Virus record (IMG/VR): IMGVR_UViG_3300032030_000021
Location: 29,122 to 93,121 of that record
Direction: 5' to 3' (one strand)
Origin: a virus
Lineage: Duplodnaviria > Heunggongvirae > Uroviricota > Caudoviricetes
Length of the DNA: 64,000 nucleotides
Shown here: in pieces, positions 1 through 64,000 of the stretch
How the letters are laid out: the number at the start of each line of letters is the position of its first letter
Position numbering within the stretch: position 1 is the first letter of the stretch
Program-made: the position numbers and the translations under genes
Notes under the pieces: model-generated
Told to the model about the DNA's origin: nothing
The model's input: the letters and a program-made list of their open reading frames with translations, nothing else
The model's database searches: none

Positions 1-325
1 CATTAGCTCGGGCATGTTGCTGGATATGATATCATCCGATCCAAGCAAATATTTATTTATCCGAGTTAATTCTACACAGTCCAAAATAGATAATTCTACA
101 ATATATGATTTCAATATCTTAGGCAAGACATTAGAAGTCAGCCAATCTACGGGATATGGAGATACTCCCAAGGTATGTGTGTCTTATACGAGCTCTAAGA
201 ATAATGCGGAAATTCTAACTAAGAACACACCGGAGGTTACGGATGATCCGGTTGAGTGTTATTCCAGAACATCTAGCGAGTTCACAACCAGAACCGCCTG
301 GAGAAGCAATTTTTATTTAAGCTAA
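1..325 (+). CDS. hypothetical protein, probably the 3' end of a gene starting upstream of the window
   Basis: Open frame from the window edge (track ORF 14..325). No recognisable motif. Confidence 0.3.
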   Translation, partial: ISSGMLLDMISSDPSKYLFIRVNSTQSKIDNSTIYDFNILGKTLEVSQSTGYGDTPKVCVSYTSSKNNAEILTKNTPEVTDDPVECYSRTSSEFTTRTAWRSNFYLS

Positions 326-329
326 TATT

Positions 330-3300
330 ATGTCCATCATCCAGTCAATATCGGATCATAGAGCCGCTGTGATAGCATTACCGGCGGCTTCGTTATATAA
401 TGCACTTACCGTCAATAGCGTATACAAACTATATAAGACGGTTACCGCGGGTGTTATAGAATGTTATATTAAAATAACAAGCAAGACCCCTATAACTCTT
501 CCGGGAGAGCAAACACCATATGATTGCTCCATAACAGGACCGGCCGTATATATAGAGAAAACTAACACCGACGTAATTACAAAGGCTGAAATTGGTATCC
601 GGTCTATATCTAATCTGATTTCTAACAAGACACACCTTGCTTCCGATAATTGGCTGATATATACATCTAGCATTAGCGAATACAATTCTATGGTAGATCT
701 GGTTATTGATAATATGTCTTCCGGAGCCATAACAGGTCCGTCCGGAAAAATAGAATCTATATCGGATCATAGAGCCGCCGTTGAAAGTATGCCGGCTCCA
801 GCTCTTTATAATGCACTCGCCGTCAATAGTATATATATGCTACAAAAGCAATCTGGTAACAGAACTATAAAATGTTATATAAAGATTGCAAACAAGACAG
901 CGATAACCTATCCCAATACCTCCGATATCTATGATTGTACGATAACCGGACCCGCTGTGTATATAGAAACCGATTCGTCCGGCAATATAACGTTGGGAGA
1001 AATAGGCAAGCGAGAAATTACTAATTTAATATCTAGCAAGACACACCTAGCTTCGGATAATTGGACAATATATACATCCAATACATCCGAGTATAATGAT
1101 ATGGTAGATGATGTTATTAACTATATAACCTATACACCACCGGATCCTAATCACTTCAGCCTCACTTCTAAACATGCCGGAAGCTCGGTTTATATTAAAT
1201 CCAGAACTTCAACTGATACCCCACCAGATTTTGAATACTCATATGATACCGTAAATTGGATACCATGGAATTATACCACTACCGGCCCTGCTGGCAACAT
1301 ATATACCCATACGTTTTCTACGCTTACATTAAATTTTAATGAAAGAATATATATTAGAAGTCATTCAGATACACTAAATATTGGAGCTTCGACAAATACG
1401 AGTACTCAATTTTATATGACCGGGCGGTTTAATGCATCCGGAAATATTCAATCATTAATCAATTATTCAACATCTGTTCCGCCTTTTTGTTATTATCAAT
1501 TATTCACGAATTGCTCTTCTCTTATTACAACCCCAACACTTCCAGCAACAATACTGAGCCAATATTGCTATCAAGCAATGTTTACGGGTTGTTCTTCTCT
1601 TATTACGGCTCCGGCTCTTCCGGCAACAATACTGAATATATACTGTTATTCTTATATGTTTAGCGGTTGCACTTCTCTCACTACAGCTCCGGCGCTTCCG
1701 GCAACAAACATTGCGGAGGGATGTTATGGAAATATGTTCCAAGGTTGCACTTCTCTCACTACAGCTCCGGCGCTTCCGGCAACAAAAATTGCGAGATCTT
1801 GCTATCAATACATGTTTAGTAATTGCCGGAATCTTGCCATTCCTCCGGCACTTCCGGCAACATCCGTAAGTGGTAATTATTGCTATTGTGGAATGTTTCA
1901 AAATTGCATCTCACTTAAAACAACCCCAAAACTTCCATTAACATCACTAGGTGGTTATGATTATCAATATATGTTTCGAGGTTGTACATCACTTACGGAG
2001 GCTCCGGAACTTCCGGCGACCAACCTAACAAATGGGAATTATCAATACATGTTTGCCGACTGTAGCAATCTCACAAAGTGTGCTGATATGCAAAAAGTAA
2101 CTAATGTATCATCCAATGCATGCCAATACATGTATCTAAATTGCAGCAAATTAAACAATGCTATAACACCATATATATCTTCTTGGACCACATCCGCTTT
2201 TACAAATTGGCTTTCCGGAGTTGCTTCTACAGGTACACTATACAAGCCAAGTAGTCTTACAAATATTCCCACAAATAATGTCTCCGGATGTCCAACCGGG
2301 TGGTCTACATCTAATTCGACGGGCAAGGTACGTCTATCGGCACAAAATACTCCGGGATTTTCATATACATATAACGGAACTACAGGCACGGTAGCTTCCG
2401 GAGAGGTAATAGAACTTCAAATTACTGATCCGAAAACTATAACGATCAATGCCCCGAGTACATTATATCTTATTAAGATAGATAATAATTATGTTGGAGT
2501 ATCAAGTGCGGTTATAAATTACATTGACGCAGTTGGACATACTATCACATGTCCCGACTTAACAAGTCAGAACCCATTGTGTTTTACAGCTCAACAAGCC
2601 GGATCTACCATATCTATGACCCATACCGGAACGAACCAGACATCTACAAAGCCATCGATATATATATTGAGAAACGGCTCCGTAAGCACTTGGGATTTTT
2701 TATCAATAACTTTATCTAATGTGGGAGACAATGTATATATGTTCGGATTCAATTCAACTATGGGTGGATCTGGGACTAATGTCAGCGTTGGTGCTAATAG
2801 TAGTCGTTTTGTGATGACGGGAAGTATTGCCGCTTCTGGAAATACCCAATCACTAGTCGGTTTTTCTTCTACAGCATCACGCGGATGTTTCGCTAATTTA
2901 TTTTATGATTGCACTTCTCTCACTACAGCCCCCGAACTCCCTGCAATGACACTGGAATATGGGTGTTATGAATATATGTTTCGTGATTGCACTTCTCTTA
3001 CTATAGCTCCGGAACTTCCGGCAACAACACTACCTAGTTATTGTTATCAATCTATGTTTTATGGGTGCACGGCACTTGTTACTCCTCCAGAACTTCCCGC
3101 AACAACATTGGGTACATATTGTTATCAATACATGTTTCGTAATTGCACTTCTCTCATCGCAGCTCCGGAACTCCCGGCAACAGTATTGAAAAATTATTGT
3201 TATCAATCTATGTTTTATGGGTGCACGGCACTTGTTGCTCCTCCAGAACTTCCCGCAACAACATTGGCGCCAAATTGTTATTCTTCCATGTTTTATGGGT

Positions 3301-4016
3301 GCACTTCTCTCACTACAGCTCCGGAACTCCCTGCAACATCATTGGCATCAAATTGTTATTCTTCTATGTTTTATGGGTGCACTTCTCTTACTGCAGCTCC
3401 GGCACTTGATGCAACCACACTAGCTAGTAATTGCTATCAATATATGTTCCTAAATTGCACATCTATTACGGTTGCTCCGGATCTTCCGGCAACAACGATA
3501 CGAGCATCGTGTTATGCCGGCATGTTTCGTGGCTGCACTTCTCTCATCGCAGCTCCGGAACTCCCGGCAACATCATTATTGTCAAGTTGTTATTCTTCTA
3601 TGTTTCATGAGTGTACGGCACTTGTTACTCCTCCAGAACTTCCCGCAACAACATTGGGTACATATTGTTATCAAAATATGTTTCGTAATTGCACTTCTCT
3701 CACCACAGCTCCAGAACTCCCAGCAACAACATTGGCGTCAAATTGTTATTCTTCCATGTTTTATGGGTGTACTTCTCTTACCACAGCTCCAGAACTTCCG
3801 GCAACTACACTGGTAACAAATTGTTATCAATATATGTTCCAGATATGCAGTTCATTAAATTATATCAAAGTTGGTGCCACATCCTGGAATACAACATATG
3901 CATCAAATTGGGTCAGTGGTGTATCCGCTTCCGGAACATTTGAGAAGCCCTCGTCAACTAACATAGCCACCGGTGTTAATGGCATACCATCCGGTTGGAC
4001 AGTTGTAAATGTATAA
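330..4016 (+). CDS. giant modular tail fibre / receptor-binding protein with BspA-type leucine-rich repeats
   Basis: 1228 aa. The N-terminal ~130-aa domain occurs twice in tandem. Two blocks (8 and 14 copies) of a 23-aa repeat C-Y-x-x-M-F-x-G-C-T-S-L-T-x-A-P-E-L-P-A-T-x-L (LRR_5/BspA-like) are each followed by a conserved C-terminal module (ISSW..NW..GV..TG..KPS...P.GW). The architecture looks like a fusion of two fibre genes. Confidence 0.6.
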   Translation: MSIIQSISDHRAAVIALPAASLYNALTVNSVYKLYKTVTAGVIECYIKITSKTPITLPGEQTPYDCSITGPAVYIEKTNTDVITKAEIGIRSISNLISNKTHLASDNWLIYTSSISEYNSMVDLVIDNMSSGAITGPSGKIESISDHRAAVESMPAPALYNALAVNSIYMLQKQSGNRTIKCYIKIANKTAITYPNTSDIYDCTITGPAVYIETDSSGNITLGEIGKREITNLISSKTHLASDNWTIYTSNTSEYNDMVDDVINYITYTPPDPNHFSLTSKHAGSSVYIKSRTSTDTPPDFEYSYDTVNWIPWNYTTTGPAGNIYTHTFSTLTLNFNERIYIRSHSDTLNIGASTNTSTQFYMTGRFNASGNIQSLINYSTSVPPFCYYQLFTNCSSLITTPTLPATILSQYCYQAMFTGCSSLITAPALPATILNIYCYSYMFSGCTSLTTAPALPATNIAEGCYGNMFQGCTSLTTAPALPATKIARSCYQYMFSNCRNLAIPPALPATSVSGNYCYCGMFQNCISLKTTPKLPLTSLGGYDYQYMFRGCTSLTEAPELPATNLTNGNYQYMFADCSNLTKCADMQKVTNVSSNACQYMYLNCSKLNNAITPYISSWTTSAFTNWLSGVASTGTLYKPSSLTNIPTNNVSGCPTGWSTSNSTGKVRLSAQNTPGFSYTYNGTTGTVASGEVIELQITDPKTITINAPSTLYLIKIDNNYVGVSSAVINYIDAVGHTITCPDLTSQNPLCFTAQQAGSTISMTHTGTNQTSTKPSIYILRNGSVSTWDFLSITLSNVGDNVYMFGFNSTMGGSGTNVSVGANSSRFVMTGSIAASGNTQSLVGFSSTASRGCFANLFYDCTSLTTAPELPAMTLEYGCYEYMFRDCTSLTIAPELPATTLPSYCYQSMFYGCTALVTPPELPATTLGTYCYQYMFRNCTSLIAAPELPATVLKNYCYQSMFYGCTALVAPPELPATTLAPNCYSSMFYGCTSLTTAPELPATSLASNCYSSMFYGCTSLTAAPALDATTLASNCYQYMFLNCTSITVAPDLPATTIRASCYAGMFRGCTSLIAAPELPATSLLSSCYSSMFHECTALVTPPELPATTLGTYCYQNMFRNCTSLTTAPELPATTLASNCYSSMFYGCTSLTTAPELPATTLVTNCYQYMFQICSSLNYIKVGATSWNTTYASNWVSGVSASGTFEKPSSTNIATGVNGIPSGWTVVNV
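2890..3840 (+). repeat. 14 tandem 69-bp units encoding the 23-aa LRR
   Basis: Near-identical units are visible in the DNA (e.g. ttgcacttctctcactacagctccggaactcccggcaaca recurring). A smaller array lies at ~1490..2060 and another in the paralog at ~4780..5110. Confidence 0.85.
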
Positions 4017-4029
4017 ATAAAATGAAATT

Positions 4030-5373
4030 ATGGCATTAATAGAACCCGTATCCGAGCACAGGCTGGCGGTAGAAGATCTACCGGCACAAGATATAATAGA
4101 CGCCATTGTTGTCAATAATGTATATATGCTATACAAAACAGCGCCGGCATCTAAGATGTATTGCTATATTAAGGTAACAGACAAAACCCCCATAACTCTT
4201 CCCGGAGAGCAAACTCCATACGACTGCAATATAACCGGGCCAGCCGTGTATATAGAAACAACCAATGCAGGAGAAGTTAAAACCGGAGAAATAGGTATCC
4301 GGACCATATCCAACCTAATTTCCAATAAGACACATATTGCCTCTGATAATTGGCTGATATATACATCTAACATTACGGAGTATAATAGCATGGTAGATGA
4401 AGTCGTCAGCTGCATAATCTACACCCCTCCGGATCTAAATCATTTAAGTTTTACATCTAAACAAAATGGAAGCACCGTCCGGATAAATTCCCTAACCAAT
4501 ACGGGGGCACCACCCGATTTTGAATATTCATATGATGCCATAACCTGGACATCTTGGCCATACACTACAACGGGACCAAGTAGCAACATATATACACATA
4601 CTTTTTCTACCATTACATTAAATTATAATGAAAGAATATATGTTAGAAGTCATGCTACTACATTAAACATAGGGGCTTCGGCAAATACGTATTCAAGATT
4701 TTTTATAACCGGAAAAATTGCAGCAGCCGGCAACATTCAGTCATTGATTAATTATTCCAATACCGTACCGAGTTTTTGCTATTATAATCTATTCAATGGA
4801 TGTGAGGGTCTCATCGAGGCACCAGTACTTCCAGTAACCACATTAGCTGATTATTGTTACACATATATGTTTTATGGATGTTCCAACCTTACTACAACAC
4901 CGGCACTTCCAGCAACCACACTGGCTAATTTTTGTTATCGACATATGTTCCGAGGATGTACTTCTCTCACCGCAGCACCTGAGCTTCCAGCTACAACACT
5001 ACGTAATTATTGTTATCAATATATGTTCTACGGGTGCACAAGTCTTACTACAGTACCGAGGCTTCCGGCAACCGCATTAACCAACCATTGCTATCAATAT
5101 ATGTTTTATGGGTGTTCCCATATTACGGAAGGGGTCGATTTACAACACGTAATAAGTACAGCATTCGAGTGTTGCAACTATATGTATTATAATTGTTCTC
5201 AATTAAGCTCGGCGATAACGCCACGAATATCATCGTGGAATACTCAACAATTCGTCAATTGGCTTGGTGGAGTCGCACCAACCGGCATTGTATACAAACC
5301 TAATGATCTTATAATACCAACAGATAGTGCGAATGGTGTTCCTACAGGTTGGACGGTTGTAAATTATGAGTGA
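4030..5373 (+). CDS. tail fibre / receptor-binding protein paralog (single-module version of the upstream gene)
   Basis: 447 aa. Same N-terminal domain, middle domain, ~6 LRR units and C-terminal ISSWNT..NWLGGV..PTGWTVVN module as ORF 330..4016. Confidence 0.6.
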   Translation: MALIEPVSEHRLAVEDLPAQDIIDAIVVNNVYMLYKTAPASKMYCYIKVTDKTPITLPGEQTPYDCNITGPAVYIETTNAGEVKTGEIGIRTISNLISNKTHIASDNWLIYTSNITEYNSMVDEVVSCIIYTPPDLNHLSFTSKQNGSTVRINSLTNTGAPPDFEYSYDAITWTSWPYTTTGPSSNIYTHTFSTITLNYNERIYVRSHATTLNIGASANTYSRFFITGKIAAAGNIQSLINYSNTVPSFCYYNLFNGCEGLIEAPVLPVTTLADYCYTYMFYGCSNLTTTPALPATTLANFCYRHMFRGCTSLTAAPELPATTLRNYCYQYMFYGCTSLTTVPRLPATALTNHCYQYMFYGCSHITEGVDLQHVISTAFECCNYMYYNCSQLSSAITPRISSWNTQQFVNWLGGVAPTGIVYKPNDLIIPTDSANGVPTGWTVVNYE

Positions 5374-5490
5374 TAAGTAGGGGATTATGGACAGTATGCT
5401 CAAAATATATGATATGATCAAAAAAGTAAAAATATATAAGCTAGATTATCCTAATTAAATAATTATTATTAAAGAAAAAAAAATCAAATT

Positions 5491-5928
5491 ATGACTATAG
5501 AAGAATATTTTGGAACACTACAGCAGAGCTTTGTAGAGATCTGGAAGAATCATCTGCAGACCGACAAATACTCCGATCATAAAGCCCTGAATGAATATTA
5601 TGACGATATTGTGGATGCCGTTGACAAGCTCATCGAGGACTGGATGGGCATTCATGGCAAAGTGAAAGACCTCACTAATACTATATCCACGGAATATGAT
5701 GAACCTAAGGAATATCTGAAGGCTCTCAAGAAGTTTGCCAAAGAAGGCCGTCAAGAGCTCATTCCCGAAGAAGATACGGAGCTCTGGTCCGATGTAGACG
5801 ATATTCTGGGCCTGATTGATTCTACTCTGTATAAACTGGAAGAATTGGATGAATCCGTTAATACATCAAGCCTTTCTAAATATCTGAAAGAATCTTTGAA
5901 TAAATCATGTGGTATTAAAAATTCTTAA
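5491..5928 (+). CDS. hypothetical acidic protein
   Basis: 145-aa ORF immediately after an AT-rich intergenic region. No motif recognised. Confidence 0.4.
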   Translation: MTIEEYFGTLQQSFVEIWKNHLQTDKYSDHKALNEYYDDIVDAVDKLIEDWMGIHGKVKDLTNTISTEYDEPKEYLKALKKFAKEGRQELIPEEDTELWSDVDDILGLIDSTLYKLEELDESVNTSSLSKYLKESLNKSCGIKNS

Positions 5929-5932
5929 TTAG

Positions 5933-6385
5933 ATGAAATCTATAACAGAATCTATAATAGGGAGAAAAAACTCGTATAAAGGAAAAGACCTTAAACAACT
6001 AATTCTTAGTGAAATAGATATGAAGGACTTTCCGTATATTCGAGAAACGTCTAAGAACTATAAAAACAATCTTCTAGACGATAAATTCTTATATGCACTG
6101 GATAATATCCAAGGATGCGATAATGATTTCAAGATTGCTGCAGTTTATGATATGATGGGATATATAGAGGCTCAGTATGATATTAATGCCGGCGATGATG
6201 GTGTTGCGGATCAAGGTGCATATAATATGATAGAGATGATATCCGATCCCAATCGGAATCAAAATGACTTTTACGCCTTCATACATACTCCTAGCCGTGG
6301 TGGAAATCCCTCCTGGTCCGGACTATCTCAGCAATATGCGGAAATAGCCGAACTTTTCTTAGATCCGGATTTTGAATTAATATAA
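5933..6385 (+). CDS. N-terminal MK..ESIIGRKG-tagged family protein (putative capsid-targeted internal protein)
   Basis: Starts MKSITESIIGRKNSY. Lies directly upstream of the prohead protease gene. Confidence 0.6.
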   Translation: MKSITESIIGRKNSYKGKDLKQLILSEIDMKDFPYIRETSKNYKNNLLDDKFLYALDNIQGCDNDFKIAAVYDMMGYIEAQYDINAGDDGVADQGAYNMIEMISDPNRNQNDFYAFIHTPSRGGNPSWSGLSQQYAEIAELFLDPDFELI

Positions 6386-6390
6386 CTCAT

Positions 6391-6852
6391 ATGAAAACCA
6401 TAACCGAATCCATATTAGACCGCATTAACGGCAATCGTTTCGGAGGAAACAAGACACTTCGTGCCTCTCAACAGGAAGCGGATCTTTTCCTAGTGCAAAC
6501 CGACTTCAAAAACAGCTTTAAAGACTGGCAGCTTTCCAAGTGTACATGTGTAAGCAAGTTATCCGAAATCAAGTATCGGGAATGCTGGAAAGAATCTCTA
6601 ATAGTGCCCAATGCCGAACTTCCGTTAAGCCAAGAAGAAGTAGAGAAAGTGCTTAAAGAAGACTTTAAAGGAACAGTCTTGGTAGAAAAAGTCTATCCGG
6701 AAGATATATATCTGAAACTGCCGTACATAAAAATGATTCCCCTAAAGTCCGGAGAGTCAATTCCTAATGCCCAGGCTATGTGGTGGTTCGGGGATTGGTT
6801 CACCAAGACCGAAGTTATGAAAGCTATAAAACAATATATAAATAGTTTATAA
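6391..6852 (+). CDS. tagged-family protein, degenerate motif variant
   Basis: Starts MKTITESILDRINGN and retains I-T-E at residues 4-6. Confidence 0.5.
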   Translation: MKTITESILDRINGNRFGGNKTLRASQQEADLFLVQTDFKNSFKDWQLSKCTCVSKLSEIKYRECWKESLIVPNAELPLSQEEVEKVLKEDFKGTVLVEKVYPEDIYLKLPYIKMIPLKSGESIPNAQAMWWFGDWFTKTEVMKAIKQYINSL

Positions 6853-6874
6853 CTAATAACTTAAAAACTTATGC

Positions 6875-6900
6875 AAGCTCTCTCTTGGGAGCTTTTTTAT
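6875..6900 (+). terminator. rho-independent terminator
   Basis: AGCTCTCtcttGGGAGCT hairpin plus T-run. Confidence 0.6.
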
Positions 6901-6954
6901 TTCTTATAAGTTCTGATTTGAATTTTTAAAATTATTATATATTATTTTTTTCAG

Positions 6955-6970
6955 ATATCTATAAATAAAT
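6955..6970 (+). promoter_or_regulatory. late-promoter-like box TATAAATAAAT upstream of protease/scaffold gene
   Basis: Contains the T4 late consensus TATAAATA. The shared ATAAATAAAT also occurs at 8416..8426 (sheath); weaker AAATAAAT boxes precede the MCP (22132..22150) and queE (~60063..60071) genes. Confidence 0.4.
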
Positions 6971-6980
6971 ATTTTAAGAC

Positions 6981-8396
6981 ATGTCAAAAGTGCTGATATA
7001 TGAAAAGCTGAGCAATGTCACGGGTTTCAAGAAAGTAAGATCCGATGACGGCTTTATCAGATTATCGGGTGTCTTTGCCCAGAGTGGTGTTAAGAATCGT
7101 AATAATCGCACATACACCACGGAAAACTATTCTAAAATGATCGAAGGATTGAAAAAGAGAATCGTCGAAGAAGGTTGTCCTGGCGAATTAGAACACCCAA
7201 CAACTATGAACATTGATTACAACAACGTATCTCACATGGTAGAGTCCGTGGAGATTGATGAGAATGGTACGGTTACCGGCACTATCAAGCTTTTGGATAC
7301 CCCTAAGGGAAAGATTGCTCAAGCTCTAGTAGAAGGCGGATTGCCGCTATTTATTTCATCTCGCGCCACCGGCAATGTGGATAAAAACGGTATTGTAACC
7401 CTGGAGGAATTAAAAACTTATGATCTAGTAGGTACTCCGGGATTTGCTCAAGCCAGACTCCATTGTAATGAGGGTATGGTTGCCGAAAGCATCGATGATG
7501 ATATGTTCATCGTATATGAAAATGAAAATGACAATCAAAATAAACAAGAAAATACAATGGAAATCGAAGCCTTACATGAGGAATTACAAAACACCAGAGC
7601 GCTTCTTGAAGATATGACCAGCAAATATAAAGAATTGTTGGAATCTGTTAGAGAGTTGCGTGAAAAATCGTTTAATAACGATGTTGATGAACTTAGAAAC
7701 CTTGGCAATCAGAACAAGGGTCTGACCGAATCTCGGGTTCGTCAGATGATCGAGGAATCCGTAAATGGTGCGGTTACCGGTCTTATTGAAAAACTATCCG
7801 ATGGTATCGAGAAATGGATCGTGGAAGAGTACAGTCCCGAAATCGAGAAATGGATCGTGGAAGAGTACAGCCCCGAGATCGAGAAATGGATCGTGGAAGA
7901 GTATAGTCCCGAAATCGAGAAATGGATCGTGGAAGAATATTCACCGGAAGTTGAGAAATGGATCGTGGAAGAATATTCACCGGAAGTTGAAAACTGGCTT
8001 AATGAAGAATTCGCTCCCGAGACTCTTGGCGGCATGATTAAAGAAAGCAAACAAAGCAAGCTGGAAAATATTGATTCTATATTGGAGATGTTAGATGCCG
8101 ATAAAACCAAAAAGCCGGTTTTCGAAAGTTCTACTCCCAATGAACCGTATTTTATTGCCGCTATGCCGGAACATATCCGTCCGCTCTGGGAAAGCGCTTC
8201 CGATGAAATGAAATCTTATATTACGGAAAAAGCCCATATGTATACTTTGAATACCGATGAGAAAATCAAATACTTCTGGGAGAACAAAGTAGATTTCAAA
8301 AAAGAACTCCAGCCATCAAAGAATATCAATGAAGGATTGGATACCATTACGGACAATTTCGAGAAGAATCTGAGAATGGCTCTTCGTAAACGCTAA
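6981..8396 (+). CDS. prohead core protease (T4 gp21-like) fused to a scaffold-like coiled-coil/repeat domain
   Basis: The N-terminal ~170 aa aligns by eye with T4 gp21 ([52 protein letters not shown]). The C-terminal half is coiled-coil with five [12 protein letters not shown] repeats, each carrying I-x-E sites. An ATAAATAAAT box sits upstream. Confidence 0.7.
7806..7990 (+). repeat. 5 tandem copies of a 36-bp unit encoding ([13 protein letters not shown])
   Basis: Direct tandem repeats are visible in the DNA, with synonymous and near-synonymous variation between units. Confidence 0.85.
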
Positions 8397-8415
8397 TCTT
8401 AAATTTTGAAAAGAA

Positions 8416-8426
8416 TATAAATAAAT
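8416..8426 (+). promoter_or_regulatory. late-promoter-like box TATAAATAAAT upstream of tail sheath gene
   Basis: Same box as upstream of the protease gene, 11 nt before the ATG. Confidence 0.4.
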
Positions 8427-8436
8427 ATTAAAAATC

Positions 8437-11427
8437 ATGAGTTTACCCGCATATTTAGCCAATATAAAATCTTCGGGCATTTATCGTTTCGTATGGGATA
8501 AGTCCGAGATTCCTAACACCACTACCGAAATTTTAAGACTGGTGGTCGGCTATTCCGAGCGCGGGCCTTTCAATACTCCGGTGTACATCAAATCCCAAAC
8601 GGAGTTCAGAAGTGTTTTTGGAGATATCTCTAAAAAACTTGAACGCCAGGGATGCTGGTTTCATCGGATGGCATTGCAAGCATTGCGCAAGGGTCCCATC
8701 CTTTGTCTGAATCTTAAAAACTTCAAAAGCGAGAATGTTCGTGCTATTAGTTTTAAAACTCCCCAAGAATCTATGGTTGATAAGATTGACCTGGCGGTGA
8801 CGGATATTTATAATACTAATAGATTCTGGACACTGGAGCCTGAGCTTCTAGAAGAGATATCCGGCACTATTACTCCGGAATCCGGCGATTCTACGGTTGT
8901 AGATCTTTCTAAGAACTACATCACCATCACGGCCACCGATTCTAAAGAAGTTTCCAACACCGTGTTCATCCGTGGATACGAACCCAAGGGCTATGATGTT
9001 ACCTTCAAAGAATGGTATGCTTCCACTCTTAACGGTACCGAGATGCCTAGCTATCTGGAAGGATATGAGAATAAGAAACTTAAAAACTTCTGGGCCGAAA
9101 TTTATGTGTTCCGCGGAGAATTTACGACAGATATCGCCACTTCGGACGCATTATGCAAATACTTTGACGTGGTGGATGGCAAAGTCATGCTGAAACCGTT
9201 TATCACCAATGCATTCGGAGAGAAAAAGGATACATTGGATCTTTTGGCTTCCAATGACGCATCTAATTTCATCCGTAAATATCAAGGTATATTGCTTCCG
9301 GAATTTCAATCCGCAACAGGTTCTACCATCTCTTTGGATATTCTGTTTAACAACGATAACCAGCTTCACAAGATGATGATGCGTTTGAATCAGAATCTGC
9401 TTTATGAAGGAGATATCACGATTGACGATATCGATACCATGGGATGGAACCTCGAAAGTGGCGCTATTGAATATAATGACGGTATTGACTATAGCAACAT
9501 GACGAACAATATGCCGGAAGTTCTGTCTATTACTAAAAACGTCCCGGTAATCTACCAAGCCATGTATAATCAGTACAATGGAGAATGGATATATGGCGTA
9601 GTTCCTACCAAATCATTTGATCAGAATAATCCGATTGACATTGACGTTGATAAGATGAACGCCGATTTTTACACCTATAATCTCCATACACTCGGTAGTG
9701 ATACTCCCGCATCAGTGTCCACAACGGACCCATATTCTATCGAAATAACCGACGATATAATCAATGCCGGATTTACGAATAATGAAATCCAGTTCACTAA
9801 TGATTACATTACTACTCCCGGCAAGGTTAAGTATCTGGGTACCTCTACTCACAATGGCAGAAACTTTATGGATGTCAAAATCATCAGCAATGGTGATGGT
9901 CCTAGAGAATGGGTTGGTCGGATTGTACATGTTATGATCGCCGATCCTAATCTTCCGGATGCCGAAAATAGTGGATGCGTAAGCAACGATAATATTGAGA
10001 ATTTAATATTATTCGACGCTGCATATAATACAATTCCGGTTAGCGAAGGCAGCTCCGACAATATGACGGTTAACCTATTAGAAACCGGAATTATCAGTGA
10101 TGCCGGAATTATTGACACTTTCAATAAGATCGGTATCAAAGAAGGAGATGTTTTCTGGATCGACAACGCTAGAGATGCCGAGGGCATGCCATCATTCTTA
10201 TGCACCGTTACCAAGATGAAATATGAAGCGGCCAGCAGCGATACTCCCGCAAAACTCACTATCACATTTGACAAGGATCTTTTCGGTGTCACTTCTGTTG
10301 ATATGCTCGTCAAATGCGCCGGATCCGTTACCGCCACTTCTATTAATCTGAAACCGACTTATGTTACCGGTTATACTTATGCCGGTTCCAAGGTTAAAGA
10401 TATCGCTGGTTATGATCCTAATGCCGATCCTCAGATTGCTAAAAACAACTGGGTGAACTATCAGCTTGGAGTTTTGGATATGAAGGGAATCCGTACGGGC
10501 TTGACTAACCGCACGGATGTCGATTATCGTTATCTGGTAGACACATTCGAAGCATTTGCCGTTCCTGGAGAATGTCATTCTAAACTAGCCTTGATCTGCA
10601 AACTGAAATTCAATGTTTTGGGTCTTATCAACTTCCCGAACATGAAATCCTTCAGCAAGTGCAAATCTATGTCATTCCGCGACAGTAATGGCTTTGATAG
10701 CAAGTATATTGCTTTGGGCAACAACCCGATGATGGCATCCGATGGACAGTTCATGCTAGCTTCCGAAGACAATGGTGCAAGCTTCGTATCTTATAATACT
10801 CCGGTAATCCTTAAAGATCCGGAAACCGGTGTGAAAACTGCAGTACCTTCCGCTGCTTTGGTATCTAACGATTTCTTGGAGAAATTTGATAAGTTCTTGC
10901 CTTATTCTATTGTTGCCGGACCTAAGAGAGGCCGTATTACGGATCCTAATCTGATCGGACCGGAATTCAGCTTCGGCCGTGAGGATCTGGATAACTTGGA
11001 ACCTATGGGTGTTAACTGTATGGTTTATGTTCCGGGTAAGGGTACTTACATCAACTCTAACCAGACAGCTAAACAGAATCCGGTTTCCGCTCTGTCTAAG
11101 ATCCATATTCGTGAGCTCTGTACTTTCTTGCAGGATGAGATTGAAAAGATGATGGAATACTATCACTGGGATTTCAATACTCCTAATCTAAGACAGACTC
11201 TGAAGGATAAAGCTGATACAATCTGTGATACTTGCTACCGCAACCAAGGTATCTACGATTACATCAATGTATGCGATGAAAGCAATAATAATCAAGAAGT
11301 TATAGATGCGGAAATGATTGTGCTCAGCACAAGCATTGAACCGAGTAGAGGTGCAGGCAAGATGGTGCAAGAATTGACTCTGTATCGTACAGGTGGTTTG
11401 AGAGCTGCTATCCGTGATGCGCAATAA
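8437..11427 (+). CDS. contractile tail sheath protein (unusually large, 996 aa)
   Basis: The N-terminus GIYRF...ILRLVVGYSERGPFNTPVYIKSQTEFRSVFGD fits the sheath signature (pGvY...G.a.rGP.n.P.lvts..eF...FG). The C-terminus GVNCMVYVPGKGTYINS fits the sheath GVN.i..pG.G motif. A TATAAATAAAT box sits upstream. Confidence 0.7.
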   Translation: MSLPAYLANIKSSGIYRFVWDKSEIPNTTTEILRLVVGYSERGPFNTPVYIKSQTEFRSVFGDISKKLERQGCWFHRMALQALRKGPILCLNLKNFKSENVRAISFKTPQESMVDKIDLAVTDIYNTNRFWTLEPELLEEISGTITPESGDSTVVDLSKNYITITATDSKEVSNTVFIRGYEPKGYDVTFKEWYASTLNGTEMPSYLEGYENKKLKNFWAEIYVFRGEFTTDIATSDALCKYFDVVDGKVMLKPFITNAFGEKKDTLDLLASNDASNFIRKYQGILLPEFQSATGSTISLDILFNNDNQLHKMMMRLNQNLLYEGDITIDDIDTMGWNLESGAIEYNDGIDYSNMTNNMPEVLSITKNVPVIYQAMYNQYNGEWIYGVVPTKSFDQNNPIDIDVDKMNADFYTYNLHTLGSDTPASVSTTDPYSIEITDDIINAGFTNNEIQFTNDYITTPGKVKYLGTSTHNGRNFMDVKIISNGDGPREWVGRIVHVMIADPNLPDAENSGCVSNDNIENLILFDAAYNTIPVSEGSSDNMTVNLLETGIISDAGIIDTFNKIGIKEGDVFWIDNARDAEGMPSFLCTVTKMKYEAASSDTPAKLTITFDKDLFGVTSVDMLVKCAGSVTATSINLKPTYVTGYTYAGSKVKDIAGYDPNADPQIAKNNWVNYQLGVLDMKGIRTGLTNRTDVDYRYLVDTFEAFAVPGECHSKLALICKLKFNVLGLINFPNMKSFSKCKSMSFRDSNGFDSKYIALGNNPMMASDGQFMLASEDNGASFVSYNTPVILKDPETGVKTAVPSAALVSNDFLEKFDKFLPYSIVAGPKRGRITDPNLIGPEFSFGREDLDNLEPMGVNCMVYVPGKGTYINSNQTAKQNPVSALSKIHIRELCTFLQDEIEKMMEYYHWDFNTPNLRQTLKDKADTICDTCYRNQGIYDYINVCDESNNNQEVIDAEMIVLSTSIEPSRGAGKMVQELTLYRTGGLRAAIRDAQ

Positions 11428-11452
11428 ACCTTAATTGGTATTTAATACAAAA

Positions 11453-11479
11453 AGACCTCTTCGGGGGTCTTTTTTTTTG
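11453..11479 (+). terminator. rho-independent terminator after sheath gene
   Basis: GACCTCttcgGGGGTC (UUCG loop) plus T9. Confidence 0.75.
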
Positions 11480-11577
11480 AAAATTTATTAATAACACTAG
11501 AAGACGCAGGCTTATATATGATATACGATGCTGGGCAGACAAAATGACGTTGGAGTTATACATTTCAAATCCCACGA

Positions 11578-11651
11578 TAATTCGCGCAATCGGCATTATA
11601 TCTATATAAATGTATGTCAACAACAAGATCTCTTGTTATATCGCAAATATG
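11578..11651. repeat. conserved intergenic element copy 1 (AATTCGCGC ... CTTGTTATATCGCAAATATG)
   Basis: Shares the core CTTGTTA(T/A)ATCGCAAA with copies at 37541..37633 and 50235..50329. Upstream of the TGT-like gene. Confidence 0.6.
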
Positions 11652-11682
11652 TGCATTTTAACATTAATTTTTGAGCACCGGT

Positions 11683-11697
11683 GATTATATAATATCA
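11683..11697 (+). promoter_or_regulatory. RTTATATAW promoter-like box (GATTATATAATATCA) upstream of the TGT-like gene
   Basis: One of ~20 occurrences of G/A-TTATATA-T/A located 10-30 nt upstream of start codons, often directly after a terminator. Confidence 0.4.
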
Positions 11698-11713
11698 TAA
11701 AATATTTGAGAAT

Positions 11714-12517
11714 ATGAAAATAAGTCACGAAAGTCCGCTCGCTCTGCTTAAAATCAGCCGAGCTTACAATGATTACGATTACGCATTAGTACATCTTTTT
11801 GAGAAATATCCGAAGTATTATAAATTCTTTGAGGAATCTCTGGGTATGGGCCGCATAGTCATCCTGGATAATTCCATTTTCGAGCTCGGAACGGCATTCG
11901 ATACCGATGAGTTCTACAAATGGGTTCTCAAACTTAACCCGACATATTATATCATTCCGGATGTATTTGATAACTGTGCGGCCACTATCCGCAATGTAAT
12001 TGAGTGGCGAGTAAAATATGGTAGAAAAATTCATGATAGCAAGCCGATGGTAGTGGTTCAGGGTTCTACTCCGGAAGAATTTTTAGATTGTTATCAGACC
12101 CTTTATAAAATGGGTATGCCTATGATTGCGTTTCCGGTCAATTCCAAATCTTACCTTAATGGAAAAGAATACACCCCGCAAAATATGGCTGAGGGCAGAT
12201 ATATGATGATCAATACATGTCTGAACTGGCTCAAAGTGTATCATATCGATACTAATCCAATGCCTGTCAAACATCACCTGCTTGGTCTTTCTCTGCCACA
12301 AGAAGTCGGCTTGTATAAAGACATTCCGGAGATCGTGAGCATCGACACTAGTAATCCGGTGCTACACGGTATGGAAGGTATCTGGTACGACGAAGATGGA
12401 AATTTGTCCGATAAATCACACAACAAGATGCACGAAATGATGGAATGGGCAGTCACCGAAGATCAGTTTGATATTATCTGTCATAATATCACCAAGTTCA
12501 GAAGTCATATAAATTAG
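11714..12517 (+). CDS. tRNA-guanine transglycosylase (TGT) family protein, DpdA-like DNA 7-deazaguanine transglycosylase candidate
   Basis: PMVVVQGSTPEEF...MGMPMIAFPV aligns with TGT lfGIvQGg...GfdGyAiGG. KHHLLGLSLPQEV...IDTSNPVLHGMEG aligns with TGT PrYLMGVGkPddI...DcvlPtrsGrnG. Confidence 0.6.
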   Translation: MKISHESPLALLKISRAYNDYDYALVHLFEKYPKYYKFFEESLGMGRIVILDNSIFELGTAFDTDEFYKWVLKLNPTYYIIPDVFDNCAATIRNVIEWRVKYGRKIHDSKPMVVVQGSTPEEFLDCYQTLYKMGMPMIAFPVNSKSYLNGKEYTPQNMAEGRYMMINTCLNWLKVYHIDTNPMPVKHHLLGLSLPQEVGLYKDIPEIVSIDTSNPVLHGMEGIWYDEDGNLSDKSHNKMHEMMEWAVTEDQFDIICHNITKFRSHIN

Positions 12518-12521
12518 AAAT

Positions 12522-13307
12522 ATGAAAGCCGCAATATTTATAGAATGTGCCGGGGACGAGTTCTTCCAAAAAGAGGCTGACCTTATTGTAGATTCGTATA
12601 ATCGAGCCATATCCTCATATGGTTTGGATATGGAGGTATTCACTTATAAGAATTGCAATGATGGTATCGTACGCCTAGAGGATCATACGATCTTGGTTCC
12701 CGGAGAGGTGCGAGATGGCTGGGCGGATAGAATATATGGCGTATTGGATTATATTCAGGCACATATAGATTGCAAGTGGGTGATTAAGACCAATACTAGC
12801 ACATTGTTGAACCTGGTAGTATTAGATCGATTCATGGAGGATCGGGATCCGGAGTGGTATCATTGTTTTGATATGAAATTCTGGGGCAACGAATTCACTC
12901 TGAATATATTACCGGGCAAATTCTGGCTTTTTCCAAAAGAATTTATACCAGCCATAATCGAAGATTTTTATAATATGCTTCCGAGTATTGATGGCTGGTG
13001 GGATTGCAACTGGGGGACGGACCGGTCTCATCGTGCGCCGGATGATGCTATAATCAGTTATATTACCACCATGAAAAATGTACCGGCGAAAACAATACCT
13101 AGTAATATGGTCGTAGACGTATATCATGATTATTTTTCTAATTTAGATAATTTGAAACCCGGAGATTTACGATCGGCTATGGTTTTCATATTAAGAATGC
13201 ATGTATCCGATGTTATTGCCGTAGAAATGAAAATTCGAAATGAATTTGAAATCAAACTTATGATGTTTATGATCAAACTGGTAGAAGAATTTCAAAATTT
13301 AAATTAA
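12522..13307 (+). CDS. hypothetical protein (Trp/Asp-rich; possible transferase), translationally coupled to the upstream TGT-like gene
   Basis: 261 aa. Starts 5 nt after the TGT-like gene stops. No confident motif. Confidence 0.4.
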   Translation: MKAAIFIECAGDEFFQKEADLIVDSYNRAISSYGLDMEVFTYKNCNDGIVRLEDHTILVPGEVRDGWADRIYGVLDYIQAHIDCKWVIKTNTSTLLNLVVLDRFMEDRDPEWYHCFDMKFWGNEFTLNILPGKFWLFPKEFIPAIIEDFYNMLPSIDGWWDCNWGTDRSHRAPDDAIISYITTMKNVPAKTIPSNMVVDVYHDYFSNLDNLKPGDLRSAMVFILRMHVSDVIAVEMKIRNEFEIKLMMFMIKLVEEFQNLN

Positions 13308-13594
13308 TTGCATTAATTGTATATTTTATAACAATCATTTAAAATTTCATACACATGGTATACAACAAACCTTACAGAAAAGATTCCGGAATCAAGATCG
13401 ACAAAGACAATCCTTATTTTACTTATCCCGGCAGGAGATATCGCCAGGCACATGAAAGATCCATGCGACCCAGAAAAACTCCTTATTGTGGAGAATATTT
13501 GCAAATCGTAGCCGACTGGGATTCTGTACATAACAAGTGGGTTAACCAGAAACGGATTATCCATGCCAAGAAAACATTATGGGCATAAATTTCA

Positions 13595-13618
13595 AAAGGA
13601 ACCTCTGGTTCCTTTTTT
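13595..13618 (+). terminator. rho-independent terminator
   Basis: AAGGAACCtctGGTTCCTT plus T6. Confidence 0.65.
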
Positions 13619-13665
13619 AATTTAGATATCTCTCCCTTATATATTATAATATAAAACTTATAATT

Positions 13666-14187
13666 ATGCAGTTAACAGGAAAAGAAATTGTACAAGAAGG
13701 AATTATCACTAATTATGATCCGGAGAATGCCATCCAACAGCAAGGCATTGATGTCCGTCTTATGAAAGTCAACAAGTTTGCCGGTGTGGGTTATATCCCC
13801 GCATTTGGCAAGACCAAGCTTCCACAATATGAAGAAGTCGCACCGGAACCACATACGGATGTCTATAACCTGGACCACGATCTCTGGCACTTGCCTAAGG
13901 GATATTATGAGGTTATCATGATGGAAGGATGCAAGACCCCAGCTAACCGCGTGTTTGATCTCAAATCCAGAAGCTCGGTGGTTCGATGTGGAGCCGAAAT
14001 CGTCTGTGGACAATTTGACGGAGGATTCGAGACCGATCATATGGGCTGTTTCCTGAGAGTAGACAATCCGAAAGGCATCTTCATCGAAAAGGGAGCCCGC
14101 ATTGCCCAGGCCAGAGTTCATCAATCTTCGGATGTAGATAATCCATATAATGGACAATTCCAGAACGACAAACAAAGAGCCTCCTAA
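13666..14187 (+). CDS. dCTP deaminase / dUTPase superfamily protein
   Basis: GIDVRL...LPKGYY....FDLKSRSSVVRCGAEIVCGQFDGGFETDHMGCFLRVDNPKGIFIEKGARIAQARVH is the typical dcd/dut beta-jelly-roll signature. Confidence 0.65.
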   Translation: MQLTGKEIVQEGIITNYDPENAIQQQGIDVRLMKVNKFAGVGYIPAFGKTKLPQYEEVAPEPHTDVYNLDHDLWHLPKGYYEVIMMEGCKTPANRVFDLKSRSSVVRCGAEIVCGQFDGGFETDHMGCFLRVDNPKGIFIEKGARIAQARVHQSSDVDNPYNGQFQNDKQRAS

Positions 14188-14221
14188 AGATCTATGATCT
14201 ATTCTTATATGTTTTGATTAA

Positions 14222-14246
14222 GGGCCTTCTTCGGAAGGCCTTTTTT
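14222..14246 (+). terminator. rho-independent terminator after dCTP deaminase-like gene
   Basis: GGCCTTCttcgGAAGGCC plus T6. Confidence 0.75.
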
Positions 14247-14259
14247 ATGCTTAATATTT

Positions 14260-14280
14260 CAAAAATAGGATTATATAAGG
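14260..14280 (+). promoter_or_regulatory. terminator-coupled promoter-like module (CTTAATATTTCAAAAATAGGATTATATAAGG)
   Basis: The same arrangement (hairpin, T-run, G-Y-T-T-A-A-T-A-T-T-T, ~15 nt, GATTATATA) recurs at 14905..14935 and 16880..16910, and in a looser form at 30662..30700, 32808..32840 and 50168..50200. Confidence 0.4.
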
Positions 14281-14297
14281 ATAGAAATAATTATATT

Positions 14298-14552
14298 ATG
14301 GGAATGTTTAACAGATTTGAATTTAAAGTAGAGAATCCAAATGAGAGAATTGTACTTGAAATATCAAGATATGATTATGAGATAATCAAGCGTTCGTTGG
14401 AAGAAAGTTATAATAGCGAACTACATAAAACACCCTGGGAGCCGGAAAATCCAAATGAATATCCATTGCGGTACTGGTATAGAGGTAATAAGATAACCAA
14501 AAGAATAGATAGTGTTTTGAGATTTATCAAAAAACAAATAGAAAGATCATAA
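14298..14552 (+). CDS. small hypothetical protein
   Basis: The ORF-track start at 14214 runs through a terminator hairpin. ATG at 14298 follows the RTTATATAW promoter-like box. Confidence 0.35.
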   Translation: MGMFNRFEFKVENPNERIVLEISRYDYEIIKRSLEESYNSELHKTPWEPENPNEYPLRYWYRGNKITKRIDSVLRFIKKQIERS

Positions 14553-14576
14553 GTATTTTTTATAAAAAGCAAAAAT

Positions 14577-14855
14577 ATGAAAGGAATTAAGAAACATATG
14601 TATGAAGCCGTCAATAATGTAGCGGGATCTATCGGTAATATCCTCACCGGACATAGTGAGGAGCTAGCTGCTATCACCAACAAAGAAGACTTGCTACAAT
14701 TCTTGGAAGAGGTGATCCGTCCGGAGATTGCTCCCCGATTCCAAGACGACATGGATGATCTGATCAAGGAAGTCAACAAGATGAGACAATTTCCTCGCGC
14801 CTATCGGGTGGTATATAACTATATTCTAGCGGGGGACAACCTGAGAGCCATCTAA
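14577..14855 (+). CDS. small hypothetical protein
   Basis: 92-aa ORF between the previous gene and a terminator. Confidence 0.4.
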   Translation: MKGIKKHMYEAVNNVAGSIGNILTGHSEELAAITNKEDLLQFLEEVIRPEIAPRFQDDMDDLIKEVNKMRQFPRAYRVVYNYILAGDNLRAI

Positions 14856-14876
14856 AGATCATAAAAAATATTTATA

Positions 14877-14903
14877 AAGACCTTCTCCGGAAGGTCTTTT
14901 TTT
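14877..14903 (+). terminator. rho-independent terminator
   Basis: AAGACCTTCtccgGAAGGTCTT plus T7. Confidence 0.75.
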
Positions 14904-14953
14904 GTCTTAATATTTTTAAGTCCGGATTATATATAGATACAAGAATATCAATT

Positions 14954-15952
14954 ATGGAAGATAAAGAAACCGGATATATAATAGTACAAGACAGTCGCAT
15001 CACTCCGGATGTGCTGATGCTAGCGGACACCGCTTTAAATAACGGGATGAGATGGACGATAGATAAGAAAAAAGCGTTTATATTCTCCACCGAAGAAGAA
15101 GCCAATGCGGTGTGTGCTAATTTCAAATATAACAATCCTCGAGTGCTGCCTGCTTGGTTTCCATTGAATTATCTCGGGTTAGATAAAAAAGCCGAAGAAA
15201 TCGTGCAGCCTATCGTAGATCAGGTCTCCGAAATCTTTCAAAAAGAAAATTCAAAAACATCAATTAAACCCCAAAATTTTACCAATATGTTTGAAAATAT
15301 CACAAATCAATTCAACGGAATGTTCGGCAAGGTCGCTTCCGGAATGTGCCGCCTCACAATGAACGGCAACATCGCTGTCAAAACGAGCGATGGTTACAAG
15401 TCCTACAACGTGGAACGGAAGCGTCTGACCAATGTCAACAATTTCTGCTTCAACATCGGTGACGAGATGTTCTTCGTCATTCCCACCAACAAGGTGCAGG
15501 TCGGCGACATTATTCTCGTCAAGGGCAAACCCAAATGCGTTGTGAGCGCAACGAAGGAATGCATCAATGTCATTGACTACGAGAGTTCCGAAATGCGCCA
15601 AGTCATTCCCGAAAGACACATCTTCATGGGCTCTACCTACTTCTACGGCAAGATTGTCAGCTGCTTCGGCAATATGTTCTCTAATGGCAAGGGCCTCAAG
15701 AATGTCGTCAAGATGATGATGCTCTCCCAGCTGGGCGGCAAAGATTCCGGCATGGGCGGCCTGGGTCAGATGATGGCTATGTCCATGATGATGGGTGATG
15801 GCGGCAATATGTTCTCCGATATGTTTAATTTCGATTTTGATGATCCGGAAGATCCGGAAGAGTCGGATCTTATCTTAGAGAACATGGATGATAACGATCC
15901 GGAAGAAGAGGAAGTTCCGATCAAGAAAACCAAAAAATCAAGAAAGGAGTAA
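14954..15952 (+). CDS. hypothetical protein with Met/Gly-rich low-complexity region and acidic C-terminus
   Basis: 332 aa. Contains MMMLSQLGGKDSGMGGLGQMMAMSMMMGDGGNMF followed by a DPEDPEE tail. Preceded by a terminator plus a promoter-like box. Confidence 0.45.
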   Translation: MEDKETGYIIVQDSRITPDVLMLADTALNNGMRWTIDKKKAFIFSTEEEANAVCANFKYNNPRVLPAWFPLNYLGLDKKAEEIVQPIVDQVSEIFQKENSKTSIKPQNFTNMFENITNQFNGMFGKVASGMCRLTMNGNIAVKTSDGYKSYNVERKRLTNVNNFCFNIGDEMFFVIPTNKVQVGDIILVKGKPKCVVSATKECINVIDYESSEMRQVIPERHIFMGSTYFYGKIVSCFGNMFSNGKGLKNVVKMMMLSQLGGKDSGMGGLGQMMAMSMMMGDGGNMFSDMFNFDFDDPEDPEESDLILENMDDNDPEEEEVPIKKTKKSRKE

Positions 15953-15955
15953 ATT

Positions 15956-16828
15956 ATGGGTGCAGGTTCATGGGATGCACATGCATTCGCTAGCTACTCG
16001 GTAGCAAACAATAAGTCTTATGATGAGGACACTGGGCGGGTATTCGGACAGGTTTTTACTAAAAAAGGAATGGATGCCGGATTAGATCCTAAAAACTTTA
16101 AAATCAGAGAATGTCTGGATACGGAAGAGCACCCCAATACAATACCGGTAATACTGGCGTTAGATGTAACCGGAAGCATGGGCTCGAGTTGCAAGGAGAC
16201 TGCCGAGACTCTGGGAATCATCATGACCAATCTTTATAAGAAATATAAGGATATTGAGTTCTGCGTGATGGGCATCGGAGATCTGGCTTATGACTGGGCT
16301 CCTATCCAGATGTCACAATTCGAATCCGATATAAGAATCGCCGAGGCTCTCGATAATATATACATTGAAGGCGGTGGTGGTGGCAACCGATATGAGAGTT
16401 ATACTGCCGCTTGGTGGATGGCTCTGAACAGAACAAAGTTAGATTGCCATAAACGAGGCAAGAAAGGTATTATCATTACTCTCGGGGACGAGCCTATGAA
16501 TCCATATTTGCCAGAAGACAAGCTTAAAATAGCTACGGGAGATCCTATTCAAGCCGATGTTAATACTCCGGAGCTGTATGAGGAGGCATCTAAGAAATTT
16601 GATATCTACCACATTGCGGTAGGGGATCAGGCTAATATGTATAAATATTATGCTATGGAGATTGCCGGTACATTCGGGCAGCTACTAGGAGATCGTCTGA
16701 AGGTCTCTTCTATCAACGAACTATCCGGTACTATCGAGGATTGCATTGATGATTCACTGAACGAGGCCGATACTATTTCCGGGGATGCCGCTCCGAATGT
16801 TAATGAAAATGGAGAGATTTCCTGGTAA
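15956..16828 (+). CDS. von Willebrand factor A (vWA) domain protein
   Basis: MIDAS-type motif LALDVTGSMGSS. Translationally coupled to the upstream gene. Confidence 0.55.
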   Translation: MGAGSWDAHAFASYSVANNKSYDEDTGRVFGQVFTKKGMDAGLDPKNFKIRECLDTEEHPNTIPVILALDVTGSMGSSCKETAETLGIIMTNLYKKYKDIEFCVMGIGDLAYDWAPIQMSQFESDIRIAEALDNIYIEGGGGGNRYESYTAAWWMALNRTKLDCHKRGKKGIIITLGDEPMNPYLPEDKLKIATGDPIQADVNTPELYEEASKKFDIYHIAVGDQANMYKYYAMEIAGTFGQLLGDRLKVSSINELSGTIEDCIDDSLNEADTISGDAAPNVNENGEISW

Positions 16829-16852
16829 TTATTTGTTGTGAATAAATTTTTA

Positions 16853-16878
16853 AGGACCCGGTCGGGTCCTTTTTTTTT
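16853..16878 (+). terminator. rho-independent terminator after vWA gene
   Basis: GGACCCggtcGGGTCC plus T9. Confidence 0.75.
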
Positions 16879-16936
16879 GTTTAATTATTTTAAGAAACGT
16901 TTATATATCTATAGAAATCCTTAAAAATATAATGAA

Positions 16937-18043
16937 ATGGATGCACAAATCATCATAGGAGCCAATTATGGGGATGAAGGCAAAGGTACCGTCACTGCGC
17001 TGATCACGAATAAATATTTAGGAAACACTCTAAATGTACTGACTAACGGCGGATCTCAACGAGGTCATTCTATCCTCACCAAAGATGGATCTATCACTTA
17101 TCAGCACTTTGGATCCGGCACATATCATGATGCGGATTCTTTTTATTGTAATCGTTTCATCTTGAATCCGGCACAGTTCACTAAAGAATGGAATAATCTG
17201 ATAGAAAAACCCAATGTCTTTCGAGATCCAGGTTGCCTATGGACTACCGTTTGGGATATGATGGCTAATCGCATAGAAGAAGAACGGAAAAAAAGATTTG
17301 CGAGTTGTGGCATGGGTATCTGGAATACCATTAGGAGAAGCCGGAAAGTATATATGAGATTTGACGATTTCATGGCATTAACCAAAAAAGAGCAATCCGC
17401 CTTTCTCCGGAAGGTAAGGTCTTTTTATGAGAACCACTTAGATTTCTCCTCGTTCTGGAAAAAGATCTGGTACGATTATGATATTGAAACTCACTTTCTG
17501 GAAGATTGCCAATTCATGAAAGATCATACTATTTCCGGAACTATTCAAGAGCTCTTGGCTCTTAAAAGTTTATGTACAAATACATATGATAATATAGTGT
17601 TCGAAAACGGACAGGGACTTCTTCTTAAAGACACCGGAAGAGATACATTTGATACTACCCCGTCCGACACCGGAGCTACATATGCATTAGATATCATCAA
17701 AGATCTAGAAAAATGCGGAATGGAGTTTGACACTACTCTTCATTACGTCACTCGTCCATATCTTACCAGGCATGGAGATGGAAATATAAGCAATGAGAAC
17801 AAGAGAACTCACATTTCCGAATCTATCCGGGAGGATAGAACCAACCAATGGAATTCCAATCAAGGAGAGTTCCGGTATGGAAAATTAGATATGGGGGCAT
17901 TAAAAAGTCGCATCGAAGAAGATGCTCGTGGACACAAATATGTGTTAGATGTCACACACTGCGATGAGATGGATCGAAAAACGGAATTTGATAGGATTTT
18001 CGGACCGGAAAATATCCAATATATAGACACTCCAATGATTTAA
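16937..18043 (+). CDS. adenylosuccinate synthetase (PurA) family protein, short phage form (PurZ-like candidate)
   Basis: [20 protein letters not shown] matches PurA [31 protein letters not shown] matches QGGHNAGHTL. Later [11 protein letters not shown] matches FEGAQGTLLD. Length 368 aa versus ~430 aa for cellular PurA. Confidence 0.6.
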   Translation: [368 protein letters not shown]

Positions 18044-18047
18044 TTAC

Positions 18048-18076
18048 AGGTTCCTCCGGGAACCTTTATTATTTTT
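18048..18076 (+). terminator. rho-independent terminator after PurA-like gene
   Basis: AGGTTCCtccgGGAACCT plus T-rich tract. Confidence 0.6.
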
Positions 18077-18093
18077 AGAAAATTGATAGTCGT

Positions 18094-18558
18094 ATGAAGG
18101 ATCCGGAGAAAGTCGATGTAGTGCTTATAATGGAAGAACCACCCCGTATATATGAAGCAAAGGGTACCACGAAGCAATCCGGTTCTCTGGATCCCCGTAC
18201 CGACTACTCACCGGACTGGCTTCCGGATCATATAGAGTGGTTGAGGGGACTGGGCTCCGGATCTCAGAACAGCTTTGGCTATCAACTTCGAAATGCCCTG
18301 AGCCTGGGCGCTGGATATCAGGTAGAGGTTACGGATTTCAACGAAGCCATCTCTGTAAAGATCACTTATACTAATGTCCGGACTTGCAAGTCCGCCAGCT
18401 TGCACGCTTGTGTGGTGTTCCGTACTAAGTCCGGCGTATGCAATGCCTATATCAACGGACAAAGATTCCGGACTTGTAATAACGTCGGACAAGCCGCTTC
18501 TTATATACGGAATAAAGCTGCTGCCCTGATAGGTCGGACAACAACAATGGAGAGTTAG
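18094..18558 (+). CDS. hypothetical protein
   Basis: 154-aa ORF between a terminator and the tagged-family cluster. Confidence 0.4.
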   Translation: MKDPEKVDVVLIMEEPPRIYEAKGTTKQSGSLDPRTDYSPDWLPDHIEWLRGLGSGSQNSFGYQLRNALSLGAGYQVEVTDFNEAISVKITYTNVRTCKSASLHACVVFRTKSGVCNAYINGQRFRTCNNVGQAASYIRNKAAALIGRTTTMES

Positions 18559-18562
18559 GATT

Positions 18563-18976
18563 ATGAGGACATTACAGGAATCTATAATAGGGCGGCGAGG
18601 CTCTCAACATGGGCGTTCTAAATCAAAAGAGCTTAAGTGTTTTGAGGATTTGGAATATGGAGATATTGTAATTATCCAAAATCGCGCGCTTTCGGGCAGT
18701 AAATATTATATATATCTTCCTAAAGGAATATGTTACCTTCTATTCAATAGAACCCGGCTAAGAGAAGATGCATTTGTAACATGTAATCTGAATAACAATA
18801 TGGTACCATTATCTTATTGGAAGGCGGATGGGTTTAATCATTTTGATTTTCCGTTTTTCACAAGAAAAAGTGCGGAAATTGTAAGCTGCGAGGGACATGT
18901 TCAAGAATATTATTCTATAAAAACCGAAGAAGATGTTAAACGTATTTTTAATAAATACAATCTACCAATATCATGA
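18563..18976 (+). CDS. tagged-family protein (subfamily with DLEYGDIVIIQN core and IFNKYNLP C-terminus)
   Basis: Starts MRTLQESIIGRRGSQ. Overlaps the next gene by ATGA. Confidence 0.65.
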   Translation: MRTLQESIIGRRGSQHGRSKSKELKCFEDLEYGDIVIIQNRALSGSKYYIYLPKGICYLLFNRTRLREDAFVTCNLNNNMVPLSYWKADGFNHFDFPFFTRKSAEIVSCEGHVQEYYSIKTEEDVKRIFNKYNLPIS

Positions 18977-19377
18977 AAACACTGCAAGAATCTATAATAG
19001 GAAGAAAAGGATCTTCTATCCGTTCTAAATCAAAAGCGCTTAGGTGTTTTGGAGATTTGGAATATGGAGATATTGTAATTATCCAAAATTACTCACGTCG
19101 GGATAGCAAATATTATATATATCTTCCTAAAGAGATATGCTCGCCTCTATTTAATTTCTTAAGAGAAGATGCATTCGTAACATGTAATCTAAACGACAAA
19201 TTGGTACCATTATCTTATTGGAAGGCGGATGGCTTTAATTATTATGGTTTTCCGCTTTTCGCAGCAGGTGCCGCCGAAATTGTGAGTTATGAGGGGCATG
19301 TTCGAGAATACAATTCTATAAAAACCCAGGTAGATGTTAAACGCATTTTTGACAAATACAATCTACCAATATCATGA
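18973..19377 (+). CDS. tagged-family protein (same subfamily)
   Basis: Starts MKTLQESIIGRKGSS. C-terminus KRIFDKYNLPIS. Confidence 0.65.
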   Translation: MKTLQESIIGRKGSSIRSKSKALRCFGDLEYGDIVIIQNYSRRDSKYYIYLPKEICSPLFNFLREDAFVTCNLNDKLVPLSYWKADGFNYYGFPLFAAGAAEIVSYEGHVREYNSIKTQVDVKRIFDKYNLPIS

Positions 19378-19742
19378 GAACGTTGCAAGAATCCATAATA
19401 GGGCGAAAAGGCACACCATATCGAAAACCAATACCGAAAAGTTTTGATGATCTAGAATATGGGGATTTTATTGAGATAAGTGGAATTTTTGGCGGTACAT
19501 TTTTATATGTTCCGCATTCTGTGTCTGATATATATTTTAATAATAATGTGGATGCATTTATAAGACCTTCTGATTACTGGACGGCAGAAACCTTTAAATT
19601 TTCATTTCCATATCATAATACCGACAAAACTCATAAAATAGAAAAAATAATTGGGTCTGTTAGTGAAAATGAATATAGTAATTTGAAAACCAAAAAAGAC
19701 GTATCTCATCTTTTTAATAAATATAATATACCGAGCAAATGA
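19374..19742 (+). CDS. tagged-family protein (same subfamily)
   Basis: Starts MRTLQESIIGRKGTP. C-terminus SHLFNKYNIPSK. Confidence 0.65.
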   Translation: MRTLQESIIGRKGTPYRKPIPKSFDDLEYGDFIEISGIFGGTFLYVPHSVSDIYFNNNVDAFIRPSDYWTAETFKFSFPYHNTDKTHKIEKIIGSVSENEYSNLKTKKDVSHLFNKYNIPSK

Positions 19743-20392
19743 AAACACTTTATGAATCGATAATAGGAAGGAAAGGATCATATCTAGGTGGTGTCCCAGT
19801 AGTATTCTGGAATAAATATGACCCGACCGACATAAGTATCGTGATAGACATGCCCCGAAACGTCATAGGGGTTATAGAACAGTCAGATGAGGGTGATTGT
19901 ATTTTAGAAATAAAAAATCTTAATAGCATCCATATATTATATATGTCCGGCGAACCGGGTTGTACTGCTATCTTAGATACAAAATGCCGATTATTGAATG
20001 AATTTCAAAACAAGTTTGAATCGGAATATAATAGAGTTCTCTCCGGTGTAACCGTTCAAGATTTTATTAAAAGTTATTATAAATATGAATTACATGTGGG
20101 GGATGCATATATTCCCATAGGTAGTATATTGGTACGGGAAATAACAAAATCCATTCCCAGGACACACAAAATACTAGATATATTTGATCCGGATTATGCC
20201 TGGAATGCTTGGACAGAATTTATATGGAATATGCCGGATGCTACTTCTACTACCGGCCCATATTCATTCGGATATGCTATAGTGGATTTAGGGCATAAGA
20301 AAATAATTGAAAGTCCCCGTGGATATAATATTAATATAAGGATGGAAACTTTCAAAGAATTTGGACGGCATAATGAAAGATATGGGAATTAA
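19739..20392 (+). CDS. tagged-family protein, larger member
   Basis: Starts MKTLYESIIGRKGSY. 217 aa. Confidence 0.6.
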   Translation: MKTLYESIIGRKGSYLGGVPVVFWNKYDPTDISIVIDMPRNVIGVIEQSDEGDCILEIKNLNSIHILYMSGEPGCTAILDTKCRLLNEFQNKFESEYNRVLSGVTVQDFIKSYYKYELHVGDAYIPIGSILVREITKSIPRTHKILDIFDPDYAWNAWTEFIWNMPDATSTTGPYSFGYAIVDLGHKKIIESPRGYNINIRMETFKEFGRHNERYGN

Positions 20393-20401
20393 AAGAGACA
20401 C

Positions 20402-20758
20402 ATGAAGCATATCAGCGAATCTATAATAGGAAGAAAAGGAGGTACTTATAATTCATCTAAAATACCCGGAGATTGGTATCCGGGACAAGATCTGGAATAT
20501 GGGGATATTATAGTATCGAATTGGAAGAATATGTATTATATATGCCTTCCGGTTAAACAATGTATCGGATGGTGGGGTAGATATGACGGGCCAAGAGCTC
20601 AGACGGCCCTGATAAGATATAGTCCTTCTGGAGCTCGTTATACTAGTAACCTCGCAAGTGATTATCAATTTGTAAGATATATAAGAGAATATAAAAATAT
20701 AAAGACACCAGAAGATCTTAAACGCATTTTTGATAAATATAACATACCACACGAATGA
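20402..20758 (+). CDS. tagged-family protein (same subfamily)
   Basis: Starts MKHISESIIGRKGGT. C-terminus KRIFDKYNIPHE. Confidence 0.65.
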   Translation: MKHISESIIGRKGGTYNSSKIPGDWYPGQDLEYGDIIVSNWKNMYYICLPVKQCIGWWGRYDGPRAQTALIRYSPSGARYTSNLASDYQFVRYIREYKNIKTPEDLKRIFDKYNIPHE

Positions 20759-21330
20759 GAACACTTAGCGAATCTATAATAGGACGAAAGGGGAGTGTAG
20801 GATACCAATATGCTACACTAGGCCACCGAGACGAACTTATCTTGAGCGTCAATGCTATAGAACCTATTGGTAGTAAACCTACTAATTCCAATCCCCTACC
20901 TAAAGAAATTGTTTTTATATCCTGGGACGAAATCGGTATATATCCGGTAGTCACCGGATGTAGTACGGAAAACGAACTGAAACGGAAGATAATAAGCGTG
21001 TATGATGCACTGAAATCCACTAGCATGGAAGATATATGCAATCTGATGTGCATAGAATGGAAAGTTAAGTCCAATTGGTTCAAGTTTCCACTTTGGTGTG
21101 TGGTAGAATATTTCCGGGATGAGTGGGAGGATATGATGAATATAGATGTAACTGATCCACTAAGCAAATGGGCGTCTGATAGCGAATTGTATGATAAAAT
21201 TATTGCTTGGATAAAGGATACCCCATATCAATTTACTCCAGAAACCGAAATGTTTTGGTCTATAATAGATACTAATACCGGAAAGATAATAGCACGGAGC
21301 AGAACCGGCAAAATAATAATTGATAAATGA
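20755..21330 (+). CDS. tagged-family protein
   Basis: Starts MRTLSESIIGRKGSV. Confidence 0.6.
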   Translation: MRTLSESIIGRKGSVGYQYATLGHRDELILSVNAIEPIGSKPTNSNPLPKEIVFISWDEIGIYPVVTGCSTENELKRKIISVYDALKSTSMEDICNLMCIEWKVKSNWFKFPLWCVVEYFRDEWEDMMNIDVTDPLSKWASDSELYDKIIAWIKDTPYQFTPETEMFWSIIDTNTGKIIARSRTGKIIIDK

Positions 21331-21635
21331 GAACACTCAGCGAATCTATAATAGGACGGAAAGGAACTCGACCACAAACCAATATTATCAAGGATTGTCG
21401 CGATATGATTTCTAGAATAGACCATTCTCCATGGAAAGAAGCTATGGTGATGGCAACGAATTATTATGATGTCTTAATACAAAATAGATACCAATATCCC
21501 GAGGAAGTCCGGCAAATTATAGATGATTCTATAAACGAATGGTCCGGTAAGGTTTTATCTAAGATATCTAGCACCGACATTATGATACAGGCTATCAGGA
21601 GCATTTCCAATCTAGCTAAAAAACAAAGATCATGA
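21327..21635 (+). CDS. tagged-family protein
   Basis: Starts MRTLSESIIGRKGTR. Confidence 0.6.
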   Translation: MRTLSESIIGRKGTRPQTNIIKDCRDMISRIDHSPWKEAMVMATNYYDVLIQNRYQYPEEVRQIIDDSINEWSGKVLSKISSTDIMIQAIRSISNLAKKQRS

Positions 21636-22042
21636 AATCTATAACCGAATCTATAATAGGAAGAAGAGGAGTTTCCGGAAAACTACACAAATTCGACGAT
21701 TTAAAATACGGGGATTTTGTGGTTATTGATATGCCTGCCGAACAAAAAATGTTCGATTGCCTGTATGTACCGGAATATATTGCTATGAAAGTAATTTCTT
21801 ATCCTGGACCTACGGATGATTTTGGTCGATTTATATGTGTTGATCACAACGGTAAGGATATATCTTCTTTCCGGGCCGATAAGTTTGTAGATGACTTTCC
21901 GGATTGCCCCGAAGATGATGAATTTTTTTATAGTAAAATAGTAAATAAAATCGGCCATACGGAAGAATATGTTTCTTTAAAGGACAGAAAAGACGTGATA
22001 AATCTTTTTAAGAAATATAATTTAATAGGATTCCATCGCTAA
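21632..22042 (+). CDS. tagged-family protein (same subfamily)
   Basis: Starts MKSITESIIGRRGVS. C-terminus INLFKKYNL. Confidence 0.6.
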   Translation: MKSITESIIGRRGVSGKLHKFDDLKYGDFVVIDMPAEQKMFDCLYVPEYIAMKVISYPGPTDDFGRFICVDHNGKDISSFRADKFVDDFPDCPEDDEFFYSKIVNKIGHTEEYVSLKDRKDVINLFKKYNLIGFHR

Positions 22043-22077
22043 AAACCACGTCGTAACTTATTAAATATTAATAAATT

Positions 22078-22106
22078 AACCACCTCAAAAGGGTGGTTTT
22101 ATTTTT
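22078..22106 (+). terminator. rho-independent terminator after tagged-family cluster
   Basis: AACCACCtcaaaaGGGTGGTT plus T-run. Confidence 0.65.
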
Positions 22107-22158
22107 GAAGTATAATTTACACATAATCAACCAAATAAATTAAATAAATTTAGTTAAT

Positions 22159-24048
22159 ATGATTCTTAATGAAAACGAACAGAGATATCGCAATCTGATT
22201 TCCGAAGAATTGCATGTCACTGATGAAAGAAAACTGAACTGGATGGCTCAAATGGCCAATGTTCATGCCATCAAAGAAGGCTTGCAGCCCAATAATGTTA
22301 GTGCGGATCATGGCGGCATTTATGCTACTCCTCTGAACACATTAGGTATTGGCAATCCTTTCATGCCTCAGGGTCTTGGAATGAACAATCCTAATCTTGG
22401 TGATGGTATTGGCAACACCGGTGCCGATTTCCACAATCCTGCTTATGTTAATGGTTCCGGTGATGTTCCTATGTCTACTCTTTCTATGGCATTGGAAGTT
22501 GCAGCCGTTACCGTTGGTTTCGACTTGGTCGCTACCGTCGTGGCTACCGGCCCTATGGCTATGTTGACCTTCGTTGATTATCCTTATGCTGGTGGTAAAC
22601 TCGGTCACATTGGCGAGACCTGGCAAGATGGCATTGGTCCTGACAACGAGAACAAACCCATTTACATCATGTTGAAGGGTGACATGGAAACCTCTATGAA
22701 GTTCCGCGACAATGAAAACGTAGAACCCGGCCGTACTACCGTGACGATCACCGGTGACACCGGCAAGTTCATTGGTATCTATATGGGCAACTCCCGTATC
22801 GACGGTTCCGCAATCTTCCAAGTGAAGAGTGTGAAGGAAGACGATAAAGATATTTCTATCGCTCAAATGTTCCAGAAGGAAGGCGTGTTCACAACCGATG
22901 CTAAAGATAAAGATGGTAATGATATCGTATTCGGTAAAGCCGGTACGCCGGGTTCCGGTACCGAAGGTGAAGATGACTATGTTGCTCCTACCGAAGGTAC
23001 TAATGTGAGACTGATCCCGGAACTGGTGAAAGGTATCACCGATCACATCCAGTCATTCTCTAACTTCTTCGGAAACAGAGTTGAGAATGAAGATGGTTCT
23101 TATAGCGTTGTTCCTTCCGACGATCCTATGACCAGAGCTCAAAACGAAACCGGTACTGGTAACACTATTGGTGTTCGTATGTTCTCTAAGATGATCCAAA
23201 TGGGTAACTATGAAGTGACCGGTGCTGTTACTCGTCAGCAGCTTCAAGATATGCCTCTGTATGGCATCGATGTTATTGGTGGTGTATTGGAAGCTTGTCA
23301 GGCCGAGATTTCCCAGGCTCTGAACAACCGTATCATCGACCGCGTTATGAAACTTGGTGTTGAGAACTACAAAGTACAGAAAGCCGTTCAAGGCTGCGAC
23401 TTCAACCTCTACCTCGGCAACGTAGTTAAGGAAGATGGTTCCGCTAACCTGTACAAACCTCTTAACGAGTTCAAGGCATACAACAAGTTCCGCGATTTGA
23501 ATGGTAAAACCGTTCCTTCCGTGAACATTCCGAACGCTACTAAGAACTCCAGCGCCGAGAACGTTACTACTCACCAGAGACGTATTGCTTCTCGTTGTAT
23601 GGCCGCTTCTAACTTGATCTCCAGCGTTACCCGTAGAGGTCGTGCTCATTGGATCCTGACCAATGCTCAGATCCTGACCGCTCTGCAGGATTGCTCCGGT
23701 TATGTGGTAGCTCCTATGGTTAACAATCTGGTTCAAGGTGGTGAAGAGAGCTTGTACTACGCAGGTTCTATTGCCGGTATGCAGATCTATGTTGATCCTT
23801 ACATGCTGTGGGAAGACACTCGTATCTGCGTTGGCCGTAGAGCTACCGTTACTAACAACCAAGTTCAAGGTTCCGGTGTGGTCTTCATGCCGTACATCCT
23901 CGCAGACACTGTGCAAATCGTTGCAGAAGGCACCATGGCTCCTAAGATGCTGGTGAATAGTCGTTATGCAATTGTAGACGCAGGTTTCTATCCCGAGCAG
24001 AATTACTATACCTTCATGGTGGAAACTGATTCTGATTTCATTATCTAA
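22159..24048 (+). CDS. major capsid protein, T4 gp23-like
   Basis: SMALEVAAVTVGFDLVATVVATGPMAMLTFVDYPYAG resembles gp23 VMGMVRRAIPNLIAFDICGVQPMNSPTGQVFALRAVYG. C-terminal HWILTNAQILTALQDCSGY...YYAGSIAGMQIYVDPYM resembles gp23 NFIIASRNVVNVLASVDTGISY...VFAGVLGGKYRVYIDQYA. Upstream region has AAATAAAT boxes. Confidence 0.7.
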   Translation: MILNENEQRYRNLISEELHVTDERKLNWMAQMANVHAIKEGLQPNNVSADHGGIYATPLNTLGIGNPFMPQGLGMNNPNLGDGIGNTGADFHNPAYVNGSGDVPMSTLSMALEVAAVTVGFDLVATVVATGPMAMLTFVDYPYAGGKLGHIGETWQDGIGPDNENKPIYIMLKGDMETSMKFRDNENVEPGRTTVTITGDTGKFIGIYMGNSRIDGSAIFQVKSVKEDDKDISIAQMFQKEGVFTTDAKDKDGNDIVFGKAGTPGSGTEGEDDYVAPTEGTNVRLIPELVKGITDHIQSFSNFFGNRVENEDGSYSVVPSDDPMTRAQNETGTGNTIGVRMFSKMIQMGNYEVTGAVTRQQLQDMPLYGIDVIGGVLEACQAEISQALNNRIIDRVMKLGVENYKVQKAVQGCDFNLYLGNVVKEDGSANLYKPLNEFKAYNKFRDLNGKTVPSVNIPNATKNSSAENVTTHQRRIASRCMAASNLISSVTRRGRAHWILTNAQILTALQDCSGYVVAPMVNNLVQGGEESLYYAGSIAGMQIYVDPYMLWEDTRICVGRRATVTNNQVQGSGVVFMPYILADTVQIVAEGTMAPKMLVNSRYAIVDAGFYPEQNYYTFMVETDSDFII

Positions 24049-24082
24049 TTGAGATAACTACTTCTCTTAGTTGAGATTAAAG

Positions 24083-24108
24083 AAAAGGGATCTTCGGATC
24101 CCTTTTTT
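24083..24108 (+). terminator. rho-independent terminator after MCP gene
   Basis: AAAGGGATCttcgGATCCCTTT plus T-run. Confidence 0.75.
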
Positions 24109-24174
24109 ATTTTATTTTAAGTTACCTCCTTAAAAAAGAGCAAAAATCTTTTATTTTTTATAAAAAGATTTGAC

Positions 24175-25737
24175 ATGAAAGAATTAGATTTTGATTATCC
24201 GGAATTTGAAAAATTAAATCCATCTAATTGTAGAGAAGCATCTATTAGTATTCATTATCCCGAATTTAAGGAATATTTATACAACAAATATCCAGACATA
24301 CCGTTTCCTGAAAAAATATATTTATTTTATCATAACAAGGGCAATCCCGGGATTTGTAAGATGTGTGGAAATAAGACGAAATTTATTGGATTTAAGAAAG
24401 GATATAGGGAGTTTTGTTCTTACGAATGCATGAATTCTTGCGAAGAAATACAAGAACGCAAAAAAATTACATGTCGAAAAAATTATGGCACAGACAACCC
24501 TATGGGTAGTCTTGAGTTAAAAGAAAAAATAAAACGGACATGTTTAGAAAAATATGGAGTAGAGAATTGCTTTCAGTCACCGGAGCTCATGAAAAAAGCT
24601 CGAAAAACATGCAAAAGAAAATACGGGACGGAATATGCTACTCAGTCCCTGTCTGTAAAAGATAAAATATTAGAATCTAGAAGACAGAATATATTAAATA
24701 ATGATGACAGTATATTAGATATTATTCACACAGACAATCATTCCGATCTTTATATTATGAAGTGTCCGGATTCCGGATGCAATCTGTGTTCTAAAAAAAG
24801 ATATGAAATAAAATCTAATATATTATATGATCGTTGCAGATTAGGAGTAGACCCGTGCACTATAAGAACTCCAGTGGGGTCCCATATCAAAAATACGGGT
24901 CTTGAAAAATTTGTTCAAAATATATTAGATGAGTATCATATACATTATATAGCTAATGATAGAAGAATTTTGGATGGGAAAGAATTAGATTTATATATCC
25001 CGGATAGAAAAATAGCTATAGAATGCAATGGTGTATATTGGCATTCTAAATTAGATATGTTTTATCATTATAATAAGTGGCAATATTGTAAAGAAAAAGG
25101 AATTCAACTACTGTCGGTTTGGGAAGATTGGGTGACTAATAAACCGGATGTAATTAAAAATATTATATTGTCTAAGTTGAATATATATGATAATTTTATT
25201 GGTGCGCGAGAATGTGCGGTGGAGCCCGTATCCGCAAAAGAGGCGCGAGTGTTTTTAGATGAAAATCATATTCAAGGTTTTTGTAGTAGCACTATAAGAT
25301 ATGGATTATATTATAAAAATGAATTGGTGGCTTTAATGTGCTTCAAAAAAACTAATAATCCATCTTCTAAAAGGAATATTGGGTGGGAGTTATTAAGGTT
25401 TTGTTCGAAAATAGGATGGCACATAGCCGGGGGTGCTGGCAAGTTATTGAAATACTTCCGGGAAGATCATCCTGAACCAATTATATCATTTGCGTCTCAT
25501 GATATCTCTAATGGAAAATTATATGAAACACTCGGATTTCGGCATACTAGTGAAATTAAAACCTGCTATTGGTATGTCCATAACCAAACTCATAAAAGAT
25601 TTCATCGATCCTCATTTACTAAAAAAGAATTGGTAAGAAAAGGATATGATTCCAAGCTTACCGAAGAACAAATTATGATAAACTCAGATTATTTTAAAAT
25701 ATATGATTCCGGACAAACAAAATACATTTTGGAGTGA
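24175..25737 (+). CDS. free-standing homing-endonuclease-like protein (Vsr/DUF559-like nuclease domain plus zinc ribbon and tandem K-x-T-C-x-x-K-Y-G-x-E-N modules)
   Basis: Contains CKMCGNKTKF, three ~33-aa TC..KYG.EN repeats, and ELDLYIPDRKIAIECNGVYWHS (Vsr FVHGCFWHGH-like) followed by WEDW. Confidence 0.55.
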   Translation: MKELDFDYPEFEKLNPSNCREASISIHYPEFKEYLYNKYPDIPFPEKIYLFYHNKGNPGICKMCGNKTKFIGFKKGYREFCSYECMNSCEEIQERKKITCRKNYGTDNPMGSLELKEKIKRTCLEKYGVENCFQSPELMKKARKTCKRKYGTEYATQSLSVKDKILESRRQNILNNDDSILDIIHTDNHSDLYIMKCPDSGCNLCSKKRYEIKSNILYDRCRLGVDPCTIRTPVGSHIKNTGLEKFVQNILDEYHIHYIANDRRILDGKELDLYIPDRKIAIECNGVYWHSKLDMFYHYNKWQYCKEKGIQLLSVWEDWVTNKPDVIKNIILSKLNIYDNFIGARECAVEPVSAKEARVFLDENHIQGFCSSTIRYGLYYKNELVALMCFKKTNNPSSKRNIGWELLRFCSKIGWHIAGGAGKLLKYFREDHPEPIISFASHDISNGKLYETLGFRHTSEIKTCYWYVHNQTHKRFHRSSFTKKELVRKGYDSKLTEEQIMINSDYFKIYDSGQTKYILE

Positions 25738-27353
25738 TGGAGATACCAAATATTAGCAACCTTACATCCAAAGAACTTCAGGGTAAGTGGTTTGAAAAGA
25801 ATTATCTGGAGTTTTATCAGCATCTTGTAAATACATATCCAAATCTCCAAAAATTCACTGAAAAATTGTATTGGTATCTCCACGATATCAAAGAAACACC
25901 GAAATGTACTTGCGGAAAACCTCTGAAGTTCCGGAGTCTCAAGGTCGGATATTCCGAGTTCTGTTCGGCCAAATGTTCTAATTCTAATCCGGAAAAAATC
26001 AAAAAGACTAAAAATACATGTCAAGAACGATATAGATCCTCTTCTCCGGCCGGCAATAAAGACATCCAAGATAAAATGAGGAAAACATGTCTGGAAAAGT
26101 ATGGTGTAGAAAATTATCTAGAAATTTCCCATCGAACGGGAAGTCTTTCGGAAGAATCTAAGCAAAAAATGAAAGAAACCTGTATAGAAAGATACGGTGT
26201 GGAAAATGTGATGAAGCTTCCGGAATATCAAGTTATTGTCAATGGAAATAAAGATTATAAAAAACTATCGGAAAAAGCTCGAGAGGCTCGAAAAAACCGG
26301 GTTATGAATCAAAATCCGGATATAATATCTATAAAAAATGGTTTATGGACTTGCCGGTGTCCCCATCCCAATTGTACCAAATGCGATAAAAAATCATATG
26401 AAATAACGGCTCAAATGTATCATGATCGCCGAAGAGATCATACGGAGCCTTGTACTATACTTTTAGCACCTTCACCGAATAACAATAAAAATACTTCTTT
26501 AGAAATTTTTGTACGGTGTTTATTAGAAGAGCATAATATAGAATATATTGCAAATGATCGATCTATATTAGGAGGCAAAGAACTAGATATATACATTCCG
26601 GATCGGAAAATAGCCATAGAATGCAATGGTGTTTTTTCACATAGCTCTAGATATAAACCTAGAAATTATCATTATGAAAAATATAAAGCTTGTTCGGAGC
26701 GGAACATCCGTCTTATAAGTATCTGGGAGGACTGGGTTCGGAATAAGCCGGAAATTGTCCGGAGTCTGATTTTAAGCAAGCTGAACATATATGAGAACCG
26801 TATAATGGCTCGTAAATGTGAGGTGAAAGAGATAAATAGTAAAATAACAGGTAAATTTTTAGAAGAAAATCATATTCAAGGAAAAACTTCTTCAAATATA
26901 CATTTGGGCCTATATTATAAAAACGAATTGGTGGCGGTGATGCTGTTTGGAAAAAAACGAATGTGCTCCGGGAATAATAAAACAGCTGGGTGGGATTTAA
27001 GCAGATTTTGTACTAAAAGAAATATTTGTGTGATTGGGGGTGCGGGGAAGTTATTAAGTTATTTTATAAAACGGTGGTCTCCGGATATGATATATTCGTT
27101 TGCATCATGTGATATTTCTAATGGAAATCTTTATAAGTCTTTAGGGTTTGTAAATATAGGCCATTCCTCTTCATATTGGTATATAAACGAGCGCACCCTT
27201 CAAAGATATCATAGAAGTTCCTTTACTAAAAAATCCTTGATAAAACGAAACTGGGCTGATGGAACGGAAACTGAAACTGATGTAATGAATAATCATGGAT
27301 TCTTGCAAATCTATGATTCCGGTACGGAAAAGTGGATACTGAAGATTATCTAA
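25734..27353 (+). CDS. paralog of the upstream Vsr-like endonuclease
   Basis: Same architecture (ELDIYIPDRKIAIECNGVFSHS, ISIWEDWVRNKPE). ATGA overlap with the upstream paralog. Confidence 0.55.
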   Translation: MMEIPNISNLTSKELQGKWFEKNYLEFYQHLVNTYPNLQKFTEKLYWYLHDIKETPKCTCGKPLKFRSLKVGYSEFCSAKCSNSNPEKIKKTKNTCQERYRSSSPAGNKDIQDKMRKTCLEKYGVENYLEISHRTGSLSEESKQKMKETCIERYGVENVMKLPEYQVIVNGNKDYKKLSEKAREARKNRVMNQNPDIISIKNGLWTCRCPHPNCTKCDKKSYEITAQMYHDRRRDHTEPCTILLAPSPNNNKNTSLEIFVRCLLEEHNIEYIANDRSILGGKELDIYIPDRKIAIECNGVFSHSSRYKPRNYHYEKYKACSERNIRLISIWEDWVRNKPEIVRSLILSKLNIYENRIMARKCEVKEINSKITGKFLEENHIQGKTSSNIHLGLYYKNELVAVMLFGKKRMCSGNNKTAGWDLSRFCTKRNICVIGGAGKLLSYFIKRWSPDMIYSFASCDISNGNLYKSLGFVNIGHSSSYWYINERTLQRYHRSSFTKKSLIKRNWADGTETETDVMNNHGFLQIYDSGTEKWILKII

Positions 27354-27401
27354 GTCGAATTTTCAAATTATTATTGAATCAGACAAATTAATTAACACAA
27401 A

Positions 27402-28451
27402 ATGGGAAATTTAAATGATTTATACCTGCATAGCATGACCCACCCCGATGTGGCAGAAGCTTTTATCGAAGGTAAGAATGTGCCCGAAGCACTTCTCGTC
27501 AATGACGTACCTAATACTTCCGTTGCCGGAAACTACACCCCGACCCCGGGTCCCGGCCCCGAGCCTCAGCCAACCGACCCCGACTGGGTTGAAACCGGCA
27601 GAGAGCTTACTTCCACCGAGTGTGTGAAGGAAGATGGTGAGAACACCGGTATGGCTATCAAGACCTATGCCGTGACTTATGAAGATCAAAACGAACAGTC
27701 CGCAACCTATGGCGAGACTAAAGTCGAAACCGAAACCGAAACCGTAGAGGATACCGAATCCTGTCCTGTTCCCCAGCCCGAGCCCGAACCCGTAGAAGCC
27801 GACTGGGATTATATTCACGATGAACAATCCTGGAATGCCGCATATCAGGAAGACAGACCTCTCTATAAATACTATCAGAACAACCCGGAAGAGGATCTTT
27901 GGAATACTGCCGAGAACAGGGCCGTGAACTTTAATGATCGCCGGTATGCCGGTAATGTTGACGGGGAGAGTGTCGAATGTAGCGCAAAGTGGGAGAGCGA
28001 CACCGTTCAAAGTGTAGTTATTGATGGTGTTACCTATTATGGAGAGATTTTCTATGATACCAATTCTCACAGCCTCGAATTATTCAACGATGTGAATTTG
28101 ACCGAAACTACCGGCAAGACCTTCGAAATCTCCACAGTTTCTTTCTCCGAGGACTGCGTACATTGCTGGAAGGGTTCTATTAATGCCCCCGGTGCTAAAT
28201 ACCCATGGGCTGCCGTTGCGGTTCCCGAGCCATTTGCTGGTACTATCCAATTCATCTATGATGGCGGCACTCCCGTATATCCTTGGGGCGAATACAAAGA
28301 ATTCACTAAAGGCTACGGCATAGCCTCTATCCCAACCGAACTTGGAGATGAATATCTGCTAGACGAAAATGGCAATACTACATTTGACAACACTAAACTT
28401 CAGGTGTTATTAATTGCCGGTACCGGTGAACTTCCGGCCACCGAAGGTTAA
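27402..28451 (+). CDS. structural-like repeat protein with T-E-C-V-K-E-D-G-E-N-T-G-M-A...E-T-E-T-E-T-V-E-D module
   Basis: 349 aa. Contains P-x-P-E-P linkers and a ~60-aa module shared with the next gene. Confidence 0.45.
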   Translation: MGNLNDLYLHSMTHPDVAEAFIEGKNVPEALLVNDVPNTSVAGNYTPTPGPGPEPQPTDPDWVETGRELTSTECVKEDGENTGMAIKTYAVTYEDQNEQSATYGETKVETETETVEDTESCPVPQPEPEPVEADWDYIHDEQSWNAAYQEDRPLYKYYQNNPEEDLWNTAENRAVNFNDRRYAGNVDGESVECSAKWESDTVQSVVIDGVTYYGEIFYDTNSHSLELFNDVNLTETTGKTFEISTVSFSEDCVHCWKGSINAPGAKYPWAAVAVPEPFAGTIQFIYDGGTPVYPWGEYKEFTKGYGIASIPTELGDEYLLDENGNTTFDNTKLQVLLIAGTGELPATEG

Positions 28452-28484
28452 TGATCAACCAACTAAAAAAAATATAGTAATATA

Positions 28485-30611
28485 ATGATAAATACTAACC
28501 TTACCGCTATAAGATGGAAAAAGAATCTTTATTACATATCAGAAGGTGTTATTTTCGATATTCGAAATAAAGTAAGACCGGATGATAAAGATGAATGTGG
28601 TTCTTTTCTTATCGATTTTTCTAAGGCAGATGAGGTATCTAAAAATGCCGCAATAGGCGCCACCGTAAACCTCACCAATCAGACCGAACTCTTTTCCGGT
28701 CTGCCCTGGATTGAAGTACAGTTTAGCAATCCCGATTTAAACATTGCTGTGCCGTTACAATATCTTATTGAAGAAGGAGATGTCTTTGTAGATGATAATG
28801 TCGGTCAATCACACCCCAATGTTTATAATAAAGATTATCGCAATAAATTCAATCAGGAAATCTTTGAATATATCGGTGAATATGTTAATTCCAAAAATTC
28901 ATTAAATACCGCCGATTTTAATCAACTGATGTCTACATTACCAGCTTGGTTGACGTGCGATGCCGGTACGGAAATGACCGAGAGTTTTGTTCTCAATAAT
29001 TTCCTCAAAGGCAAACCCTGGGATGCTAATACCGCTATGCTCGGCACCGATGCCGTGGTTAGCCTTGTAGGAGTTACTCTTAAGACTCCGGCCGGTAATG
29101 CTAATATCTCCGATAGCTGGACGGAAGCTACTATTCGCAAGGCCGCTTTAGCATTCTATGCGGCTAAATCCATGTCCACTTTATGCATACCGGCGGATAT
29201 GAAGGAGGATATTGCTAATAGTATTATAGCAAAAGGCGAGATAGTAAATGCCGAAGATAATAAGCTAACCGCATTGCATCATATTGATTATACCGGAGAA
29301 GGTTCCGTAAGCGGATCCGAATTTGTGGATAAAGCTACAAATGCCGATACCTGGTGGGAATATGAAGGTGCCGATACCGCCCCCAAGTGGGAAGAACAAG
29401 GTAGAGAAACCATCACGGAGTGTGTTCAAGAGGACGGCGAAAATACCGGTATGGCAGTTAAAACCACTACTATAACTTATATAGATACTAACAAATACTC
29501 CGAAACCTACAATCAGACCAGAACCGAAACCGAAACCGAAACCGTAGAAGATCTGATTTCTTGTCCGCTGCCAGAACACGATACTACTCCTAACTGGGAA
29601 GAACAAGGTAGAGAAACTACTACCGAATGTGTCCAGAAAGACGGCGAAAATACCGGTATGGCAGTTAAGACTACTACTATAACCTATCTGGATACTAATA
29701 AGTACTCCGAAACCCACGACCAGACTAAAACGGAGACTGAAACCGAAACGGTAGAGGATCTGATTTCTTGTCCGCTGCCAGAGCCCGAACCTATTATTCC
29801 GGAGGATTATGTGGTTCCGGAATCCGCTGATCAGATCCCAACGGAAAACACCGAATCCGTTGATATGGCTCTTACCGGTGATGATGTAGTGAATTCATTC
29901 AATAGTGGTGCCGTTTTCAATAATCTGATAGTTGCAGATGCTAATGTTTCATCTAACATTTCTTTAAATGCTGTTGATACCGTAAAGGTTAATGGTATTG
30001 AAGTTAGTGGAACGAAAGGCGCAGGAAACGGAAAGATCATGATCAGCGCACCTAATGTAAACATCAAAGACGTAGATATTAATCCAGGTTGCACCGTATA
30101 TAATGTATTTGAAGGAGATCAGAAGCTGACCGGCAACGGACTTACCGTGTTTGTTGCGGATGGTATAACAGTTGATGATCCGGACCTCAAACACAATGTG
30201 TTCAACATCTATAATCCGGAAAATAATGCCGAGATTACAGTAAAGAATTCTTCATTCAATCTGAATATGAAGACTTCTAACGTGATGCGGTTGTCTAACC
30301 TCAAAAATGCCGAGAATGTAACGGTAATATTTGAGAACGTGGATTGGACGTATGAGAATGCCCCATATGCCGATGGAGATAAAGAATGGGCCGGATTGGT
30401 TATTTATCAACCGTTTGGAAATGATGCCGCTCATTCCGGTGACGATTCCGCTATTAATACCTGGACGTTCAAATTCAAGAACTGCCGATATAATGGTATG
30501 AATGTTGATGCTAATGAATTTGGCGAAGCTCATCAGGTCATTTATTTCTACGATATGGGTGGAAGAGGTGCATCCGAGAATCCGGTTGGGCCGACTATTC
30601 TCTTCGATTAA
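28485..30611 (+). CDS. large structural-like protein with two copies of the ETETETVED module and a C-terminal beta-helix-like region
   Basis: 708 aa. The module is repeated at aa ~300-365 and ~366-430. The C-terminal N/V/T-rich segments alternate like a parallel beta-helix (fibre/depolymerase-like). Confidence 0.45.
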   Translation: MINTNLTAIRWKKNLYYISEGVIFDIRNKVRPDDKDECGSFLIDFSKADEVSKNAAIGATVNLTNQTELFSGLPWIEVQFSNPDLNIAVPLQYLIEEGDVFVDDNVGQSHPNVYNKDYRNKFNQEIFEYIGEYVNSKNSLNTADFNQLMSTLPAWLTCDAGTEMTESFVLNNFLKGKPWDANTAMLGTDAVVSLVGVTLKTPAGNANISDSWTEATIRKAALAFYAAKSMSTLCIPADMKEDIANSIIAKGEIVNAEDNKLTALHHIDYTGEGSVSGSEFVDKATNADTWWEYEGADTAPKWEEQGRETITECVQEDGENTGMAVKTTTITYIDTNKYSETYNQTRTETETETVEDLISCPLPEHDTTPNWEEQGRETTTECVQKDGENTGMAVKTTTITYLDTNKYSETHDQTKTETETETVEDLISCPLPEPEPIIPEDYVVPESADQIPTENTESVDMALTGDDVVNSFNSGAVFNNLIVADANVSSNISLNAVDTVKVNGIEVSGTKGAGNGKIMISAPNVNIKDVDINPGCTVYNVFEGDQKLTGNGLTVFVADGITVDDPDLKHNVFNIYNPENNAEITVKNSSFNLNMKTSNVMRLSNLKNAENVTVIFENVDWTYENAPYADGDKEWAGLVIYQPFGNDAAHSGDDSAINTWTFKFKNCRYNGMNVDANEFGEAHQVIYFYDMGGRGASENPVGPTILFD

Positions 30612-30633
30612 TCGAAAATCAAAAATATTGGAA

Positions 30634-30661
30634 AAGACCTTCTTCGGAAGGTCTTTTTTTT
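30634..30661 (+). terminator. rho-independent terminator
   Basis: AAAGACCTTCttcgGAAGGTCTTT plus T8. Confidence 0.75.
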
Positions 30662-30711
30662 GCTTCATTTTTGCACATATCCGTTATATATAATTGTATA
30701 TATTAAAAGAT

Positions 30712-31167
30712 ATGAAAATTATTAAAAATACCAAGGAGCCAAAAACCCAAAAATGTCCGGCATGTGGAAGTGTCTGGGAGTTAGAAAACAACGAATCGGA
30801 ATTGAGCGAATGTCCCGTCTGCGGAGCATATATTGAGATCCGGGAGCCGAAGATATTTGTTAAAGAAAGAACCATCAATGCAGTTATGGATCAATTGGAT
30901 TTCGAAAAAATCCATACTATCATGGAGGTTCTAGACTGGACATGGTGGGATCAAGATGTGCCCTCGATAGAAACTCTTAAAAAACATGCATATGATTTGC
31001 TAGAATATGCCTGGGAACATAAATGTTCAACCGGTACTGGAGGATTCTGGGTGGAATATGAAGGCGAAACAGACGAAGACTATCCGATGTTAAAAATATC
31101 ATTCCAGGCTTCCTGGTCCAGTTCTTGTTGGGTGGATAAAAAAAGCAATAAAATGGAATATGCATAA
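30712..31167 (+). CDS. zinc-ribbon protein
   Basis: CPACGSVWELENNESELSECPVCG. The track ORF starts at a TTG at 30694 inside the promoter-like box; the first ATG is at 30712. Confidence 0.45.
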   Translation: MKIIKNTKEPKTQKCPACGSVWELENNESELSECPVCGAYIEIREPKIFVKERTINAVMDQLDFEKIHTIMEVLDWTWWDQDVPSIETLKKHAYDLLEYAWEHKCSTGTGGFWVEYEGETDEDYPMLKISFQASWSSSCWVDKKSNKMEYA

Positions 31168-31256
31168 ACTATTATAAATTCAAAAGGTCATAAAAATGTT
31201 ATTTACGGTTATATATGTTTAATAAACTTTATTTTTCATTTTAATTTTCAAAATCT

Positions 31257-32759
31257 ATGTCAACATTTATCATTATTGCGGGAGCTGTAGCTCTATTTCT
31301 GATTCTGATCTTCGCATCTTACGTGAAGACTCCTCCTCAAGTAGCCCTAATTATCTCGGGTATTTCTAAGACCCCCAGGGTTTTGATTGGTAAGGGAGGT
31401 ATTCGTGTTCCTTTCTTCGAGAGATTGGATAAAGTCTTTCTTGGGCAGACTTCAGTGGATATCAAGACCTCCGTACCGGTTCCTACTAAAGATTTTATTA
31501 ATGTTCGGGTAGATGCTGTTGCTAAGGTCCGGGTAATGAATACTCCGGAAGGTATTCGATTAGCTGCTAAGAACTTTCTTAATATGACAGAAAGAGATAT
31601 TGCTAATCAGATTCAGGATTCTCTAGAAGGTAACATGCGAGAGGTAATTGGTTCTATTGGACTAAGAGAGTTGAATACCGATCGTGATGGTTTCTCCGAT
31701 CAGATTGCTAAAAAGGCCGCTCCGGATATGGAGAAACTTGGTATTGAAATTCTTTCTTGCAATATTCAGAACATCACTGATGAAAAAGGTTTGATTTCCG
31801 ACTTGGGTGCTGATAATACATTTGCTATCAAGAAAACAGCGGCTATCACGAAGGCTAACGCGGAAAAGGAAATTGCTATTGCTCAATCAAATGCTAAGAA
31901 AGAAGCTAATGATGCTGAGGTTAAAAACGAAACCATAATTGCGGAACGTCAAACCGAGCTAGCTGTCAAGAAAGCTGACCTCCAAGTCAAGGCGGACACC
32001 CAGAAAGCCGTGGCGGACGCGGCATATCAGATCCAACAACAGGAACAGCAGAAAACCGTCAATGAGAAAACCGTAGAAGCCGAGATGGCTAAACAGTTAC
32101 TTACTCAACAGAAGCAAAAAGAGGTCAACGCGGCGGCAGTGGAGGCTCAGACTGAAAAAGCTCGTAAGGAACAAGAACTGACTGCTGAGCAAGTCAAAAT
32201 TCAACAGAATAAGTTAGAGGCCGTAATTCAGAAACAAGCGGATGCGGATAAGTATAAGCAAGAAATCGATGCCAAGGCCGAACTTGAACAGAGAAAACGT
32301 CGTGCTGAGGCCGAAGCATATGAGGCGGAGCAAAACGCTAAAGCTGTAATGGCTATGGCCGAAGCCGCTCAATTCAAGATGGAGCAGGAAGCCCTGGGTA
32401 AGAAAAAACTTGCGGATGCCGAAGCCTATAGTATTATGGAAAAGGGTAAAGCGGAAGCGGAAGCATTAAGACTCAAAGCGGAAGCCTATAAAGAATATGG
32501 CGATGCCGCCAAGGCCCAGATGGTCATCGAAAAACTTCCGGAAATTGCAGCCGCTGTTGCTCAGCCGATCTCAACCATCAAGGATGTCCGGATTTATGGT
32601 TCCGATGGAAGCGGTATCAACCAGCTCTCCGGCAATGTCCCAGCCGTGATCAAGCAGACGATGGATACCGTGAGCGATGCTACCGGTGTAGACATGAAGG
32701 AGATCGTGAAGAGCTCCACACTGGAAACCGCCGCCAAACGTCCTCTGGCTAACGAGTAA
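31257..32759 (+). CDS. flotillin / SPFH (band-7) domain protein
   Basis: N-terminal TM helix, SPFH-like core (GGIRVPFFERL...VDIKTSVPV..TKDFINVRVDAV), then a long A/E/K/Q-rich coiled coil (AEAEAYEAEQNAKA...) typical of the FloT/YqiK flotillin domain. Confidence 0.65.
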   Translation: MSTFIIIAGAVALFLILIFASYVKTPPQVALIISGISKTPRVLIGKGGIRVPFFERLDKVFLGQTSVDIKTSVPVPTKDFINVRVDAVAKVRVMNTPEGIRLAAKNFLNMTERDIANQIQDSLEGNMREVIGSIGLRELNTDRDGFSDQIAKKAAPDMEKLGIEILSCNIQNITDEKGLISDLGADNTFAIKKTAAITKANAEKEIAIAQSNAKKEANDAEVKNETIIAERQTELAVKKADLQVKADTQKAVADAAYQIQQQEQQKTVNEKTVEAEMAKQLLTQQKQKEVNAAAVEAQTEKARKEQELTAEQVKIQQNKLEAVIQKQADADKYKQEIDAKAELEQRKRRAEAEAYEAEQNAKAVMAMAEAAQFKMEQEALGKKKLADAEAYSIMEKGKAEAEALRLKAEAYKEYGDAAKAQMVIEKLPEIAAAVAQPISTIKDVRIYGSDGSGINQLSGNVPAVIKQTMDTVSDATGVDMKEIVKSSTLETAAKRPLANE

Positions 32760-32776
32760 TCATCATTTCAAGAACA

Positions 32777-32807
32777 AAAAAGACCTTCGGAGAAGGTCTT
32801 TTTTTTT
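32777..32807 (+). terminator. rho-independent terminator after flotillin gene
   Basis: AAAGACCTTCggagaaGGTCTTT plus T9. Confidence 0.7.
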
Positions 32808-32842
32808 GCTTTAAAATTTGATGTTTTAGATTATATAATAAC

Positions 32843-33589
32843 ATGATGAAATTATCAAAAAAAAATATGAGATATATACTGATACCGGATGTGCATGGCC
32901 GGGATTTCTGGAGATCGGCAATAGAAACTCGCCGAAATGATGATATGGTGATCTTTTTAGGAGACTATGTAGACCCATATTCTCATGAAAAAATCACTAA
33001 TGAAACCGCGCTGCATGGTCTGAAAGATATTATAGGACTTAAAAAATCCGATCCGGATCATATTGTTCTTCTTTTGGGCAATCACGACCTAGGGTATATA
33101 GCAGGTCAGGATTTCTGTTCTTCCAGACACTGGAGTGGCGGACACGCTAGTCTTCATGAAATATTCGGCAAAAATATAAAACTATTCGATATTTTCTATA
33201 TGGCCGAAGATATCTTGATAAGTCATGCTGGGGTCTATCCTTATTGGATGAATCATTGTAATCTCAATTTAGATACATTTAAGGATTTTAATAACGGGAT
33301 TCATAGTGAAGATCCAAGTATTGTAAATAAAACAATCCTCGATCTATATTACATAGATATGTGGCGCGGGGGGTGGTGCATGGCGGGTTCTCCAGTCTGG
33401 GCTGATATCCGGTGTGCTTTGAAAGGATATAATCTCGATCTGAAACAGATAGTAGGACATACTCAGCTAGAAAAGGATCCCGTCCGGGTTGGAGATATAA
33501 CCTGTATAGACTGCCGGAGAGCATTCTTGTTGGAAGACGGAGAATTGAAAGAATTGGACGGCAGCTCTCCAAATATTTCGGAATATTAA
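32843..33589 (+). CDS. PPP-family Ser/Thr protein phosphatase-like metallophosphoesterase
   Basis: IPDVHG ... GDYVDPYSHE ... LLGNHD, the calcineurin-like signature. Confidence 0.6.
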   Translation: MMKLSKKNMRYILIPDVHGRDFWRSAIETRRNDDMVIFLGDYVDPYSHEKITNETALHGLKDIIGLKKSDPDHIVLLLGNHDLGYIAGQDFCSSRHWSGGHASLHEIFGKNIKLFDIFYMAEDILISHAGVYPYWMNHCNLNLDTFKDFNNGIHSEDPSIVNKTILDLYYIDMWRGGWCMAGSPVWADIRCALKGYNLDLKQIVGHTQLEKDPVRVGDITCIDCRRAFLLEDGELKELDGSSPNISEY

Positions 33590-33702
33590 ATGGGTTGATT
33601 TCCAATGATTTATAATAAGATCCTTATAAGAATTTTTATAGGGATCTTTTGAGATGCTTGAAAATTTATCTTAACCTTTTCCGAAACCGATTATATATTA
33701 TC

Positions 33703-34338
33703 ATGAGAGATAAATATAAGAATATGAAAAACATCGAATTAGAAAAACTGAAGGCCGAGAAGAGCCAAGTATATCACAAGATCCACAACATGGAGAAGTC
33801 CGGCAAGGAAGTTCCGGATTCTCTCAGAGATCTTCTGAAGAATCTCAATAATCGGATCTCTGATGCTAAGAAGGATCCGACGGATTCTCCGGCAGAACCT
33901 GCTCCGGTAAAGGTTTCTAAAAAATCCAAAAAAGAGCCTAAGAAGTGGCCGGATCTCACCTATAAACAAGCCGAGAAGGCTCTGAAGGCCTGGCTGGATG
34001 AGAATGACTATGAAGACGGATACCAGTTCCGCCATTCCAACAACTTCTTCATGGTCAAACCGAAGGTCTCCCAGGATCGCAAGACTAAGATGCTCCGTTT
34101 CGATTTCCGCCTGAGTTTCCTCACTAAATCTAGAAAAGTCACCAAGGACATCGAATGGGAGGTGCCTTACGGACAATGGTCTCGGATCGGCAACAGACTG
34201 AATGCACTGGAGAAAGTCATCCTCACGGAAACCTCCGACCCAGACCGCTCCGATCAAGTCTTCGGATATGATCGCTTCCAGCGCAACCTCTTCTTCGAGA
34301 AAGGCTATGACAAACACGGGTGGAGAATCCGCAAGTAA
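33703..34338 (+). CDS. hypothetical basic (Lys-rich) protein
   Basis: ATG at 33703 lies just after the GATTATATATTATC box. The track ORF starts earlier at 33649. Confidence 0.4.
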   Translation: MRDKYKNMKNIELEKLKAEKSQVYHKIHNMEKSGKEVPDSLRDLLKNLNNRISDAKKDPTDSPAEPAPVKVSKKSKKEPKKWPDLTYKQAEKALKAWLDENDYEDGYQFRHSNNFFMVKPKVSQDRKTKMLRFDFRLSFLTKSRKVTKDIEWEVPYGQWSRIGNRLNALEKVILTETSDPDRSDQVFGYDRFQRNLFFEKGYDKHGWRIRK

Positions 34339-34364
34339 TCTAAAAAGATCTTGAAAGAATATAT

Positions 34365-34390
34365 AAGGACTCGAAAGAGTCCTTTATTAT
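34365..34390 (+). terminator. hairpin terminator (weak T-run)
   Basis: AAGGACTCgaaaGAGTCCTT (GAAA tetraloop). Confidence 0.5.
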
Positions 34391-34397
34391 TTATATT

Positions 34398-34856
34398 ATG
34401 AAACATATAAGCAAATCTATTACGGAGTCTATTATAGGAAAGAAAGGATCGGATAATATTGATATTATAGCCGATATATTTTTAAAATTTTTCGGAAGCT
34501 ATCTGAAAAAACCGGAAATTGGCGAAATAGCGTTGTATATAGATGTTGATAAAAGCCATTATACCGGCCAAGACTTCCAGTATGATTTCGCATTTGTGAG
34601 GAACGATATTGGTACATATAGGAAAATAGCGGCGTCTTTTGCTAATGCTATCAATGGAAATATCTATAAAGAATCTTCCGGATTCAAAGGTGGAGTTTGG
34701 TATTGGGATCCGGAAACTATTATAGAAATACCGAATGTGAAATTTTATATAGGGAGAAGGCTCGGAAACAGAAGACACCCTAAGGACATATCCAATACGA
34801 CTTATATCAGCATATCAAATAAGATGTTGTGGATGAAAATATATGAAATGTTATAA
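34398..34856 (+). CDS. tagged-family protein with 4-aa insertion in the tag
   Basis: Starts MKHISKSITESIIGKKGSD. Confidence 0.6.
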   Translation: MKHISKSITESIIGKKGSDNIDIIADIFLKFFGSYLKKPEIGEIALYIDVDKSHYTGQDFQYDFAFVRNDIGTYRKIAASFANAINGNIYKESSGFKGGVWYWDPETIIEIPNVKFYIGRRLGNRRHPKDISNTTYISISNKMLWMKIYEML

Positions 34857-34859
34857 AAC

Positions 34860-34904
34860 ATGAAACATATAAGCAAATCTATTGCGGGGTACCGACCGAT
34901 CTAG
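34860..34904 (+). pseudogene. duplicated 5' fragment of the tagged-family gene at 34398
   Basis: atgaaacatataagcaaatctatt is identical to the first 24 nt of 34398..34856, then diverges and hits a stop after 14 codons. It is followed by a second copy of the AAGGACTCGAAAGAGTCCTT terminator hairpin. Confidence 0.55.
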
Positions 34905-34934
34905 CCGGGAAAAACCGGATATTGTTGAAAAGAT

Positions 34935-34960
34935 AAGGGACTCGAAAGAGTCCTTTTTTA
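34935..34960 (+). terminator. hairpin terminator, duplicate of the 34365 hairpin
   Basis: AAGGGACTCgaaaGAGTCCTTTTTT. Confidence 0.6.
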
Positions 34961-34998
34961 ATATTTGATAGTTTCTTATATATAAACAAAAAATCCAC

Positions 34999-35769
34999 AT
35001 GGATATTTATGCAAAATACCTAGGTGAAACTCCGGAAATCATAAATCCTAACAAGAACGGTCGTCCGTTTTTTATACCGGAAGACGTTATTGATAATCTA
35101 GATTGGTCTTTACAAAACAATGGTTTTGATTCCATATGCTGGGAGGGAAACATAATAACCCAGATATGGGAGAATAAATATGGGTGGTTTGACTTTTCTA
35201 AAAATCTTATAGATATCGGAGCCGGATGCGGCGAATATCCGATATTTGCCGGATTTGCTCATTCGTATGCATTCGAACCCAATAAAACCAAGCAATGCTT
35301 CTTGTATGCCAATATGTTATGCCATGATAAAATTCATAACATAGATGTATTGCCATATTGTATAGGAGATGTAGAAAAATCGGAAACATTCAATGGCTGG
35401 ACTTCCGATAAAGATACCGATTTTGGCGATACCGGAGACCTGGTTGAGTATCGGACATTAGATAGTTTTAATTTTGAAAATATCGGGTTGATCAAAATAG
35501 ACATTGAGGGATTTGAATATTATGCTATAAAATCCGGATTAGGCACCATTATACGGAATAACTATCCTCCGTTGTTAATAGAAGTGTGGAATGATGCGGA
35601 TTTAGATGGTTATTTCGGAGAAAGGGCTCCGATATATAAAGAACGCCGGAATCATCTTTTAAATATATTAGCCCGACTGGGATATATAATGATCAATGAT
35701 CCGGACTTAGGCGATTGGGAAACCAGATTTTTTATACACCGCACTCAACCCGGAAGCTATAAACTATGA
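34999..35769 (+). CDS. FkbM-family SAM-dependent methyltransferase
   Basis: IDIGAGCGEY...FEPNK...TLDSF...IGLIKIDIEGFE is the FkbM signature. Confidence 0.6.
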   Translation: MDIYAKYLGETPEIINPNKNGRPFFIPEDVIDNLDWSLQNNGFDSICWEGNIITQIWENKYGWFDFSKNLIDIGAGCGEYPIFAGFAHSYAFEPNKTKQCFLYANMLCHDKIHNIDVLPYCIGDVEKSETFNGWTSDKDTDFGDTGDLVEYRTLDSFNFENIGLIKIDIEGFEYYAIKSGLGTIIRNNYPPLLIEVWNDADLDGYFGERAPIYKERRNHLLNILARLGYIMINDPDLGDWETRFFIHRTQPGSYKL

Positions 35770-37541
35770 TAGAATTATATTATAATCCAAAAGATTCCCG
35801 GCATATCCTAGTGATGCACGACGGGACTATGAAGGAAGTTTCCGATCGAAAAGGCACTCATCGGACATCCGAGATTCTTTTATTAGAAAAACATCTGAAC
35901 AAAATACCGGACTATCAGTTTCTGCCATCATTCACCGGCATACAAAGGCCGATGGTGTTTTTAGAAAAGAAGAAGATCAAGGACAAATGGGTATACTATT
36001 GTGTGAGGGGGTTATGGCATGAAATCAAGACTTGGTGCAAGGAATCCGGCATCATATGTAATGGGGTGTATAATATCTCCGATTACGGCAAGCTCGATAA
36101 AAAACCGGACACTTCTTTCCAGCTAACCAATTTTGATATGTCCGAAGAGTCTTTTATGGAGTATGTGAATAATTGGGGCCTGAATTTAGATCTGCGGCCA
36201 TATCAGTATAAAGCCATATGGACTATACTTCATTACCGGCAGTCTATGTCTCAACTAGCCACCCGAGCGGGCAAGACCCTGATAGCCTATGTCATATTCC
36301 GATATATGCTAGAGCACGGAGCTAAGAAGATTCTGATGGTGGTCCCGAATATCAATCTAGTAAGACAGGGTGTGAAAGATATGAAGGACTATCAGGAGTA
36401 TTTCAAGTCCGAAGAGGTCTGGGCGCAAGGCGAATACTGCCAATGCGCTAATCTGACCATCGGAACATTCCAGTCCCTGATCAAGAGATGCGTGCCCGGC
36501 AAGAAATATAAGCCGAATAAACATTACGATCCGCATTTTTTCGACGGATATGATGTAATATGTATAGATGAATGCCATAAGGCGGATTGCGATTCCATTA
36601 AGACCATCATGAAACAGGAATTTGTCCGCGATGCTAAGCTTATCTTCGGGTTTTCCGGAACCATTCCGGATGCTAATACTATCGAGAACTATGGTGTGCA
36701 GGCTATCCTAGGTCCGATGATACAAGATATCTCTACTATGGAATTGGTAGATGCCGGGTATCTAGCCAAACCCATTGTGAGGCAAATCAGAATGCACTAT
36801 GAAGATTCGCCGGAGTTATTGGATAAATATATTAAGTATGGAGAATACTTATGCGGCCGAGATACCGGAGAGAAACTAGAAAGTCCTGATATTGGAATTA
36901 ATAAAGTTAAATCCCTTCCTATTGTGCTCCGTGAATCTAAAGGTCTATATGAGAAAGAAGAATATAAGCAGATCTTAATAGATATGTGCAAGGCCAAAGG
37001 AGCCGCTCTCCTGAATCTGGAGCAGCTCCTGGCTATGAACTCTCGAGGAAAGATAGATACTATTATGCGGATATTGTCTGACTGGCCGGATAAGAACGGT
37101 ATCGTGTTTGCTCATAATGAAGAATACGTGGATTACTTATATAAATATCTATCAGAGACTCTAGATCGTCCGGTATATAAGATAAAAGGATCCACCACCA
37201 ACAAGAAACGGGAAGCTATTAAGAAGGCAATGAATGAAATCGATAAGAATGCGGTGTTGGTAGCTAGCTATGGATGTGTGGCTACCGGATTGACATTCTC
37301 CAATATCGATTGGTGTATCTTCGCCCAATCCTTCAAGTCTCCGATTCTGGTCATGCAGTCCATCGGAAGAGGACTGCTAAAGACCGAAGAGAAAGACCGG
37401 TTTATTGTTTATGACCTTATAGATGTATTTTCCACCGGAAGACTGGAGAAACATGGTAAGGAAAAAACTAAGCATTATGCCAAGGTCGGATATGAGCATT
37501 CTACTCGATCCGAGAACCTGAAATATATTCCTATATTTTAA
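35766..37541 (+). CDS. superfamily-2 DNA/RNA helicase (DEAH-box type)
   Basis: RPYQ (Q-motif), ATRAGKT (Walker A), ICIDECHKA (DECH), plus C-terminal helicase motifs. Confidence 0.7.
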   Translation: MIELYYNPKDSRHILVMHDGTMKEVSDRKGTHRTSEILLLEKHLNKIPDYQFLPSFTGIQRPMVFLEKKKIKDKWVYYCVRGLWHEIKTWCKESGIICNGVYNISDYGKLDKKPDTSFQLTNFDMSEESFMEYVNNWGLNLDLRPYQYKAIWTILHYRQSMSQLATRAGKTLIAYVIFRYMLEHGAKKILMVVPNINLVRQGVKDMKDYQEYFKSEEVWAQGEYCQCANLTIGTFQSLIKRCVPGKKYKPNKHYDPHFFDGYDVICIDECHKADCDSIKTIMKQEFVRDAKLIFGFSGTIPDANTIENYGVQAILGPMIQDISTMELVDAGYLAKPIVRQIRMHYEDSPELLDKYIKYGEYLCGRDTGEKLESPDIGINKVKSLPIVLRESKGLYEKEEYKQILIDMCKAKGAALLNLEQLLAMNSRGKIDTIMRILSDWPDKNGIVFAHNEEYVDYLYKYLSETLDRPVYKIKGSTTNKKREAIKKAMNEIDKNAVLVASYGCVATGLTFSNIDWCIFAQSFKSPILVMQSIGRGLLKTEEKDRFIVYDLIDVFSTGRLEKHGKEKTKHYAKVGYEHSTRSENLKYIPIF

Positions 37542-37633
37542 TGCGCAAATTCGCGCTAAATTCAAGCGATCGTATCTTAGATGACCAGTTATATCACTTA
37601 AAGTGTGATCGCTTGTTATATCGCAAATATGAG
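37541..37633. repeat. conserved intergenic element copy 2 (GCGCAAATTCGCGC..TTCAAGCGATCG..35 nt..GATCGCTTGTTATATCGCAAATATG)
   Basis: Inverted repeat AAGCGATC/GATCGCTT flanks a ~35-nt spacer. Lies between the helicase gene and a tagged-family gene. Confidence 0.6.
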
Positions 37634-37695
37634 AGTTTTTGAAAAATATTATATGATCCCGGAAAGATTTTGATTATTTAATCAAATATGTTAAT

Positions 37696-38520
37696 ATGAA
37701 GACAATAGTAGAATCTATAATAGGAAGAAGAGGGTCTAATAAAAAATTATATATAGTAAGTCCGAAAGGTTCGGATAACTATTTATATTGGAATAGTAAG
37801 TTTACTTATAATGGAGTTGCGGATAGTCGAGGGTACTTTTATTTTGTTTTGACAAAAGATGAACTCCAAAAATTTCTTCCGCAGGAGCCGGATACTAGCA
37901 TTTATTTAGTCGATGACGATACCGTAGATTATAAGAAATTGGAACAAGATGTGGAAAAAACAAAAGATCTTTTAAATAATCCTCTTATATACTTAAAAAA
38001 AGTAGACGTAATGTCTATCAGCGAATCTATAATAGGACGAAAAGGTGTGCCGAAAGAAAACGGGACCGTATGGGGAATGCTTTCCCCGCTTTTCGACCCG
38101 CATGTAGAAACCACACACGATATCAATCATTTGGTATATATATTTACGGCCCCGATTATGAAGGTTAAAAAAACATATACCAATATATTTAATATCATGT
38201 GTGATGCAATAACACTATTCAGACATTCCGCTTATTTATTTCCCACGGCAGCATGTGCCGAAAAAGATTACTTATATGTATTAAATGAGGTAAGTGTGAA
38301 TCTTAATGTAATTAGAGATGGGCGGATTGCCGGTTCTTGGACCGAATCTATCCAAAGACTGGAGGAACGGAAAGAAGTATCTTCTAAATTGAAAAAGATA
38401 AGCAGGAAACTCATCGATTTTGATCTCTCGGGAATAAATGAAATCGCATTCCGATACTATTTCGATAATAAGAAACAACCGATGACATTAGAAATGATTA
38501 ATATAGATATTGCTATATAA
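37696..38520 (+). CDS. tagged-family protein, in-frame tandem fusion of two tagged modules
   Basis: Starts MKTIVESIIGRRGSN. A second complete tag MSISESIIGRKGVPK starts in frame at nt 38011 with no stop between them. Confidence 0.55.
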   Translation: MKTIVESIIGRRGSNKKLYIVSPKGSDNYLYWNSKFTYNGVADSRGYFYFVLTKDELQKFLPQEPDTSIYLVDDDTVDYKKLEQDVEKTKDLLNNPLIYLKKVDVMSISESIIGRKGVPKENGTVWGMLSPLFDPHVETTHDINHLVYIFTAPIMKVKKTYTNIFNIMCDAITLFRHSAYLFPTAACAEKDYLYVLNEVSVNLNVIRDGRIAGSWTESIQRLEERKEVSSKLKKISRKLIDFDLSGINEIAFRYYFDNKKQPMTLEMINIDIAI

Positions 38521-38536
38521 CTTAAAAAGGATCGAT

Positions 38537-38920
38537 ATGAAATCTATAAAGGAATCTATAATAGGAAGAAGGAATACATCAATACAGAGGACATTAATAA
38601 TCATACCGGTACATGAAGATGCACATTTTATGTATGATTCGATTAATTCAAGTAATGGTATAATTCGAACAAGATCTAAGAATGGTTGGGATATTTTTGT
38701 TTTATCTATCCGGGATGCCACCTATGATTTAATCGTAAATATTAGAAGTAAATATACAAAAATATGTATTGCGGAGCTCCCTGTAAAAAATGTTATAGAT
38801 TTGTGTTATAAAATGCATGTGGGCATATTATTCAAGAGCAATGCTCTTAATAGCATTCCTCCGGAATTCAAAGAAATCACGAAAGAGGATTGTATAAAAT
38901 TATTAAAACAAAATAAATAA
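38537..38920 (+). CDS. tagged-family protein
   Basis: Starts MKSIKESIIGRRNTS. The track ORF starts upstream at 38510. Confidence 0.6.
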   Translation: MKSIKESIIGRRNTSIQRTLIIIPVHEDAHFMYDSINSSNGIIRTRSKNGWDIFVLSIRDATYDLIVNIRSKYTKICIAELPVKNVIDLCYKMHVGILFKSNALNSIPPEFKEITKEDCIKLLKQNK

Positions 38921-38924
38921 AAAC

Positions 38925-39326
38925 ATGAAACACATCAGCGAATCTATAATAGGGAGGAAAGGAGCGGGGCAGTTTCAGTCTATAATAATTGTTCCATTGG
39001 AATCGGATTATATGACTTTCAGTAATAATATATCTTATGTGGTCCCGTTTGATTTTGGGTCTGGTAATATATGGAAGGGGTTTGCTACGATATGGGATAA
39101 TGCGGAAGATATTTTCCGGAACATCATATGGCCACAAACTAAGATATTTATATCCGGCATGCCTGTGGATGATTTTATCAAAGAATTTACTCGCACCAAC
39201 AAACGTTCTCGATCTATAATGACAGTTAAAGTTAATGCTCAGAAAAGTTATCTTATAAATCCGCCGGAGGGAGCCAGACAGATAACCTTAGACGAACTTA
39301 GAAATATTGTCAAAAAATATAAATAG
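38925..39326 (+). CDS. tagged-family protein
   Basis: Starts MKHISESIIGRKGAG. Confidence 0.6.
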   Translation: MKHISESIIGRKGAGQFQSIIIVPLESDYMTFSNNISYVVPFDFGSGNIWKGFATIWDNAEDIFRNIIWPQTKIFISGMPVDDFIKEFTRTNKRSRSIMTVKVNAQKSYLINPPEGARQITLDELRNIVKKYK

Positions 39327-39330
39327 AAAA

Positions 39331-39777
39331 ATGAAAGACTTCAAAAAATATATAACCGATAAGAAAGAGATCTCCGCCGGATTCTTATTTGAGACTCCGG
39401 AGGGATTTTTGTTAGTCCATCCCACCGCTAGGGCTAAAAGCAAGGGTAATTGGGATATCCCTAAAGGACATATTGAAACCGGAGAATATCCGCTAGAGGC
39501 GGCTATTAGGGAATTAAAAGAAGAAACCGGACTGGATTATAATCCGGACTGGGAAACGGACTTTTTAGGACAATTCAACTATACTCTTACTAAAGATCTT
39601 TTATTATATCATCTTCATTGTCCGGTGGTACCAGATGTCAAGAAATGCAAGTGTACTTCTTATTTTGATCTTAACGGCAAAGAGACTCCGGAAAATGATG
39701 ATTTCATGATCACTAAGGAATTAGAATATACGTTTCATTCTATGCAGAAGATATTAAAAAAATTGGGACTGCTATGA
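39331..39777 (+). CDS. NUDIX hydrolase
   Basis: Nudix box GHIETGEYPLEAAIRELKEETGL. The first ATG is at 39331; the track ORF started at a TTG at 39307. Confidence 0.7.
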   Translation: MKDFKKYITDKKEISAGFLFETPEGFLLVHPTARAKSKGNWDIPKGHIETGEYPLEAAIRELKEETGLDYNPDWETDFLGQFNYTLTKDLLLYHLHCPVVPDVKKCKCTSYFDLNGKETPENDDFMITKELEYTFHSMQKILKKLGLL

Positions 39778-40127
39778 AAACTATAAAAGAATCTATAATA
39801 GGGAGGAAAGGAGTGCATTCTCCGGAGTTATATATATTTCATCCGTGTGCTGAAGATTATGATTTAGCTTTAGATATTTTGCCGAAGGAACATATGGTTA
39901 AAACAAAGGATGGGCCGTTTTTTTATTGTATAGATAAAATTGAATTAGAACGGTATCTTAGGAAAGTAGGACAACATAAACTTATCGGGCCTAATATACA
40001 CAGAAAATTAAACGGGTCCAGTACTCTGTATAAGGTAATAGGTTCCTCCGATCTCGATCAAATAAAGGATTTATTAAAAACTCACCCGTTTGTTGAATTA
40101 AAGAATTTGGTGATCCGTATTGCTTAA
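39774..40127 (+). CDS. tagged-family protein
   Basis: Starts MKTIKESIIGRKGVH. Confidence 0.6.
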   Translation: MKTIKESIIGRKGVHSPELYIFHPCAEDYDLALDILPKEHMVKTKDGPFFYCIDKIELERYLRKVGQHKLIGPNIHRKLNGSSTLYKVIGSSDLDQIKDLLKTHPFVELKNLVIRIA

Positions 40128-40142
40128 AATAAACATTGAAAT

Positions 40143-40670
40143 ATGCAAAATAAAATACTAACTATAGTCTTTATAATCTTATATGCGGCGGTAGCATTCG
40201 TCTCTACGTACCATGCCATCTTCTTCTTCGGACTTTCCAACCCTATGTGGTTGGCGGTGATCCTGGCGATCGCCTTCGAGGTAGGCCAGGCCGTGGTTCT
40301 GTTTACCATCCTGACTTCTAATATCAAGCAAGTGATGAGTTGGGTGCTAATGGGGATCTTAACAATCGTACAGTGTCTGGGTAACATTTTTAGTTCGTAT
40401 AAATGGATGCTTCTACATAATGCCGACCAGATACAATATTTTACCAAGTCCGTATTGTTTTTCGTACAATCTCCGAATCCGGAATATAATTATGTGATGA
40501 TCTCCTATATCACCGGAGCGATTCTTCCGATAGTAGCTCTCTGCTTGACTAGTATTGTGGCTAAGATGATCAAAGGATCTCCGGCGGAGTCTCCGGCGGA
40601 ACCTATTATAGAATCTCCGGCGGAACCTGAAAAAGACGTAGAAGAAGACGTATTTATACCGAGTAATTAA
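40143..40670 (+). CDS. integral membrane protein (about 4 TM) with C-terminal (E-S-P-A-E-P) repeats
   Basis: Hydrophobic segments ILTIVFIILYAAVAFV, WLAVILAIAFEVGQAVVLFTIL, WVLMGILTIVQCLGNIF and ILPIVALCLTSIVA. The tail is SPAESPAEPIIESPAEP. Confidence 0.5.
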   Translation: MQNKILTIVFIILYAAVAFVSTYHAIFFFGLSNPMWLAVILAIAFEVGQAVVLFTILTSNIKQVMSWVLMGILTIVQCLGNIFSSYKWMLLHNADQIQYFTKSVLFFVQSPNPEYNYVMISYITGAILPIVALCLTSIVAKMIKGSPAESPAEPIIESPAEPEKDVEEDVFIPSN

Positions 40671-40684
40671 ATATAATAAGGATT

Positions 40685-41074
40685 ATGAAACACATCCATG
40701 AATCTATAATAGGTAGAAAAGGTACAAATTCAATTAAATTATGGCTGCTATACCCTGTAGTCAAGGATTTTTATATCGCATTAGAAGTGTTGCCGAGGGA
40801 CTGTAGGATTTATTGGGATAATACGTCTTTGTTTTGTGTAAACCGCCAACAATTAAAAGAGTTTTTTGATAATCTTTCAAATGATAATATGTTTACCGAC
40901 CCGAATAGTGCTCTATTTGAGATAAATCCACACTATTTAAGAAATATTAAAGATGTGAAAGATTGGATAGTCGGTTTATCTTCCGATAATTGGAAAGATT
41001 TTGATTTAATATATAAAGCTGAAGAATTAAATCAGATAACTGTCGATATTCCAAAATATATTAAAAGTTTATGA
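40685..41074 (+). CDS. tagged-family protein
   Basis: Starts MKHIHESIIGRKGTN. Confidence 0.6.
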   Translation: MKHIHESIIGRKGTNSIKLWLLYPVVKDFYIALEVLPRDCRIYWDNTSLFCVNRQQLKEFFDNLSNDNMFTDPNSALFEINPHYLRNIKDVKDWIVGLSSDNWKDFDLIYKAEELNQITVDIPKYIKSL

Positions 41075-41592
41075 AACATATAAATGAATCTATAATAGGA
41101 CGGAAAGGATCTATGTGGTCATTGGATATACCAAAAAAGGCGGAAGATCTGGAGTACGTAAAATCATGGAAGACTCTTCCCGGATATGCCGCGGAATTCA
41201 ATATAGAAATTCCAAGAATCAAGCAAAAGGGATTGGATGATGTAACGGATTTCATATATAGTATGATATTCGAGAACCGGAAAAATATAGCTAACCCGAC
41301 ACAATGGATTATGAAAGATTTAGGCTTATCAAATTATGTTCATAATTTGTTATGTGATACTAGATTTCTTTATAATGATCCGAACAGCAGTACATATACA
41401 GTAAATCATCAATATTCTATTCAATATAGAAGTCCGTTGTTTGACAAAAAAGATAAAGATATCTGGTATGATATATACAAAATAGTTTGTAAATTTGATA
41501 ATAATATCGGCTTGGATGATATTAATCTTCGGATTATGTACGTATGGAATACTCATAATGAATTAGATCAAATAACAGTATTTTTAAATTAA
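41071..41592 (+). CDS. tagged-family protein
   Basis: Starts MKHINESIIGRKGSM. Confidence 0.6.
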   Translation: MKHINESIIGRKGSMWSLDIPKKAEDLEYVKSWKTLPGYAAEFNIEIPRIKQKGLDDVTDFIYSMIFENRKNIANPTQWIMKDLGLSNYVHNLLCDTRFLYNDPNSSTYTVNHQYSIQYRSPLFDKKDKDIWYDIYKIVCKFDNNIGLDDINLRIMYVWNTHNELDQITVFLN

Positions 41593-41701
41593 ACATGAAA
41601 GAAACCAAAGAATACGGTAATTGTGATATGATTTGCTGGGATTGCGAATCTTCCGCGCATTGTTGGTATTTTGAGTCTTTATTGAAAGAAAATGAAGAAT
41701 T

Positions 41702-42127
41702 ATGAAACATATAAATGAATCTATAATAGGAAGAAAAGGAATTACCAGTATTCCGAAGCTGGAAAATCATGATATTGTTAAATTAGACAATGATCATTAC
41801 TACATGGTTGTCTTAGATGAATATGAGATGAAACTCGCTAAACTAGATTTTTTTAAAAGCCAGGTCACGGAAGGGATCCTTTTAAGATATGAAGCATCTA
41901 GCCGGTCTTGGTCTTGGCAACCAATAAATGAATATAGTCTGCTGGACTTAAAAATAAACCCGAAATTTAAAAGCACAATATCACTAGACATATGTGAAGT
42001 ATATCGGAGTCTTTCGGCTATCACTACTAAATATAACAATCATCTATATATGTGGTGTGATGAAGAAAATATGAAAGAAAAAATCAAAAAAGGATACGGA
42101 GTTTATAAATTATTGTGGAAAAGATAA
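41702..42127 (+). CDS. tagged-family protein
   Basis: Starts MKHINESIIGRKGIT. Confidence 0.6.
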   Translation: MKHINESIIGRKGITSIPKLENHDIVKLDNDHYYMVVLDEYEMKLAKLDFFKSQVTEGILLRYEASSRSWSWQPINEYSLLDLKINPKFKSTISLDICEVYRSLSAITTKYNNHLYMWCDEENMKEKIKKGYGVYKLLWKR

Positions 42128-42151
42128 CTTATAAGAATCAATATAGAAGAT

Positions 42152-42577
42152 ATGAAGACATTACAAGAATCTATAATAGGAAGAAAGAATTCGAGCTCGG
42201 TTCTAAAACATGATCGCACGGGGCTTTATGAGGGTGATATAGTCTATTTTAAATGCCATCCGTATAAACCATATGTAGTTATATTAAATCCTGATATATA
42301 TAAAAAATTCCTGTTACCGAGATCATTGAAAGATTATGATTGTACGGAGGGGGTCCTCATAACCCCCGGTAGAGATGGTTCTTATGGATTTATGGTTCTA
42401 TCGGATTATGATAAAAATCTTAAATTTACGGAAAACTCCGATCCGTGGAACATAACTGAAGTAAAAAGAGGATATATTGGATCACATCGGCTTGATAAAT
42501 TATTAAATGATATAGATGGCATATATGACATATCGAGAGGTTTTAAAACCGTTTTTGAAAACGGGAAATGGCTATAA
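42152..42577 (+). CDS. tagged-family protein
   Basis: Starts MKTLQESIIGRKNSS. Confidence 0.6.
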   Translation: MKTLQESIIGRKNSSSVLKHDRTGLYEGDIVYFKCHPYKPYVVILNPDIYKKFLLPRSLKDYDCTEGVLITPGRDGSYGFMVLSDYDKNLKFTENSDPWNITEVKRGYIGSHRLDKLLNDIDGIYDISRGFKTVFENGKWL

Positions 42578-42650
42578 AACGGCAGCATAATCAATACCAC
42601 ATCTAAAAACATAGAATCTTCCAGATATATTTCTAAAAACCGGAAATTAT

Positions 42651-42872
42651 ATGGAAGATTCTATTATTGTTAAATATGCAGGCGGTCTGAATAACACCAG
42701 CAATCAGATAGAATTTACCGGGTCGCGTATTTCGGATACCGAATATCCTACTATTGGGCTACATGAAATCACTTGGATTAACAAAGATCGTGGATATTCG
42801 ATAACCTTGAAAATTCGTAAGCTCGATGATGATATCCAAGAGTTATTCAAGAATAATTCCGCCTTCGCATAA
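42651..42872 (+). CDS. small hypothetical protein
   Basis: 73-aa ORF upstream of the ParB-like gene. Confidence 0.3.
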   Translation: MEDSIIVKYAGGLNNTSNQIEFTGSRISDTEYPTIGLHEITWINKDRGYSITLKIRKLDDDIQELFKNNSAFA

Positions 42873-42884
42873 ATTAATCAATAT

Positions 42885-43337
42885 ATGGTAAGAGAAAAAA
42901 TAAACATCCCAAAACATCCTAAAGAATTCAGAACTGTAAAACTAAAAGATCTGAAACCTCACCCCGGAAACCCTCGCCACAATGAGCGAAGTGCCGAGAT
43001 GGTGGCGGAGTCAATCAAATCATATGGATACATCTCTCCGATAGTGGTATCCGAAGATAATACTATTCTGGCAGGACATACCAGATATAAAGCTCTTAAG
43101 ATCTTAGGACAGGATGAGGCTGAAGTTATAGTGGTGTTCGGACTCACTCCGGAAGAGATATTGGGTTTCGTTATTGCCGATAACCGTATCGGAGAATATT
43201 CCGGATGGAATTATGAAGCCGTCAATCGGATGATTGGAGACATCGAAGACAAATCTATGATGAACAAAATGGGAATGTCTACCTATGAAGACAATAAGAA
43301 AGAATTAGAGGATCTGATCAATGGAATCGAAACATAG
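42885..43337 (+). CDS. ParB/Srx-like nuclease domain protein (DpdB-like partner candidate)
   Basis: KLKDLKPHPGNPRHN...ISPIVVSEDNTILAGHTRYKALKILG is the ParB N-terminal domain signature. Overlaps the downstream TGT-like gene. Confidence 0.6.
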   Translation: MVREKINIPKHPKEFRTVKLKDLKPHPGNPRHNERSAEMVAESIKSYGYISPIVVSEDNTILAGHTRYKALKILGQDEAEVIVVFGLTPEEILGFVIADNRIGEYSGWNYEAVNRMIGDIEDKSMMNKMGMSTYEDNKKELEDLINGIET

Positions 43338-44142
43338 ATTTGTATATGGGCTTGGTGGGGGCCTGGTATATTCTACCGGTCAAGGCGGAAAATGGCAAGA
43401 AAATCTCCCTAAGATCTTGGCCACTTTTGATAATGCCGTTCTAGTAAGTCCGGTAGATATGCCTAAGAAGGCAGCTATTTTGATATACAATAGTGTAGGC
43501 ACAGATCGATTCTATTTGGACTCCGGGGGTTTCACACTCTTCAAGGATCAAGTCAAGCTCGGAGCGGATAACCCGGAATTCCACACCAAGTGCGAAAAGA
43601 TGAAAAATAAATTTCTCAATATCCTCAAAGAAGTCCGCCCAGTGGAAGTCTTTGAATTAGATAATGAATATTTCCGGCACGATCCTGATATGCTTTCTCC
43701 GAAGAACTATTGCCGGCAAGAAATCTATGATATTATAGGCAAGTATCCGACTCCGGTATTCAAGATGCACCAAGGTTTTGAATATTGGAAACGATTATGC
43801 GAGTGTGATCTATATCCCCGACTAGCTATCGGCGGTCTGGCTCAGACCCGGGAATGGAATAAGCATCCGGAGGAGTTTCGGAAGATGATGGCTTATGCCC
43901 GGCAATGTGGTAAGAAAGTCCACCTTCTGGGTTGCTATAATGTGGATGCCTTCAAGACTATCCGGCCGGATACCGCTGACTGGTCTATATTCGAGTTCAA
44001 GCAGAATATCAAGAGAGCCCGCCGGGAACATCCGGAACTTAAGACACATGCCGAGCTTTCTATACACGCGGCTCTTTATGCATTCGCTCGAGCCAGGTCT
44101 AAATCATTTCTTTATGATACATGCTTGGACGAAAACGAATAA
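43321..44142 (+). CDS. second TGT-family protein (DpdA-like DNA transglycosylase candidate)
   Basis: FYLDSGGFTLF matches TGT DSGGFQ (catalytic Asp region). RLAIGGLAQ matches GYAIGGLSVGE. KVHLLGCYNVDAF matches YLMGVGKPDDI. Confidence 0.55.
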   Translation: MESKHRFVYGLGGGLVYSTGQGGKWQENLPKILATFDNAVLVSPVDMPKKAAILIYNSVGTDRFYLDSGGFTLFKDQVKLGADNPEFHTKCEKMKNKFLNILKEVRPVEVFELDNEYFRHDPDMLSPKNYCRQEIYDIIGKYPTPVFKMHQGFEYWKRLCECDLYPRLAIGGLAQTREWNKHPEEFRKMMAYARQCGKKVHLLGCYNVDAFKTIRPDTADWSIFEFKQNIKRARREHPELKTHAELSIHAALYAFARARSKSFLYDTCLDENE

Positions 44143-44197
44143 TTGATTCTTAATATTTTTCCGATTCGTTTATATAACATCATAAGATCATAAAGAT

Positions 44198-44764
44198 ATG
44201 AATGTATATTTCACAGGCGCCCAAGGTACGGGCAAAACGACTTTAGCGAATCTTTTGGAAACTATTGGTTTCAAAAAGATCCCTTCCGTAACCAGATCTC
44301 TCATTGAGAAGGAGGAGTTATCTCCGGAGCGGACATCCCAAGGAGCTACCCCTGAAACTCAGAAGATCATCTTTGATGAATATTATAAAATCTTCCGGAC
44401 CCAAAAGGCCATTGTGAGCGACCGCTTTCTGACAGATGTATTTGCTTACACCAAATATCTCTATAAAAGAGATGAGGATGAGGATTCCTTAAGCGAACTT
44501 CATCGGGAAAGAGAAAAGATCGATGAAATAGCATTTTATCAAGGGCTACTCTATGGAGATGCGGATGCCGTAGTTTTCTATTGCCCTGTTGAATTCGAGG
44601 TGGAATCCGATGGAGTTCGGGATACGGATGAGGAATATAGGAAGACTATCGATGAATATATCAAAAAAGAATTAATCCGCCAAGGTATTCGTTTTCATGA
44701 GCTTCATGGATCCGTAGAAGAACGTATGAAAACTATCAAATCCGTTCTATATCAACACATTTAA
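44198..44764 (+). CDS. P-loop nucleotide/nucleoside kinase-like protein
   Basis: Walker A FTGAQGTGKTTLANLL at the N-terminus. Small (188 aa), consistent with (d)NMP or nucleoside kinase folds. Confidence 0.5.
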   Translation: MNVYFTGAQGTGKTTLANLLETIGFKKIPSVTRSLIEKEELSPERTSQGATPETQKIIFDEYYKIFRTQKAIVSDRFLTDVFAYTKYLYKRDEDEDSLSELHREREKIDEIAFYQGLLYGDADAVVFYCPVEFEVESDGVRDTDEEYRKTIDEYIKKELIRQGIRFHELHGSVEERMKTIKSVLYQHI

Positions 44765-44920
44765 TCATAGATTTTCTTTACAGTTTCATATAAAAAACTT
44801 ATTATTTATATGGGTGTTAAAAATCGTATACTAACATCTATATAATATCAATTAAGAACAACTGCGCAGAATTCTTAACAATTAACCTTTTCATAAATTA
44901 ACAAACAAACTTTACAGATT

Positions 44921-46015
44921 ATGGCAAAAGACACCAAAGACCAAGCATTCGTCGACGAACTTATGGATTTCAATCCTTCCGACGTATCTGCATTCAACGA
45001 ACCCGAACAGAAATCTTACACCGATCCGGATTTGTACAAGACCAATCCTCTGACGGTAGACCCCAAAATCTCCAAGGATGGTCACTATCATTCCAAAGTA
45101 AGAATTATCTACAATCCCTTTGACAAATCTCAATCTATCGTCAATAGCGCCAAATACGCTATGTTCGACCAAAATGGATTTTTCATGGTAGACTCTAAGC
45201 TCTCTATGGGTGATCGCAACTGCCCCATCTTCAAGTCTTGGAAGGCCTTGCACTTCTCTAAGGATGAGACTAAGTACGACATCGACGGCAAGCAGTACAC
45301 CAAGAAAGAATGGGGTGACCACATGTATGACAAGTCCGAATCCAGATATTGTCTGGTGCAAGTCATGGAAGATGAAAACCAGCCCGAATTTGTAGGCCGT
45401 TTCGTCGGCATGAAGCTTCCAAAGGCCATCTATGACGTGCTGGAGGCTAAGATGCACCCCAAGGATCCCAATAAAGCTCCTCAAGATTTGATGAATTACC
45501 TTTTCGGACCCGTCTTGGAAATGGATGTAACTCCCGGTCCCGATGATCCGGAACATCCCGAAAGAAAGCAAAGAGAAATCAAATACACGCTTTGCGCTTT
45601 CGAGTCCGACCCTACTCCCATCATGGCTATCGATGGAACCCAGCTCTTTAGTGAGGATGAGATGGATGCAATCACCGAATACGCCGAAAACAAGAAGAAA
45701 GCCACCGATCCCAAGGCATCCGCTAAAAAGAAAGAGGAAGCTATTGCTAAATGTAAATCTCTTGTGGATACTCTGAAGGATTGTATGCAACGCGCTATCG
45801 ATTATGTCAAGGAAAACGCTATCGACCTGGTTGAAAAGTACGGTTACCACGAACCGGACGAGGCTCTCCGCGAGCGTATCCGGAACTGGATTGACTCGGT
45901 AGCCAATCTGACGGATCCGGCACAACTGGCCACTCCAGTGATTTCTAGTGAAGATAAAATTATCGACACAGATGACAGCGAAAACGATTCCGATAATAGC
46001 GATTTGCCATTCTAA
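44921..46015 (+). CDS. single-stranded DNA-binding protein (gp32-like) candidate with acidic C-terminal tail ending DLPF
   Basis: The C-terminus ..TDDSENDSDNSDLPF resembles the SSB acidic tip (E. coli ...DDDIPF). DGHYHSKVRIIYNPFD is loosely like gp32 GQAVIRFLPSKND. Confidence 0.45.
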   Translation: MAKDTKDQAFVDELMDFNPSDVSAFNEPEQKSYTDPDLYKTNPLTVDPKISKDGHYHSKVRIIYNPFDKSQSIVNSAKYAMFDQNGFFMVDSKLSMGDRNCPIFKSWKALHFSKDETKYDIDGKQYTKKEWGDHMYDKSESRYCLVQVMEDENQPEFVGRFVGMKLPKAIYDVLEAKMHPKDPNKAPQDLMNYLFGPVLEMDVTPGPDDPEHPERKQREIKYTLCAFESDPTPIMAIDGTQLFSEDEMDAITEYAENKKKATDPKASAKKKEEAIAKCKSLVDTLKDCMQRAIDYVKENAIDLVEKYGYHEPDEALRERIRNWIDSVANLTDPAQLATPVISSEDKIIDTDDSENDSDNSDLPF

Positions 46016-46040
46016 GTCGGCTCACAATGCATGAAAAGAT

Positions 46041-46069
46041 AAAGCTCTCTTCGGAGAGCTTTATTTTTT
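46041..46069 (+). terminator. rho-independent terminator after SSB-like gene
   Basis: AAAGCTCTCttcgGAGAGCTTT plus T-run. Confidence 0.7.
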
Positions 46070-46078
46070 ATACAATCA

Positions 46079-47767
46079 ATGGTAATAATGAAGCTATTTA
46101 ATCTTATATCGGTCAAATACGATCAATTCATAAATACGGTACACGCACACTTAGCCAAAGTACTAGGTGAATATGATACCCCATATACAATATCCAGCAT
46201 ATTCGGTCAGCTTGTCAATGTTTTAGGAAGCGCCATTCAAAATGTATTTACATATATAGAAGACGCTATTATGGAGCAATCGAAAGCAACGGCTACTCGT
46301 AAGAACTCCATATATGGTATTGCCCAGATGTCGGGATACAATCCCAGTTTGGGTACAGCAAGCACGGCAACCATCCGGATAAGCTACATCCCTAATAACG
46401 AATCCGTTTCTAACATACTTCTGCCTAATAAGACAAAGGTAAGATGTTCTTATAATGGAATGACATATAACATCATATTTTCACAAGAAGCTATTGTATT
46501 AGATGTATCCAGAGATAATACATATAAATATCTCAATATAGTAGAAGGGAATTTTGAATCTCAAACATTCCAGCCAGCCGGAGGAGCATTATATACTATA
46601 CCCGTTAAATTCAAGGGAGATTGCGATATAGATTATCTAGAGGTATTTGTTAATGGTGAAAAATGGTCTAGTGTCGCCTGCTTATATGATATGGCTCCGG
46701 AAGGAAATGAATATGTAGTTCGGACATCTATCAAAGATGGATTTGATCTTGTGTTTGGAAACGGCCAATTTGGCAAGCAGCTTAAAGACGGAGATGTCGT
46801 GGAAGTGAGTTACCTTATCCATAATGGAGAATATGGTAATATCCCCATTTCCGACGATGTTGTGTTTGAGTTTATAGATTCCATGAAAGATACTCTTGGA
46901 AATGAAATATCGGCTAACAATATTGTGAACATGACTTTAGAGTCCGACGATAATGTATCATCCGGAACCTTTTCGGAGGCCGCATCCAAGGTTAAAGAAA
47001 TGATAGGATATAATTCTAGGAGTCTGGTATTATCCGACCCTAAAAATTATAAATTATTTCTCTCTAGATTTAGCTTTGTCGGATATAATCGGACATGGTC
47101 GGAAGAAGGAAGCCTGGTTATCAACTCACTGGTCACGCGCAATAATGTTTTAGATAAAGGAAGGGATTATTTCACTCTTCAAGAATCCGACTTTGTATTA
47201 TCAAAAGAACAAAAAAATTCCATTCGAACAGCAATTGAAAAAAGCGGACAGCAATTAGCCGGTGCGGTATATAATATATTTGATCCGGAACTAGTCAAAT
47301 ATGCTATGTTTGTATATATTAAACTTAAAGAAACCACGTATGATACGGATTATATATCCAATAGAATTAAGGACTTAGTTGGTAACTTTTTCCATGATAT
47401 TCATAATGATATATTCATACCAAAATCGGATATTATCCAGATTATCAAAAATAATATTCCGGAAATAGATAGTGTGGATATTTACATATTGTGCGAACAA
47501 AATGAAAGAGCTATAAAGGATGGGCATTATACGGAAAAGACGTATAGATATAATCCATCAAGGGAAACATATGATATTTCTAAAAAGGAAATATATTTAT
47601 ATACCGGAGAGAACCCGATGTTGGGTTTAGATGAACATGGCAATATATTTCTTGATAATGCTGATCAGATTCCTGTATTGATGGGTGGATGGAATTATAG
47701 AGATGATGAAAATCCGGATACCACAATCGCTGTTGTTGAACCGTTGTCAATAATATATACATATTAG
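46079..47767 (+). CDS. hypothetical protein (possibly virion structural/baseplate)
   Basis: 562-aa ORF preceded by a terminator. No confident motif. Confidence 0.4.
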   Translation: MVIMKLFNLISVKYDQFINTVHAHLAKVLGEYDTPYTISSIFGQLVNVLGSAIQNVFTYIEDAIMEQSKATATRKNSIYGIAQMSGYNPSLGTASTATIRISYIPNNESVSNILLPNKTKVRCSYNGMTYNIIFSQEAIVLDVSRDNTYKYLNIVEGNFESQTFQPAGGALYTIPVKFKGDCDIDYLEVFVNGEKWSSVACLYDMAPEGNEYVVRTSIKDGFDLVFGNGQFGKQLKDGDVVEVSYLIHNGEYGNIPISDDVVFEFIDSMKDTLGNEISANNIVNMTLESDDNVSSGTFSEAASKVKEMIGYNSRSLVLSDPKNYKLFLSRFSFVGYNRTWSEEGSLVINSLVTRNNVLDKGRDYFTLQESDFVLSKEQKNSIRTAIEKSGQQLAGAVYNIFDPELVKYAMFVYIKLKETTYDTDYISNRIKDLVGNFFHDIHNDIFIPKSDIIQIIKNNIPEIDSVDIYILCEQNERAIKDGHYTEKTYRYNPSRETYDISKKEIYLYTGENPMLGLDEHGNIFLDNADQIPVLMGGWNYRDDENPDTTIAVVEPLSIIYTY

Positions 47768-47770
47768 CAT

Positions 47771-48169
47771 ATGAAACATATACATGAATCTATAATAGGG
47801 AGAAAAGGAATCGATAAAAACCGAACAGATATGTTAATGCCCGGGGATATTGTGGAATATGACTTTCGAGACACACATTTTTGGAGATTTATTCCGAAAC
47901 GATATATACCCGATGGTGTTTGGAAAGATATCTTAAAAGCAAACCCCCCAAAAAACTCCAATTTATTGGTAGCTCTGGCTTGGAGCAATAATAAATCCTA
48001 TTATTGTACTTGGGTAGATCTTGGAAATATTATCAGACCCGACGAATTGGTTGGTAATAGATTTGGACAGGTATGGAGACAGAAAGATGTATGGGTGTAT
48101 GAAAAACCGGAGGACTTGCGCATAATGTTAAATGATCTGGAAACGGCTAGAATAATCAAAGAAGATTAA
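47771..48169 (+). CDS. tagged-family protein
   Basis: Starts MKHIHESIIGRKGID. Confidence 0.6.
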   Translation: MKHIHESIIGRKGIDKNRTDMLMPGDIVEYDFRDTHFWRFIPKRYIPDGVWKDILKANPPKNSNLLVALAWSNNKSYYCTWVDLGNIIRPDELVGNRFGQVWRQKDVWVYEKPEDLRIMLNDLETARIIKED

Positions 48170-48170
48170 A

Positions 48171-48575
48171 ATGATATCTATCAAAGAATCCATCATAGGA
48201 AAAAAGGGGTATATCAGTGTACCTACATTGCAACAAGGAGATATTATAATTACTCGGCGTGATGATATATACATGGTACTGACGGATCAAGATTGTTTGA
48301 AAAAAATTCTAAATCCGGATAGTTTCAGATATTATGATATGTCAAAAGGGGCATATGTGCGCGGCGGTGGTGGAGGCGCAGGTTTCATGGATCTTAGTTC
48401 CTTTAATGACAAATTAGAAAATACCGATGGTTCTGACGTTTACGACATATTCCAAGTATGGAGGAATCCCCGGAAACAGAATAATATCACTTCCAATGAT
48501 GATATTAATCAAATTATTCAAACAGAAAATTTAAAACTCTTAAAAAAATCTTATAAATTAATCTGGGAGAGATGA
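48171..48575 (+). CDS. tagged-family protein
   Basis: Starts MISIKESIIGKKGYI. Confidence 0.55.
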   Translation: MISIKESIIGKKGYISVPTLQQGDIIITRRDDIYMVLTDQDCLKKILNPDSFRYYDMSKGAYVRGGGGGAGFMDLSSFNDKLENTDGSDVYDIFQVWRNPRKQNNITSNDDINQIIQTENLKLLKKSYKLIWER

Positions 48576-48919
48576 GACATATCAGCGAATCTATAATAGG
48601 GAGAAAAAATGCGCCTGTTGCCGAATATTGGATAGAATTCGGTGGATTGGATCCCAAGTTACTTAAGCAATATGCGAAAGGCGATATATCTTTCACGGAT
48701 CTGACTATGGGATTAGTAGCGGAAGAGATCACATACACCGATCCAAAAGACAATTTCACGGAAACCGATATGCTTCAATTCGCTAAACAATTTATAAACA
48801 AGAAGTATAAATTCCCGAAAATGGTATATGCTCGCGTTATGGATAAACATAAAGAAGTAATAGATACTATCTATGGCCGGGATTTTCAATACGATTTAGA
48901 TAAATATTGCAAGAAATAA
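48572..48919 (+). CDS. tagged-family protein
   Basis: Starts MRHISESIIGRKNAP. Confidence 0.6.
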   Translation: MRHISESIIGRKNAPVAEYWIEFGGLDPKLLKQYAKGDISFTDLTMGLVAEEITYTDPKDNFTETDMLQFAKQFINKKYKFPKMVYARVMDKHKEVIDTIYGRDFQYDLDKYCKK

Positions 48920-49332
48920 TGAAACACATACAGGAATCTATAATAGGAAGAAAATCGGCTTCGATAAGCAAATCGTCTATATCGGATGGGGATATTTTAG
49001 AAACCCGAGCCGGAGTGGCATTTGTATATATATCCGAAGATACTTGGGATAAAAATCTGAGCGGTCATTTTCCTGGTGGAGCTCTCGTTAATCCGGATGA
49101 TCCCAATTTTGATTTTGACTCGGTTACCAATAAATTTGATTATTGGCATGATGACCTGACGGGATCCGAAAGACATTTTGATATTGTCAAGATATACAAA
49201 GTTGATAATGATCAAAAACAGGCATATTATACGGCACTCAAAATAAAAGTCCTCCGGATTAAACGGTCTATATTAAAATCATATATCGAGAATATTATAA
49301 GTCATGCAACCCCAGTATCTATAAATAAATAG
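48919..49332 (+). CDS. tagged-family protein
   Basis: ATG at 48919 gives MKHIQESIIGRKSAS. The track ORF starts 4 codons earlier. Confidence 0.6.
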   Translation: MKHIQESIIGRKSASISKSSISDGDILETRAGVAFVYISEDTWDKNLSGHFPGGALVNPDDPNFDFDSVTNKFDYWHDDLTGSERHFDIVKIYKVDNDQKQAYYTALKIKVLRIKRSILKSYIENIISHATPVSINK

Positions 49333-49368
49333 AGAGAATTATATACTCGAATATTAAAAGTTGTTCAC

Positions 49369-50154
49369 ATGGAGAACATGGTGCTTTTTGATTTCAGTAA
49401 AAATGAAATCATAGATGTAGGCGGAATGACCGGCCAATATTCAGGATGCTATTTCGATAGGGAAAATAATGCTTATATGTGCAAATCTCAAGGGTGTCAG
49501 AATCCCGAATGGTATATCCAGCAGAAGATAGCAATCAATCAAGAAAAATATTTTGATTTCTCAAAAAATATGATTGATGTCGGGGCTTACATCGGCATTT
49601 ATAGATGGAATCTACCTTTTCAAAAGGCCTGGCTGTTTGAACCGAATAGAGAATCCTATATGTATTGCTGTGCCAATGCTGTACTACACAATCGAGTAGA
49701 AGATACCTTTATATATAATGAAATTCTTTCTCGAACCCATGAAGTTATAAGGTTTAACGGATATGAGAGCGTAACGGAAAATATGGTCGGTGCTAAACAT
49801 ATGAAAGGACAATTGTTTTATTTGAATGATGATACAATAATGATATCTAAGACACTGGACGATTTCTTGCCGGATTTCGATAATATCGGATTTATCAAAA
49901 TAGATTGTGAGGGTATGGATTGGAAAGTTATAGACGGCGGAAGAAAAACTATAAAATATTTTAACTATCCGCCAATATTGTTTGAGAATTGGCCGCCTCA
50001 AGACCATCCAAGATACCCGGTTTGGCTTAATGAATCCGGAGATGCCGCACAAGAGAGAAATAAAAATGTCCGGAGGGTATTAGAAGAACTGGGATATGAT
50101 ATATTGTGGGAATGGGGAGATTTCGAAACACATCTCGCAATACATAGGCCGTAA
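49369..50154 (+). CDS. FkbM-family SAM-dependent methyltransferase (second paralog)
   Basis: MIDVGAYIGIY...FEPNRESY...TLDDFLPDFDNIGFIKIDCEGMDW. Confidence 0.6.
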   Translation: MENMVLFDFSKNEIIDVGGMTGQYSGCYFDRENNAYMCKSQGCQNPEWYIQQKIAINQEKYFDFSKNMIDVGAYIGIYRWNLPFQKAWLFEPNRESYMYCCANAVLHNRVEDTFIYNEILSRTHEVIRFNGYESVTENMVGAKHMKGQLFYLNDDTIMISKTLDDFLPDFDNIGFIKIDCEGMDWKVIDGGRKTIKYFNYPPILFENWPPQDHPRYPVWLNESGDAAQERNKNVRRVLEELGYDILWEWGDFETHLAIHRP

Positions 50155-50167
50155 GGCCTTTTTTTAT
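50146..50167 (+). terminator. rho-independent terminator overlapping the stop codon of the FkbM gene
   Basis: AGGCCgtaaGGCCT plus T7. Confidence 0.6.
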
Positions 50168-50234
50168 GCTTAATTATTTCATATCTGGATTAATATAAAT
50201 CCATAAAAATATATTAGCATGAGATGTTTTTATA

Positions 50235-50329
50235 AAAATCGCATAAATCTTGTTAATTCAAGCGATCTTGCTTTGAGTGATATAAATGGTCATACGAGAT
50301 ACGATCGCTTGTTAAATCGCAAAAAACCG
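50235..50329. repeat. conserved intergenic element copy 3 (TTCAAGCGATC..35 nt..GATCGCTTGTTAAATCGCAAAAAA)
   Basis: Perfect 9-bp inverted repeat CAAGCGATC/GATCGCTTG. Upstream of the DNA polymerase gene. Confidence 0.6.
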
Positions 50330-50417
50330 TGCTTAAATAAGAAATTATAATCATGGTTTGATTTTTCAAAAATCATCTATGCTCTTCTATATAAATATTG
50401 GATAAAATTAATAATAT

Positions 50418-53369
50418 ATGATATTAGATTACGGGTACGATAAGAACATCAAACAAATGTCCATCTCCTATATTGATGAAGATGGCAACAAGAAGATATT
50501 GCATTATGACAACCTCCAGAGATTCCGGACCTATTATTATACTCCTTCCGGAAGATATAATACCTGGGATGAAGCTAAATGCGATGTCAAGATGACTTCC
50601 GATCCAAGCAAGTTTGATCTTAAAGAATTCATATATAATCTGGATGAAGAAACCCAGAAGAAGATCAACGGAAAGACTTTTCCTAAGTTATATTCCTGGG
50701 ATATTGAGACTCAGATCAAGTCCAAGACCGAATTTACGGATCCTACGATAGCGGACATGCCGATTCTGACTATATCTGTCGTGGCTCCGAATCTGAGTGC
50801 TATCGTTCTAGGTACCCGGACCTTGGAAGATCCGGCGGTGGAGAATATCCGGAGGCAATATTTCGATTATCTGGAGAGCATTCCGTTCTACCGGGAGAAC
50901 CGCGACCTGTTCCAGCCGAAATTCCAATATATATACTTCGAGACGGAGGAGGCCATGCTCAAGTGGTTCTTGAAGAACATCGTAGCCAAGGTTCCAATCC
51001 TGGCCGGATGGAACTCTATCGGGTACGACTGGTGTTATGTCACTTCCCGGATCCGGAATTTCTACCCCAATATCTCCATCAAAGATTCTTCCTGGACCAA
51101 GACGCTCACCTTCAAGAACTATACTAACCAGCGCAAGGAAGACATCCGCCTTCCTCACCCCATGCATACACTGGTGCTGGATATGATGGATATTATCGAT
51201 ACTGAGGATGCCGTAGTAATGCCCATCAAAGAATCTCTGAATCTGGATTATATTGCTCATGAATCATTAGGTGCAAACAAGATCGAATATTCCGGAAGTC
51301 TGCAAGACCTATACAATACGGATTATCCGCGATATGTGTTCTATAACTGTATCGATAGCGTACTGGTGCAGCTTATTGACAAGCGATTCAAGACCATGGA
51401 CCATATCTATATGTACTCTATCTATTGCACGGAGAAAATTGGAAGCTGTTTTTCGAAGATCGCCTTAACGGAAGCATTGATTTTAAGAAACTTCCGCGAG
51501 CGAAATATCAAGATCGTATATGAAAAGAAAGAGCAGCCGGAAAGAGGCAGACTGGTCGGAGCATATGTCAAGATGCCGGTAGCCGGACTGTGGGAGCTGG
51601 TATGTTGTAATGACTTTTCCGGACTGTATCCCACTACGGGTATTGTCACTAATGTAAGTTTTGATAACTTCGTCGGCACCTTTTATAATGAAGCGGCTCT
51701 GGATAAATATAGAGGCGATCCTAAATATATTGTGGTTTGTGCTAGTGTATATAAAAACAAAGGCACCATAGACAAGCCGGAGTTGGGAGAGTTTGTAGCC
51801 CAGTATCTGGATGAGGAAGCATTGGAACCCTACCGCAAGGATAAAAACTATTTCGTATCTATCAACGGGCATGTCTATAAAAATGACAAGGACTATACTT
51901 TGAAAACCGTATGGAATAATCTGAGAATGGAAAGAGCATTCAGCAAGTATCTTTCTAAGAAAATGGATGCTCAGATCATTTCCGATATAGATCACATTCT
52001 CCGGTGTTATAAGGACCACCCCCAATTAGGATTGTCCGAGCTTAATCATGATATTCTCCATAAATACGAGAAAGATGAAATTGATGTCCTGAAGAGTGTG
52101 GGATATAGTATTACTTCCGGTGAGAATCTGGTTAAAATGTCCGAAAAAGACCTCAAAGAACTCAAACGGAAGGTCAAGACGGAGATTACCTATCATTCCA
52201 ACCTGGAACAAGCTATCAAGCTTATGATGAACTCTATCTACGGGGGAACCTCGCACCAGGCATTCTATTGGTTCAATATTGCTTTGGCTAACGACATCAC
52301 CGGAGAAGGTCGCAACCTTACTCACCACATGGAGCGCCACCTCAATGAGTTCTGGAGAGATGCTTGGCAGACTAATCCGGACTTGAAAAAGATCCAAGAC
52401 GAACTCGACCTGAAGCTGAAACCGGAAAGTGCAATTAAAGCAATACTTGAGGCGTCACATGATAACTCCTTGGTTACCACGGTATACGGAGACACCGATA
52501 GTTTGTATCTTTCCTATAAGGATCTTATTGATACCATTGAAGGATCCGAGAAATTCACATTAGATGAGAAACTTAAGATCATTCTCAAGATCAATACGGA
52601 ATTCTTGGATAAACATAATGAAGATCACCTGAGAGAATACTTCTTATCTAGAAATGCCCGTCCGGATACCGCCGGATTGGAGGCATTCGAATTGGAGACC
52701 GTCAACAAGCGTGGCGTATGGCTTCGGGATACCAAGAAGAGATATGCTCAGATCCTGCTCTGGAAGGAAGGAAAATTCTATGATCTGGACGATCTACCTA
52801 TGAAAGTCAAGGGTTTGGAGGTGATCAAGTCTTCTTATCCGACCCTATCCCGGAATCTGCTGAAAAATATGTTCCGGTTCATGCTAGAATACGACGGCAA
52901 ATATCTTTCTCAGGAGCTGAACTTGCTTAACATAAAACAGAGGGAAGAATGGAACAGTGCCCCGATTGAGGATATCTGTGCTAATGTCCGATGCAATAAA
53001 TATACCGATTATGTAGCGGATGATACCAAGGAGCTCATACTCAAGCCCAAGTGTCCGCCTAATGTCCAGGCATTGGCGAGATACAACTGGCTCAACAATA
53101 CCCATAAGTTCGGGTCGGAACCACTGTATGGCGGAAAGATCAAGCAATATATTGTCAAGCAGATGATTCGAAAGACCAAGTCTACTCAAGTGGATCAGTT
53201 CTTTGGCTACGAGAGTAACAAATACCCGAAGTGGGCAGATCAATATGCTCCGATAGACCGGACCCGGATGTATCAAAACTATGTGTTGGATCCTATTAAT
53301 AGAATCTTGGAGGCTGTTGGTATGCCTAAGCTCATGATTGACGGATCTATACAGATGGGATTGTTTTAA
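50418..53369 (+). CDS. family-B DNA polymerase with 3'-5' exonuclease domain
   Basis: Exo I YSWDIETQ. Motif A DFSGLYPT. KLMMNSIYGG. Motif C YGDTDSLYL. Confidence 0.9.
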   Translation: MILDYGYDKNIKQMSISYIDEDGNKKILHYDNLQRFRTYYYTPSGRYNTWDEAKCDVKMTSDPSKFDLKEFIYNLDEETQKKINGKTFPKLYSWDIETQIKSKTEFTDPTIADMPILTISVVAPNLSAIVLGTRTLEDPAVENIRRQYFDYLESIPFYRENRDLFQPKFQYIYFETEEAMLKWFLKNIVAKVPILAGWNSIGYDWCYVTSRIRNFYPNISIKDSSWTKTLTFKNYTNQRKEDIRLPHPMHTLVLDMMDIIDTEDAVVMPIKESLNLDYIAHESLGANKIEYSGSLQDLYNTDYPRYVFYNCIDSVLVQLIDKRFKTMDHIYMYSIYCTEKIGSCFSKIALTEALILRNFRERNIKIVYEKKEQPERGRLVGAYVKMPVAGLWELVCCNDFSGLYPTTGIVTNVSFDNFVGTFYNEAALDKYRGDPKYIVVCASVYKNKGTIDKPELGEFVAQYLDEEALEPYRKDKNYFVSINGHVYKNDKDYTLKTVWNNLRMERAFSKYLSKKMDAQIISDIDHILRCYKDHPQLGLSELNHDILHKYEKDEIDVLKSVGYSITSGENLVKMSEKDLKELKRKVKTEITYHSNLEQAIKLMMNSIYGGTSHQAFYWFNIALANDITGEGRNLTHHMERHLNEFWRDAWQTNPDLKKIQDELDLKLKPESAIKAILEASHDNSLVTTVYGDTDSLYLSYKDLIDTIEGSEKFTLDEKLKIILKINTEFLDKHNEDHLREYFLSRNARPDTAGLEAFELETVNKRGVWLRDTKKRYAQILLWKEGKFYDLDDLPMKVKGLEVIKSSYPTLSRNLLKNMFRFMLEYDGKYLSQELNLLNIKQREEWNSAPIEDICANVRCNKYTDYVADDTKELILKPKCPPNVQALARYNWLNNTHKFGSEPLYGGKIKQYIVKQMIRKTKSTQVDQFFGYESNKYPKWADQYAPIDRTRMYQNYVLDPINRILEAVGMPKLMIDGSIQMGLF

Positions 53370-54466
53370 TTGACCTGCTCTAATCCGCTACTACCGTTGG
53401 TTTTATACAATAAACCGGTATGTACTAATAAACATTTATATTCGTATCCTTCCGTATCTATATTAACCCCATCATTTTTATTGCCTATATAAATTAAAGC
53501 ATCATTTCTATTTTTAAATGCTCTAGATGGAACAGTATTATATAAGAACCTATTACGGTATGGCCTGTTTCCACCTTTAGACTTGTAAGTTATATAATAT
53601 GCCAGATATATCGCATAACTTCCATCTGCGGATATTTCCGCTTCTTCTCCTCCGGGAAGAGGAAGTTCTAATATTGATGAAGAATCTTCAGCAATTCCAG
53701 CAACATTTGCGGCGCCACCCCTTGTATCGGAAACCCCCATCCACACAACATTGCTTTCACGAGCATTTAATATTTGTCTACGGCCACCCACATATATTTT
53801 AGTAATAGGTTCTCCGGTTGCAATAGAATCATTGACTACATCGAATACCATATTTAATGGGACTTGTATGGGACCATACCATTCGAGAGTTGGTGTATCC
53901 GCTTGAGCACCTATATACTCTTCAGCCGCCGACTCGTTGGTAAATATAACAGGTATACCCCATCCGGTATAATGATGATTATCGTCAAATAATTCATAAT
54001 ACAATATGTATATATAGTCTTGATCCGTAGGTATGCTTATATTGTATGTATTCATACCGGATGAAGAAGGCCACGGATTGTTTATACCGGAATCCGTTGC
54101 TAATAGCTGATGTTGCGAATTATTTCCCGGAGTATCTCTTCTATATATAGTTATAGTACGCTCCTCATACACAATCGGGTTTCCGCCCGGGTCGTCGGGA
54201 TTTCCGTGAGTACCTTGATCGTCATCTTGAATTAAAGCCTCCGATATATCCACAATATCTCCGTCTATCATTCCGGTTAATATTTCTATTATATCTTCTA
54301 ATCGGCTTAATACGGTTACTCTATGGTTCTCATAATATATATCAGTACAATCTTTCATATGCCCGTCATAGAGCCTGGAGACCGGCTCCATAGTTTTGAC
54401 TATGTCCATATTAATAGTAATCCTTCCAAGGTCTACCAATTTATTAAATGTTATAAATTTTGCCAT
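53366..54466 (-). CDS. hypothetical protein (possible baseplate component)
   Basis: 366-aa ORF downstream (in transcription order) of the gp25-like gene. A TTATATAAT box lies upstream on the minus strand. Confidence 0.4.
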   Translation of the reverse strand: MAKFITFNKLVDLGRITINMDIVKTMEPVSRLYDGHMKDCTDIYYENHRVTVLSRLEDIIEILTGMIDGDIVDISEALIQDDDQGTHGNPDDPGGNPIVYEERTITIYRRDTPGNNSQHQLLATDSGINNPWPSSSGMNTYNISIPTDQDYIYILYYELFDDNHHYTGWGIPVIFTNESAAEEYIGAQADTPTLEWYGPIQVPLNMVFDVVNDSIATGEPITKIYVGGRRQILNARESNVVWMGVSDTRGGAANVAGIAEDSSSILELPLPGGEEAEISADGSYAIYLAYYITYKSKGGNRPYRNRFLYNTVPSRAFKNRNDALIYIGNKNDGVNIDTEGYEYKCLLVHTGLLYKTNGSSGLEQVN

Positions 54467-54655
54467 ATTTTGATTATATTATATAAATAATCAAAACGAA
54501 AATATGGAAAATATGTCCCAAGATTTGCTTGAATTGGAAGAAAATGAAAAGCCTGTTACCGATTTAGACATTGAATCCGAAAAAGATTCGCAGTCGTCTC
54601 CGGTGGATTGGAGTACAACCTGCACATTAGGATGTGATGTGAACTGGATTCATGT

Positions 54656-55018
54656 TTAATAAACGGGAGAGACCGAACCTTCCGCCATCTTGTAATTTTT
54701 GATATATACATCATCACCATTGGATAGTATCATATGGATGACCATGATATCATTATAGTCTCCCATAATAAAAGATACTTTCACGGTTAAATTCCAACCG
54801 GCGAGATCTACTTTACCCCGAATAGAATTTTCTATATATTTTGAGGCGAACTCATTACCTATGTTTACATCAAATAGGAATCTATCAAAATTATTGCCAA
54901 AGTCCTCGCCCAATACTTCATCATCATGAGTATCTAAGAATATTTCTATCTGCTGGAGAATATTATCTATATCCGATGTCAATTGGATAGCACTATTGTT
55001 ATTGCAAAAATCAACCAT
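54656..55018 (-). CDS. baseplate wedge protein, gp25 / GPW family
   Basis: 120 aa. SDIDNILQQIEIFLDTHDDEVLGEDFGNNF...YIENSIRGKVDLAGWNL resembles T4 gp25 SDIDPEM...RPFDPEFGCDL...NIESAVRNYEPRI. Confidence 0.55.
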   Translation of the reverse strand: MVDFCNNNSAIQLTSDIDNILQQIEIFLDTHDDEVLGEDFGNNFDRFLFDVNIGNEFASKYIENSIRGKVDLAGWNLTVKVSFIMGDYNDIMVIHMILSNGDDVYIKNYKMAEGSVSPVY

Positions 55019-55021
55019 ATC

Positions 55022-56905
55022 TTATTGTATATATTTGAAATTGCCTGTAGTGACTAATTCCTTATCTTTATTTAATACATATAATATACCATCACTTACT
55101 TTATTAGGAAGAATATTTCCTTGTACTTTAAATATGACACCATTTGGATTCCTGCCAATTTCCGGAAATACCGCTCCTTCAATTTTTAGATAAAAAAAAT
55201 CAACTTTTGATTTATATGCATTGAGATTCAAGCATATATTTTCCGTTACTAAGGGATGTACAATTACATCATTGATTTTGTGTGCTTGAAAAAATACCGG
55301 TTTTATAATATTAGTCTTATATTCTTTGGCGTTCTCAACTTGCACAACATTTTTATTAATTTTATTAACTGCGTGTATAATATAATTTAACATTTCTGCT
55401 GTATTTAATTTTACCGGAGTATCTTCAAATTCCGGACTATCTAAATCTGTTAATATTAAGTATTTATAAACATCCGGAGTTAGCGGGACCAAGTTTGATG
55501 ATATGGTTGTTATGGCTTCGGTATCATCCATTATAACGGCGGATGCTACCATATACATTCCGGGTACATATTCTATCCAATTTTCTATACCTAAACTCGA
55601 TTTCTTAAAAATATGAGTCTCTATAGACTTAACAGGATCTCCTTCGAAATCTTCGGGAACGATTGCTTCCTCCGGCATAAGAATACCCAGGTCTTCATCG
55701 TCCGGATTGATTATGGATAATATATATTCTATTTTGAATCTATTCGGTGGAATATTCACATTATATGTTTCTAATAAGTATTCTAATATGTTAGAATATG
55801 TCCGATTGTATTCAAGTTCTACTAATATGTTCGATTTATACGGAACAAATCCTATATTGAGGTGTAGATAGTCGGATATAGCATCGGATATCAATAGATT
55901 ATAAGTCCCTATGCTTGAATTGCTGATTATATTAAAATGATCATCCGCCGCTTCTACGGGTGTAATACTTATTGCTACGGATGAACCGGTGTTGTTTAAC
56001 ACATCCGCTTCCCCACATACGCTTATACGCCAGTCTTTCCAATCATCATCATAAATCAGAGACCACGGATCGATTATATATAAATCCACATATTCCGCGT
56101 ACCTGTGTTCTTTATATACGTGATATGGAGATGCTTTATACATATCGGGGGTTACAAGATAACAGCCCAGCACTACTTCTATACCAGATATCCAAGTTGT
56201 GAATTTTACGGCATAATTGCATTTCCGATAGTTGTCTATTTTAAACCAAGGAATATTCAGGCGCAGTTTTCTCGTTTTAATGTTCTCCGGCGGAACCGGA
56301 TCCGGTTTTTCCGGATCTATATAATCCGGAAGGAACTTATCGCTATAGTTATTCTCGATTATTCTTACCAAAATACCATCTATGTGTGTGATATTGGTAA
56401 TATTACCTTCACTATCCACCTCATAATCATATATATCTTGTTTAGAAGATGTAATCTTGTCGGTTTTAACCATAACATTTCTGCCTACCCAGCTTTCATC
56501 CGCCGGATTATCTATTATAGTTACATAGGCACATCCGCCGGATATTTTATTGACCGATATATAACCTTCCCCATACTTTTCGGTCCAATCATTGCCGGGT
56601 CCGTATGATACGAATCTATATGTATCGTATTGAAAAGGAATATTATAATATAAGTTCGTATCTTTTCTGAGATTATAAACATTATCTTCTATCAGGCTGC
56701 TTACGAATTGTATGTAATCAATACTGTGACGGTATCTTAGATTATAATCGTCCTCGTGCTGATGCCCTTCCGGAATCTCCGGCGGAACTTTATCATAAAC
56801 TATATATCTATAAGAGCGGTCATCAACGATCGCCTCATCACTTACGGATATAGCATATTGAAATCCCTTATTATCCCAGATTATATTTATAGGTATATTT
56901 AACAT
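55022..56905 (-). CDS. hypothetical large structural protein (baseplate/tail module)
   Basis: 627-aa ORF immediately upstream (minus strand) of the gp25-like gene. Confidence 0.4.
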   Translation of the reverse strand: MLNIPINIIWDNKGFQYAISVSDEAIVDDRSYRYIVYDKVPPEIPEGHQHEDDYNLRYRHSIDYIQFVSSLIEDNVYNLRKDTNLYYNIPFQYDTYRFVSYGPGNDWTEKYGEGYISVNKISGGCAYVTIIDNPADESWVGRNVMVKTDKITSSKQDIYDYEVDSEGNITNITHIDGILVRIIENNYSDKFLPDYIDPEKPDPVPPENIKTRKLRLNIPWFKIDNYRKCNYAVKFTTWISGIEVVLGCYLVTPDMYKASPYHVYKEHRYAEYVDLYIIDPWSLIYDDDWKDWRISVCGEADVLNNTGSSVAISITPVEAADDHFNIISNSSIGTYNLLISDAISDYLHLNIGFVPYKSNILVELEYNRTYSNILEYLLETYNVNIPPNRFKIEYILSIINPDDEDLGILMPEEAIVPEDFEGDPVKSIETHIFKKSSLGIENWIEYVPGMYMVASAVIMDDTEAITTISSNLVPLTPDVYKYLILTDLDSPEFEDTPVKLNTAEMLNYIIHAVNKINKNVVQVENAKEYKTNIIKPVFFQAHKINDVIVHPLVTENICLNLNAYKSKVDFFYLKIEGAVFPEIGRNPNGVIFKVQGNILPNKVSDGILYVLNKDKELVTTGNFKYIQ

Positions 56906-56914
56906 GTCTAACTA

Positions 56915-57562
56915 TTAATCAACGCAAAAATCAATATCAATATTATTAAAACGAAATGTAACCTCAAACGTCTCTTTTTGCCGCTCTATTTTGTCATAAG
57001 AAAAATCCAATCCATCTATACCGGAGATCTCCGGCTGCATTAATATAACCTTAACCATTGGCTCTCCGATTTCGTTTAGAATGAAAAGAGTAAAATTATC
57101 TTTATAGCTTCCGAATAATTCCGGCTTGACATATCTATAAAATATAGTTTCATACATCATCCAATAATTCAAAAGACCTTGGTTTTGCCGGAAAGATATT
57201 CTAAATTCATTATCAATTTTATCTAGCGGGTTGCCGGAGTTCATAGAGCTATGAATATGGTGCGGCTCTACATTGATTTTGCCACCAATACCCGGTATAT
57301 GCTTCATAGAATTATGCCCGACTTGTTCTTGTTCTTGTATCAGATCTTGTATGCCCGGAAAAGACACGCCCGTAATGGATTCATTAAGATAATTTATACT
57401 GCTAGTCAAGACTCCCTGATTTTTACTCAAAACGGTATCGTACTTGTCCAAAACCTCTTTTGGAAAGTAGTCTTTAGGTAACAGAATGCGGAAAAGATCA
57501 AATCTCGGAGCAAGACTTAACATGGTTTGTTTTTTTTTTATAAAAAATAAATTCCGACACAA
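56915..57562 (-). CDS. hypothetical protein (tail module)
   Basis: 215-aa ORF, first gene of the minus-strand cluster. Confidence 0.4.
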   Translation of the reverse strand: MCRNLFFIKKKQTMLSLAPRFDLFRILLPKDYFPKEVLDKYDTVLSKNQGVLTSSINYLNESITGVSFPGIQDLIQEQEQVGHNSMKHIPGIGGKINVEPHHIHSSMNSGNPLDKIDNEFRISFRQNQGLLNYWMMYETIFYRYVKPELFGSYKDNFTLFILNEIGEPMVKVILMQPEISGIDGLDFSYDKIERQKETFEVTFRFNNIDIDFCVD

Positions 57563-57617
57563 TCAGGCTTAAGAAAATCCGTTAATAGATTATATATATT
57601 CAAAATAATTATACTCT

Positions 57618-58337
57618 ATGAAAATCATTGGAATATCGGATATGCATGGACAGTTGCCGGATCCCGGAGTCTTTCCGGAAGGGGATGTTCTCTGCATCGC
57701 CGGCGACATATCTCCACTGAAGGCACAACGTAACCCACCGCAGATGATATCCTGGCTTAGAAAGAGATTTATTAATTGGATTGAAGATCTTCCGATTAAA
57801 AAAGTGTTTTTGGTGGCCGGAAATCATGATTTTGTGTTTGAAAATCCGGAGTTTAAAGAAGAGGCCATATCTTCTTTAAATATCCTTAGTACTAAAATTA
57901 CATATTTAGAAGATTCGTCCGCCGAGTATGAAGGGAAAGTTTTTTACGGGTCTCCCTGGGTAATCGGACCCAAGGGATGGGCATTTTATGATGAAGATCT
58001 AGATAATATTGTTAAAACTATGCCGATTGATGCGGATGTCTGCATTTTCCATCAACCGTTGTGCTTTGGGAATAATGGGCGAGTCTTGCAAGTACCCTCT
58101 TGGATGATAGGCAAGACTATCTCATTTCCGGTTACTGATGAATTTTTCCATCCGGATTATGGAAGTGCCATATTAGACGAATTAGCTATATTAAGACATC
58201 CTAAAATCATACTTACCGGACATGTGCATTCCGGAAATCATAATATTTCGGAACTTTTTAATACTAAAATCATTAATGTTTCTATTTTAGATGAAGATTA
58301 TAAGATCAAATATAATCCATTCGAAATTTCTATATAA
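57618..58337 (+). CDS. calcineurin-like metallophosphoesterase
   Basis: IGISDMHGQ ... CIAGDIS ... LVAGNHDF ... GHVH. Confidence 0.6.
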   Translation: MKIIGISDMHGQLPDPGVFPEGDVLCIAGDISPLKAQRNPPQMISWLRKRFINWIEDLPIKKVFLVAGNHDFVFENPEFKEEAISSLNILSTKITYLEDSSAEYEGKVFYGSPWVIGPKGWAFYDEDLDNIVKTMPIDADVCIFHQPLCFGNNGRVLQVPSWMIGKTISFPVTDEFFHPDYGSAILDELAILRHPKIILTGHVHSGNHNISELFNTKIINVSILDEDYKIKYNPFEISI

Positions 58338-58387
58338 TCTTAATAAAAACGGAAACGGATTATATAATATCATAAAAATATAAGATT

Positions 58388-59011
58388 ATGGGATATCAGA
58401 TTACCTTTAAACCACCTAAAGAGTTTGTAGACGCAAAGTTAAAAAAAGTTTCTAATTCCGGCCCTATGATTAACGACCTTAAAGATATTCATATGGAGCT
58501 GTTATTACTCTGCATGAAGCCTGCGGATGATTCGATTTATAAAACCATAAATAAGCTAAGATATTTACTCCGGTCATTATACAACACGATTCGCTTAAAT
58601 ACGTTCGCTGATGCGGTCTCTAGATTTGAAGAAGAGGGATATATATGGTATTGTGGTTGGAATTTCTCACGAGATGAATGCGACTGGGATTTAGAAGAAA
58701 CCATATCGAACCAAATGGAGGCTTTTATCATACTCAAGGAGTTAGTGAATACACCAGATTGGTTTGACGATCATGAAAAATTCTACGAAAAGCTCAATAC
58801 GATCAAAGAGGAGATTTCCGGATTTAAAGAAATCTGTGAGGAAATCGCTATTTATGAAGTAATGGATCTGCTCCGCGAATTTGATATATCAAACAAGCCG
58901 GACCCGGATGAAGTCTCCGATGAGTCCGATAAAGTCTCTGATGAGTCCGATAAAGTCTCCGATGAGTCCGATAAAGTCTCCGATGAGTCCGATGAAGCAC
59001 TCGTGAAGTAA
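58388..59011 (+). CDS. hypothetical protein with C-terminal (D-E-S-D-K-V-S) x4 tandem repeats
   Basis: Four 21-bp tandem DNA repeats at 58921..58992. Confidence 0.45.
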   Translation: MGYQITFKPPKEFVDAKLKKVSNSGPMINDLKDIHMELLLLCMKPADDSIYKTINKLRYLLRSLYNTIRLNTFADAVSRFEEEGYIWYCGWNFSRDECDWDLEETISNQMEAFIILKELVNTPDWFDDHEKFYEKLNTIKEEISGFKEICEEIAIYEVMDLLREFDISNKPDPDEVSDESDKVSDESDKVSDESDKVSDESDEALVK

Positions 59012-59039
59012 CCGGATATAATATTTAATTTTAATCAAT

Positions 59040-59444
59040 ATGAATAAAGAGCTTAAAAAAGAATTTGAGTCCGTTGTTCAAAAATACACGGACCTATTTT
59101 GTGAAAAAATGTACGGCGCCCCTAGAGATCCCGAGGATTATTGGGCTGGGGAAGACGTCGGTGGTATCATCAGTATCGGAGATGAATTTTGGGGATTTGA
59201 TCAGATTCGCGAGACGATTGATAATGATTATGATCCCAAACAGGTATTTGCTTGGTATGATTATTGTGTGAGACTCGGATCTATTGATCCCGGCATTTCA
59301 ACCCCTAATCTATCTCAATGGATGAGGGGGTGTCCTAGATATACCGAGGAGCAGATATCCGCTATGGAAGGCTTAATCAAACAGCATATTGCGTCTATTG
59401 AATCATTCAAAAGGGATCTCCCCGGAAAGGAGGCGGAATGTTAA
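59040..59444 (+). CDS. hypothetical protein
   Basis: 134-aa ORF whose end overlaps the start of the sigma gene. Confidence 0.4.
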   Translation: MNKELKKEFESVVQKYTDLFCEKMYGAPRDPEDYWAGEDVGGIISIGDEFWGFDQIRETIDNDYDPKQVFAWYDYCVRLGSIDPGISTPNLSQWMRGCPRYTEEQISAMEGLIKQHIASIESFKRDLPGKEAEC

Positions 59445-60040
59445 ATATAACAAATGAAGACATTCGTCCATATAAATATTTAGTAGACAAAATTGCCTGG
59501 CAGGAATATAAGAATAGTCAGGTTTTATTAGAAGACCTTAAAGGATATGGTTATGAGGGGTTATTAGATGCCTTTCAAACATACGATCCCAATAAAGGCC
59601 AGACATTCAAGCAGTATGCCGCATATCGGATATACTATTTTATTCGGAATAACATATATAAAGAAGGTACTACGGTAAGGATGAACTCGTATGTAGTTAA
59701 AGAGCGCAAAACACAAAATCAATCTCTTTATATCATGTCACCAATTGAGTATGAGAAGGGTGGCGAAATTATGTATAGAAACGAACCATCGGAAGATCCG
59801 GCAAATTTTGATAATATATGGGAGCTGGTCCGAAAGGAGATCCGTGCCAAATACAAAGAAAGAGACTTCAAAATTTTCGCCAAATCATTTGGCCTCTATG
59901 GAGAATCCGTAGTTAAGAAATGTGAGGTAGCTAAAGAGTATCACATCACACCGGCGGCGGTTACTCTAAATAACCAGAAGATTATCAAGTTCTTGAAGAC
60001 CAAACCGGAAATTATAGACTCATTGAGAGATCTGTTATAA
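59438..60040 (+). CDS. sigma-70 family RNA polymerase sigma factor (compact, regions 2 and 4)
   Basis: Region 2-like YGYEGLLDAFQTYDPNKGQTFKQYAAYRIYYFIRN. Region 4 HTH CEVAKEYHITPAAVTLNNQKIIKFLK. Strong GGAAAGGAGG RBS. Confidence 0.6.
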   Translation: MLNITNEDIRPYKYLVDKIAWQEYKNSQVLLEDLKGYGYEGLLDAFQTYDPNKGQTFKQYAAYRIYYFIRNNIYKEGTTVRMNSYVVKERKTQNQSLYIMSPIEYEKGGEIMYRNEPSEDPANFDNIWELVRKEIRAKYKERDFKIFAKSFGLYGESVVKKCEVAKEYHITPAAVTLNNQKIIKFLKTKPEIIDSLRDLL

Positions 60041-60080
60041 TTAAAAACATATCGAATAAACAAATAAATAACATAATAAT

Positions 60081-60986
60081 ATGTCGAAACCCAAATTACC
60101 CATTATCGAATTATTCACTAGTATCCAAGGTGAGGGTATGTATGCCGGAGTACCATCCGTATTTGTGAGAGTAACCGGCTGTAATCTCCGGTGTATCTTC
60201 AAGAATTCTATCTGTGATACACCTTATAGTTCTTTTAATCCGGAAAAACCAAAGTTCACTGTAGAAGATGTAGCTAAAGAGTTTATTAACCATCCAAAAG
60301 TCAATCATCTGGTAATTACTGGCGGAGAACCCACATTATATGATCTAGATGGTTTCATAGAGGAACTAAATAGTATCTTGTTTAAAGAAACTGGAATTGA
60401 TCGTGCTTATAATATAGAGGTCACTATTGAAACTAATGGTACCAATGAGATTTCGAAAAAACTTTTGAATACATTAGAATTAATTTCCGTTTCACCTAAG
60501 CTTTCCGCCTCATGCCTTTCGGATCGTGTTATAAAAGAACTAGAAGATCCGAATGGTAATGTGGGTATACAGATCAATGACGGTATTGATGAAAAAGGAA
60601 ATTGTAAAAAGAAAGATGTCTGGGCATCTGCCGAACAACTCCGTAATCATAACAAAAACCGCATCAATATTGATGTTCTGACGGATTTTGCGGATGCATT
60701 TGCCGACGTACAATACAAATTTGTATATTCGGGACCGGAATCTGAAAAAGAGATCTTAGAGATCCGCGATAAGATTGCAGACAAATTACAATTGAGATAT
60801 CCGGATGTAGGATCAGAAGATCTTCGTGAAGTCATCGATGAATATATCTGGTTGATGCCGGAAGGGATAGACTCCGAAAGATTATCCGAGACCGCCAAAG
60901 AAGCGGTAGAGGTATGTATCCGTAACGGATGGCACTATACCGACCGATTGCATATTCGGATCTGGGGTAACGAGCGTAATAAATAA
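60081..60986 (+). CDS. queE: 7-carboxy-7-deazaguanine synthase (QueE, radical SAM)
   Basis: IELFTSIQGEGMYAGVPSVFVRVTGCNLRCIFKNSICDTPYS matches the QueE signature (QGEG...P.vFvRl.GCnLrC..CDTpy). AAATAAATA box upstream. Confidence 0.65.
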   Translation: MSKPKLPIIELFTSIQGEGMYAGVPSVFVRVTGCNLRCIFKNSICDTPYSSFNPEKPKFTVEDVAKEFINHPKVNHLVITGGEPTLYDLDGFIEELNSILFKETGIDRAYNIEVTIETNGTNEISKKLLNTLELISVSPKLSASCLSDRVIKELEDPNGNVGIQINDGIDEKGNCKKKDVWASAEQLRNHNKNRINIDVLTDFADAFADVQYKFVYSGPESEKEILEIRDKIADKLQLRYPDVGSEDLREVIDEYIWLMPEGIDSERLSETAKEAVEVCIRNGWHYTDRLHIRIWGNERNK

Positions 60987-60991
60987 CAATT

Positions 60992-61018
60992 AAGGACCTC
61001 CGATGAGGTCCTTTTTTA
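60992..61018. terminator. bidirectional terminator between queE (+) and the minus-strand tagged-family cluster
   Basis: AAGGACCTCcgatGAGGTCCTT has T-runs on both sides and sits between convergent stops at 60986 and 61016. Confidence 0.7.
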
Positions 61019-61279
61019 TTGGTTGATTCTTATTGGTTTAACACCTTTTATAAGATCCTTTAATTGATTTTGAGTCAAAAAATCCGGTTTTGCTTTGATA
61101 GGATATACTTCAATTATATCAAATTTATGATCCTCGGGACATTCCATATTTTTGGAATAGCTTGATATAGGCATCCAGGTGGGAATATTGTCATATATAT
61201 ACCCGGGTTTGAGCATATCTTTAGTAAACCTTGCCAGGGATCCTTTCCTTCCTATTATAGATTCTTGAAGCGTTTTCAT
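61016..61279 (-). CDS. tagged-family protein (FTKDMLKPGYI subfamily)
   Basis: Starts MKTLQESIIGRKGSLARFTKDMLKPGYI. C-terminus IRINQ. Confidence 0.6.
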   Translation of the reverse strand: MKTLQESIIGRKGSLARFTKDMLKPGYIYDNIPTWMPISSYSKNMECPEDHKFDIIEVYPIKAKPDFLTQNQLKDLIKGVKPIRINQ

Positions 61280-61698
61280 TGATTGATCTTTAATGGATTA
61301 ATATTCCTTACGAGCTTCCCCAATTCTTGGCTGGATAAAAACTCCGGTTTCATTTTAATAGGATACACCTCAATTATATCAAAATCAGAGCCTCCCTTTT
61401 CAGAACATAAATCCTCCGAATAATAAGACAATGGAGACCATCCGGGATGGTCTTCATACTTTTCTTTTGTTATAAATGCACCCATATCATTATTTTTTCG
61501 CAAATGGGTAATAACATGAGATATTGTAAGCGTTTTAGTATCTTGATATTTTTCTATATCTTCAAGACTGAAATACATGCTAAATTCATTATATAGATTA
61601 TATCTATATTTTACAATATATCCGGGTTTGAGCATATCCTTAGTGAACTTTATTGGAGTTCCTTTCCTTCCTATTATGGATTCCTGAAGCGTTTTCAT
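61276..61698 (-). CDS. tagged-family protein (same subfamily)
   Basis: Starts MKTLQESIIGRKGTPIKFTKDMLKPGYI. C-terminus LKINQ. Confidence 0.6.
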   Translation of the reverse strand: MKTLQESIIGRKGTPIKFTKDMLKPGYIVKYRYNLYNEFSMYFSLEDIEKYQDTKTLTISHVITHLRKNNDMGAFITKEKYEDHPGWSPLSYYSEDLCSEKGGSDFDIIEVYPIKMKPEFLSSQELGKLVRNINPLKINQ

Positions 61699-62078
61699 TG
61701 ATTGATTTTTATTGGAGCAACTCCTTTTGTAAGATGTTTTAAATATTCTTGATCCAGGAGTTGGGGTTGTGTTTTAACTGGCCACACTGTTATGATGTCT
61801 AAATTTTTATTACCTCTAGTATGTTTTAGGTCATCATTATATGCACCTACTGGCATCCAAGATAAATCGACATGTTTCATTGAAAAAAATCCACCTTCTC
61901 CGTTCATACGAGGACCCAAGGATCTAGTTCGAGATATTCTTACTGCATCTTCATAATCCAAATACATACCTAACTCACCATCCCGATATTGGACTATATA
62001 CCCCGGCTTGAGCATATCTTTGGTGAACCTTGCCGGAACTCCTTTTCTCCCTATTATAGATTCTTGCAATGTTTTCAT
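61695..62078 (-). CDS. tagged-family protein (same subfamily)
   Basis: Starts MKTLQESIIGRKGVPARFTKDMLKPGYI. C-terminus IKINQ. Confidence 0.6.
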   Translation of the reverse strand: MKTLQESIIGRKGVPARFTKDMLKPGYIVQYRDGELGMYLDYEDAVRISRTRSLGPRMNGEGGFFSMKHVDLSWMPVGAYNDDLKHTRGNKNLDIITVWPVKTQPQLLDQEYLKHLTKGVAPIKINQ

Positions 62079-62081
62079 GTC

Positions 62082-62450
62082 CTATCTGATTTGCATGAAC
62101 ATCCAATTGCCGATGTCATCTATAATATCTTTTAAAATTTCTTTATCTCCACCAATTTCCCTTGCAATCTTATCCAAACTTTGATCATTTAATATTTCAT
62201 CCGGAGCATTTTCTAAAAATTCGTCTATCCACTCCGCTCTTTCCCGGTCGCTAATATCGTGATTTCCCGCTTCCGTTACGGCATTTTTAATTTTATTAAA
62301 AACATCTCTCATAGCATTAAAAGAAACACCATGTTTTTCCGCTAATTCTTCTATTTCAGTATTATTATCAAGAGCCTTTTCTAGTTTAGGGACGATTCTG
62401 CTATAATTAATGCCTTTTCTGCCAATTATGGATTCCGTCAGAGTTTTCAT
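62082..62450 (-). CDS. tagged-family protein, acidic helical member divergent from the sigma gene
   Basis: Starts MKTLTESIIGRKGINYS. Confidence 0.55.
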   Translation of the reverse strand: MKTLTESIIGRKGINYSRIVPKLEKALDNNTEIEELAEKHGVSFNAMRDVFNKIKNAVTEAGNHDISDRERAEWIDEFLENAPDEILNDQSLDKIAREIGGDKEILKDIIDDIGNWMFMQIR

Positions 62451-62517
62451 ATAATTTTATTTTCTTTTTAAAAAAATAAAAAAGTCCGGTTATATATATC
62501 AAAATTAATGGTTCAAA

Positions 62518-63495
62518 ATGTCCGGAAAGAAAAAGAAAAAAATTCCCCGATACATAGCGGATACCGACGATAAAAACATATTGCAACGATATTTTGAAGA
62601 AGTAGGCAAGATTTATGAGGATAATGATAATGAGTTTGATATTGAATATTGCGAAGAAAATCGAGATAAACTTTTGAAGATGAATTTAAAATGCGTTATC
62701 AAGACCGCTAAAGGATATCGAGGAAGAGGTTTATCATTAGAGGAATTGATTTCCGCGGGAAACGAAGGATTATGCATTGCCTGGGATAAATATAATCCTA
62801 AACGCAATAAAATCAGGGAAAAGATTTTTAATGATATTAATGCTTGTAATGATATGATTCCTAAACAGTGGATCATAGAGCATATTGGCGAATATTGTGA
62901 GTACGGGAGGTATAAAGAAAAATTCTCAAAGAAATTCGTTAACGTTAAAAAAACCGAGTTTACAAAAGAAGAAGTCTTATCCTGGGTAGATAAAAATATC
63001 ACCAAAGCCACATTTAATTCGGTAGCTATGCTTTGGGTCAATGCATACATCCGCCAAGAATTAAATAAGAACTCCCGCATGGTAAAGAAACCGATCAAAG
63101 ACATCCAGGCGGAAATCCGGGGCGATGCACCAAAAGAATTCCTATTAGATATATCTTCTCCATTAGATGTCGGGTCCAATAACATCACCCTAGATGAAAA
63201 ACTAGACCTAGCTGATAGCGAACACATGGATATAGATGATGAGGATACTTTTGTTATGCTTCATGACACCCTTAAAACATTATTTACAAATATCAATATA
63301 AGAGACCGGCGACTGGTGCTGCAAAGATTTGGTGTAGGATATGTAAGACCATTTCAACCGCGAGAGATTGCGGAAAGGGAAAATATATCGGTTGCCCGAG
63401 TCAGTCAAATATTATCCGACACTATCAAGAAAATGCAAAAGAATGCCGAAATATACGGATTAAAAGGAGAAGATATATTATCATATTTTGAATAA
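62518..63495 (+). CDS. sigma-70 family sigma factor-like protein (second copy)
   Basis: Region 2-like LEELISAGNEGLCIAWDKYNPKRN. C-terminal region 4.2-like REIAERENISVARVSQILSDTIKKMQK. GGTTATATATATC box upstream. Confidence 0.55.
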   Translation: MSGKKKKKIPRYIADTDDKNILQRYFEEVGKIYEDNDNEFDIEYCEENRDKLLKMNLKCVIKTAKGYRGRGLSLEELISAGNEGLCIAWDKYNPKRNKIREKIFNDINACNDMIPKQWIIEHIGEYCEYGRYKEKFSKKFVNVKKTEFTKEEVLSWVDKNITKATFNSVAMLWVNAYIRQELNKNSRMVKKPIKDIQAEIRGDAPKEFLLDISSPLDVGSNNITLDEKLDLADSEHMDIDDEDTFVMLHDTLKTLFTNINIRDRRLVLQRFGVGYVRPFQPREIAERENISVARVSQILSDTIKKMQKNAEIYGLKGEDILSYFE

Positions 63496-63506
63496 AAAGA
63501 TTAATT

Positions 63507-63695
63507 ATGGAAAACGGTGACTTTATAGCGGAAATTATCGCGATAATGCCACCTGATCATCACATAACTCCGGTGTACGACGAGGAGTCCGGAAATGTAT
63601 ATGGGTGGGTAATAATGGAAGGCAATAAAGAGATTACAAGTGTAATAGAATCTATTGAGGATCTTAAAAATTGGGAAAAATTTATCATAGTATGA
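63507..63695 (+). CDS. small hypothetical protein
   Basis: 62-aa ORF after the sigma gene. Confidence 0.3.
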   Translation: MENGDFIAEIIAIMPPDHHITPVYDEESGNVYGWVIMEGNKEITSVIESIEDLKNWEKFIIV

Positions 63696-63773
63696 TAACA
63701 CCTAAGCCGGTTTTATTATGGTCTTAAATATTATATGCTGACCGAATATATTCTCTAAAAGGGTTTATTAAAA

Positions 63774-64000
63774 ATGAATAGAGATTATATATCATATAAA
63801 AAACACATCGTATTGTGGGTAATTATATTGATTATATTTCTTATTTTTGCCGCACATCAAGCTAACGGGCAAGAAATCAAAGAGTATTATAAGACAAATG
63901 TGTGCCTGACATTCACAAATGGTGATATTATGGAGGATATCTGGGAGATGCGGCATGACTTTGATAACATCAATGATTTGGTATTTTTCAATATGCGTCC
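63774..64000 (+). CDS. hypothetical membrane protein, 5' partial (runs off window end)
   Basis: MNRDYISYKKHIVLWVIILIIFLIFAAH has a TM helix. A GATTATATATCAT box overlaps the start. Confidence 0.3.
   Translation, partial: MNRDYISYKKHIVLWVIILIIFLIFAAHQANGQEIKEYYKTNVCLTFTNGDIMEDIWEMRHDFDNINDLVFFNMR

Follow-up and report, generated by a model that had tools for sequence, protein, structure and literature searches.

The two genes that follow the major capsid gene of this phage, here called HEF1 and HEF2, are most likely free-standing homing endonuclease genes of the Hef type, which would have entered the slot at the 3' end of the capsid gene in separate and sequential invasions. They were found in a window of 64,000 nucleotides (the whole stretch of DNA that was analyzed) from an uncultured T4-like phage. 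Megablast with window positions 22000-28500 found nothing among 50,697 phage records, and we concluded that no close relative is present there. A preliminary description of the locus, made from the sequence alone, had pointed out tandem paralogous open reading frames immediately downstream of a major capsid gene. Both points were confirmed: the two proteins share 43% identity from end to end (E 3e-144), and the upstream gene encodes a Gp23-type capsid protein (Table 1).

The capsid open reading frame is intact, and a hairpin resembling an intrinsic terminator stands between it and the Hef pair. The HEF2 open reading frame can be read from a GTG (25734..27353, 539 aa) or from the ATG at 25737, which is the likelier start. 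This ATG overlaps the HEF1 stop codon (TGATG), and the two genes are probably co-translated because of this overlap; behind the capsid terminator their expression would be low. HEF1 and HEF2 have a GC content of 0.317 and 0.350, respectively, lower than that of the capsid gene (0.465) and of the gene downstream of the pair (0.487), which counts in favor of mobility. Scanning the entire window with Rfam yielded zero matches to introns or other Rfam families, and HEF1 and HEF2 were therefore considered free-standing; the same scan found no tRNA in the window that would point to a host. Sigma-70 promoter scanning gave 14 sites vs. 16.5 expected from shuffled sequence. Since such sites are no commoner than chance, no promoter is claimed.

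Table 1. Features of the capsid gene, the Hef gene pair and their domains (window positions).
Feature	Position	Strand	Basis
Gp23-type major capsid protein gene	22159..24048	+	Pfam PF07068 E 1e-22; PHROG 28442 E 2e-97
Intrinsic-terminator-like hairpin and T-run	24081..24118	+	12-bp stem, 4-nt loop; AGAAAAGGGATCTTCGGATCCCTTTTTT and ATTTTATTTT
HEF1, complete Hef-type homing endonuclease gene, 520 aa	24175..25737	+	PHROG 3339, relatives
HEF1 N-terminal Cys4 zinc ribbon, C61, C64, C81, C85	24355..24429	+	Invariant columns, 49-sequence alignment
HEF1 DUF7487 region, three 23-aa helix-loop repeats (..K.K.TC.EKYG.EN..)	24430..24690	+	Pfam PF24308 E 5e-15
HEF1 second Cys4 cluster, C197, C202, C205, C228	24763..24858	+	Invariant columns, 49-sequence alignment
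HEF1 EDxHD/Vsr-like nuclease core, E244, D272, N285, H290, D318	24892..25176	+	3r3p profile and Foldseek matches
HEF1 C-terminal Mom-like GNAT domain, aa 336-520	25180..25734	+	AF2 model, Foldseek, profile-profile comparison
HEF2, second complete Hef-type gene, 538 aa from ATG	25737..27353	+	PHROG 3339, HEF1 paralogy, intact catalytic motifs
HEF2 EDxHD nuclease core	26490..26780	+	Motifs NTSLE, KELD, IECNG, SHS, WEDW at aa 253-334
Recombination breakpoint in HEF2 at nuclease/Mom-like border	26700..26850	.	Window vs. L001 nucleotide identity
HEF2 C-terminal Mom-like GNAT domain, aa 350-539	26781..27350	+	Pfam PF25680 (Mom)

Each protein consists of, in this order, a Cys4 zinc ribbon, three 23-aa DUF7487 repeats, a second Cys4 cluster, an EDxHD nuclease and a Mom-like GNAT domain. 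The preliminary description had recognized the zinc ribbon, whose four cysteines are indeed invariant, together with the repeats and the nuclease; it missed the second Cys4 cluster and the C-terminal domain of ∼185 aa, which makes up a third of each protein. The HEF1 zinc ribbon resembles YacG zinc fingers weakly and below significance, and the first zinc knuckle of HEF2 is CxC, not CxxC. The motif K-x-T-C-x-x-K-Y-G-x-E-N occurs three times in each open reading frame, as originally described, and corresponds to Pfam DUF7487 (E 5e-15 in HEF1 and 7e-14 in HEF2). Its period is 23 aa and not the 33 aa given earlier, the YG motifs of HEF1 being at residues ∼104, 127, and 150; in HEF2 the spacings are 23 and 31 aa, and the first repeat is degenerate (RYR in place of KYG). 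In the AF2 model each HEF1 repeat forms one long helix (pLDDT ∼95). By regex count, family members have 1 to 14 copies of the repeat, and the repeats are presumed to form a DNA-binding array. The second Cys4 cluster directly precedes the nuclease and includes short beta strands in the HEF1 model. Foldseek gave no analogue of the zinc-ribbon and repeat region among solved structures.

The nuclease core (IAIECNGVYWHS...WEDW) is Vsr-like, as first proposed, by both family profile and Foldseek. The EDxHD profile search suggested with the first description was productive: the Hef family profile matched 3r3p, the catalytic domain of I-Bth0305I (E 3.3e-11, 45.8 bits), in an alignment that spans the catalytic D and H. 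Foldseek with the HEF1 core ranked 3r3p first (E 2e-5, TM 0.77-0.79, 31% identity), with the Vsr structures 1cw0 and 1vsr as hits 3 and 7. Toxoplasma mitoribosomal proteins were also returned, which may reflect related Vsr-like (RAP) domains. The family profile and the predicted structure were required to reveal these PDB relationships; single-sequence phmmer searches against PDB sequences, with HEF2 whole or with its C-terminal domain, gave chance matches only. PADLOC matched HEF2 to HEase (E 2e-5), and "homing endonuclease" was the sole model matched. The Vsr profile check, also suggested earlier, turned out negative: the Vsr family (PF03852) scored 18.0 and 17.5 bits (cut-off 27 bits) and TIGR00632 scored 19.6 and 20.4 bits (cut-off 97.85), NCBIfam gave nothing over threshold, and HEF2 aa 249-305 showed a weak Pfam Vsr match. 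These scores, far under the cut-offs, do not support membership in the Vsr mismatch-repair endonucleases. E. coli Vsr has the fold and the catalytic residue pattern in common with the HEF nuclease, but it acts in very-short-patch repair, whereas the HEF genes have no mismatch-repair context.

The five catalytic residues of HEF1 (Table 1) are invariant across 45-49 family members and align to E170, D196, N208, H213, and D222 of I-Bth0305I (residues from PMC3239194). The catalytic set of HEF2 is also intact (E257, D285, N298, H303, and D333 in GTG numbering). I-Bth0305I, the prototype of the EDxHD family, has a homologous catalytic domain in which E, D, N, H, and D are kept. It is encoded in a recA intron of the Bacillus thuringiensis phage 0305phi8-36 (PMC3239194), not of a Bacteroides phage as the preliminary description had it, whereas HEF1 and HEF2 are free-standing. 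It uses N-terminal DNA-binding motifs of the NUMOD/HTH type, and the zinc modules, DUF7487 repeats and Mom-like domain are missing from it.

HEF1 (aa 35-519) and HEF2 (aa 16-536) both matched PHROG 3339, "homing endonuclease" (E ∼1e-113 to 2e-113 and ∼1e-111 to 4e-111, respectively), and by tblastn 424 phage records were matched, among them T4-like phages with genes named "Hef-like homing endonuclease". The two genes are further members of the already-known Hef family, whose enzymes were assigned to the EDxHD family in 2011 (PMC3239194). This membership, the I-Bth0305I homology and the lack of an intron agree with the earlier claim that they are putative free-standing EDxHD homing endonucleases beside the capsid gene. 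The family is large: one search gave over 3,300 clusters, and a single jumbo-phage genome can carry as many as 13 copies. Hef (homing endonuclease-like function) was described from the T-even-type phage U5 (Sandegren et al., 2005, as cited in PMC2988022 and PMC3296691). These sources list Hef-like free-standing endonucleases in T4-like, ViI-like, Campylobacter and jumbo phages, and in PMC2988022 the U5 hef gene, in the nrdA-nrdB slot, is characterized as coding for a site-specific homing enzyme that cuts nrdB.

Our comparison was made with the Hef-like protein of phage SG1. The SG1 gene is located between nrdA and nrdB, and its protein aligns to HEF1 aa 61-517 (E 5e-44) at only ∼31% identity, with homology across the zinc ribbon region, the repeats, the nuclease and the Mom-like domain. 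HEF1 and HEF2 resemble Hef-like genes also in being free-standing and adjoining a conserved essential gene, and Hef-like genes occur as many diverged copies in large-phage genomes. Differences exist as well: the SG1 protein lacks the second Cys4 cluster and SFASxDISNG and has other residues in place of WEDW and N285, and the T4-like slot is nrdA-nrdB instead of the 3' end of the capsid gene. The sole experimental anchor for homing, taken from secondary citations, is the distant T4-like Hef, at 31% identity.

We examined the post-capsid slot in 30 loci with capsid relatives of 54-86% amino acid identity. Its contents vary: HEF1 with HEF2, a single gene that is either HEF2-like or HEF1-like, a third-clade Hef with a HEF1-like gene, reverse-strand copies, or an empty slot. 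No Hef is held in 7 loci, and the closest capsid relative (L007, 86%) carries only a C-terminal Hef remnant of 40 aa on the minus strand. Because most of the Hef-less loci belong to the capsid group of lower identity (54-59%), whether a locus has a Hef gene is in part confounded with phylogeny. The closest relative of HEF1 (90% amino acid identity) occupies the same slot, the HEF1-HEF2 pair is kept together in six contigs of one relative, and HEF1-clade genes of 60-61% identity lie directly 3' of the Gp23 gene in loci where the downstream genes are unrelated. Fixed orthologs in all relatives, which the preliminary description had set against mobility, were not found: presence, copy number, order and orientation all vary, and one copy is a remnant.

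Identity of the Hef genes is also discordant with that of the capsid gene. Between the window and locus L001, HEF1 is 90% identical at the amino acid level vs. 79% for the capsid protein; HEF2 matches the copy in locus L012 at 95-100% nucleotide identity, and the capsid genes of the two match at 60-98%, which points to a recent transfer of HEF2 as judged from sequence comparison. Sharp identity breakpoints flank or cut the Hef genes. Compared with L001, the window has a nucleotide identity of 0.91-0.95 as far as ∼26700, of 0.62-0.67 in the Mom-like domain of HEF2 and of 0.55 downstream. It was reported previously that homing endonuclease genes cluster beside capsid and other essential genes and mark recombination boundaries (PMC10448857). 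The polymorphism of the slot and the capsid-discordant Hef identity would fit mobile homing genes that invade successively.

The capsid gene is the conserved neighbor of these homing genes and presumably their target region. During co-infection with a related phage, the nuclease would cut that phage's Hef-less allele, within or close to the 3' end of its capsid gene, and recombinational repair would copy the endonuclease gene with flanking DNA into the cut genome. Both the zinc modules and the DUF7487 repeats may contribute to target recognition, and so, probably, does the Mom-like domain, by way of a conserved basic HTH-like insertion that it carries. The Mom-like domain has no established role in homing endonucleases, and the mechanism may therefore exceed simple homing.

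The C-terminal domain of HEF1 was modeled by AF2 with a pLDDT of 91.6, and Foldseek against the PDB placed Mu Mom first (8bv8, E 2.8e-8), followed by generic GNATs; the GNAT fold with the Mom-type insertion is common to both. An hhalign comparison of the Hef C-terminal domain with a Mom-family alignment gave 86% probability (E 5e-6, 169 columns). The relationship is clear only with the Mom-family alignment and not with a single Mom sequence: the C-terminal HMM scored 3.9 bits only against Mu Mom, and hhalign against Mom alone gave 2% probability. HEF2 aa 363-506 matched Pfam PF25680 (Mom) at E 3e-8 (34 bits, cut-off 27.1). The Pfam scan of HEF1 gave no Mom match at E ≤ 1, two rescanned relatives (P0043 and P0049) were just under the cut-off, and the domain is annotated in only a few of the 120 relatives listed. 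In 45 sequences the Mom-like domain has 27 invariant positions and is always fused to the nuclease, whereas Mu Mom, a tRNA-dependent adenine N6-carbamoylmethyl transferase (PMC13219725), stands alone under Com regulation.

Momylation requires H58, Y59, R111, S124, D149, R151, and Y159 (PMC13219725), and of these S124, D149, and R151 are invariant in 111 Mom-family proteins. We mapped the Mom residues by profile alignment, not by superposed coordinates. H58, R111, Y159, and H183 are invariant in both the Mom and Hef families. S124 corresponds to a variable Hef position (Gly in HEF1 and HEF2), D149 to S or M, R151 to an invariant Asp and Y59 to I or L, and the equivalents of W48 (a dimer contact) and W181 are replaced. 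In addition, a 5-residue insertion gives the Hef domain a GGA(S/G)K loop where beta4 meets alpha3, which is missing in Mom. The lack of S124, D149, and R151 equivalents argues against canonical momylation by the Hef domain.

This bears on a published reading of the same protein family. Because of the Mom-like domain, Iyer et al. (2021, PMC7824862) interpreted the REase-Mom fusions of jumbo phages as restriction-modification-like "momylating enzymes", that is, as defence or offence genes and not selfish homing elements; the Mom-like domain would momylate the phage's own adenines, and the fused nuclease would attack DNA without this modification, whether from the host or from a superinfecting phage. 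They combine modification with restriction and draw no connection to the Hef homing endonucleases. Their explicit prediction counts five such enzymes in phage PA5oct, which agrees with the five matching places that we found by tblastn. The reading also gains from the proximity to Mu Mom in structure, profile and (for HEF2) Pfam, from the strict fusion and strong conservation of the domain and from the four residues invariant in both families. We nevertheless regard it as decidedly unlikely for HEF1 and HEF2. In addition to the three missing residues, genome-wide modification would need no set of diverged paralogues each tied to one conserved gene, slot-specific gain, loss, inversion and decay are not expected of a modification system, PADLOC returned the homing endonuclease model only, and PMC2988022 reports the T4-like Hef to be a homing enzyme with site specificity. 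The residue mapping and the slot polymorphism both favor homing over the REase-Mom reading.

We also considered that the pair is fixed, domesticated or decaying and no longer mobile. It would then be heading for loss, or it would serve the phage without homing, for instance in regulation or in the exclusion of competitors near the capsid operon. Decay after fixation is predicted by the homing-cycle model, and the remnant in L007, the degenerate first repeat and CxC knuckle of HEF2, and the retention of the pair as a pair in the six contigs are all consistent with it. However, both HEF1 and HEF2 are full-length and have kept all the catalytic and structural residues that are invariant in the family, and the near-identity of HEF2 to a copy that stands behind a different slot-1 occupant suggests recent transfer. 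Immobile relics are accordingly a quite improbable account of the pair.

The preliminary description had left sequential invasion and duplication side by side, and of the two the evidence favors invasion. In an NJ tree HEF1 and HEF2 fall in distinct clades. HEF1-clade members are alone in the slot in L033, L015 and L029 and HEF2-clade members in L010 and L011; in L013 and L035 a HEF1-clade gene takes slot 2 behind a third-clade Hef, and slot 1 of L012 holds a reverse-strand Hef, so that its occupant differs from that of the window. The tree and slot order favor different Hef lineages having entered one slot sequentially. An origin by local duplication, in which two copies of a single resident gene diverged and which the adjacent position, same strand, same architecture and 43% identity of the two genes could suggest, is highly improbable given their separate clades, each with members alone in the slots of other phages, and the differing slot order and orientation.

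As a homing endonuclease find the pair is routine, given that such genes beside capsid genes are documented (PMC10448857). The post-capsid slot clearly illustrates, in a natural setting, how homing genes invade repeatedly and in competition, stack, invert and decay, with breakpoints at gene and domain borders, and the DUF7487 repeats, 23 aa long and variable in number, may serve as a modular array for DNA recognition. The Hef homing and REase-Mom readings of one family were unconnected in the literature searched. The recent Mom structure and mutagenesis permit a residue-level test, the outcome of which is against canonical momylation by this strongly conserved domain. The GGA(S/G)K loop could be a regained canonical GNAT loop of the GxG/A type that binds acyl-CoA. 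We suggest, as an unlikely proposal, that the Mom-like domain is an active DNA modifier with chemistry unlike that of Mom, which marks its own target site in the carrier genome. If this is true, each Hef would be a single-polypeptide, site-specific "cut-and-protect" selfish element with built-in self-immunity, and the homing and restriction-modification readings of the family would be reconciled.

The two genes that follow the Gp23-type major capsid protein gene, HEF1 and HEF2, encode proteins sharing 43% identity over their full length (E 3e-144), and no third Hef copy was found within the window. The preliminary description of tandem paralogous genes 3' of the capsid gene, which is identified by Pfam PF07068, was largely correct. 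In the best-supported reading, both are Hef-type (EDxHD) homing endonuclease genes that are free-standing, come from different lineages and have piled up in a hotspot 3' of the capsid gene. The junction between them reads GAG TGA TGG, so the alternative ATG of HEF2 shares its A with the TGA of HEF1. Such a TGATG stop/start overlap is typical of translational coupling, and the one-base overlap recurs in the gene calls of a relative. The GC content is 0.317 in HEF1 and 0.350 in HEF2; the capsid gene has 0.465, and the gene after the pair 0.487. An Rfam scan of the window gave no match; the Hef genes are therefore free-standing, as had been proposed, and not intron-borne.

Coordinates of the Hef genes and of surrounding features in the window and in metagenomic loci of relatives (L-numbers)
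Feature	Location	Position	Strand	Remarks
HEF1	window	24175..25737	+	520-aa ORF
HEF2	window	25734..27353	+	539 aa counted from GTG; alternative ATG at 25737
Gp23-type major capsid protein gene	window	22159..24048		upstream of pair; PF07068, E 1e-22
Hairpin	window	24081..24118		12-bp stem + T-run; between capsid gene and Hef pair
ORF 3' of Hef pair	window	27402..28451		one ~65-aa module, start near 27615
ORF 3' of Hef pair	window	28485..30611		two ~65-aa modules, starts near 29415 and 29622
Common-leader ORF	window	5933..6385	+	
Common-leader ORF	window	20755..21330	+	
Common-leader ORF	window	21327..21635	+	
Common-leader ORF	window	21632..22042	+	
Common-leader ORF	window	62450..62082	-	
Common-leader ORFs	L007	4252..7881		at least 4 ORFs
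Hef remnant	L007	9944..10063	-	just 3' of capsid-gene terminator
Overlapping ORFs	L007	10204..11115	both	past Hef remnant
Hef-family gene	L010	1039..2961		645 aa; away from capsid slot
HNH gene	L035	9420..9854		away from capsid slot

The two ORFs 3' of the Hef pair have in common a ~65-aa module (consensus W.E.GRE.T.TECV.EDGENTGMA.KT...ETETETVED..SCP.P). Neither has a Pfam or PHROGs match, and conservation of the first in relatives is limited to its first ~58 aa. Five ORFs in the window open with a common leader, M(K/R)(S/T)(L/I)(T/S)ESIIGR(K/R)G, and are then wholly divergent; three of them stand in tandem directly 5' of the capsid gene, and the same leader recurs in L007. We take this leader to resemble the one that targets T4 internal proteins to the capsid, with its L/I-x-E protease site, and on that likeness the ORFs may form a diversifying set of head-packaged proteins.

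HEF1 and HEF2 belong to the Hef family. PHROG 3339 ("homing endonuclease") covers both proteins nearly end to end (E 2e-113 for HEF1 and 4e-111 for HEF2). By tblastn, 424 phage records were matched, among them T4-like phages with genes annotated "Hef-like homing endonuclease", RaK2/K64-1-like and PA5oct-like jumbo phages (5 places in the PA5oct record), Lak phages (10 places) and one uncultured phage (13 places); a search of 5.8 billion proteins returned >3,300 clusters at E <= 1e-5. Salmonella phage SG1 carries a Hef-like gene between nrdA and nrdB, and its protein aligns with HEF1 over aa 61-517 (31% identity, E 5e-44), an alignment that takes in the C-terminal domain motifs NH(I/L)QG, ELLR.C, GGA.KLL and FHRSS. 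The hef gene of phage U5, which occupies the same nrdA-nrdB slot, is reported to cut nrdB (PMC2988022).

Five parts can be told apart in the Hef proteins from two AlphaFold models (pLDDT 88.4 and 91.6) and from aligning 45-49 family members: a zinc ribbon (C61, C64, C81 and C85 invariant in the family alignments; first knuckle CxC in HEF2), DUF7487 repeats, a second Cys4 cluster (C197, C202, C205 and C228 invariant), a nuclease core (aa ~240-334) and a C-terminal domain of 185 aa. The nuclease, zinc ribbon and repeats had been recognized earlier; the C-terminal domain had gone unmentioned. There are three repeats, with the consensus ..E(V/I)KEKIKQT(C/N)LE(K/R)YGVEN.FQS, and in the model each consists of a single long helix and a loop. 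Pfam DUF7487 matches HEF1 and HEF2 at E 5e-15 and 7e-14. The repeat period is 23 aa, which corrects the ~33 aa of the preliminary description. Among 120 relatives the repeat number runs from 1 to 14 by regex count (for example in P0035, a 772-aa Hef-family protein). No solved structure resembling the array was found; the repeats may serve as modules for recognizing nucleic acids.

Pfam Vsr and TIGR00632 gave sub-threshold matches only to both proteins. The Hef-family profile matches 3r3p, the crystal sequence of the I-Bth0305I catalytic domain, at E 3.3e-11, in an alignment that passes through the crystal's mutated positions D196A and H213A. The best PDB match of the predicted structure is also 3r3p (E 2e-5, TM 0.77-0.79, 31% identity), with E. 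coli Vsr (1cw0, 1vsr) next. Five residues show no variation across the family: E244, D272, N285, H290 and D318. The active sites of both ORFs are intact, with all five present; the I-Bth0305I counterparts are E170, D196, N208, H213 and D222 (PMC3239194). Because of these profile and structural matches and the invariant residues, we conclude that the core is an EDxHD nuclease, and the Vsr-like core seen from the sequence alone is upheld. I-Bth0305I originates from a phage of Bacillus thuringiensis and not, as had been stated, of Bacteroides, and phage Hef-type endonucleases were listed as EDxHD members already in 2011 (PMC3239194). The original interpretation named the right kind of element, left out part of the anatomy and rated the novelty too high.

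Residues 363-506 of HEF2 match the Pfam family of Mom, the DNA-adenine-modifying enzyme of phage Mu (E 3e-8, 34 bits; cut-off 27.1 bits). HEF1 gave no Pfam Mom match at E <= 1, the relatives P0043 and P0049 scored just under the 27.1-bit cut-off when rescanned, and precomputed Pfam annotation showed the domain in only a few among the 120 relatives listed. The best PDB match of the HEF1 domain model (pLDDT 91.6) was the Mu Mom crystal 8bv8 (E 2.8e-8), followed by ordinary GNAT acetyltransferases, and profile-profile comparison with 111 Mom-family proteins gave 86% probability (E 5e-6, 169 columns). Mom uses Gly-tRNA as the donor of the glycine that it places on adenine N6, and it depends on H58, Y59, R111, S124, D149, R151, Y159, W48 and W181 (PMC13219725). 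These residues were mapped onto 122 Hef-family sequences via a profile alignment, not via superposed coordinates. H58, R111 and Y159 (and H183) are invariant in both families. The equivalent of S124 varies (S 74, E 15, G 10, Q 10) and is Gly in HEF1 and HEF2; D149 is replaced by S or M, R151 by an invariant Asp, Y59 by I or L and W181 by an invariant Arg, and the W48 position is variable. The Hef domain further has a five-residue insertion where beta4 meets alpha3, giving a GGA(S/G)K loop, and an invariant basic segment, YWY...R.HR..F.K, in the part that corresponds to Mom's HTH-like insertion. By this mapping, the domain is sister to Mom and is not predicted to act as a canonical momylase.

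Iyer et al. noticed REase-Mom fusions in jumbo phages, without mention of Hef, and predicted a modification-plus-restriction role (PMC7824862); in the literature searched, we found no paper tying "Hef-like" to an acetyltransferase domain. Restriction-modification is the main rival explanation for the Hef/REase-Mom proteins; that residues essential in Mom have been lost makes it less likely.

Both Hef genes were mapped onto 30 loci with capsid-protein relatives. The pattern that had been named as evidence against homing, with orthologues at the same fixed place in every relative, was not found; the content of the slot, the intergenic place just 3' of the capsid gene, varies.

Content of the post-capsid slot
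Loci	Capsid protein, aa identity with window	Slot content
Window; L001-L006	79% in L001, L003 (whole gene there)	HEF1 + HEF2
L010, L011	79%	HEF2-like gene alone
L012	77%	reverse-strand Hef + HEF2-like gene
L013, L014, L035		third-clade Hef + HEF1-like gene
L015, L025, L029, L033		HEF1-like gene alone
L030		reverse-strand Hef
L008, L016, L018, L020, L022, L024, L027	54-59%	no Hef
L007, L009	86%, closest of all	minus-strand remnant only

The remnant in L007 and L009 covers the ~40 C-terminal aa of a Hef protein (72% identity to the C-terminus of the relative P0037, E 1e-13), and in L007 it looks like a decayed homing gene. The overlapping ORFs past it have repetitive low-complexity translations (LSTLSS..., ELLEQMELK...), which suggests a repetitive coding region read in wrong frames. 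Outside the slot, L010 and L035 have additional nuclease genes of mobile type, a Hef-family gene and an HNH gene respectively. HEF1-clade genes (~60% identity) lie directly 3' of the Gp23 gene also in phages whose downstream genes are unrelated, so the Hef association is with the capsid gene and not with the wider neighborhood. HEF1 and HEF2 fall into separate clades of an NJ tree and slot order is unlike among phages; of the "sequential invasion or duplication" suggested earlier, successive invasions are therefore favored over local duplication. This site-specific, paralogue-rich, gain-and-loss behavior also weakens the restriction-modification explanation.

Hef genes have moved laterally between these phages, and nucleotide identity between the window and L001 is mosaic. 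It stays at ~0.9 or above across most of the region that takes in the final 500 nt of the capsid gene, HEF1 and two thirds of HEF2; at 24301-24600 it dips to 0.79. Within 26700..26850 it falls sharply, from 0.91-0.95 to 0.62-0.67, at precisely the point where the nuclease domain of HEF2 gives way to the Mom-like domain, and it is 0.55 downstream. This suggests a modular exchange of the C-terminal domain. Compared with L012, HEF2 is 95-100% identical over 25951-26400 and the capsid gene 0.60 to 0.98, and the occupants of the first slot position are unrelated. These patterns match the published behavior of homing endonuclease genes, which gather next to essential genes, that for the capsid included, and lie at the boundaries of recombination (PMC10448857).

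Under the homing reading, the zinc modules and repeats would recognize DNA, the nuclease would cut Hef-less alleles in or near the 3' end of the capsid gene, and repair would then copy the Hef gene into the cut allele. A hybrid is possible, in which the Mom-like domain marks the carrier genome's own target site; if true, this would be the most interesting outcome. The Hef pair, a new addition to a known family, occupies a typical position, and its interest comes chiefly from the strongly conserved, unexplained Mom-like domain and from the clean picture of homing-gene turnover.

What the first reader, a model, noticed from the sequence alone, without database searches (positions are those of the whole stretch)
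31257..32759. Phage-encoded flotillin / SPFH-domain membrane protein
The ORF has an N-terminal TM helix, an SPFH-like core and a long AEA/EAE-rich flotillin-type coiled coil. Flotillins organise functional membrane microdomains in bacteria. A phage copy could reorganise the host membrane for DNA entry or replication, for exclusion of other phages, or for assembly. It is uncommon in phage genomes and is flanked by its own terminators.
Basis: partly seen in the sequence, partly recalled or inferred. Interest (0 to 1): 0.6.

Follow-up and report, generated by a model that had tools for sequence, protein, structure and literature searches.

The report
Host-derived flotillin gene in a phage
A large T4-like phage, probably of rumen Bacteroidales, carries a complete and strongly conserved copy of its host's flotillin membrane-scaffold gene; SPFH and flotillin genes are already annotated in other phages, but their role in infection is untested.

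Summary
The ORF at 31257-32759 (+, 500 aa) is real and is a full-length flotillin. It has an N-terminal TM helix, an SPFH/Band_7 core (Pfam E 2e-22), about 240 residues of A/E/K/Q-rich helix and a flotillin C-terminal domain. It aligns end to end with human flotillin-1. The window is a large T4-like myovirus.

The closest cellular homologues, at 72-78% identity, are chromosomal flotillins of rumen Bacteroidales. The phage copy has phage-like codon composition (GC3 0.44 against 0.75-0.80). Its dN/dS within the lineage is 0.014-0.03, so it is an old, functional capture. Other phage-like contigs carry their own copies, which fall in at least four separate groups interleaved with bacterial ones. 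A profile scan found 189 matches in IMG/VR; the best 80 sit on contigs with a median length of 114 kb.

The most likely mechanism is inferred, not shown: a membrane-anchored oligomeric cage that supplements or co-assembles with host flotillin during infection.

The terminator claim is only half right. The upstream hairpin precedes a Zn-ribbon ORF, not the flotillin gene.

SPFH and flotillin genes are already annotated in cultured phages, so this is a new member of a known kind. Interest is moderate (0.4).

The parts
30632..30657 (+). Terminator-like hairpin plus U-tract that closes the upstream tail-fibre-like gene. It is the upstream boundary of the unit holding the Zn-ribbon ORF and the flotillin gene.
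   Evidence: One search lists the hairpin. One search gives -16.2 kcal/mol, z -4.3. The same AGACCTTC...GAAGGTCT core occurs 3 times in the window against 0 expected.
30712..31167 (+). Zn-ribbon ORF of 151 aa (157 aa from the TTG at 30694), with CPACG...CPVCG motifs. Function is unknown. It is linked upstream of the flotillin gene throughout this phage lineage.
   Evidence: Pfam gives sub-threshold zinc-ribbon hits (DUF5817, LysW-like). It is present upstream of flotillin in L013, L014, L097, L098 and L095. A 26%-identical homologue lies two genes upstream of flotillin in the different phage L015. dN/dS is 0.11.
31208..31217 (+). Promoter-like motif GGTTATATAT, 48 nt upstream of the flotillin ATG. 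It belongs to a TTATATA motif class found about 28 nt upstream of many non-structural genes in the window.
   Evidence: This is an inference from motif recurrence only. L095 has CGATTATATAA upstream of its flotillin gene, but L097 lacks the motif.
31257..32759 (+). Flotillin-family CDS of 500 aa.
   Evidence: dN/dS is 0.014-0.030.
31257..31325 (+). N-terminal hydrophobic membrane anchor, residues 1-23.
   Evidence: Kyte-Doolittle mean 2.77. The AlphaFold2 model has a helix at residues 2-21.
31332..31868 (+). SPFH/Band_7 domain, residues 26-204.
   Evidence: Pfam PF01145 at E 1.9e-22. pLDDT is about 78-89 across residues 29-175.
31842..32501 (+). A/E/K/Q-rich long helices (coiled-coil region), residues 196-415.
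   Evidence: 64% AEKQ. Model helices at 179-275 and 293-439. The region aligns with the coiled coils of flotillin-1.
32502..32756 (+). Flotillin C-terminal (oligomerisation) domain, residues 416-500.
   Evidence: Pfam Flot scores 26.0 bits against a cut-off of 27 over residues 382-474. phmmer aligns this stretch with the flotillin-1 C-terminus. The region is highly conserved among phage and bacterial homologues.
32776..32804 (+). Intrinsic terminator-like hairpin (13-bp stem) plus U-tract, downstream of the flotillin gene.
   Evidence: One search gives -15.2 kcal/mol, z -3.3.
32843..33589 (+). Metallophosphoesterase (NinI-like Ser/Thr phosphatase family). It is the conserved downstream neighbour in this phage lineage only.
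   Evidence: Pfam Metallophos at E 3.8e-9. phrog_246 at E 5e-5. It is adjacent to flotillin in L013, L095 and L097 but not in other flotillin-carrying phages.

Best explanation
The ORF encodes a complete flotillin, an SPFH-family membrane scaffold, carried by a large T4-like myovirus whose host is probably a rumen Bacteroidales bacterium.

**Shown here**
- The protein has the full flotillin architecture.
- Its nearest cellular relatives are chromosomal Bacteroidales flotillins at 72-78% identity.
- Its codon composition matches the phage, not the bacteria.
- It is under very strong purifying selection in the phage lineage.
- Several phage-like contigs with unrelated gene neighbourhoods carry their own host-like copies.

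**Inferred**
- After infection the protein is made from its own promoter-like site, of the class that precedes non-structural genes.
- It inserts into the host cytoplasmic membrane through its N-terminal helix, with the bulk facing the cytoplasm.
- It oligomerises through its long helices and C-terminal domain into a large ring or cage, like the 44-subunit flotillin-1/2 complex or the 24-subunit HflK/C complex. It may do so alone or mixed with host flotillin.
- The cages fence off patches of membrane. They thereby keep up, or redirect, flotillin-dependent membrane functions (fluidity, integrity, organisation of membrane protein complexes) during the infection cycle of a large phage that has shut down host gene expression.

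The client proteins are unknown.
For: **Identity**
- Band_7 at E 1.9e-22, and Flot at 26 bits against a cut-off of 27.
- The FloT model matches at E 1.5e-66.
- The protein aligns over residues 26-489 with human flotillin-1, E 9e-48.
- The AlphaFold2 model shows a TM helix, an SPFH domain, two very long helices and a small C-terminal domain.
- The Foldseek top hits are the flotillin complexes 9bq2 and 9l3g, E 1e-22.

**Phage context**
- Sheath, protease, major head protein, baseplate, SSB, helicase and polymerase are present.
- The MCP of a close relative carries Pfam Gp23.
- Synteny is identical on independent contigs.

**Host origin**
- Homologues at 72-78% identity sit next to RuvC, Tig-ClpP-ClpX, DnaN/IF-2, UvrB, DnaG and EttA in Bacteroidales MAGs.

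**Old, functional residence in the phage**
- GC3 is 0.44 against a window mean of 0.40 and bacterial values of 0.75-0.80.
- dN/dS is 0.014-0.030, lower than the helicase at 0.04-0.05.

**Recurrence**
- Copies occur in unrelated phage-like neighbourhoods.
- They fall in at least four groups interleaved with bacterial copies; the main labelled clades have 90-100% bootstrap support.
- A profile scan found 189 stretches in IMG/VR. The best 80 contigs have a median length of 114 kb and phage-like gene structure around the gene.

**No sign of neofunctionalisation**
- Phage and host proteins are collinear with no domain loss.
- Only 7 columns separate phage from bacterial copies, mostly by conservative changes.

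**Cage architecture of SPFH proteins**
- PMC11260169 (read).
Against: - Nothing here demonstrates expression, membrane localisation, oligomerisation or any effect on infection.
- The timing argument rests only on a recurring upstream motif, which is absent in one close relative.
- No conserved partner gene was found across flotillin-carrying phages. There is no NfeD neighbour, so the context gives no clue to clients.
- 'Supplementing host flotillin' is an argument by analogy with other host-derived phage genes.
- The physiological role of bacterial flotillins is itself debated.
Confidence: 0.55

Rival explanations
1. Membrane protection or counter-defence. The phage flotillin stabilises the infected cell's membrane against premature collapse until assembly is complete. 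The threat could be membrane-disrupting abortive-infection effectors, envelope stress or early holin leakage. In effect the protein delays lysis.
For: - SPFH proteins and flotillins are linked to membrane protection, fluidity and the PspA response in Bacillus (PMC8581546).
- A membrane-remodelling dynamin that has a reported genetic link to flotillin delays phage lysis (PMC8844932).
- The gene is concentrated in large phages, which might be expected to have long latent periods.
- It is under strong constraint.
Against: - There is no linkage to lysis genes or known anti-defence genes.
- PADLOC finds nothing in the neighbourhood.
- This is a specialised version of the main explanation, and sequence alone cannot separate the two.
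Confidence: 0.15
2. Protease control. Like HflK/C around FtsH, the phage flotillin cage encloses and restrains, or redirects, a host membrane protease such as FtsH. This would protect phage proteins or alter host membrane protein turnover.
For: - HflK/C-FtsH structures are among the fold matches (7vhq, 9cz2, 7wi3; E 1e-8 to 1e-12).
- From general knowledge, not tested here: HflK/C modulates the lambda lysis-lysogeny decision through FtsH, and B. subtilis flotillins interact with FtsH.
Against: - The protein is much closer to flotillins than to HflK/C.
- No protease gene or protease inhibitor is linked to it.
- The window shows no lysogeny module for which FtsH control would matter.
Confidence: 0.12
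3. Superinfection exclusion. The membrane scaffold blocks DNA entry of later-arriving phages.
For: It is a membrane protein that appears to be expressed from a non-late promoter class. Known exclusion proteins of T4, Imm and Sp, are membrane proteins (general knowledge).
Against: - It matches no defence or exclusion family.
- It is 72-78% identical to housekeeping host flotillins, with no phage-specific domain. Any exclusion activity would have to be a property of ordinary flotillin.
Confidence: 0.08
4. Virion or assembly component. The protein is packaged, or it scaffolds head or tail assembly at the membrane.
For: - SPFH-domain proteins were detected by mass spectrometry in virions of Erwinia jumbo phages (PMC7760394; PMC6034870).
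- The gene lies just after tail-fibre-like genes.
Against: - It has an integral membrane anchor.
- It lacks the TATAAATA motif found 18-21 nt upstream of the sheath and protease genes.
- It sits in different, non-structural neighbourhoods in other phages.
Confidence: 0.05
5. It is not a functional phage gene. It could be a recent passenger, an assembly chimera, or a host flank of a prophage.
For: It is very similar to host genes.
Against: - Gene order is the same on at least 4 independent contigs from different samples.
- Phage genes lie on both sides across the 64 kb.
- Its GC3 is phage-like.
- dN/dS is 0.014-0.03 at dS 0.6 to more than 2.
Confidence: 0.02

Closest known systems
Chromosomal flotillins of rumen and gut Bacteroidales (MAG loci L023-L037, L071, L087; P0119)
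   Same: They are 60-78% identical and collinear over the whole length, with the same TM anchor, SPFH domain, coiled coils and C-terminal domain. Like the phage gene, they have no NfeD neighbour in the neighbouring genes that were annotated.
   Different: - They sit among housekeeping genes, with GC3 of 0.75-0.80 in the nearest clade.
- The phage copy sits among phage genes, with GC3 of 0.44.
- Only a few residues differ consistently between phage and bacterial copies, for example T73V.
Bacillus subtilis FloT (NCBIfam NF058507)
   Same: It has the same family and the same domain order. The model matches residues 27-293 at E 1.5e-66.
   Different: The score is 225 bits against an equivalog cut-off of 700, so the protein is not a FloT equivalog. 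The organisms belong to different phyla. The NfeD partner typical of Firmicutes flotillin operons (general knowledge) is absent here.
Eukaryotic flotillin-1/flotillin-2 cage (PDB 9bq2, 9l3g)
   Same: These are the best sequence and fold matches. The alignment spans residues 26-489. They supply the oligomeric cage model (PMC11260169).
   Different: - Identity is about 27-28%.
- The eukaryotic proteins use acylation and hydrophobic loops for membrane attachment, not a TM helix, and they form hetero-oligomers.
- Oligomer state was not tested here.
SPFH or flotillin genes already annotated in cultured phages: Vibrio phage KIT04 'flotillin family protein', csAssE-Sib, T4-like 44RR/Aeh1/RB43, RaK2-like jumbo phages, and phrog_200
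   Same: They are phage-encoded SPFH-family membrane proteins of unknown role.
   Different: - They are only distantly related: 26-28% identity over the SPFH domain only, and phrog_200 matches at E 1e-5.
- Most are short SPFH lipoproteins, not full-length host-like flotillins.
- No selection or origin analysis was found in the papers searched.
E. coli HflK/C-FtsH and QmcA-YbbJ (NfeD) complexes
   Same: They share the SPFH fold and the cage principle (QmcA at E 1e-9).
   Different: The similarity is much weaker. No partner protease or NfeD gene is linked to the phage flotillin.

Membership tests
Flotillin family (SPFH superfamily) | SPFH/Band_7 domain | tested here: met
   Pfam PF01145 at E 1.9e-22, 80.6 bits against a cut-off of 23.6, residues 26-204.
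Flotillin family (SPFH superfamily) | Flotillin-type C-terminal domain (PF15975) | tested here: met
   hmmscan gives 26.0 bits, just under the cut-off of 27. The precomputed annotation of the identical protein P0001 lists PF15975. phmmer aligns residues 335-489 with the flotillin-1 C-terminus at E 6e-13.
Flotillin family (SPFH superfamily) | Long EA-rich coiled-coil between the SPFH domain and the C-terminal domain | tested here: met
   Residues 196-415 are 64% A/E/K/Q. The model has helices at 179-275 and 293-439.
Flotillin family (SPFH superfamily) | N-terminal membrane anchor | tested here: met
   Residues 1-23 are hydrophobic, Kyte-Doolittle mean 2.77. The model has a helix at residues 2-21.
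Flotillin family (SPFH superfamily) | Assembly into a large ring or cage oligomer on the membrane | not testable with these tools
   Only a monomer model was possible. Assembly is inferred from homology to 9bq2 and 9l3g.
FloT equivalog (NCBIfam NF058507) | Whole-protein score at or above the curated cut-off of 700 bits | tested here: not met
   The score is 225.4 bits. The protein belongs to the flotillin family but is not a FloT equivalog.
Flotillin/SPFH-NfeD operon | Adjacent NfeD-family partner gene | tested here: not met
   Neither flanking gene, nor the other six genes scanned across 27.4-38.5 kb, hits NfeD. NfeD was also absent from the neighbouring genes annotated for bacterial and other phage homologues.
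Host-derived phage auxiliary gene | Embedded in a phage genome, nearest relatives cellular, and maintained by selection | tested here: met
   Phage genes lie on both sides. Synteny holds on independent contigs. Bacterial homologues reach 72-78% identity. dN/dS is 0.014-0.03. GC3 has converged on the phage value.
Known anti-phage defence or exclusion systems (PADLOC) | Match to a defence-system protein model | tested here: not met
   There is no hit for the flotillin gene or for six of the seven other genes scanned. The seventh, the metallophosphatase, gives only two noise-level hits at E about 0.007-0.01.

The most novel reading that the evidence does not exclude
Flotillin may be a convergently captured host-takeover factor of large Bacteroidales phages. 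On this reading, different phage lineages have repeatedly taken the host's flotillin and kept it nearly host-identical because it must co-assemble with host flotillin. The mixed cages would be used to control the infected cell's membrane, for example to resist membrane-collapsing abortive-infection responses or to time lysis. In one clade the phage copies branch basal to a bacterial clade. That also leaves open that phages ferry flotillin genes between Bacteroidales lineages.
Probability: 0.2. Interest if true: 0.65.

Novelty: new member of a known kind. Interest (0 to 1): 0.4.

Why it matters
Bacterial flotillins are widespread, but their physiological role is still debated. A phage that keeps a host-like flotillin under stronger constraint than its own helicase, together with several phage-like lineages that carry separate copies, indicates that flotillin activity matters during infection. 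That offers a natural perturbation for finding out what flotillin cages do in bacteria. It also adds a membrane-organising gene to the list of host-derived auxiliary genes of large gut and rumen phages. The effect on infection is not known, so for now this is a well-supported annotation plus an evolutionary pattern, not a new mechanism.

Tried and rejected
- **Nucleotide search.** Megablast of 28-36 kb against 50,697 phage records gave no match, so no cultured relative exists to borrow annotation from.
- **NfeD partner.** None was found in the phage or in the bacterial loci examined.
- **Defence or exclusion families.** PADLOC found nothing.
- **Conserved partner across flotillin-carrying phages.**
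  - All-against-all clustering of flanking ORFs from 94 loci found almost no shared neighbours.
  - The Zn-ribbon ORF recurs only in this lineage, plus weakly in L015.
  - The metallophosphatase recurs only in this lineage.
- **Relatives of this phage that lack the gene.**
  - The helicase-based scan found one fragment.
  - The MCP-based scan found one contig that ends before the region, and one 59%-identical relative with no flotillin within 10 kb of the MCP. That result is uninformative because the rest of that genome was not examined.
- **Convergent phage-specific substitutions.** Only 7 columns were found, mostly conservative changes. There is no evidence of neofunctionalisation.
- **Timing class from promoters.**
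  - TTATATA motifs precede non-structural genes and TATAAATA motifs precede structural genes, which is suggestive.
  - The motif upstream of flotillin is not conserved in L097, so this is kept only as weak evidence.
- **Literature.** Seven searches found annotations of phage SPFH and flotillin genes but no functional study.
Full report
**1. The observation**

The ORF at 31257-32759 (+ strand, ATG start, 500 aa) is the only long ORF at this position.
- Residues 1-23 (MSTFIIIAGAVALFLILIFASYV) give the highest hydropathy window in the protein, a Kyte-Doolittle mean of 2.77.
- Pfam Band_7/SPFH matches residues 26-204 at E 1.9e-22.
- Pfam Flot matches residues 382-474 at 26.0 bits, just under its cut-off of 27.
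- The NCBIfam FloT model matches at E 1.5e-66, but at 225 bits against an equivalog cut-off of 700.
- Against PDB sequences the best matches are human flotillin-1 (9l3g, 9bq2; E 9e-48) and flotillin-2. The two aligned stretches together cover residues 26-489.
- An AlphaFold2 model (mean pLDDT 70; about 78-89 in the SPFH domain) shows a helix at 2-21, an alpha/beta SPFH domain at 29-175, helices at 179-275 and 293-439, and a small C-terminal domain.
- The Foldseek top hits for that model are the flotillin complexes 9bq2 and 9l3g (E 1e-22), followed by HflK/C, QmcA, stomatin, erlin and prohibitin.

The structural description is confirmed.

**2. Terminators and the transcription unit**

A 13-bp hairpin followed by a U-tract lies at 32776-32804, 17 nt after the stop codon. 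It folds at -15.2 kcal/mol, z -3.3.

A nearly identical hairpin at 30632-30657 (-16.2 kcal/mol) lies upstream of the preceding ORF, not directly upstream of the flotillin gene. The same AGACCTTC...GAAGGTCT core occurs a third time at 14878, with none expected by chance.

The unit bounded by the two hairpins therefore contains two genes: a 151-aa Zn-ribbon ORF (30712-31167; sub-threshold zinc-ribbon Pfam hits) and the flotillin gene.

The 89-nt spacer between them is unstructured. It carries GGTTATATAT 48 nt upstream of the flotillin ATG.
- TTATATA occurs at about 28 nt upstream of the start codons of at least ten genes in the window.
- Those with an annotation are non-structural: dCTP-deaminase-like, PurZ-like, FkbM methyltransferases, metallophosphatases, an AAA_28 protein and a sigma factor.
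- T4-late-like TATAAATA lies 18-21 nt upstream of the LRR-domain protein, head-protease and tail-sheath genes.

This weakly suggests the flotillin gene belongs to a non-late expression class. The motif is present upstream of flotillin in the relative L095 but not in L097, so I treat it as a lead only.

**3. The window is a phage**

The PHROG and Pfam matches are:
- head maturation protease (6981-8396);
- tail sheath (8437-11427);
- major head protein (22159-24048; the close relative's MCP carries Pfam Gp23);
- two homing-endonuclease-like ORFs;
- helicase (35766-37541);
- gp32-like SSB (44921-46015);
- baseplate wedge (46079-47767);
- DNA polymerase (50418-53369);
- a sigma factor (62518-63495).

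No tRNA genes are present. No cultured phage is similar at the nucleotide level.

The identical flotillin protein, and variants 95-98% identical to it, sit in the same gene order on independent contigs from different samples. That order is MCP, twin endonuclease-like genes, variable tail-fibre-like genes, Zn-ribbon ORF, flotillin, metallophosphatase, then helicase. An assembly chimera or a host flank is therefore excluded.

**4. Where the gene came from**

A search of 5.8 billion proteins gave thousands of homologues. I examined their contexts.

*Bacterial contexts.*
- Homologues at 72-78% identity lie in Bacteroidales MAG contigs, many named as rumen, omasum or reticulum samples.
- They sit next to RuvC, a TonB-dependent receptor, Tig-ClpP-ClpX, LMW-PTP, MutY, DnaN/IF-2, UvrB/QueC, DnaG, ClpB, EttA and ornithine aminotransferase.
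- A 60%-identical cluster (P0119) lies between a nucleoside phosphorylase and MnmE, near AspRS.

These are true chromosomal genes.

*Other phage-like contexts.* Other homologues at 57-81% identity lie in unrelated phage-like neighbourhoods:
- L015, with terminase, DNA ligase, ThyA and T4_Y16D;
- L018-20, with gp32, on contigs of 248-413 kb;
- L021, with T4 gp15;
- L016/17, labelled a Prevotella MAG but with PIF1 helicase and many small ORFs;
- L094, a 366-kb contig with NAPRTase, NAD synthase and HSP70.

*Phylogeny.* A bootstrapped neighbour-joining tree of copies with labelled context gives these groups:
- the window lineage plus L015 (100%);
- a bacterial clade L023-26/L071/L087 (100%);
- a mixed clade (100%) in which L020+L017, L005 and L022 branch basal to the bacterial L027-L037;
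- L090 as sister to the bacterial L093 (100%);
- L094 and L039+L040 elsewhere.

Phage copies are therefore polyphyletic. At least four phage-host exchange events are needed. This is a distance tree, some deep nodes are weak (24-52%), and some contexts are labelled only from gene structure.

**5. It is an old and functional phage gene**
- GC3 of the phage gene is 0.44, within the window's distribution (0.40 ± 0.08). The nearest bacterial homologues have GC3 of 0.75-0.80.
- Within the phage lineage, Nei-Gojobori dN/dS is 0.018 (window against L097, dS 0.64) and 0.014-0.030 for the more diverged pairs, where dS is saturated.
- Over the same comparisons the helicase gives 0.04-0.05, the metallophosphatase 0.10-0.15 and the Zn-ribbon ORF 0.11.
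- Phage and bacterial proteins are collinear with no domain loss.
- Only seven columns separate phage from bacterial copies, mostly by conservative changes.

The phage therefore keeps ordinary flotillin activity under tight constraint.

**6. How common it is**
- Among 50,697 deposited phage records, only 11 have a tblastn match and 5 cover at least 80% of the protein.
- Two cultured or curated phages already carry the annotation 'flotillin family protein': Vibrio phage KIT04, a T5-like phage, and csAssE-Sib.
- A profile-based scan of IMG/VR found 189 encoding stretches.
- The best 80 lie on contigs with a median length of 114 kb. Of these, 46 are at least 100 kb and 7 are at least 200 kb.
- Their neighbourhoods have phage-like gene structure, with a median ORF of 150 aa, mostly on one strand. 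The bacterial loci have median ORFs of 220-470 aa.
- SPFH genes have been noted in T4-like phages since 2006 (PMC1524935), in RaK2-like and Erwinia jumbo phages (PMC7760394, PMC6034870) and in a recent oak-decline phage study (PMC13239085). In each case the function is stated to be unknown.
- I found no functional study.

**7. Mechanism**

*Shown:* family membership, complete architecture, host origin, long residence in the phage, strong constraint, and recurrence across phages.

*Inferred from homology:*
- The N-terminal helix anchors the protein in the cytoplasmic membrane. No positive charge precedes the helix and lysines and arginines follow it, so the bulk should face the cytoplasm, as in Bacillus flotillins.
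- The long helices and C-terminal domain drive assembly into a large ring or cage that delimits a patch of membrane, as in flotillin-1/2 (22+22 subunits, 19-32 nm; PMC11260169) and HflK/C.

*Inferred by analogy with other host-derived phage genes:* phage-made flotillin supplements, replaces or co-assembles with host flotillin. This would keep flotillin-dependent membrane functions running, or redirect them, during the infection cycle of a large phage.

*Rival or more specific roles.* Each is listed above with its evidence:
- membrane protection or counter-defence and lysis timing;
- HflK/C-like control of FtsH;
- superinfection exclusion;
- a virion or assembly role.

None is favoured by gene context. 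PADLOC finds nothing, there is no NfeD gene, and no partner is conserved across phage lineages.

**8. Verdict**

- It is a new member of a known kind. Phage SPFH and flotillin genes are already annotated, and this one is an ordinary, host-like flotillin.
- What this analysis adds is the evolutionary pattern: host-derived, with codon composition converged on the phage, more constrained than the phage's helicase, captured separately by several phage-like lineages, and found mainly on large viral contigs.
- That pattern makes the gene a reasonable target for experiments on what flotillin does during infection.
- No new mechanism is demonstrated. Interest is 0.4.

Noticed in passing
window 16937-18043 (also 13666-14187 and 15956-16828): There is a PurZ-like adenylosuccinate synthetase (phrog_1211 at E 9e-38; Pfam Adenylsucc_synt at E 5e-21) with a dCTP-deaminase-like gene nearby. 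This may indicate a 2-aminoadenine (Z-base) genome. Homologues of 15956-16828 and 16937-18043 also lie side by side in loci L070 and L074, near a flotillin homologue.
   Followed up: partly
window 43321-44142 and 60081-60986: There is a queuine tRNA-ribosyltransferase-like (DpdA/TGT-like) gene (phrog_887 at E 9e-14) and a QueE-like radical SAM gene (phrog_2076 at E 2e-45). These are candidate 7-deazaguanine DNA-modification genes, in the same phage as the PurZ-like gene.
   Followed up: no
window 24175-25737 and 25734-27353: Two tandem paralogous ORFs of 520 and 539 aa, homing-endonuclease-like (phrog_3339 at E 1e-113 and 1e-111), lie directly after the major head protein gene. They are conserved as a pair in relative L097, where they are annotated DUF7487.
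   Followed up: no
window 14878-14897, 30635-30654, 32781-32799: The same terminator hairpin core, AGACCTTC-loop-GAAGGTCT, is used three times against 0 expected by chance. All three fold at -14.5 to -16.2 kcal/mol.
   Followed up: yes
window 11632, 37612, 50308: A 20-nt motif GATC(G/T)CTTGTTA(T/A)ATCGCAAA occurs three times on the + strand. Each copy is 82-110 nt upstream of a start codon, including that of the DNA polymerase gene. It is a possible regulatory or promoter element.
   Followed up: no
window-wide intergenic regions, e.g. 11685, 14927, 30684, 44170, 57590, 58360, 62490 against 4012, 6960, 8416: There are two upstream motif classes. TTATATA lies about 28 nt before the ATG of at least ten genes; those with an annotation are non-structural. 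T4-late-like TATAAATA lies 18-21 nt before the LRR-domain protein, protease and sheath genes. A phage sigma factor gene (62518-63495; phrog_351 at E 1e-20) is also present.
   Followed up: partly
window 28485-30611: This 708-aa ORF has no family match. It contains an internal tandem duplication of about 75 aa (TxPxWEEQGRETxTECVQxDGENTGMAVKTTTITYxDTNKYSET...ISCPLPE, twice). Related phages carry different genes at this position, so it is probably a variable tail-fibre or adhesin gene.
   Followed up: no
loci L004, L006-L012, L108, L110, L112-L131, L152, L156, L162, L163 and L179, among other IMG/VR contigs carrying flotillin: Coding density is only 0.53-0.83 when ORFs are called with genetic code 11. 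This suggests stop-codon reassignment in many of the large gut phages that carry flotillin.
   Followed up: no
L016/L017 (GCA_017386025.1 contig JAFNQP010000900, labelled Prevotella sp. MAG): The gene content of this MAG contig looks like a large phage: PIF1 helicase, SmpB, DUF2828, many small ORFs on one strand, and IS605 OrfB. The same sequence sits on a 188-kb metagenome contig, so it is probably a phage mis-binned into a bacterial MAG.
   Followed up: no
window 41702-42127, 42152-42577, 48171-48575, 61016-62078: A family of paralogous ORFs of about 140 aa is present in at least five copies in the window. It is shared with the flotillin-carrying phage L001/L021.
   Followed up: no

Follow-up and report, generated by a model that had tools for sequence, protein, structure and literature searches.

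Among the conserved intergenic repeats of phage genomes, the PeSL (promoter-early stem-loop) cassettes offer a published precedent: in T4-type phages, these conserved hairpin cassettes mediate the shuffling of modules (Arbiol et al. 2010, PMC2839356; Comeau et al. 2014, PMC4122927). Each PeSL combines a strong sigma-70 early promoter with a GC-rich terminator stem-loop, and about 50 of them occur per genome, upstream of ORFans. The REP/BIME sequences are present in hundreds of copies, as 20-40-nt palindromes with a conserved 5' tetranucleotide, in genomes that carry a RAYT gene. Small hairpin-flanked inversions, the "flip-flop" loops, occur in chloroplast non-coding DNA and at parvovirus termini.

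For the large T4-like phages of Bacteroidota in the gut and rumen, metagenomes are almost the sole source of knowledge, and the regulatory and recombination signals of these phages are uncharted. In this report, we describe an intergenic element from one such phage, studied in a stretch of 64,000 nucleotides (the window) and in its relatives. An element that marks rearrangement sites would give a handle on module shuffling in these phages and would serve as a sequence tag for members of the lineage in metagenomes, and a defined box of 11-25 nt would provide bait for its reader protein. Should the element turn out to be an origin, or to serve a dedicated recombinase as its substrate, no signal of that kind would have been defined earlier for these phages.

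Copies in the window and the range of the family

The core CTTGTTAWATCGCAAAWA, which the original prediction had placed at three intergenic sites, indeed matches exactly three times in the 64 kb (at 11632, 37612, and 50308), always on the plus strand, and no further match appears when up to three mismatches are allowed. Three core matches were reached in none of 100 shuffles (shuffled mean, 0.47). A scan of the whole window with covariance model R1, which was built from relatives and run with its filters off, returned the same three copies and no others, the next match scoring 14.7 bits. The three sites are confirmed as true copies of a previously undescribed palindromic, hairpin-forming intergenic repeat of about 80-100 bp. 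The copies, their parts, and the signals around them are as follows.

11441..11482, plus strand: ordinary tail-sheath gene terminator (rho-independent), upstream of copy 1 (context only)
11574..11652, plus strand: copy 1, degenerate (model R1, 33.4 bits)
11622-11637: collapsed palindrome of copy 1, AACAAGATCTCTTGTT
11661..11693, plus strand: promoter of the general phage type (CATTAAT, 17 nt, TATATA, with a preceding GAT), downstream of copy 1 (context)
37554..37632, plus strand: copy 2, the best window copy (model R1, 80.3 bits, E 1e-18), comprising the left and right arms, a 35-nt inner segment, and the conserved box
37563..37584, no strand: left arm of copy 2, CAAGCGATCGTATCTTAGATGA, with the left GATC at 37568-37571
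37572..37606, no strand: inner segment of copy 2, the 35 nt between the GATC sites, with the apical motif CAGTTATATCAC
37594..37615, no strand: right arm of copy 2, TCACTTAAAGTGTGATCGCTTG, with the right GATC at 37607-37610
37612..37629, plus strand: conserved core of copy 2, CTTGTTATATCGCAAATA, in which CTTG is part of the stem and GTTATATCGCA is the sequence-conserved box
37669..37686, no strand: small palindrome that follows copy 2 and precedes the start codon, TTTGATTA/TAATCAAA
50146..50200, plus strand: canonical terminator (50146-50159), then a general-promoter-like TGCTTAAT ... GGATTAATATAAAT, upstream of copy 3 (context)
50238..50256, plus strand: direct repeat of the box in the left flank of copy 3, ATCGCATAAAT then CTTGTTAA
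50250..50328, plus strand: copy 3 (model R1, 65.0 bits), upstream of the family-B DNA polymerase gene (50418-53369)
50259..50311, no strand: hairpin of copy 3, made up of CAAGCGATC, the 35-nt inner segment at 50268-50302 (apical GTGATATAAATGG), and GATCGCTTG
50308..50325, plus strand: core of copy 3, CTTGTTAAATCGCAAAAA
50359-50375: palindrome TGATTTTT/AAAAATCA after copy 3, the counterpart of the one after copy 2, at the matching position in the alignment of the two copies

The polymerase gene was identified through the Pfam family DNA_pol_B. The inverted repeat CAAGCGATC/GATCGCTTG had been predicted in two copies and is found there (37563/37607 and 50259/50303), its arms separated by exactly 35 nt. 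In copy 3 it consists of 9-nt arms that are 100% complementary and 35 nt apart; the arms of copy 2 are longer, at 22 nt with 73% complementarity, and enclose a 9-nt apical loop. Copy 1 has an intact right half and core (11632-11649), its left arm is gone, and its apical TATATAAATG is retained at an unchanged distance from the core. A further shared motif, AATTCGCGC, does recur in two copies (11579 and 37548), but it deserves little weight, as its offset from the core differs; it is also absent from the orthologous copies in L024 and L106 (copies in related contigs are given here by L numbers). The statement that the copies occupy the longest non-coding gaps is right for copies 1 and 3 (286 and 263 nt, the longest real ones), and the gap of copy 2 (154 nt) is among the next longest.

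The window contains 337 GATC sites and shows no depletion of them. A link to Dam or GATC methylation was considered and rejected, the two methyltransferases near copies 2 and 3 being of the FkbM type and not Dam. Over copy 3, gene calling gives a 43-aa ORF, and a 33-aa ORF in the same frame can be seen by eye in copy 2. A small ORF running across the element was also rejected by eye: stops break the frame in copy 1 and in the L046-type copies, and the 34-nt spacing of other copies shifts it.

Conservation in related genomes, on which the original prediction was staked, extends to about 33 distinct copies in related uncultured phage contigs, a set that is not an unbiased census, as the search for related loci with the capsid protein yielded only two. 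Pattern scans found copies of the same architecture in IMG/VR and metagenome contigs from the rumen and the human gut. Among 185,579 bacterial and archaeal genomes there were 11 pattern matches, all of them chance matches without the hairpin, and no true counterpart; a nucleotide search of the INPHARED phages found no match to the element. A scan of the whole window against Rfam at the gathering score gave 0 matches, and a tRNA scan gave nothing. The family is restricted to phages, namely uncultured T4-like phages of gut and rumen Bacteroidota, and the major capsid protein is closest to those of Bacteroidota phages (Lak, Tenacibaculum, and Flavobacterium). The 16 kb of added flanks outside the window hold no more copies (3 in about 80 kb in total), and a 152-kb relative has at least 4 copies within the roughly 55 kb examined.

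Anatomy, stem covariation, and orientation of the inner segment

A full copy comprises two GATC-anchored arms at a distance of 34-35 nt, a stem of about 13 bp whose sequence varies, an AT-rich apex, and a right box. The distance from the left to the right GATC is 34-35 nt in 20 of the 33 distinct copies and 37 nt in three more, and the hairpin loop measures 9-14 nt. The AT-rich apical motif, ATAACT(T)ATA, occurs in both orientations across the family. The right box, GTTAWATCGCA(A/T)A(T/A)A (in its 25-nt form, GATCTCTTGTTATATCGCAAATAAA), is conserved, with the reservation that the search pattern behind most family members included the core, which makes its invariance across contigs partly a matter of ascertainment; the copies found by the covariance model alone (L116, L021b, and L140) vary in the box. 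A second box, direct or inverted, is often present on the left, and the direct form TCGCA(T)ATAAA is also seen in L046, L047, L048b, L066, L104, and others. Beyond the GATC sites, the inverted repeat continues for 11-19 nt in 8 of 26 copies and for 0-5 nt in most, the window copies included.

Covariation across related phages, which had been named as a check on the element, is present: the stem pairs in 81% of cells, against 37-52% when the partners are slid. This covariation overstates function, because template-switch correction of quasi-palindromes can keep the arms complementary without selection. In 69 cells there is a change on both sides, and the observed values were reached in none of 500 shuffles. 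The base pair adjoining GATC switches from A:T to C:G, and in L140 the CTTG has become CGCG, with a compensating change in the left arm. The stems of copies within one genome differ strongly. The mismatches in the stem show no strand asymmetry (42 for G.T plus T.G versus 35 for A.C plus C.A). As to stability, the window hairpins are thermodynamically weak as DNA (folding z-scores of -2.1, -0.8, and -0.7) and weak as RNA (-2.2, -2.45, and -0.4), and distant family copies have z-scores of -6.4 and -7.7.

The inner segment of copy 2 runs in the opposite orientation to that of copy 3. When one of the two is read as the reverse complement, 27 of 35 positions are identical, versus 11 of 35 in the direct comparison, and within the central 17 nt the corresponding numbers are 16 and 6; an identity of 27 was reached in none of 100,000 shuffles. 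An active, phase-variable inversion found no support, as copies 2 and 3 are identical in the same phage from three or four samples, with one fixed orientation of the inner segment per locus.

Gene context and homology breakpoints

About 28 copies have readable neighbours, and of these, 10 are co-directional, about 11 convergent, six minus/minus, and one divergent, with gene 3' ends and convergent junctions over-represented. Where genes converge, the element occupies the entire gap, and its core lies 9-22 nt from the stop codon. In co-directional contexts it takes the slot in which ordinary cassettes hold a terminator and is followed by a TTATATA promoter; this -10-like TTATATA comes at no fixed distance from the core, about 20 to 80 nt. 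Copies 2 and 3 alone share a -10-like hexamer 20 nt past the core and the small TGATT..AATCA palindrome. A tie to one neighbour gene, such as a homing endonuclease or a recombinase, was rejected, the neighbours being unrelated except in orthologous pairs.

The element was also compared with known transcription signals. A sigma-70 promoter scan gave nothing significant, at background level, and a conserved -10 at 16-18 nt from TTGTTA is not present; the abundant promoter type of the phage is a distinct motif (GCTTAAT, 16 nt, TATATA). A Bacteroidota host promoter (TTTG ... TAnnTTTG), sought by eye on both strands around the core, was rejected: there are partial -7-like matches on the minus strand (CATATTTG and TTTATTTG) and no -33 at the right distance. 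Of the T4 middle promoter, in which a MotA box (TGCTTtA) at -30 precedes the -10 element by 11-13 bp, only copy 3 shows any likeness (TGCTTAA 10 nt before TATAAT), and copies 1 and 2 show none. The terminator scan calls the neighbouring canonical terminators and not the window copies of the element, and the T-run after the stem that is the hallmark of intrinsic terminators is absent, the tail being TTGTTATAT (in the L046 type, on the minus strand, TTTTATAT). Canonical terminators are used elsewhere by the phage, including at one convergent junction, and PeSL-like terminator-promoter cassettes with a different motif are also present in it. The element may also have some likeness to lambda boxA, the DnaA box, and the T7 class II terminator.

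Element positions differ between relatives, and homology between related contigs begins or ends at the element edges. In four relatives (polymerase 68-72% identical), the element is missing upstream of the polymerase gene, and a conserved placement at that site was therefore rejected. Between copy 1 and its ortholog in L024, ACAACAAGATCTCTTGTTATATCGCAAATATG matches at 32 of 32 positions in genomes that are about 80% identical, and an 80-nt indel adjoins copy 1. Between copy 2 and L106, the sequence from the right GATC to the ATG is identical save for one substitution, and the flanks are about 84% identical. Homology between L070 and L089 starts at the left element edge, and L094 and L098 are 99.9% identical until just beyond the right edge. 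An 83-aa ORF lies beside the core in L066 and is missing in L067, and in the pairs L093/L106, L021/L092, and L077/L097, the element is the sole shared sequence. Copies mark the breakpoints of insertions, deletions, or replacements in L070/L089, L094/L098, L066/L067, and the window/L024, although breakpoints close to contig ends may partly reflect the behaviour of assembly at repeats.

Possible functions and likeness to known systems

We tentatively favour, with a probability of about 0.38, the explanation that the element is an orientation-independent palindromic module acting at the DNA level, similar to REP and PeSL, which would serve as a recombination linker and as a hairpin insulator between transcription units. 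Its hairpin would insulate against, or terminate, transcripts arriving from either side, and the conserved sequence with its palindrome would offer a short homology patch to the highly recombinogenic replication-recombination machinery of the T4 type. The element edges would be the places where modules are swapped, gained, or lost, the inner segment could be flipped, and the box is probably read by a putative phage protein. Among the functions originally proposed, the "homing or recombination site" comes closest, since related contigs gain or lose homology exactly where the element starts or stops, and an indel of a single ORF lies directly beside the core. The thermodynamic weakness of the window hairpins and the missing T-run count against our explanation. 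Copy 1, without its left arm, keeps a perfect core in a genome about 80% identical, and the conservation of the box is left unexplained by a role as hairpin or linker alone.

Breakpoints at the element edges also suit a replication origin or primosome-loading site, in which the AT-rich apex would be the unwinding element and the TCGCA boxes the initiator sites; T4 origins are recombination hotspots, and origin activity would make the element one as well. The few copies per genome, the independence of orientation and strand, and the combination of a pair of GATC sites with an AT-rich centre and with direct boxes on the flanks point the same way, and the right arm GATCTCTTGTTAT may resemble the E. 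coli oriC 13-mer consensus, GATCTnTTnTTTT. An origin is possible but doubtful in our opinion: the cumulative GC skew, which here follows transcription, is unchanged locally at 11.6 and 37.6 kb; copy 1 keeps the box with the palindrome lost; no initiator gene was identified among the window ORFs; and the placement beside the polymerase gene is not conserved. Orthologous pairs (copy 1/L024 and copy 2/L106) conserve the sequence from the core to the next promoter better than the flanking genes, and this observation, together with the hexamer and small palindrome common to copies 2 and 3, would fit the binding site of a phage regulator (an operator, an activator site, or a site of antiterminator loading) whose palindrome unites two half-sites. 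Two sigma-like proteins are encoded in the window, and phage-specific transcription control therefore exists. A regulator site is nevertheless unlikely: the convergent junctions, where about 11 copies are placed, offer no promoter to control, neither the distance from the core to the promoter nor the orientation relative to the neighbouring genes is fixed, and no recurrent neighbour gene family was found. MITEs have been reported in viral genomes, including those of Bacteroidetes viruses (10.1101/2024.01.18.576219), and a non-autonomous mobile element, such as a MITE or a PATE-like derivative of a hairpin-recognising transposon, which would spread within and between these phages and settle where it is least harmful, would account for the variable position between relatives and the preference for gene 3' ends and convergent gaps. 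The terminal inverted repeats reach 19-23 nt in L048a, L072, L077, L089, and L097, and removal of the palindrome and one CGC copy from the L046 type would give back a single box, AAATCGCAAATAAA. We think that such a descent is improbable, however, because there is no constant target-site duplication (the flanking direct repeats are 0-3 nt and differ by copy) and no true empty site among the relatives compared, whose differences are homology breakpoints and not clean presence or absence. The strong divergence of stems among copies of one genome, the window ORFs without a transposase, integrase, or HUH domain, and the lack of a counterpart in the bacterial and archaeal genomes searched also speak against it.

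The remaining explanations concern transcripts, promoters, and a dedicated recombination system. A structured RNA, whether a cis-acting leader, an RNase-processing or stabiliser hairpin, or the small RNA that had been suggested at the outset, would draw on the covarying stem, on the moderately better folding of copies 2 and 3 than of their shuffles (z-scores of -2.2 and -2.45), and on copy 3, which lies downstream of a promoter-like site and may be transcribed within the polymerase leader. It is very improbable, given the lack of an Rfam match and of any asymmetry between G.U and A.C mismatches, and given an apical motif that takes both orientations relative to the box and the neighbouring genes; copy 1 and L024, moreover, are probably untranscribed, as each follows a terminator and precedes a promoter. 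A general function as "early promoters with an operator", also put forward at the outset, is not supported, and a distinct promoter class, with the core as its -35 and -10 or as a box recognised by a phage sigma factor, is hardly credible. TTGTTA does resemble a -35 hexamer, all three window copies face downstream plus-strand genes, and the phage encodes sigma-like proteins, but the convergent copies speak against a promoter role because they have no downstream gene to drive, and the minus/minus contexts in relatives, the variable distance from the core to TTATATA, the missing -10, the empty sigma-70 scan, and the different abundant promoter motif point the same way, as does CTTG, which covaries as a stem, unlike a recognition sequence. 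Finally, the copies might be attC-like folded substrates of a dedicated recombination system, in which cassettes would be exchanged and the 35-nt segment would be inverted by a putative nuclease or recombinase. This proposal, which appeals to the AAC...GTT ends, the fixed arm spacing, the paired and sequence-free centre, and the conserved reader box, is quite unlikely; if true, it would mean an integron-like cassette-shuffling device in a virulent T4-like Bacteroidota phage.

The likeness to integron attC sites may be taken as a lead only. Both are imperfect palindromes of similar size with ends of the form ...AAC and GTT... and a centre conserved in pairing and length, and both are found at ORF 3' ends with single-ORF indels adjoining. 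However, the ends of the element, ATATAAC and GTTATAT, depart from RYYYAAC and GTTRRRY, the element has ATCGCA as an additional conserved box, the copies are neither arrayed nor co-oriented, and no integrase was found in the window. With the flip-flop loops, the element shares a short segment bounded by inverted repeats that occurs in both orientations among homologous copies, but in this case the flipped segment is part of a phage element that is itself conserved and present in several copies, with no evidence of active switching.

The REP/BIME, ERIC, and Correia sequences are likewise short, imperfect extragenic palindromes enriched at gene 3' ends and in convergent gaps, which can form DNA or RNA hairpins and have conserved outer sequences and variable interiors. 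Unlike these REP- and MITE-like palindromes, the element is confined to phages, has a low copy number, no constant target duplication, and no RAYT or transposase in sight, and its stems diverge strongly between copies at a fixed arm spacing of 34-35 nt. At 80-100 nt, with 3 copies in about 80 kb and no Y1/HUH domain in the window, it falls outside REP/BIME proper. It resembles the PeSL cassettes of T4-type myoviruses (PMC2839356, PMC4122927) in being a conserved intergenic stem-loop cassette of about 100 bp that sits at the borders of variable gene blocks, at the breakpoints of insertions, deletions, and replacements between relatives. In contrast to PeSL, the rumen element is without an internal promoter consensus and occurs about 3 times per 80 kb, in all gene-orientation contexts. 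Its palindrome is long, with arms anchored by GATC and an AT-rich apex that is invertible, and its conserved box is not a promoter.

Three copies of an intergenic palindrome and their phage

The core CTTGTTAWATCGCAAAWA has three matches in the window, a number reached in none of 100 shuffles, and no fourth match appears there when up to three mismatches are allowed.

Copy 1: 11574-11652, plus strand (core at 11632), between the tail-sheath gene and the nucleotide-metabolism block
Copy 2: 37554-37632, plus strand (core at 37612), between the helicase gene and a run of small ORFs
Copy 3: 50250-50328, plus strand (core at 50308), between another run of small ORFs and the polymerase gene

A covariance model built from the relatives, applied to the full window with filters off, scored 80.3 bits at copy 2, 65.0 bits at copy 3, and 33.4 bits at copy 1, and at most 14.7 bits elsewhere, which together with the pattern match and the shuffles confirms the three-copy element with a shared core that had been noticed. 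The inverted repeat proposed for two copies also held, with CAAGCGATC and GATCGCTTG exactly 35 nt apart in copies 2 and 3; copy 1 is degenerate and lacks the left arm. The sole weak extra match (33606-33665, 14.7 bits, E 0.27) is an ordinary terminator hairpin that also has GATC at its stem base (AAGATCC...GGGATCTTTTG).

Copies 2 and 3 have in common a small palindrome, TTTGATTA/TAATCAAA (37669-37686) and TGATTTTT/AAAAATCA (50359-50375), in an operator-like position with a start codon on one side and a -10-like hexamer on the other. Public gene calls place a 43-aa ORF across copy 3 (50219-50350), and a 33-aa ORF can be read by eye in the same frame of copy 2 (37541-37642), both with ..NSSD.. 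and ..DRLL.RK..; as genes they are probably spurious, because other family members do not preserve the frame.

The window encodes a T4-type major capsid protein (Pfam Gp23), a family-B DNA polymerase, a helicase, a tail sheath, and a prohead protease. A nucleotide search against 50,697 phage records gave no match, and in tblastn the closest matches of the capsid protein, at about 31% identity, were Prevotella Lak phages and phages of Tenacibaculum, Flavobacterium, and Chryseobacterium. Rumen and human-gut metagenomes are the source of the related contigs, and no Shine-Dalgarno sequences were seen by eye before the start codons of the window, which we take to belong to an uncultured T4-like phage of Bacteroidota.

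Several other features of this phage should be mentioned. Two sigma-factor-like ORFs just under the Pfam cut-off, at 59438-60040 (200 aa, region 2 only, E 1e-4) and 62518-63495 (325 aa, regions 2 and 4, E 4e-5), suggest phage-specific promoter classes. Genes of nucleotide- or DNA-modification type form a cluster (16937-18043, 13666-14187, 60081-60986, and 11714-12517); among them are a homologue of adenylosuccinate synthetase with a PHROG name suggestive of the PurZ type, a protein resembling dCTP deaminase, and a radical-SAM protein, and the phage may have a modified-base genome. Pfam gives no hit for the gene previously called TGT-like, whose sole match is a PHROG of unknown function. Two paralogous ORFs that immediately follow the major capsid gene within a GC dip of 0.32 (24175-27353; 520 and 538 aa, 43% identical) match homing/HNH endonuclease PHROGs, with DUF7487 and a weak Vsr-like match. 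Two large paralogues lying side by side at 330-5373 (1228 and 447 aa, with 40-67% identity over repeated segments), both with BspA-type leucine-rich repeats, are likely host-recognition proteins. Outside the window, the same phage has NrdD with an intein and a type IA topoisomerase (L130, 16411-19776; L133, 1457-3220), and in the relative L116 an insertion of about 475 nt (6148-6624) splits the polymerase match.

About 30 of the 75 listed predicted proteins open with the N-terminal tag MK(T/H)(L/I)xESIIGRKG, for example those at 5933, 18563-22042 (nine genes), 34398, 37696-42577, 47771-49332, and 61016-62450 (minus strand). The ESIIGRKG-type tag is also present in related loci (L038 and L106), and the homology between the window and L106 ends about 35 nt into gene 37696, right behind its tag. 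A literature search for "ESIIGRKG" found no paper containing it; by analogy with the T4 internal-protein signal, the tag could be a capsid-targeting or propeptide leader.

A family with a covarying stem

Scanning public collections with CTTGTTANATCGCAAA and GATCNCTTGTTANATCGC(A) recovered, beside chance matches inside genes, copies with this architecture in contigs of IMG/VR and of metagenomes. The distinct copies number about 33, and some contigs have several: at least four in about 55 kb of the 152-kb contig 3300037454_000478 and three in the 115-kb contig 3300032030_000026. Among 185,579 bacterial and archaeal species (one genome each) the pattern matched by chance only, and Rfam gave no match to the element. 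The element occurs only in phages and, by these resources, represents a new, undescribed family.

When the copies are aligned on both GATC sites, the left-to-right GATC distance is 34-35 nt in 20 of 33 and 37 nt in three more. The stem base reads AAG(A/C)GATC ... GATC(T/G)CTT, with a compensatory switch from A:T to C:G at the pair beside GATC; the next 13 pairs are free in sequence between copies with complementarity kept, and the AT-rich apex carries ATAACT(T)ATA as its motif. The box GTTAWATCGCA(A/T)A(T/A)A stands on the right, in many copies with AAACGCGC after it, and on the left there is either an inverted box, which extends the palindrome to as much as about 100 bp (L048a, L077, L097, L072, and L089), or a direct one, TCGCA(T)ATAAA (L046, L047, copy 3, L066, and L104). 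In a 20-sequence alignment, 81% of the stem cells are paired, compared with 37-52% when the partners are slid, and 69 stem cells have changes on both sides; the observed values were reached in none of 500 shuffles. Covariation analysis across related phages, as proposed, shows that the stem covaries. In L140, a copy found by the model alone, CTTG has become CGCG and the left arm has changed to match, which indicates that CTTG is stem and that GTTAWATCGCA is the sequence-specific part.

Stem mismatches have no strand bias (G.T and T.G, 42; A.C and C.A, 35). The inner 35 nt of copy 2 are the reverse complement of those of copy 3, with identity of 11/35 direct and 27/35 reversed (the latter reached in none of 100000 shuffles) and, for the central 17 nt, 6 direct and 16 reversed. 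Both orientations recur across the family, unrelated to the direction of neighbouring genes. Assemblies of the same phage from three or four samples have identical copies 2 and 3, and therefore the flips are evolutionary events rather than visible switching. These observations argue for a strand-independent, DNA-level element rather than a specific RNA.

Gene context, homology breakpoints, and the box

About 28 copies with readable neighbours were each oriented by the core: 10 are between co-directional plus-strand genes, about 11 are at convergent junctions, 6 are between two minus-strand genes, and 1 is divergent. In the convergent cases the element takes up the gap, and 9-22 nt separate its core from the stop codon of the minus-strand gene; the box itself contains the stop codon in L074. 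In co-directional contexts the element occupies the slot where the ordinary cassettes of the phage carry a terminator, with a TTATATA-type promoter after it at distances that vary. Those common cassettes (14250, 14906, 16880, 30663, 32809, 44149, 57568, 58339, and others) consist of a canonical rho-independent terminator and, directly after it, (T)GCTTAAT, 16 nt, and (GGAT)TATATA, in at least eight full copies, with others having the -10 element only.

Homology between L070 and L089 starts at the left edge of the element, with none before it, and L094 and L098 are 99.9% identical until just beyond the right edge and unrelated afterwards; in L093/L106, L021/L092, and L077/L097 the element is the sole shared sequence. 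An 83-aa ORF adjoins the core in L066 and is missing in L067, and an 80-nt indel adjoins copy 1 in the comparison with L024. Among the functions originally proposed, a recombination site fits these breakpoints and indels best.

Between orthologous copies the box is more strongly conserved than the genes around it: copy 1 and L024 agree at 32 of 32 positions in genomes about 80% identical, and copy 2 and L106 differ by one substitution between the right GATC and the ATG, with flanks at about 84%. The window hairpins are weak (z-scores of -2.1, -0.8, and -0.7 as DNA and -2.2, -2.45, and -0.4 as RNA), and distant copies reach -6.4 and -7.7. This suggests a role of its own for the box, one that a pure hairpin model does not explain. 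The invariance of the box across contigs is partly an effect of how copies were found; those found by the model alone (L116 and L021b) vary in it.

Interpretation and comparison with known systems

Our tentative preference, with a probability of about 0.38, is for a DNA-level palindromic intergenic module that serves as hairpin insulator and recombination linker, with a box read by a protein. The hairpin would insulate transcription units; the element would offer a short homology patch and a palindrome at which T4-type recombination machinery may exchange modules and flip the inner segment, and a putative reader protein would recognise the box.

A replication origin, the strongest rival, is still rather unlikely; copy 3 precedes the polymerase gene, and four relatives with polymerases 68-72% identical have no element upstream of it and a different local gene order. 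Somewhat less probable is a regulator-binding site, for which the well-kept box would be the target; the context pattern does not fit a fixed-geometry activator site. We give the same low standing to a non-autonomous mobile element; the palindromes have no target duplication of constant length, and the search of the window ORFs turned up no integrase, transposase, or HUH domain.

The covarying stem would suit a structured RNA, but the strand-neutral mismatches and both inner-segment orientations, with the lack of an Rfam match, did not bear out the suggested small RNA, which we consider highly improbable. Least probable is a promoter class: a promoter with an operator applies, at best, to the local layout around copies 2 and 3, and as a general class it does not fit the convergent and minus-strand contexts or the variable distance to the next promoter.

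The PeSL (promoter-early stem-loop) cassettes of T4-type phages (PMC2839356, PMC4122927) are an analogue, but the element has no internal promoter, and the terminator-promoter cassette is the true PeSL-like cassette of this phage. The element also resembles REP or MITE-like palindromes; however, it is low in copy number with no RAYT and lacks the constant duplication of a MITE. Its ends and orientation, and the absence of an integrase, do not fit attC, and it has no T-run of the kind that an intrinsic terminator carries. The original finding holds up and widens to a new family.
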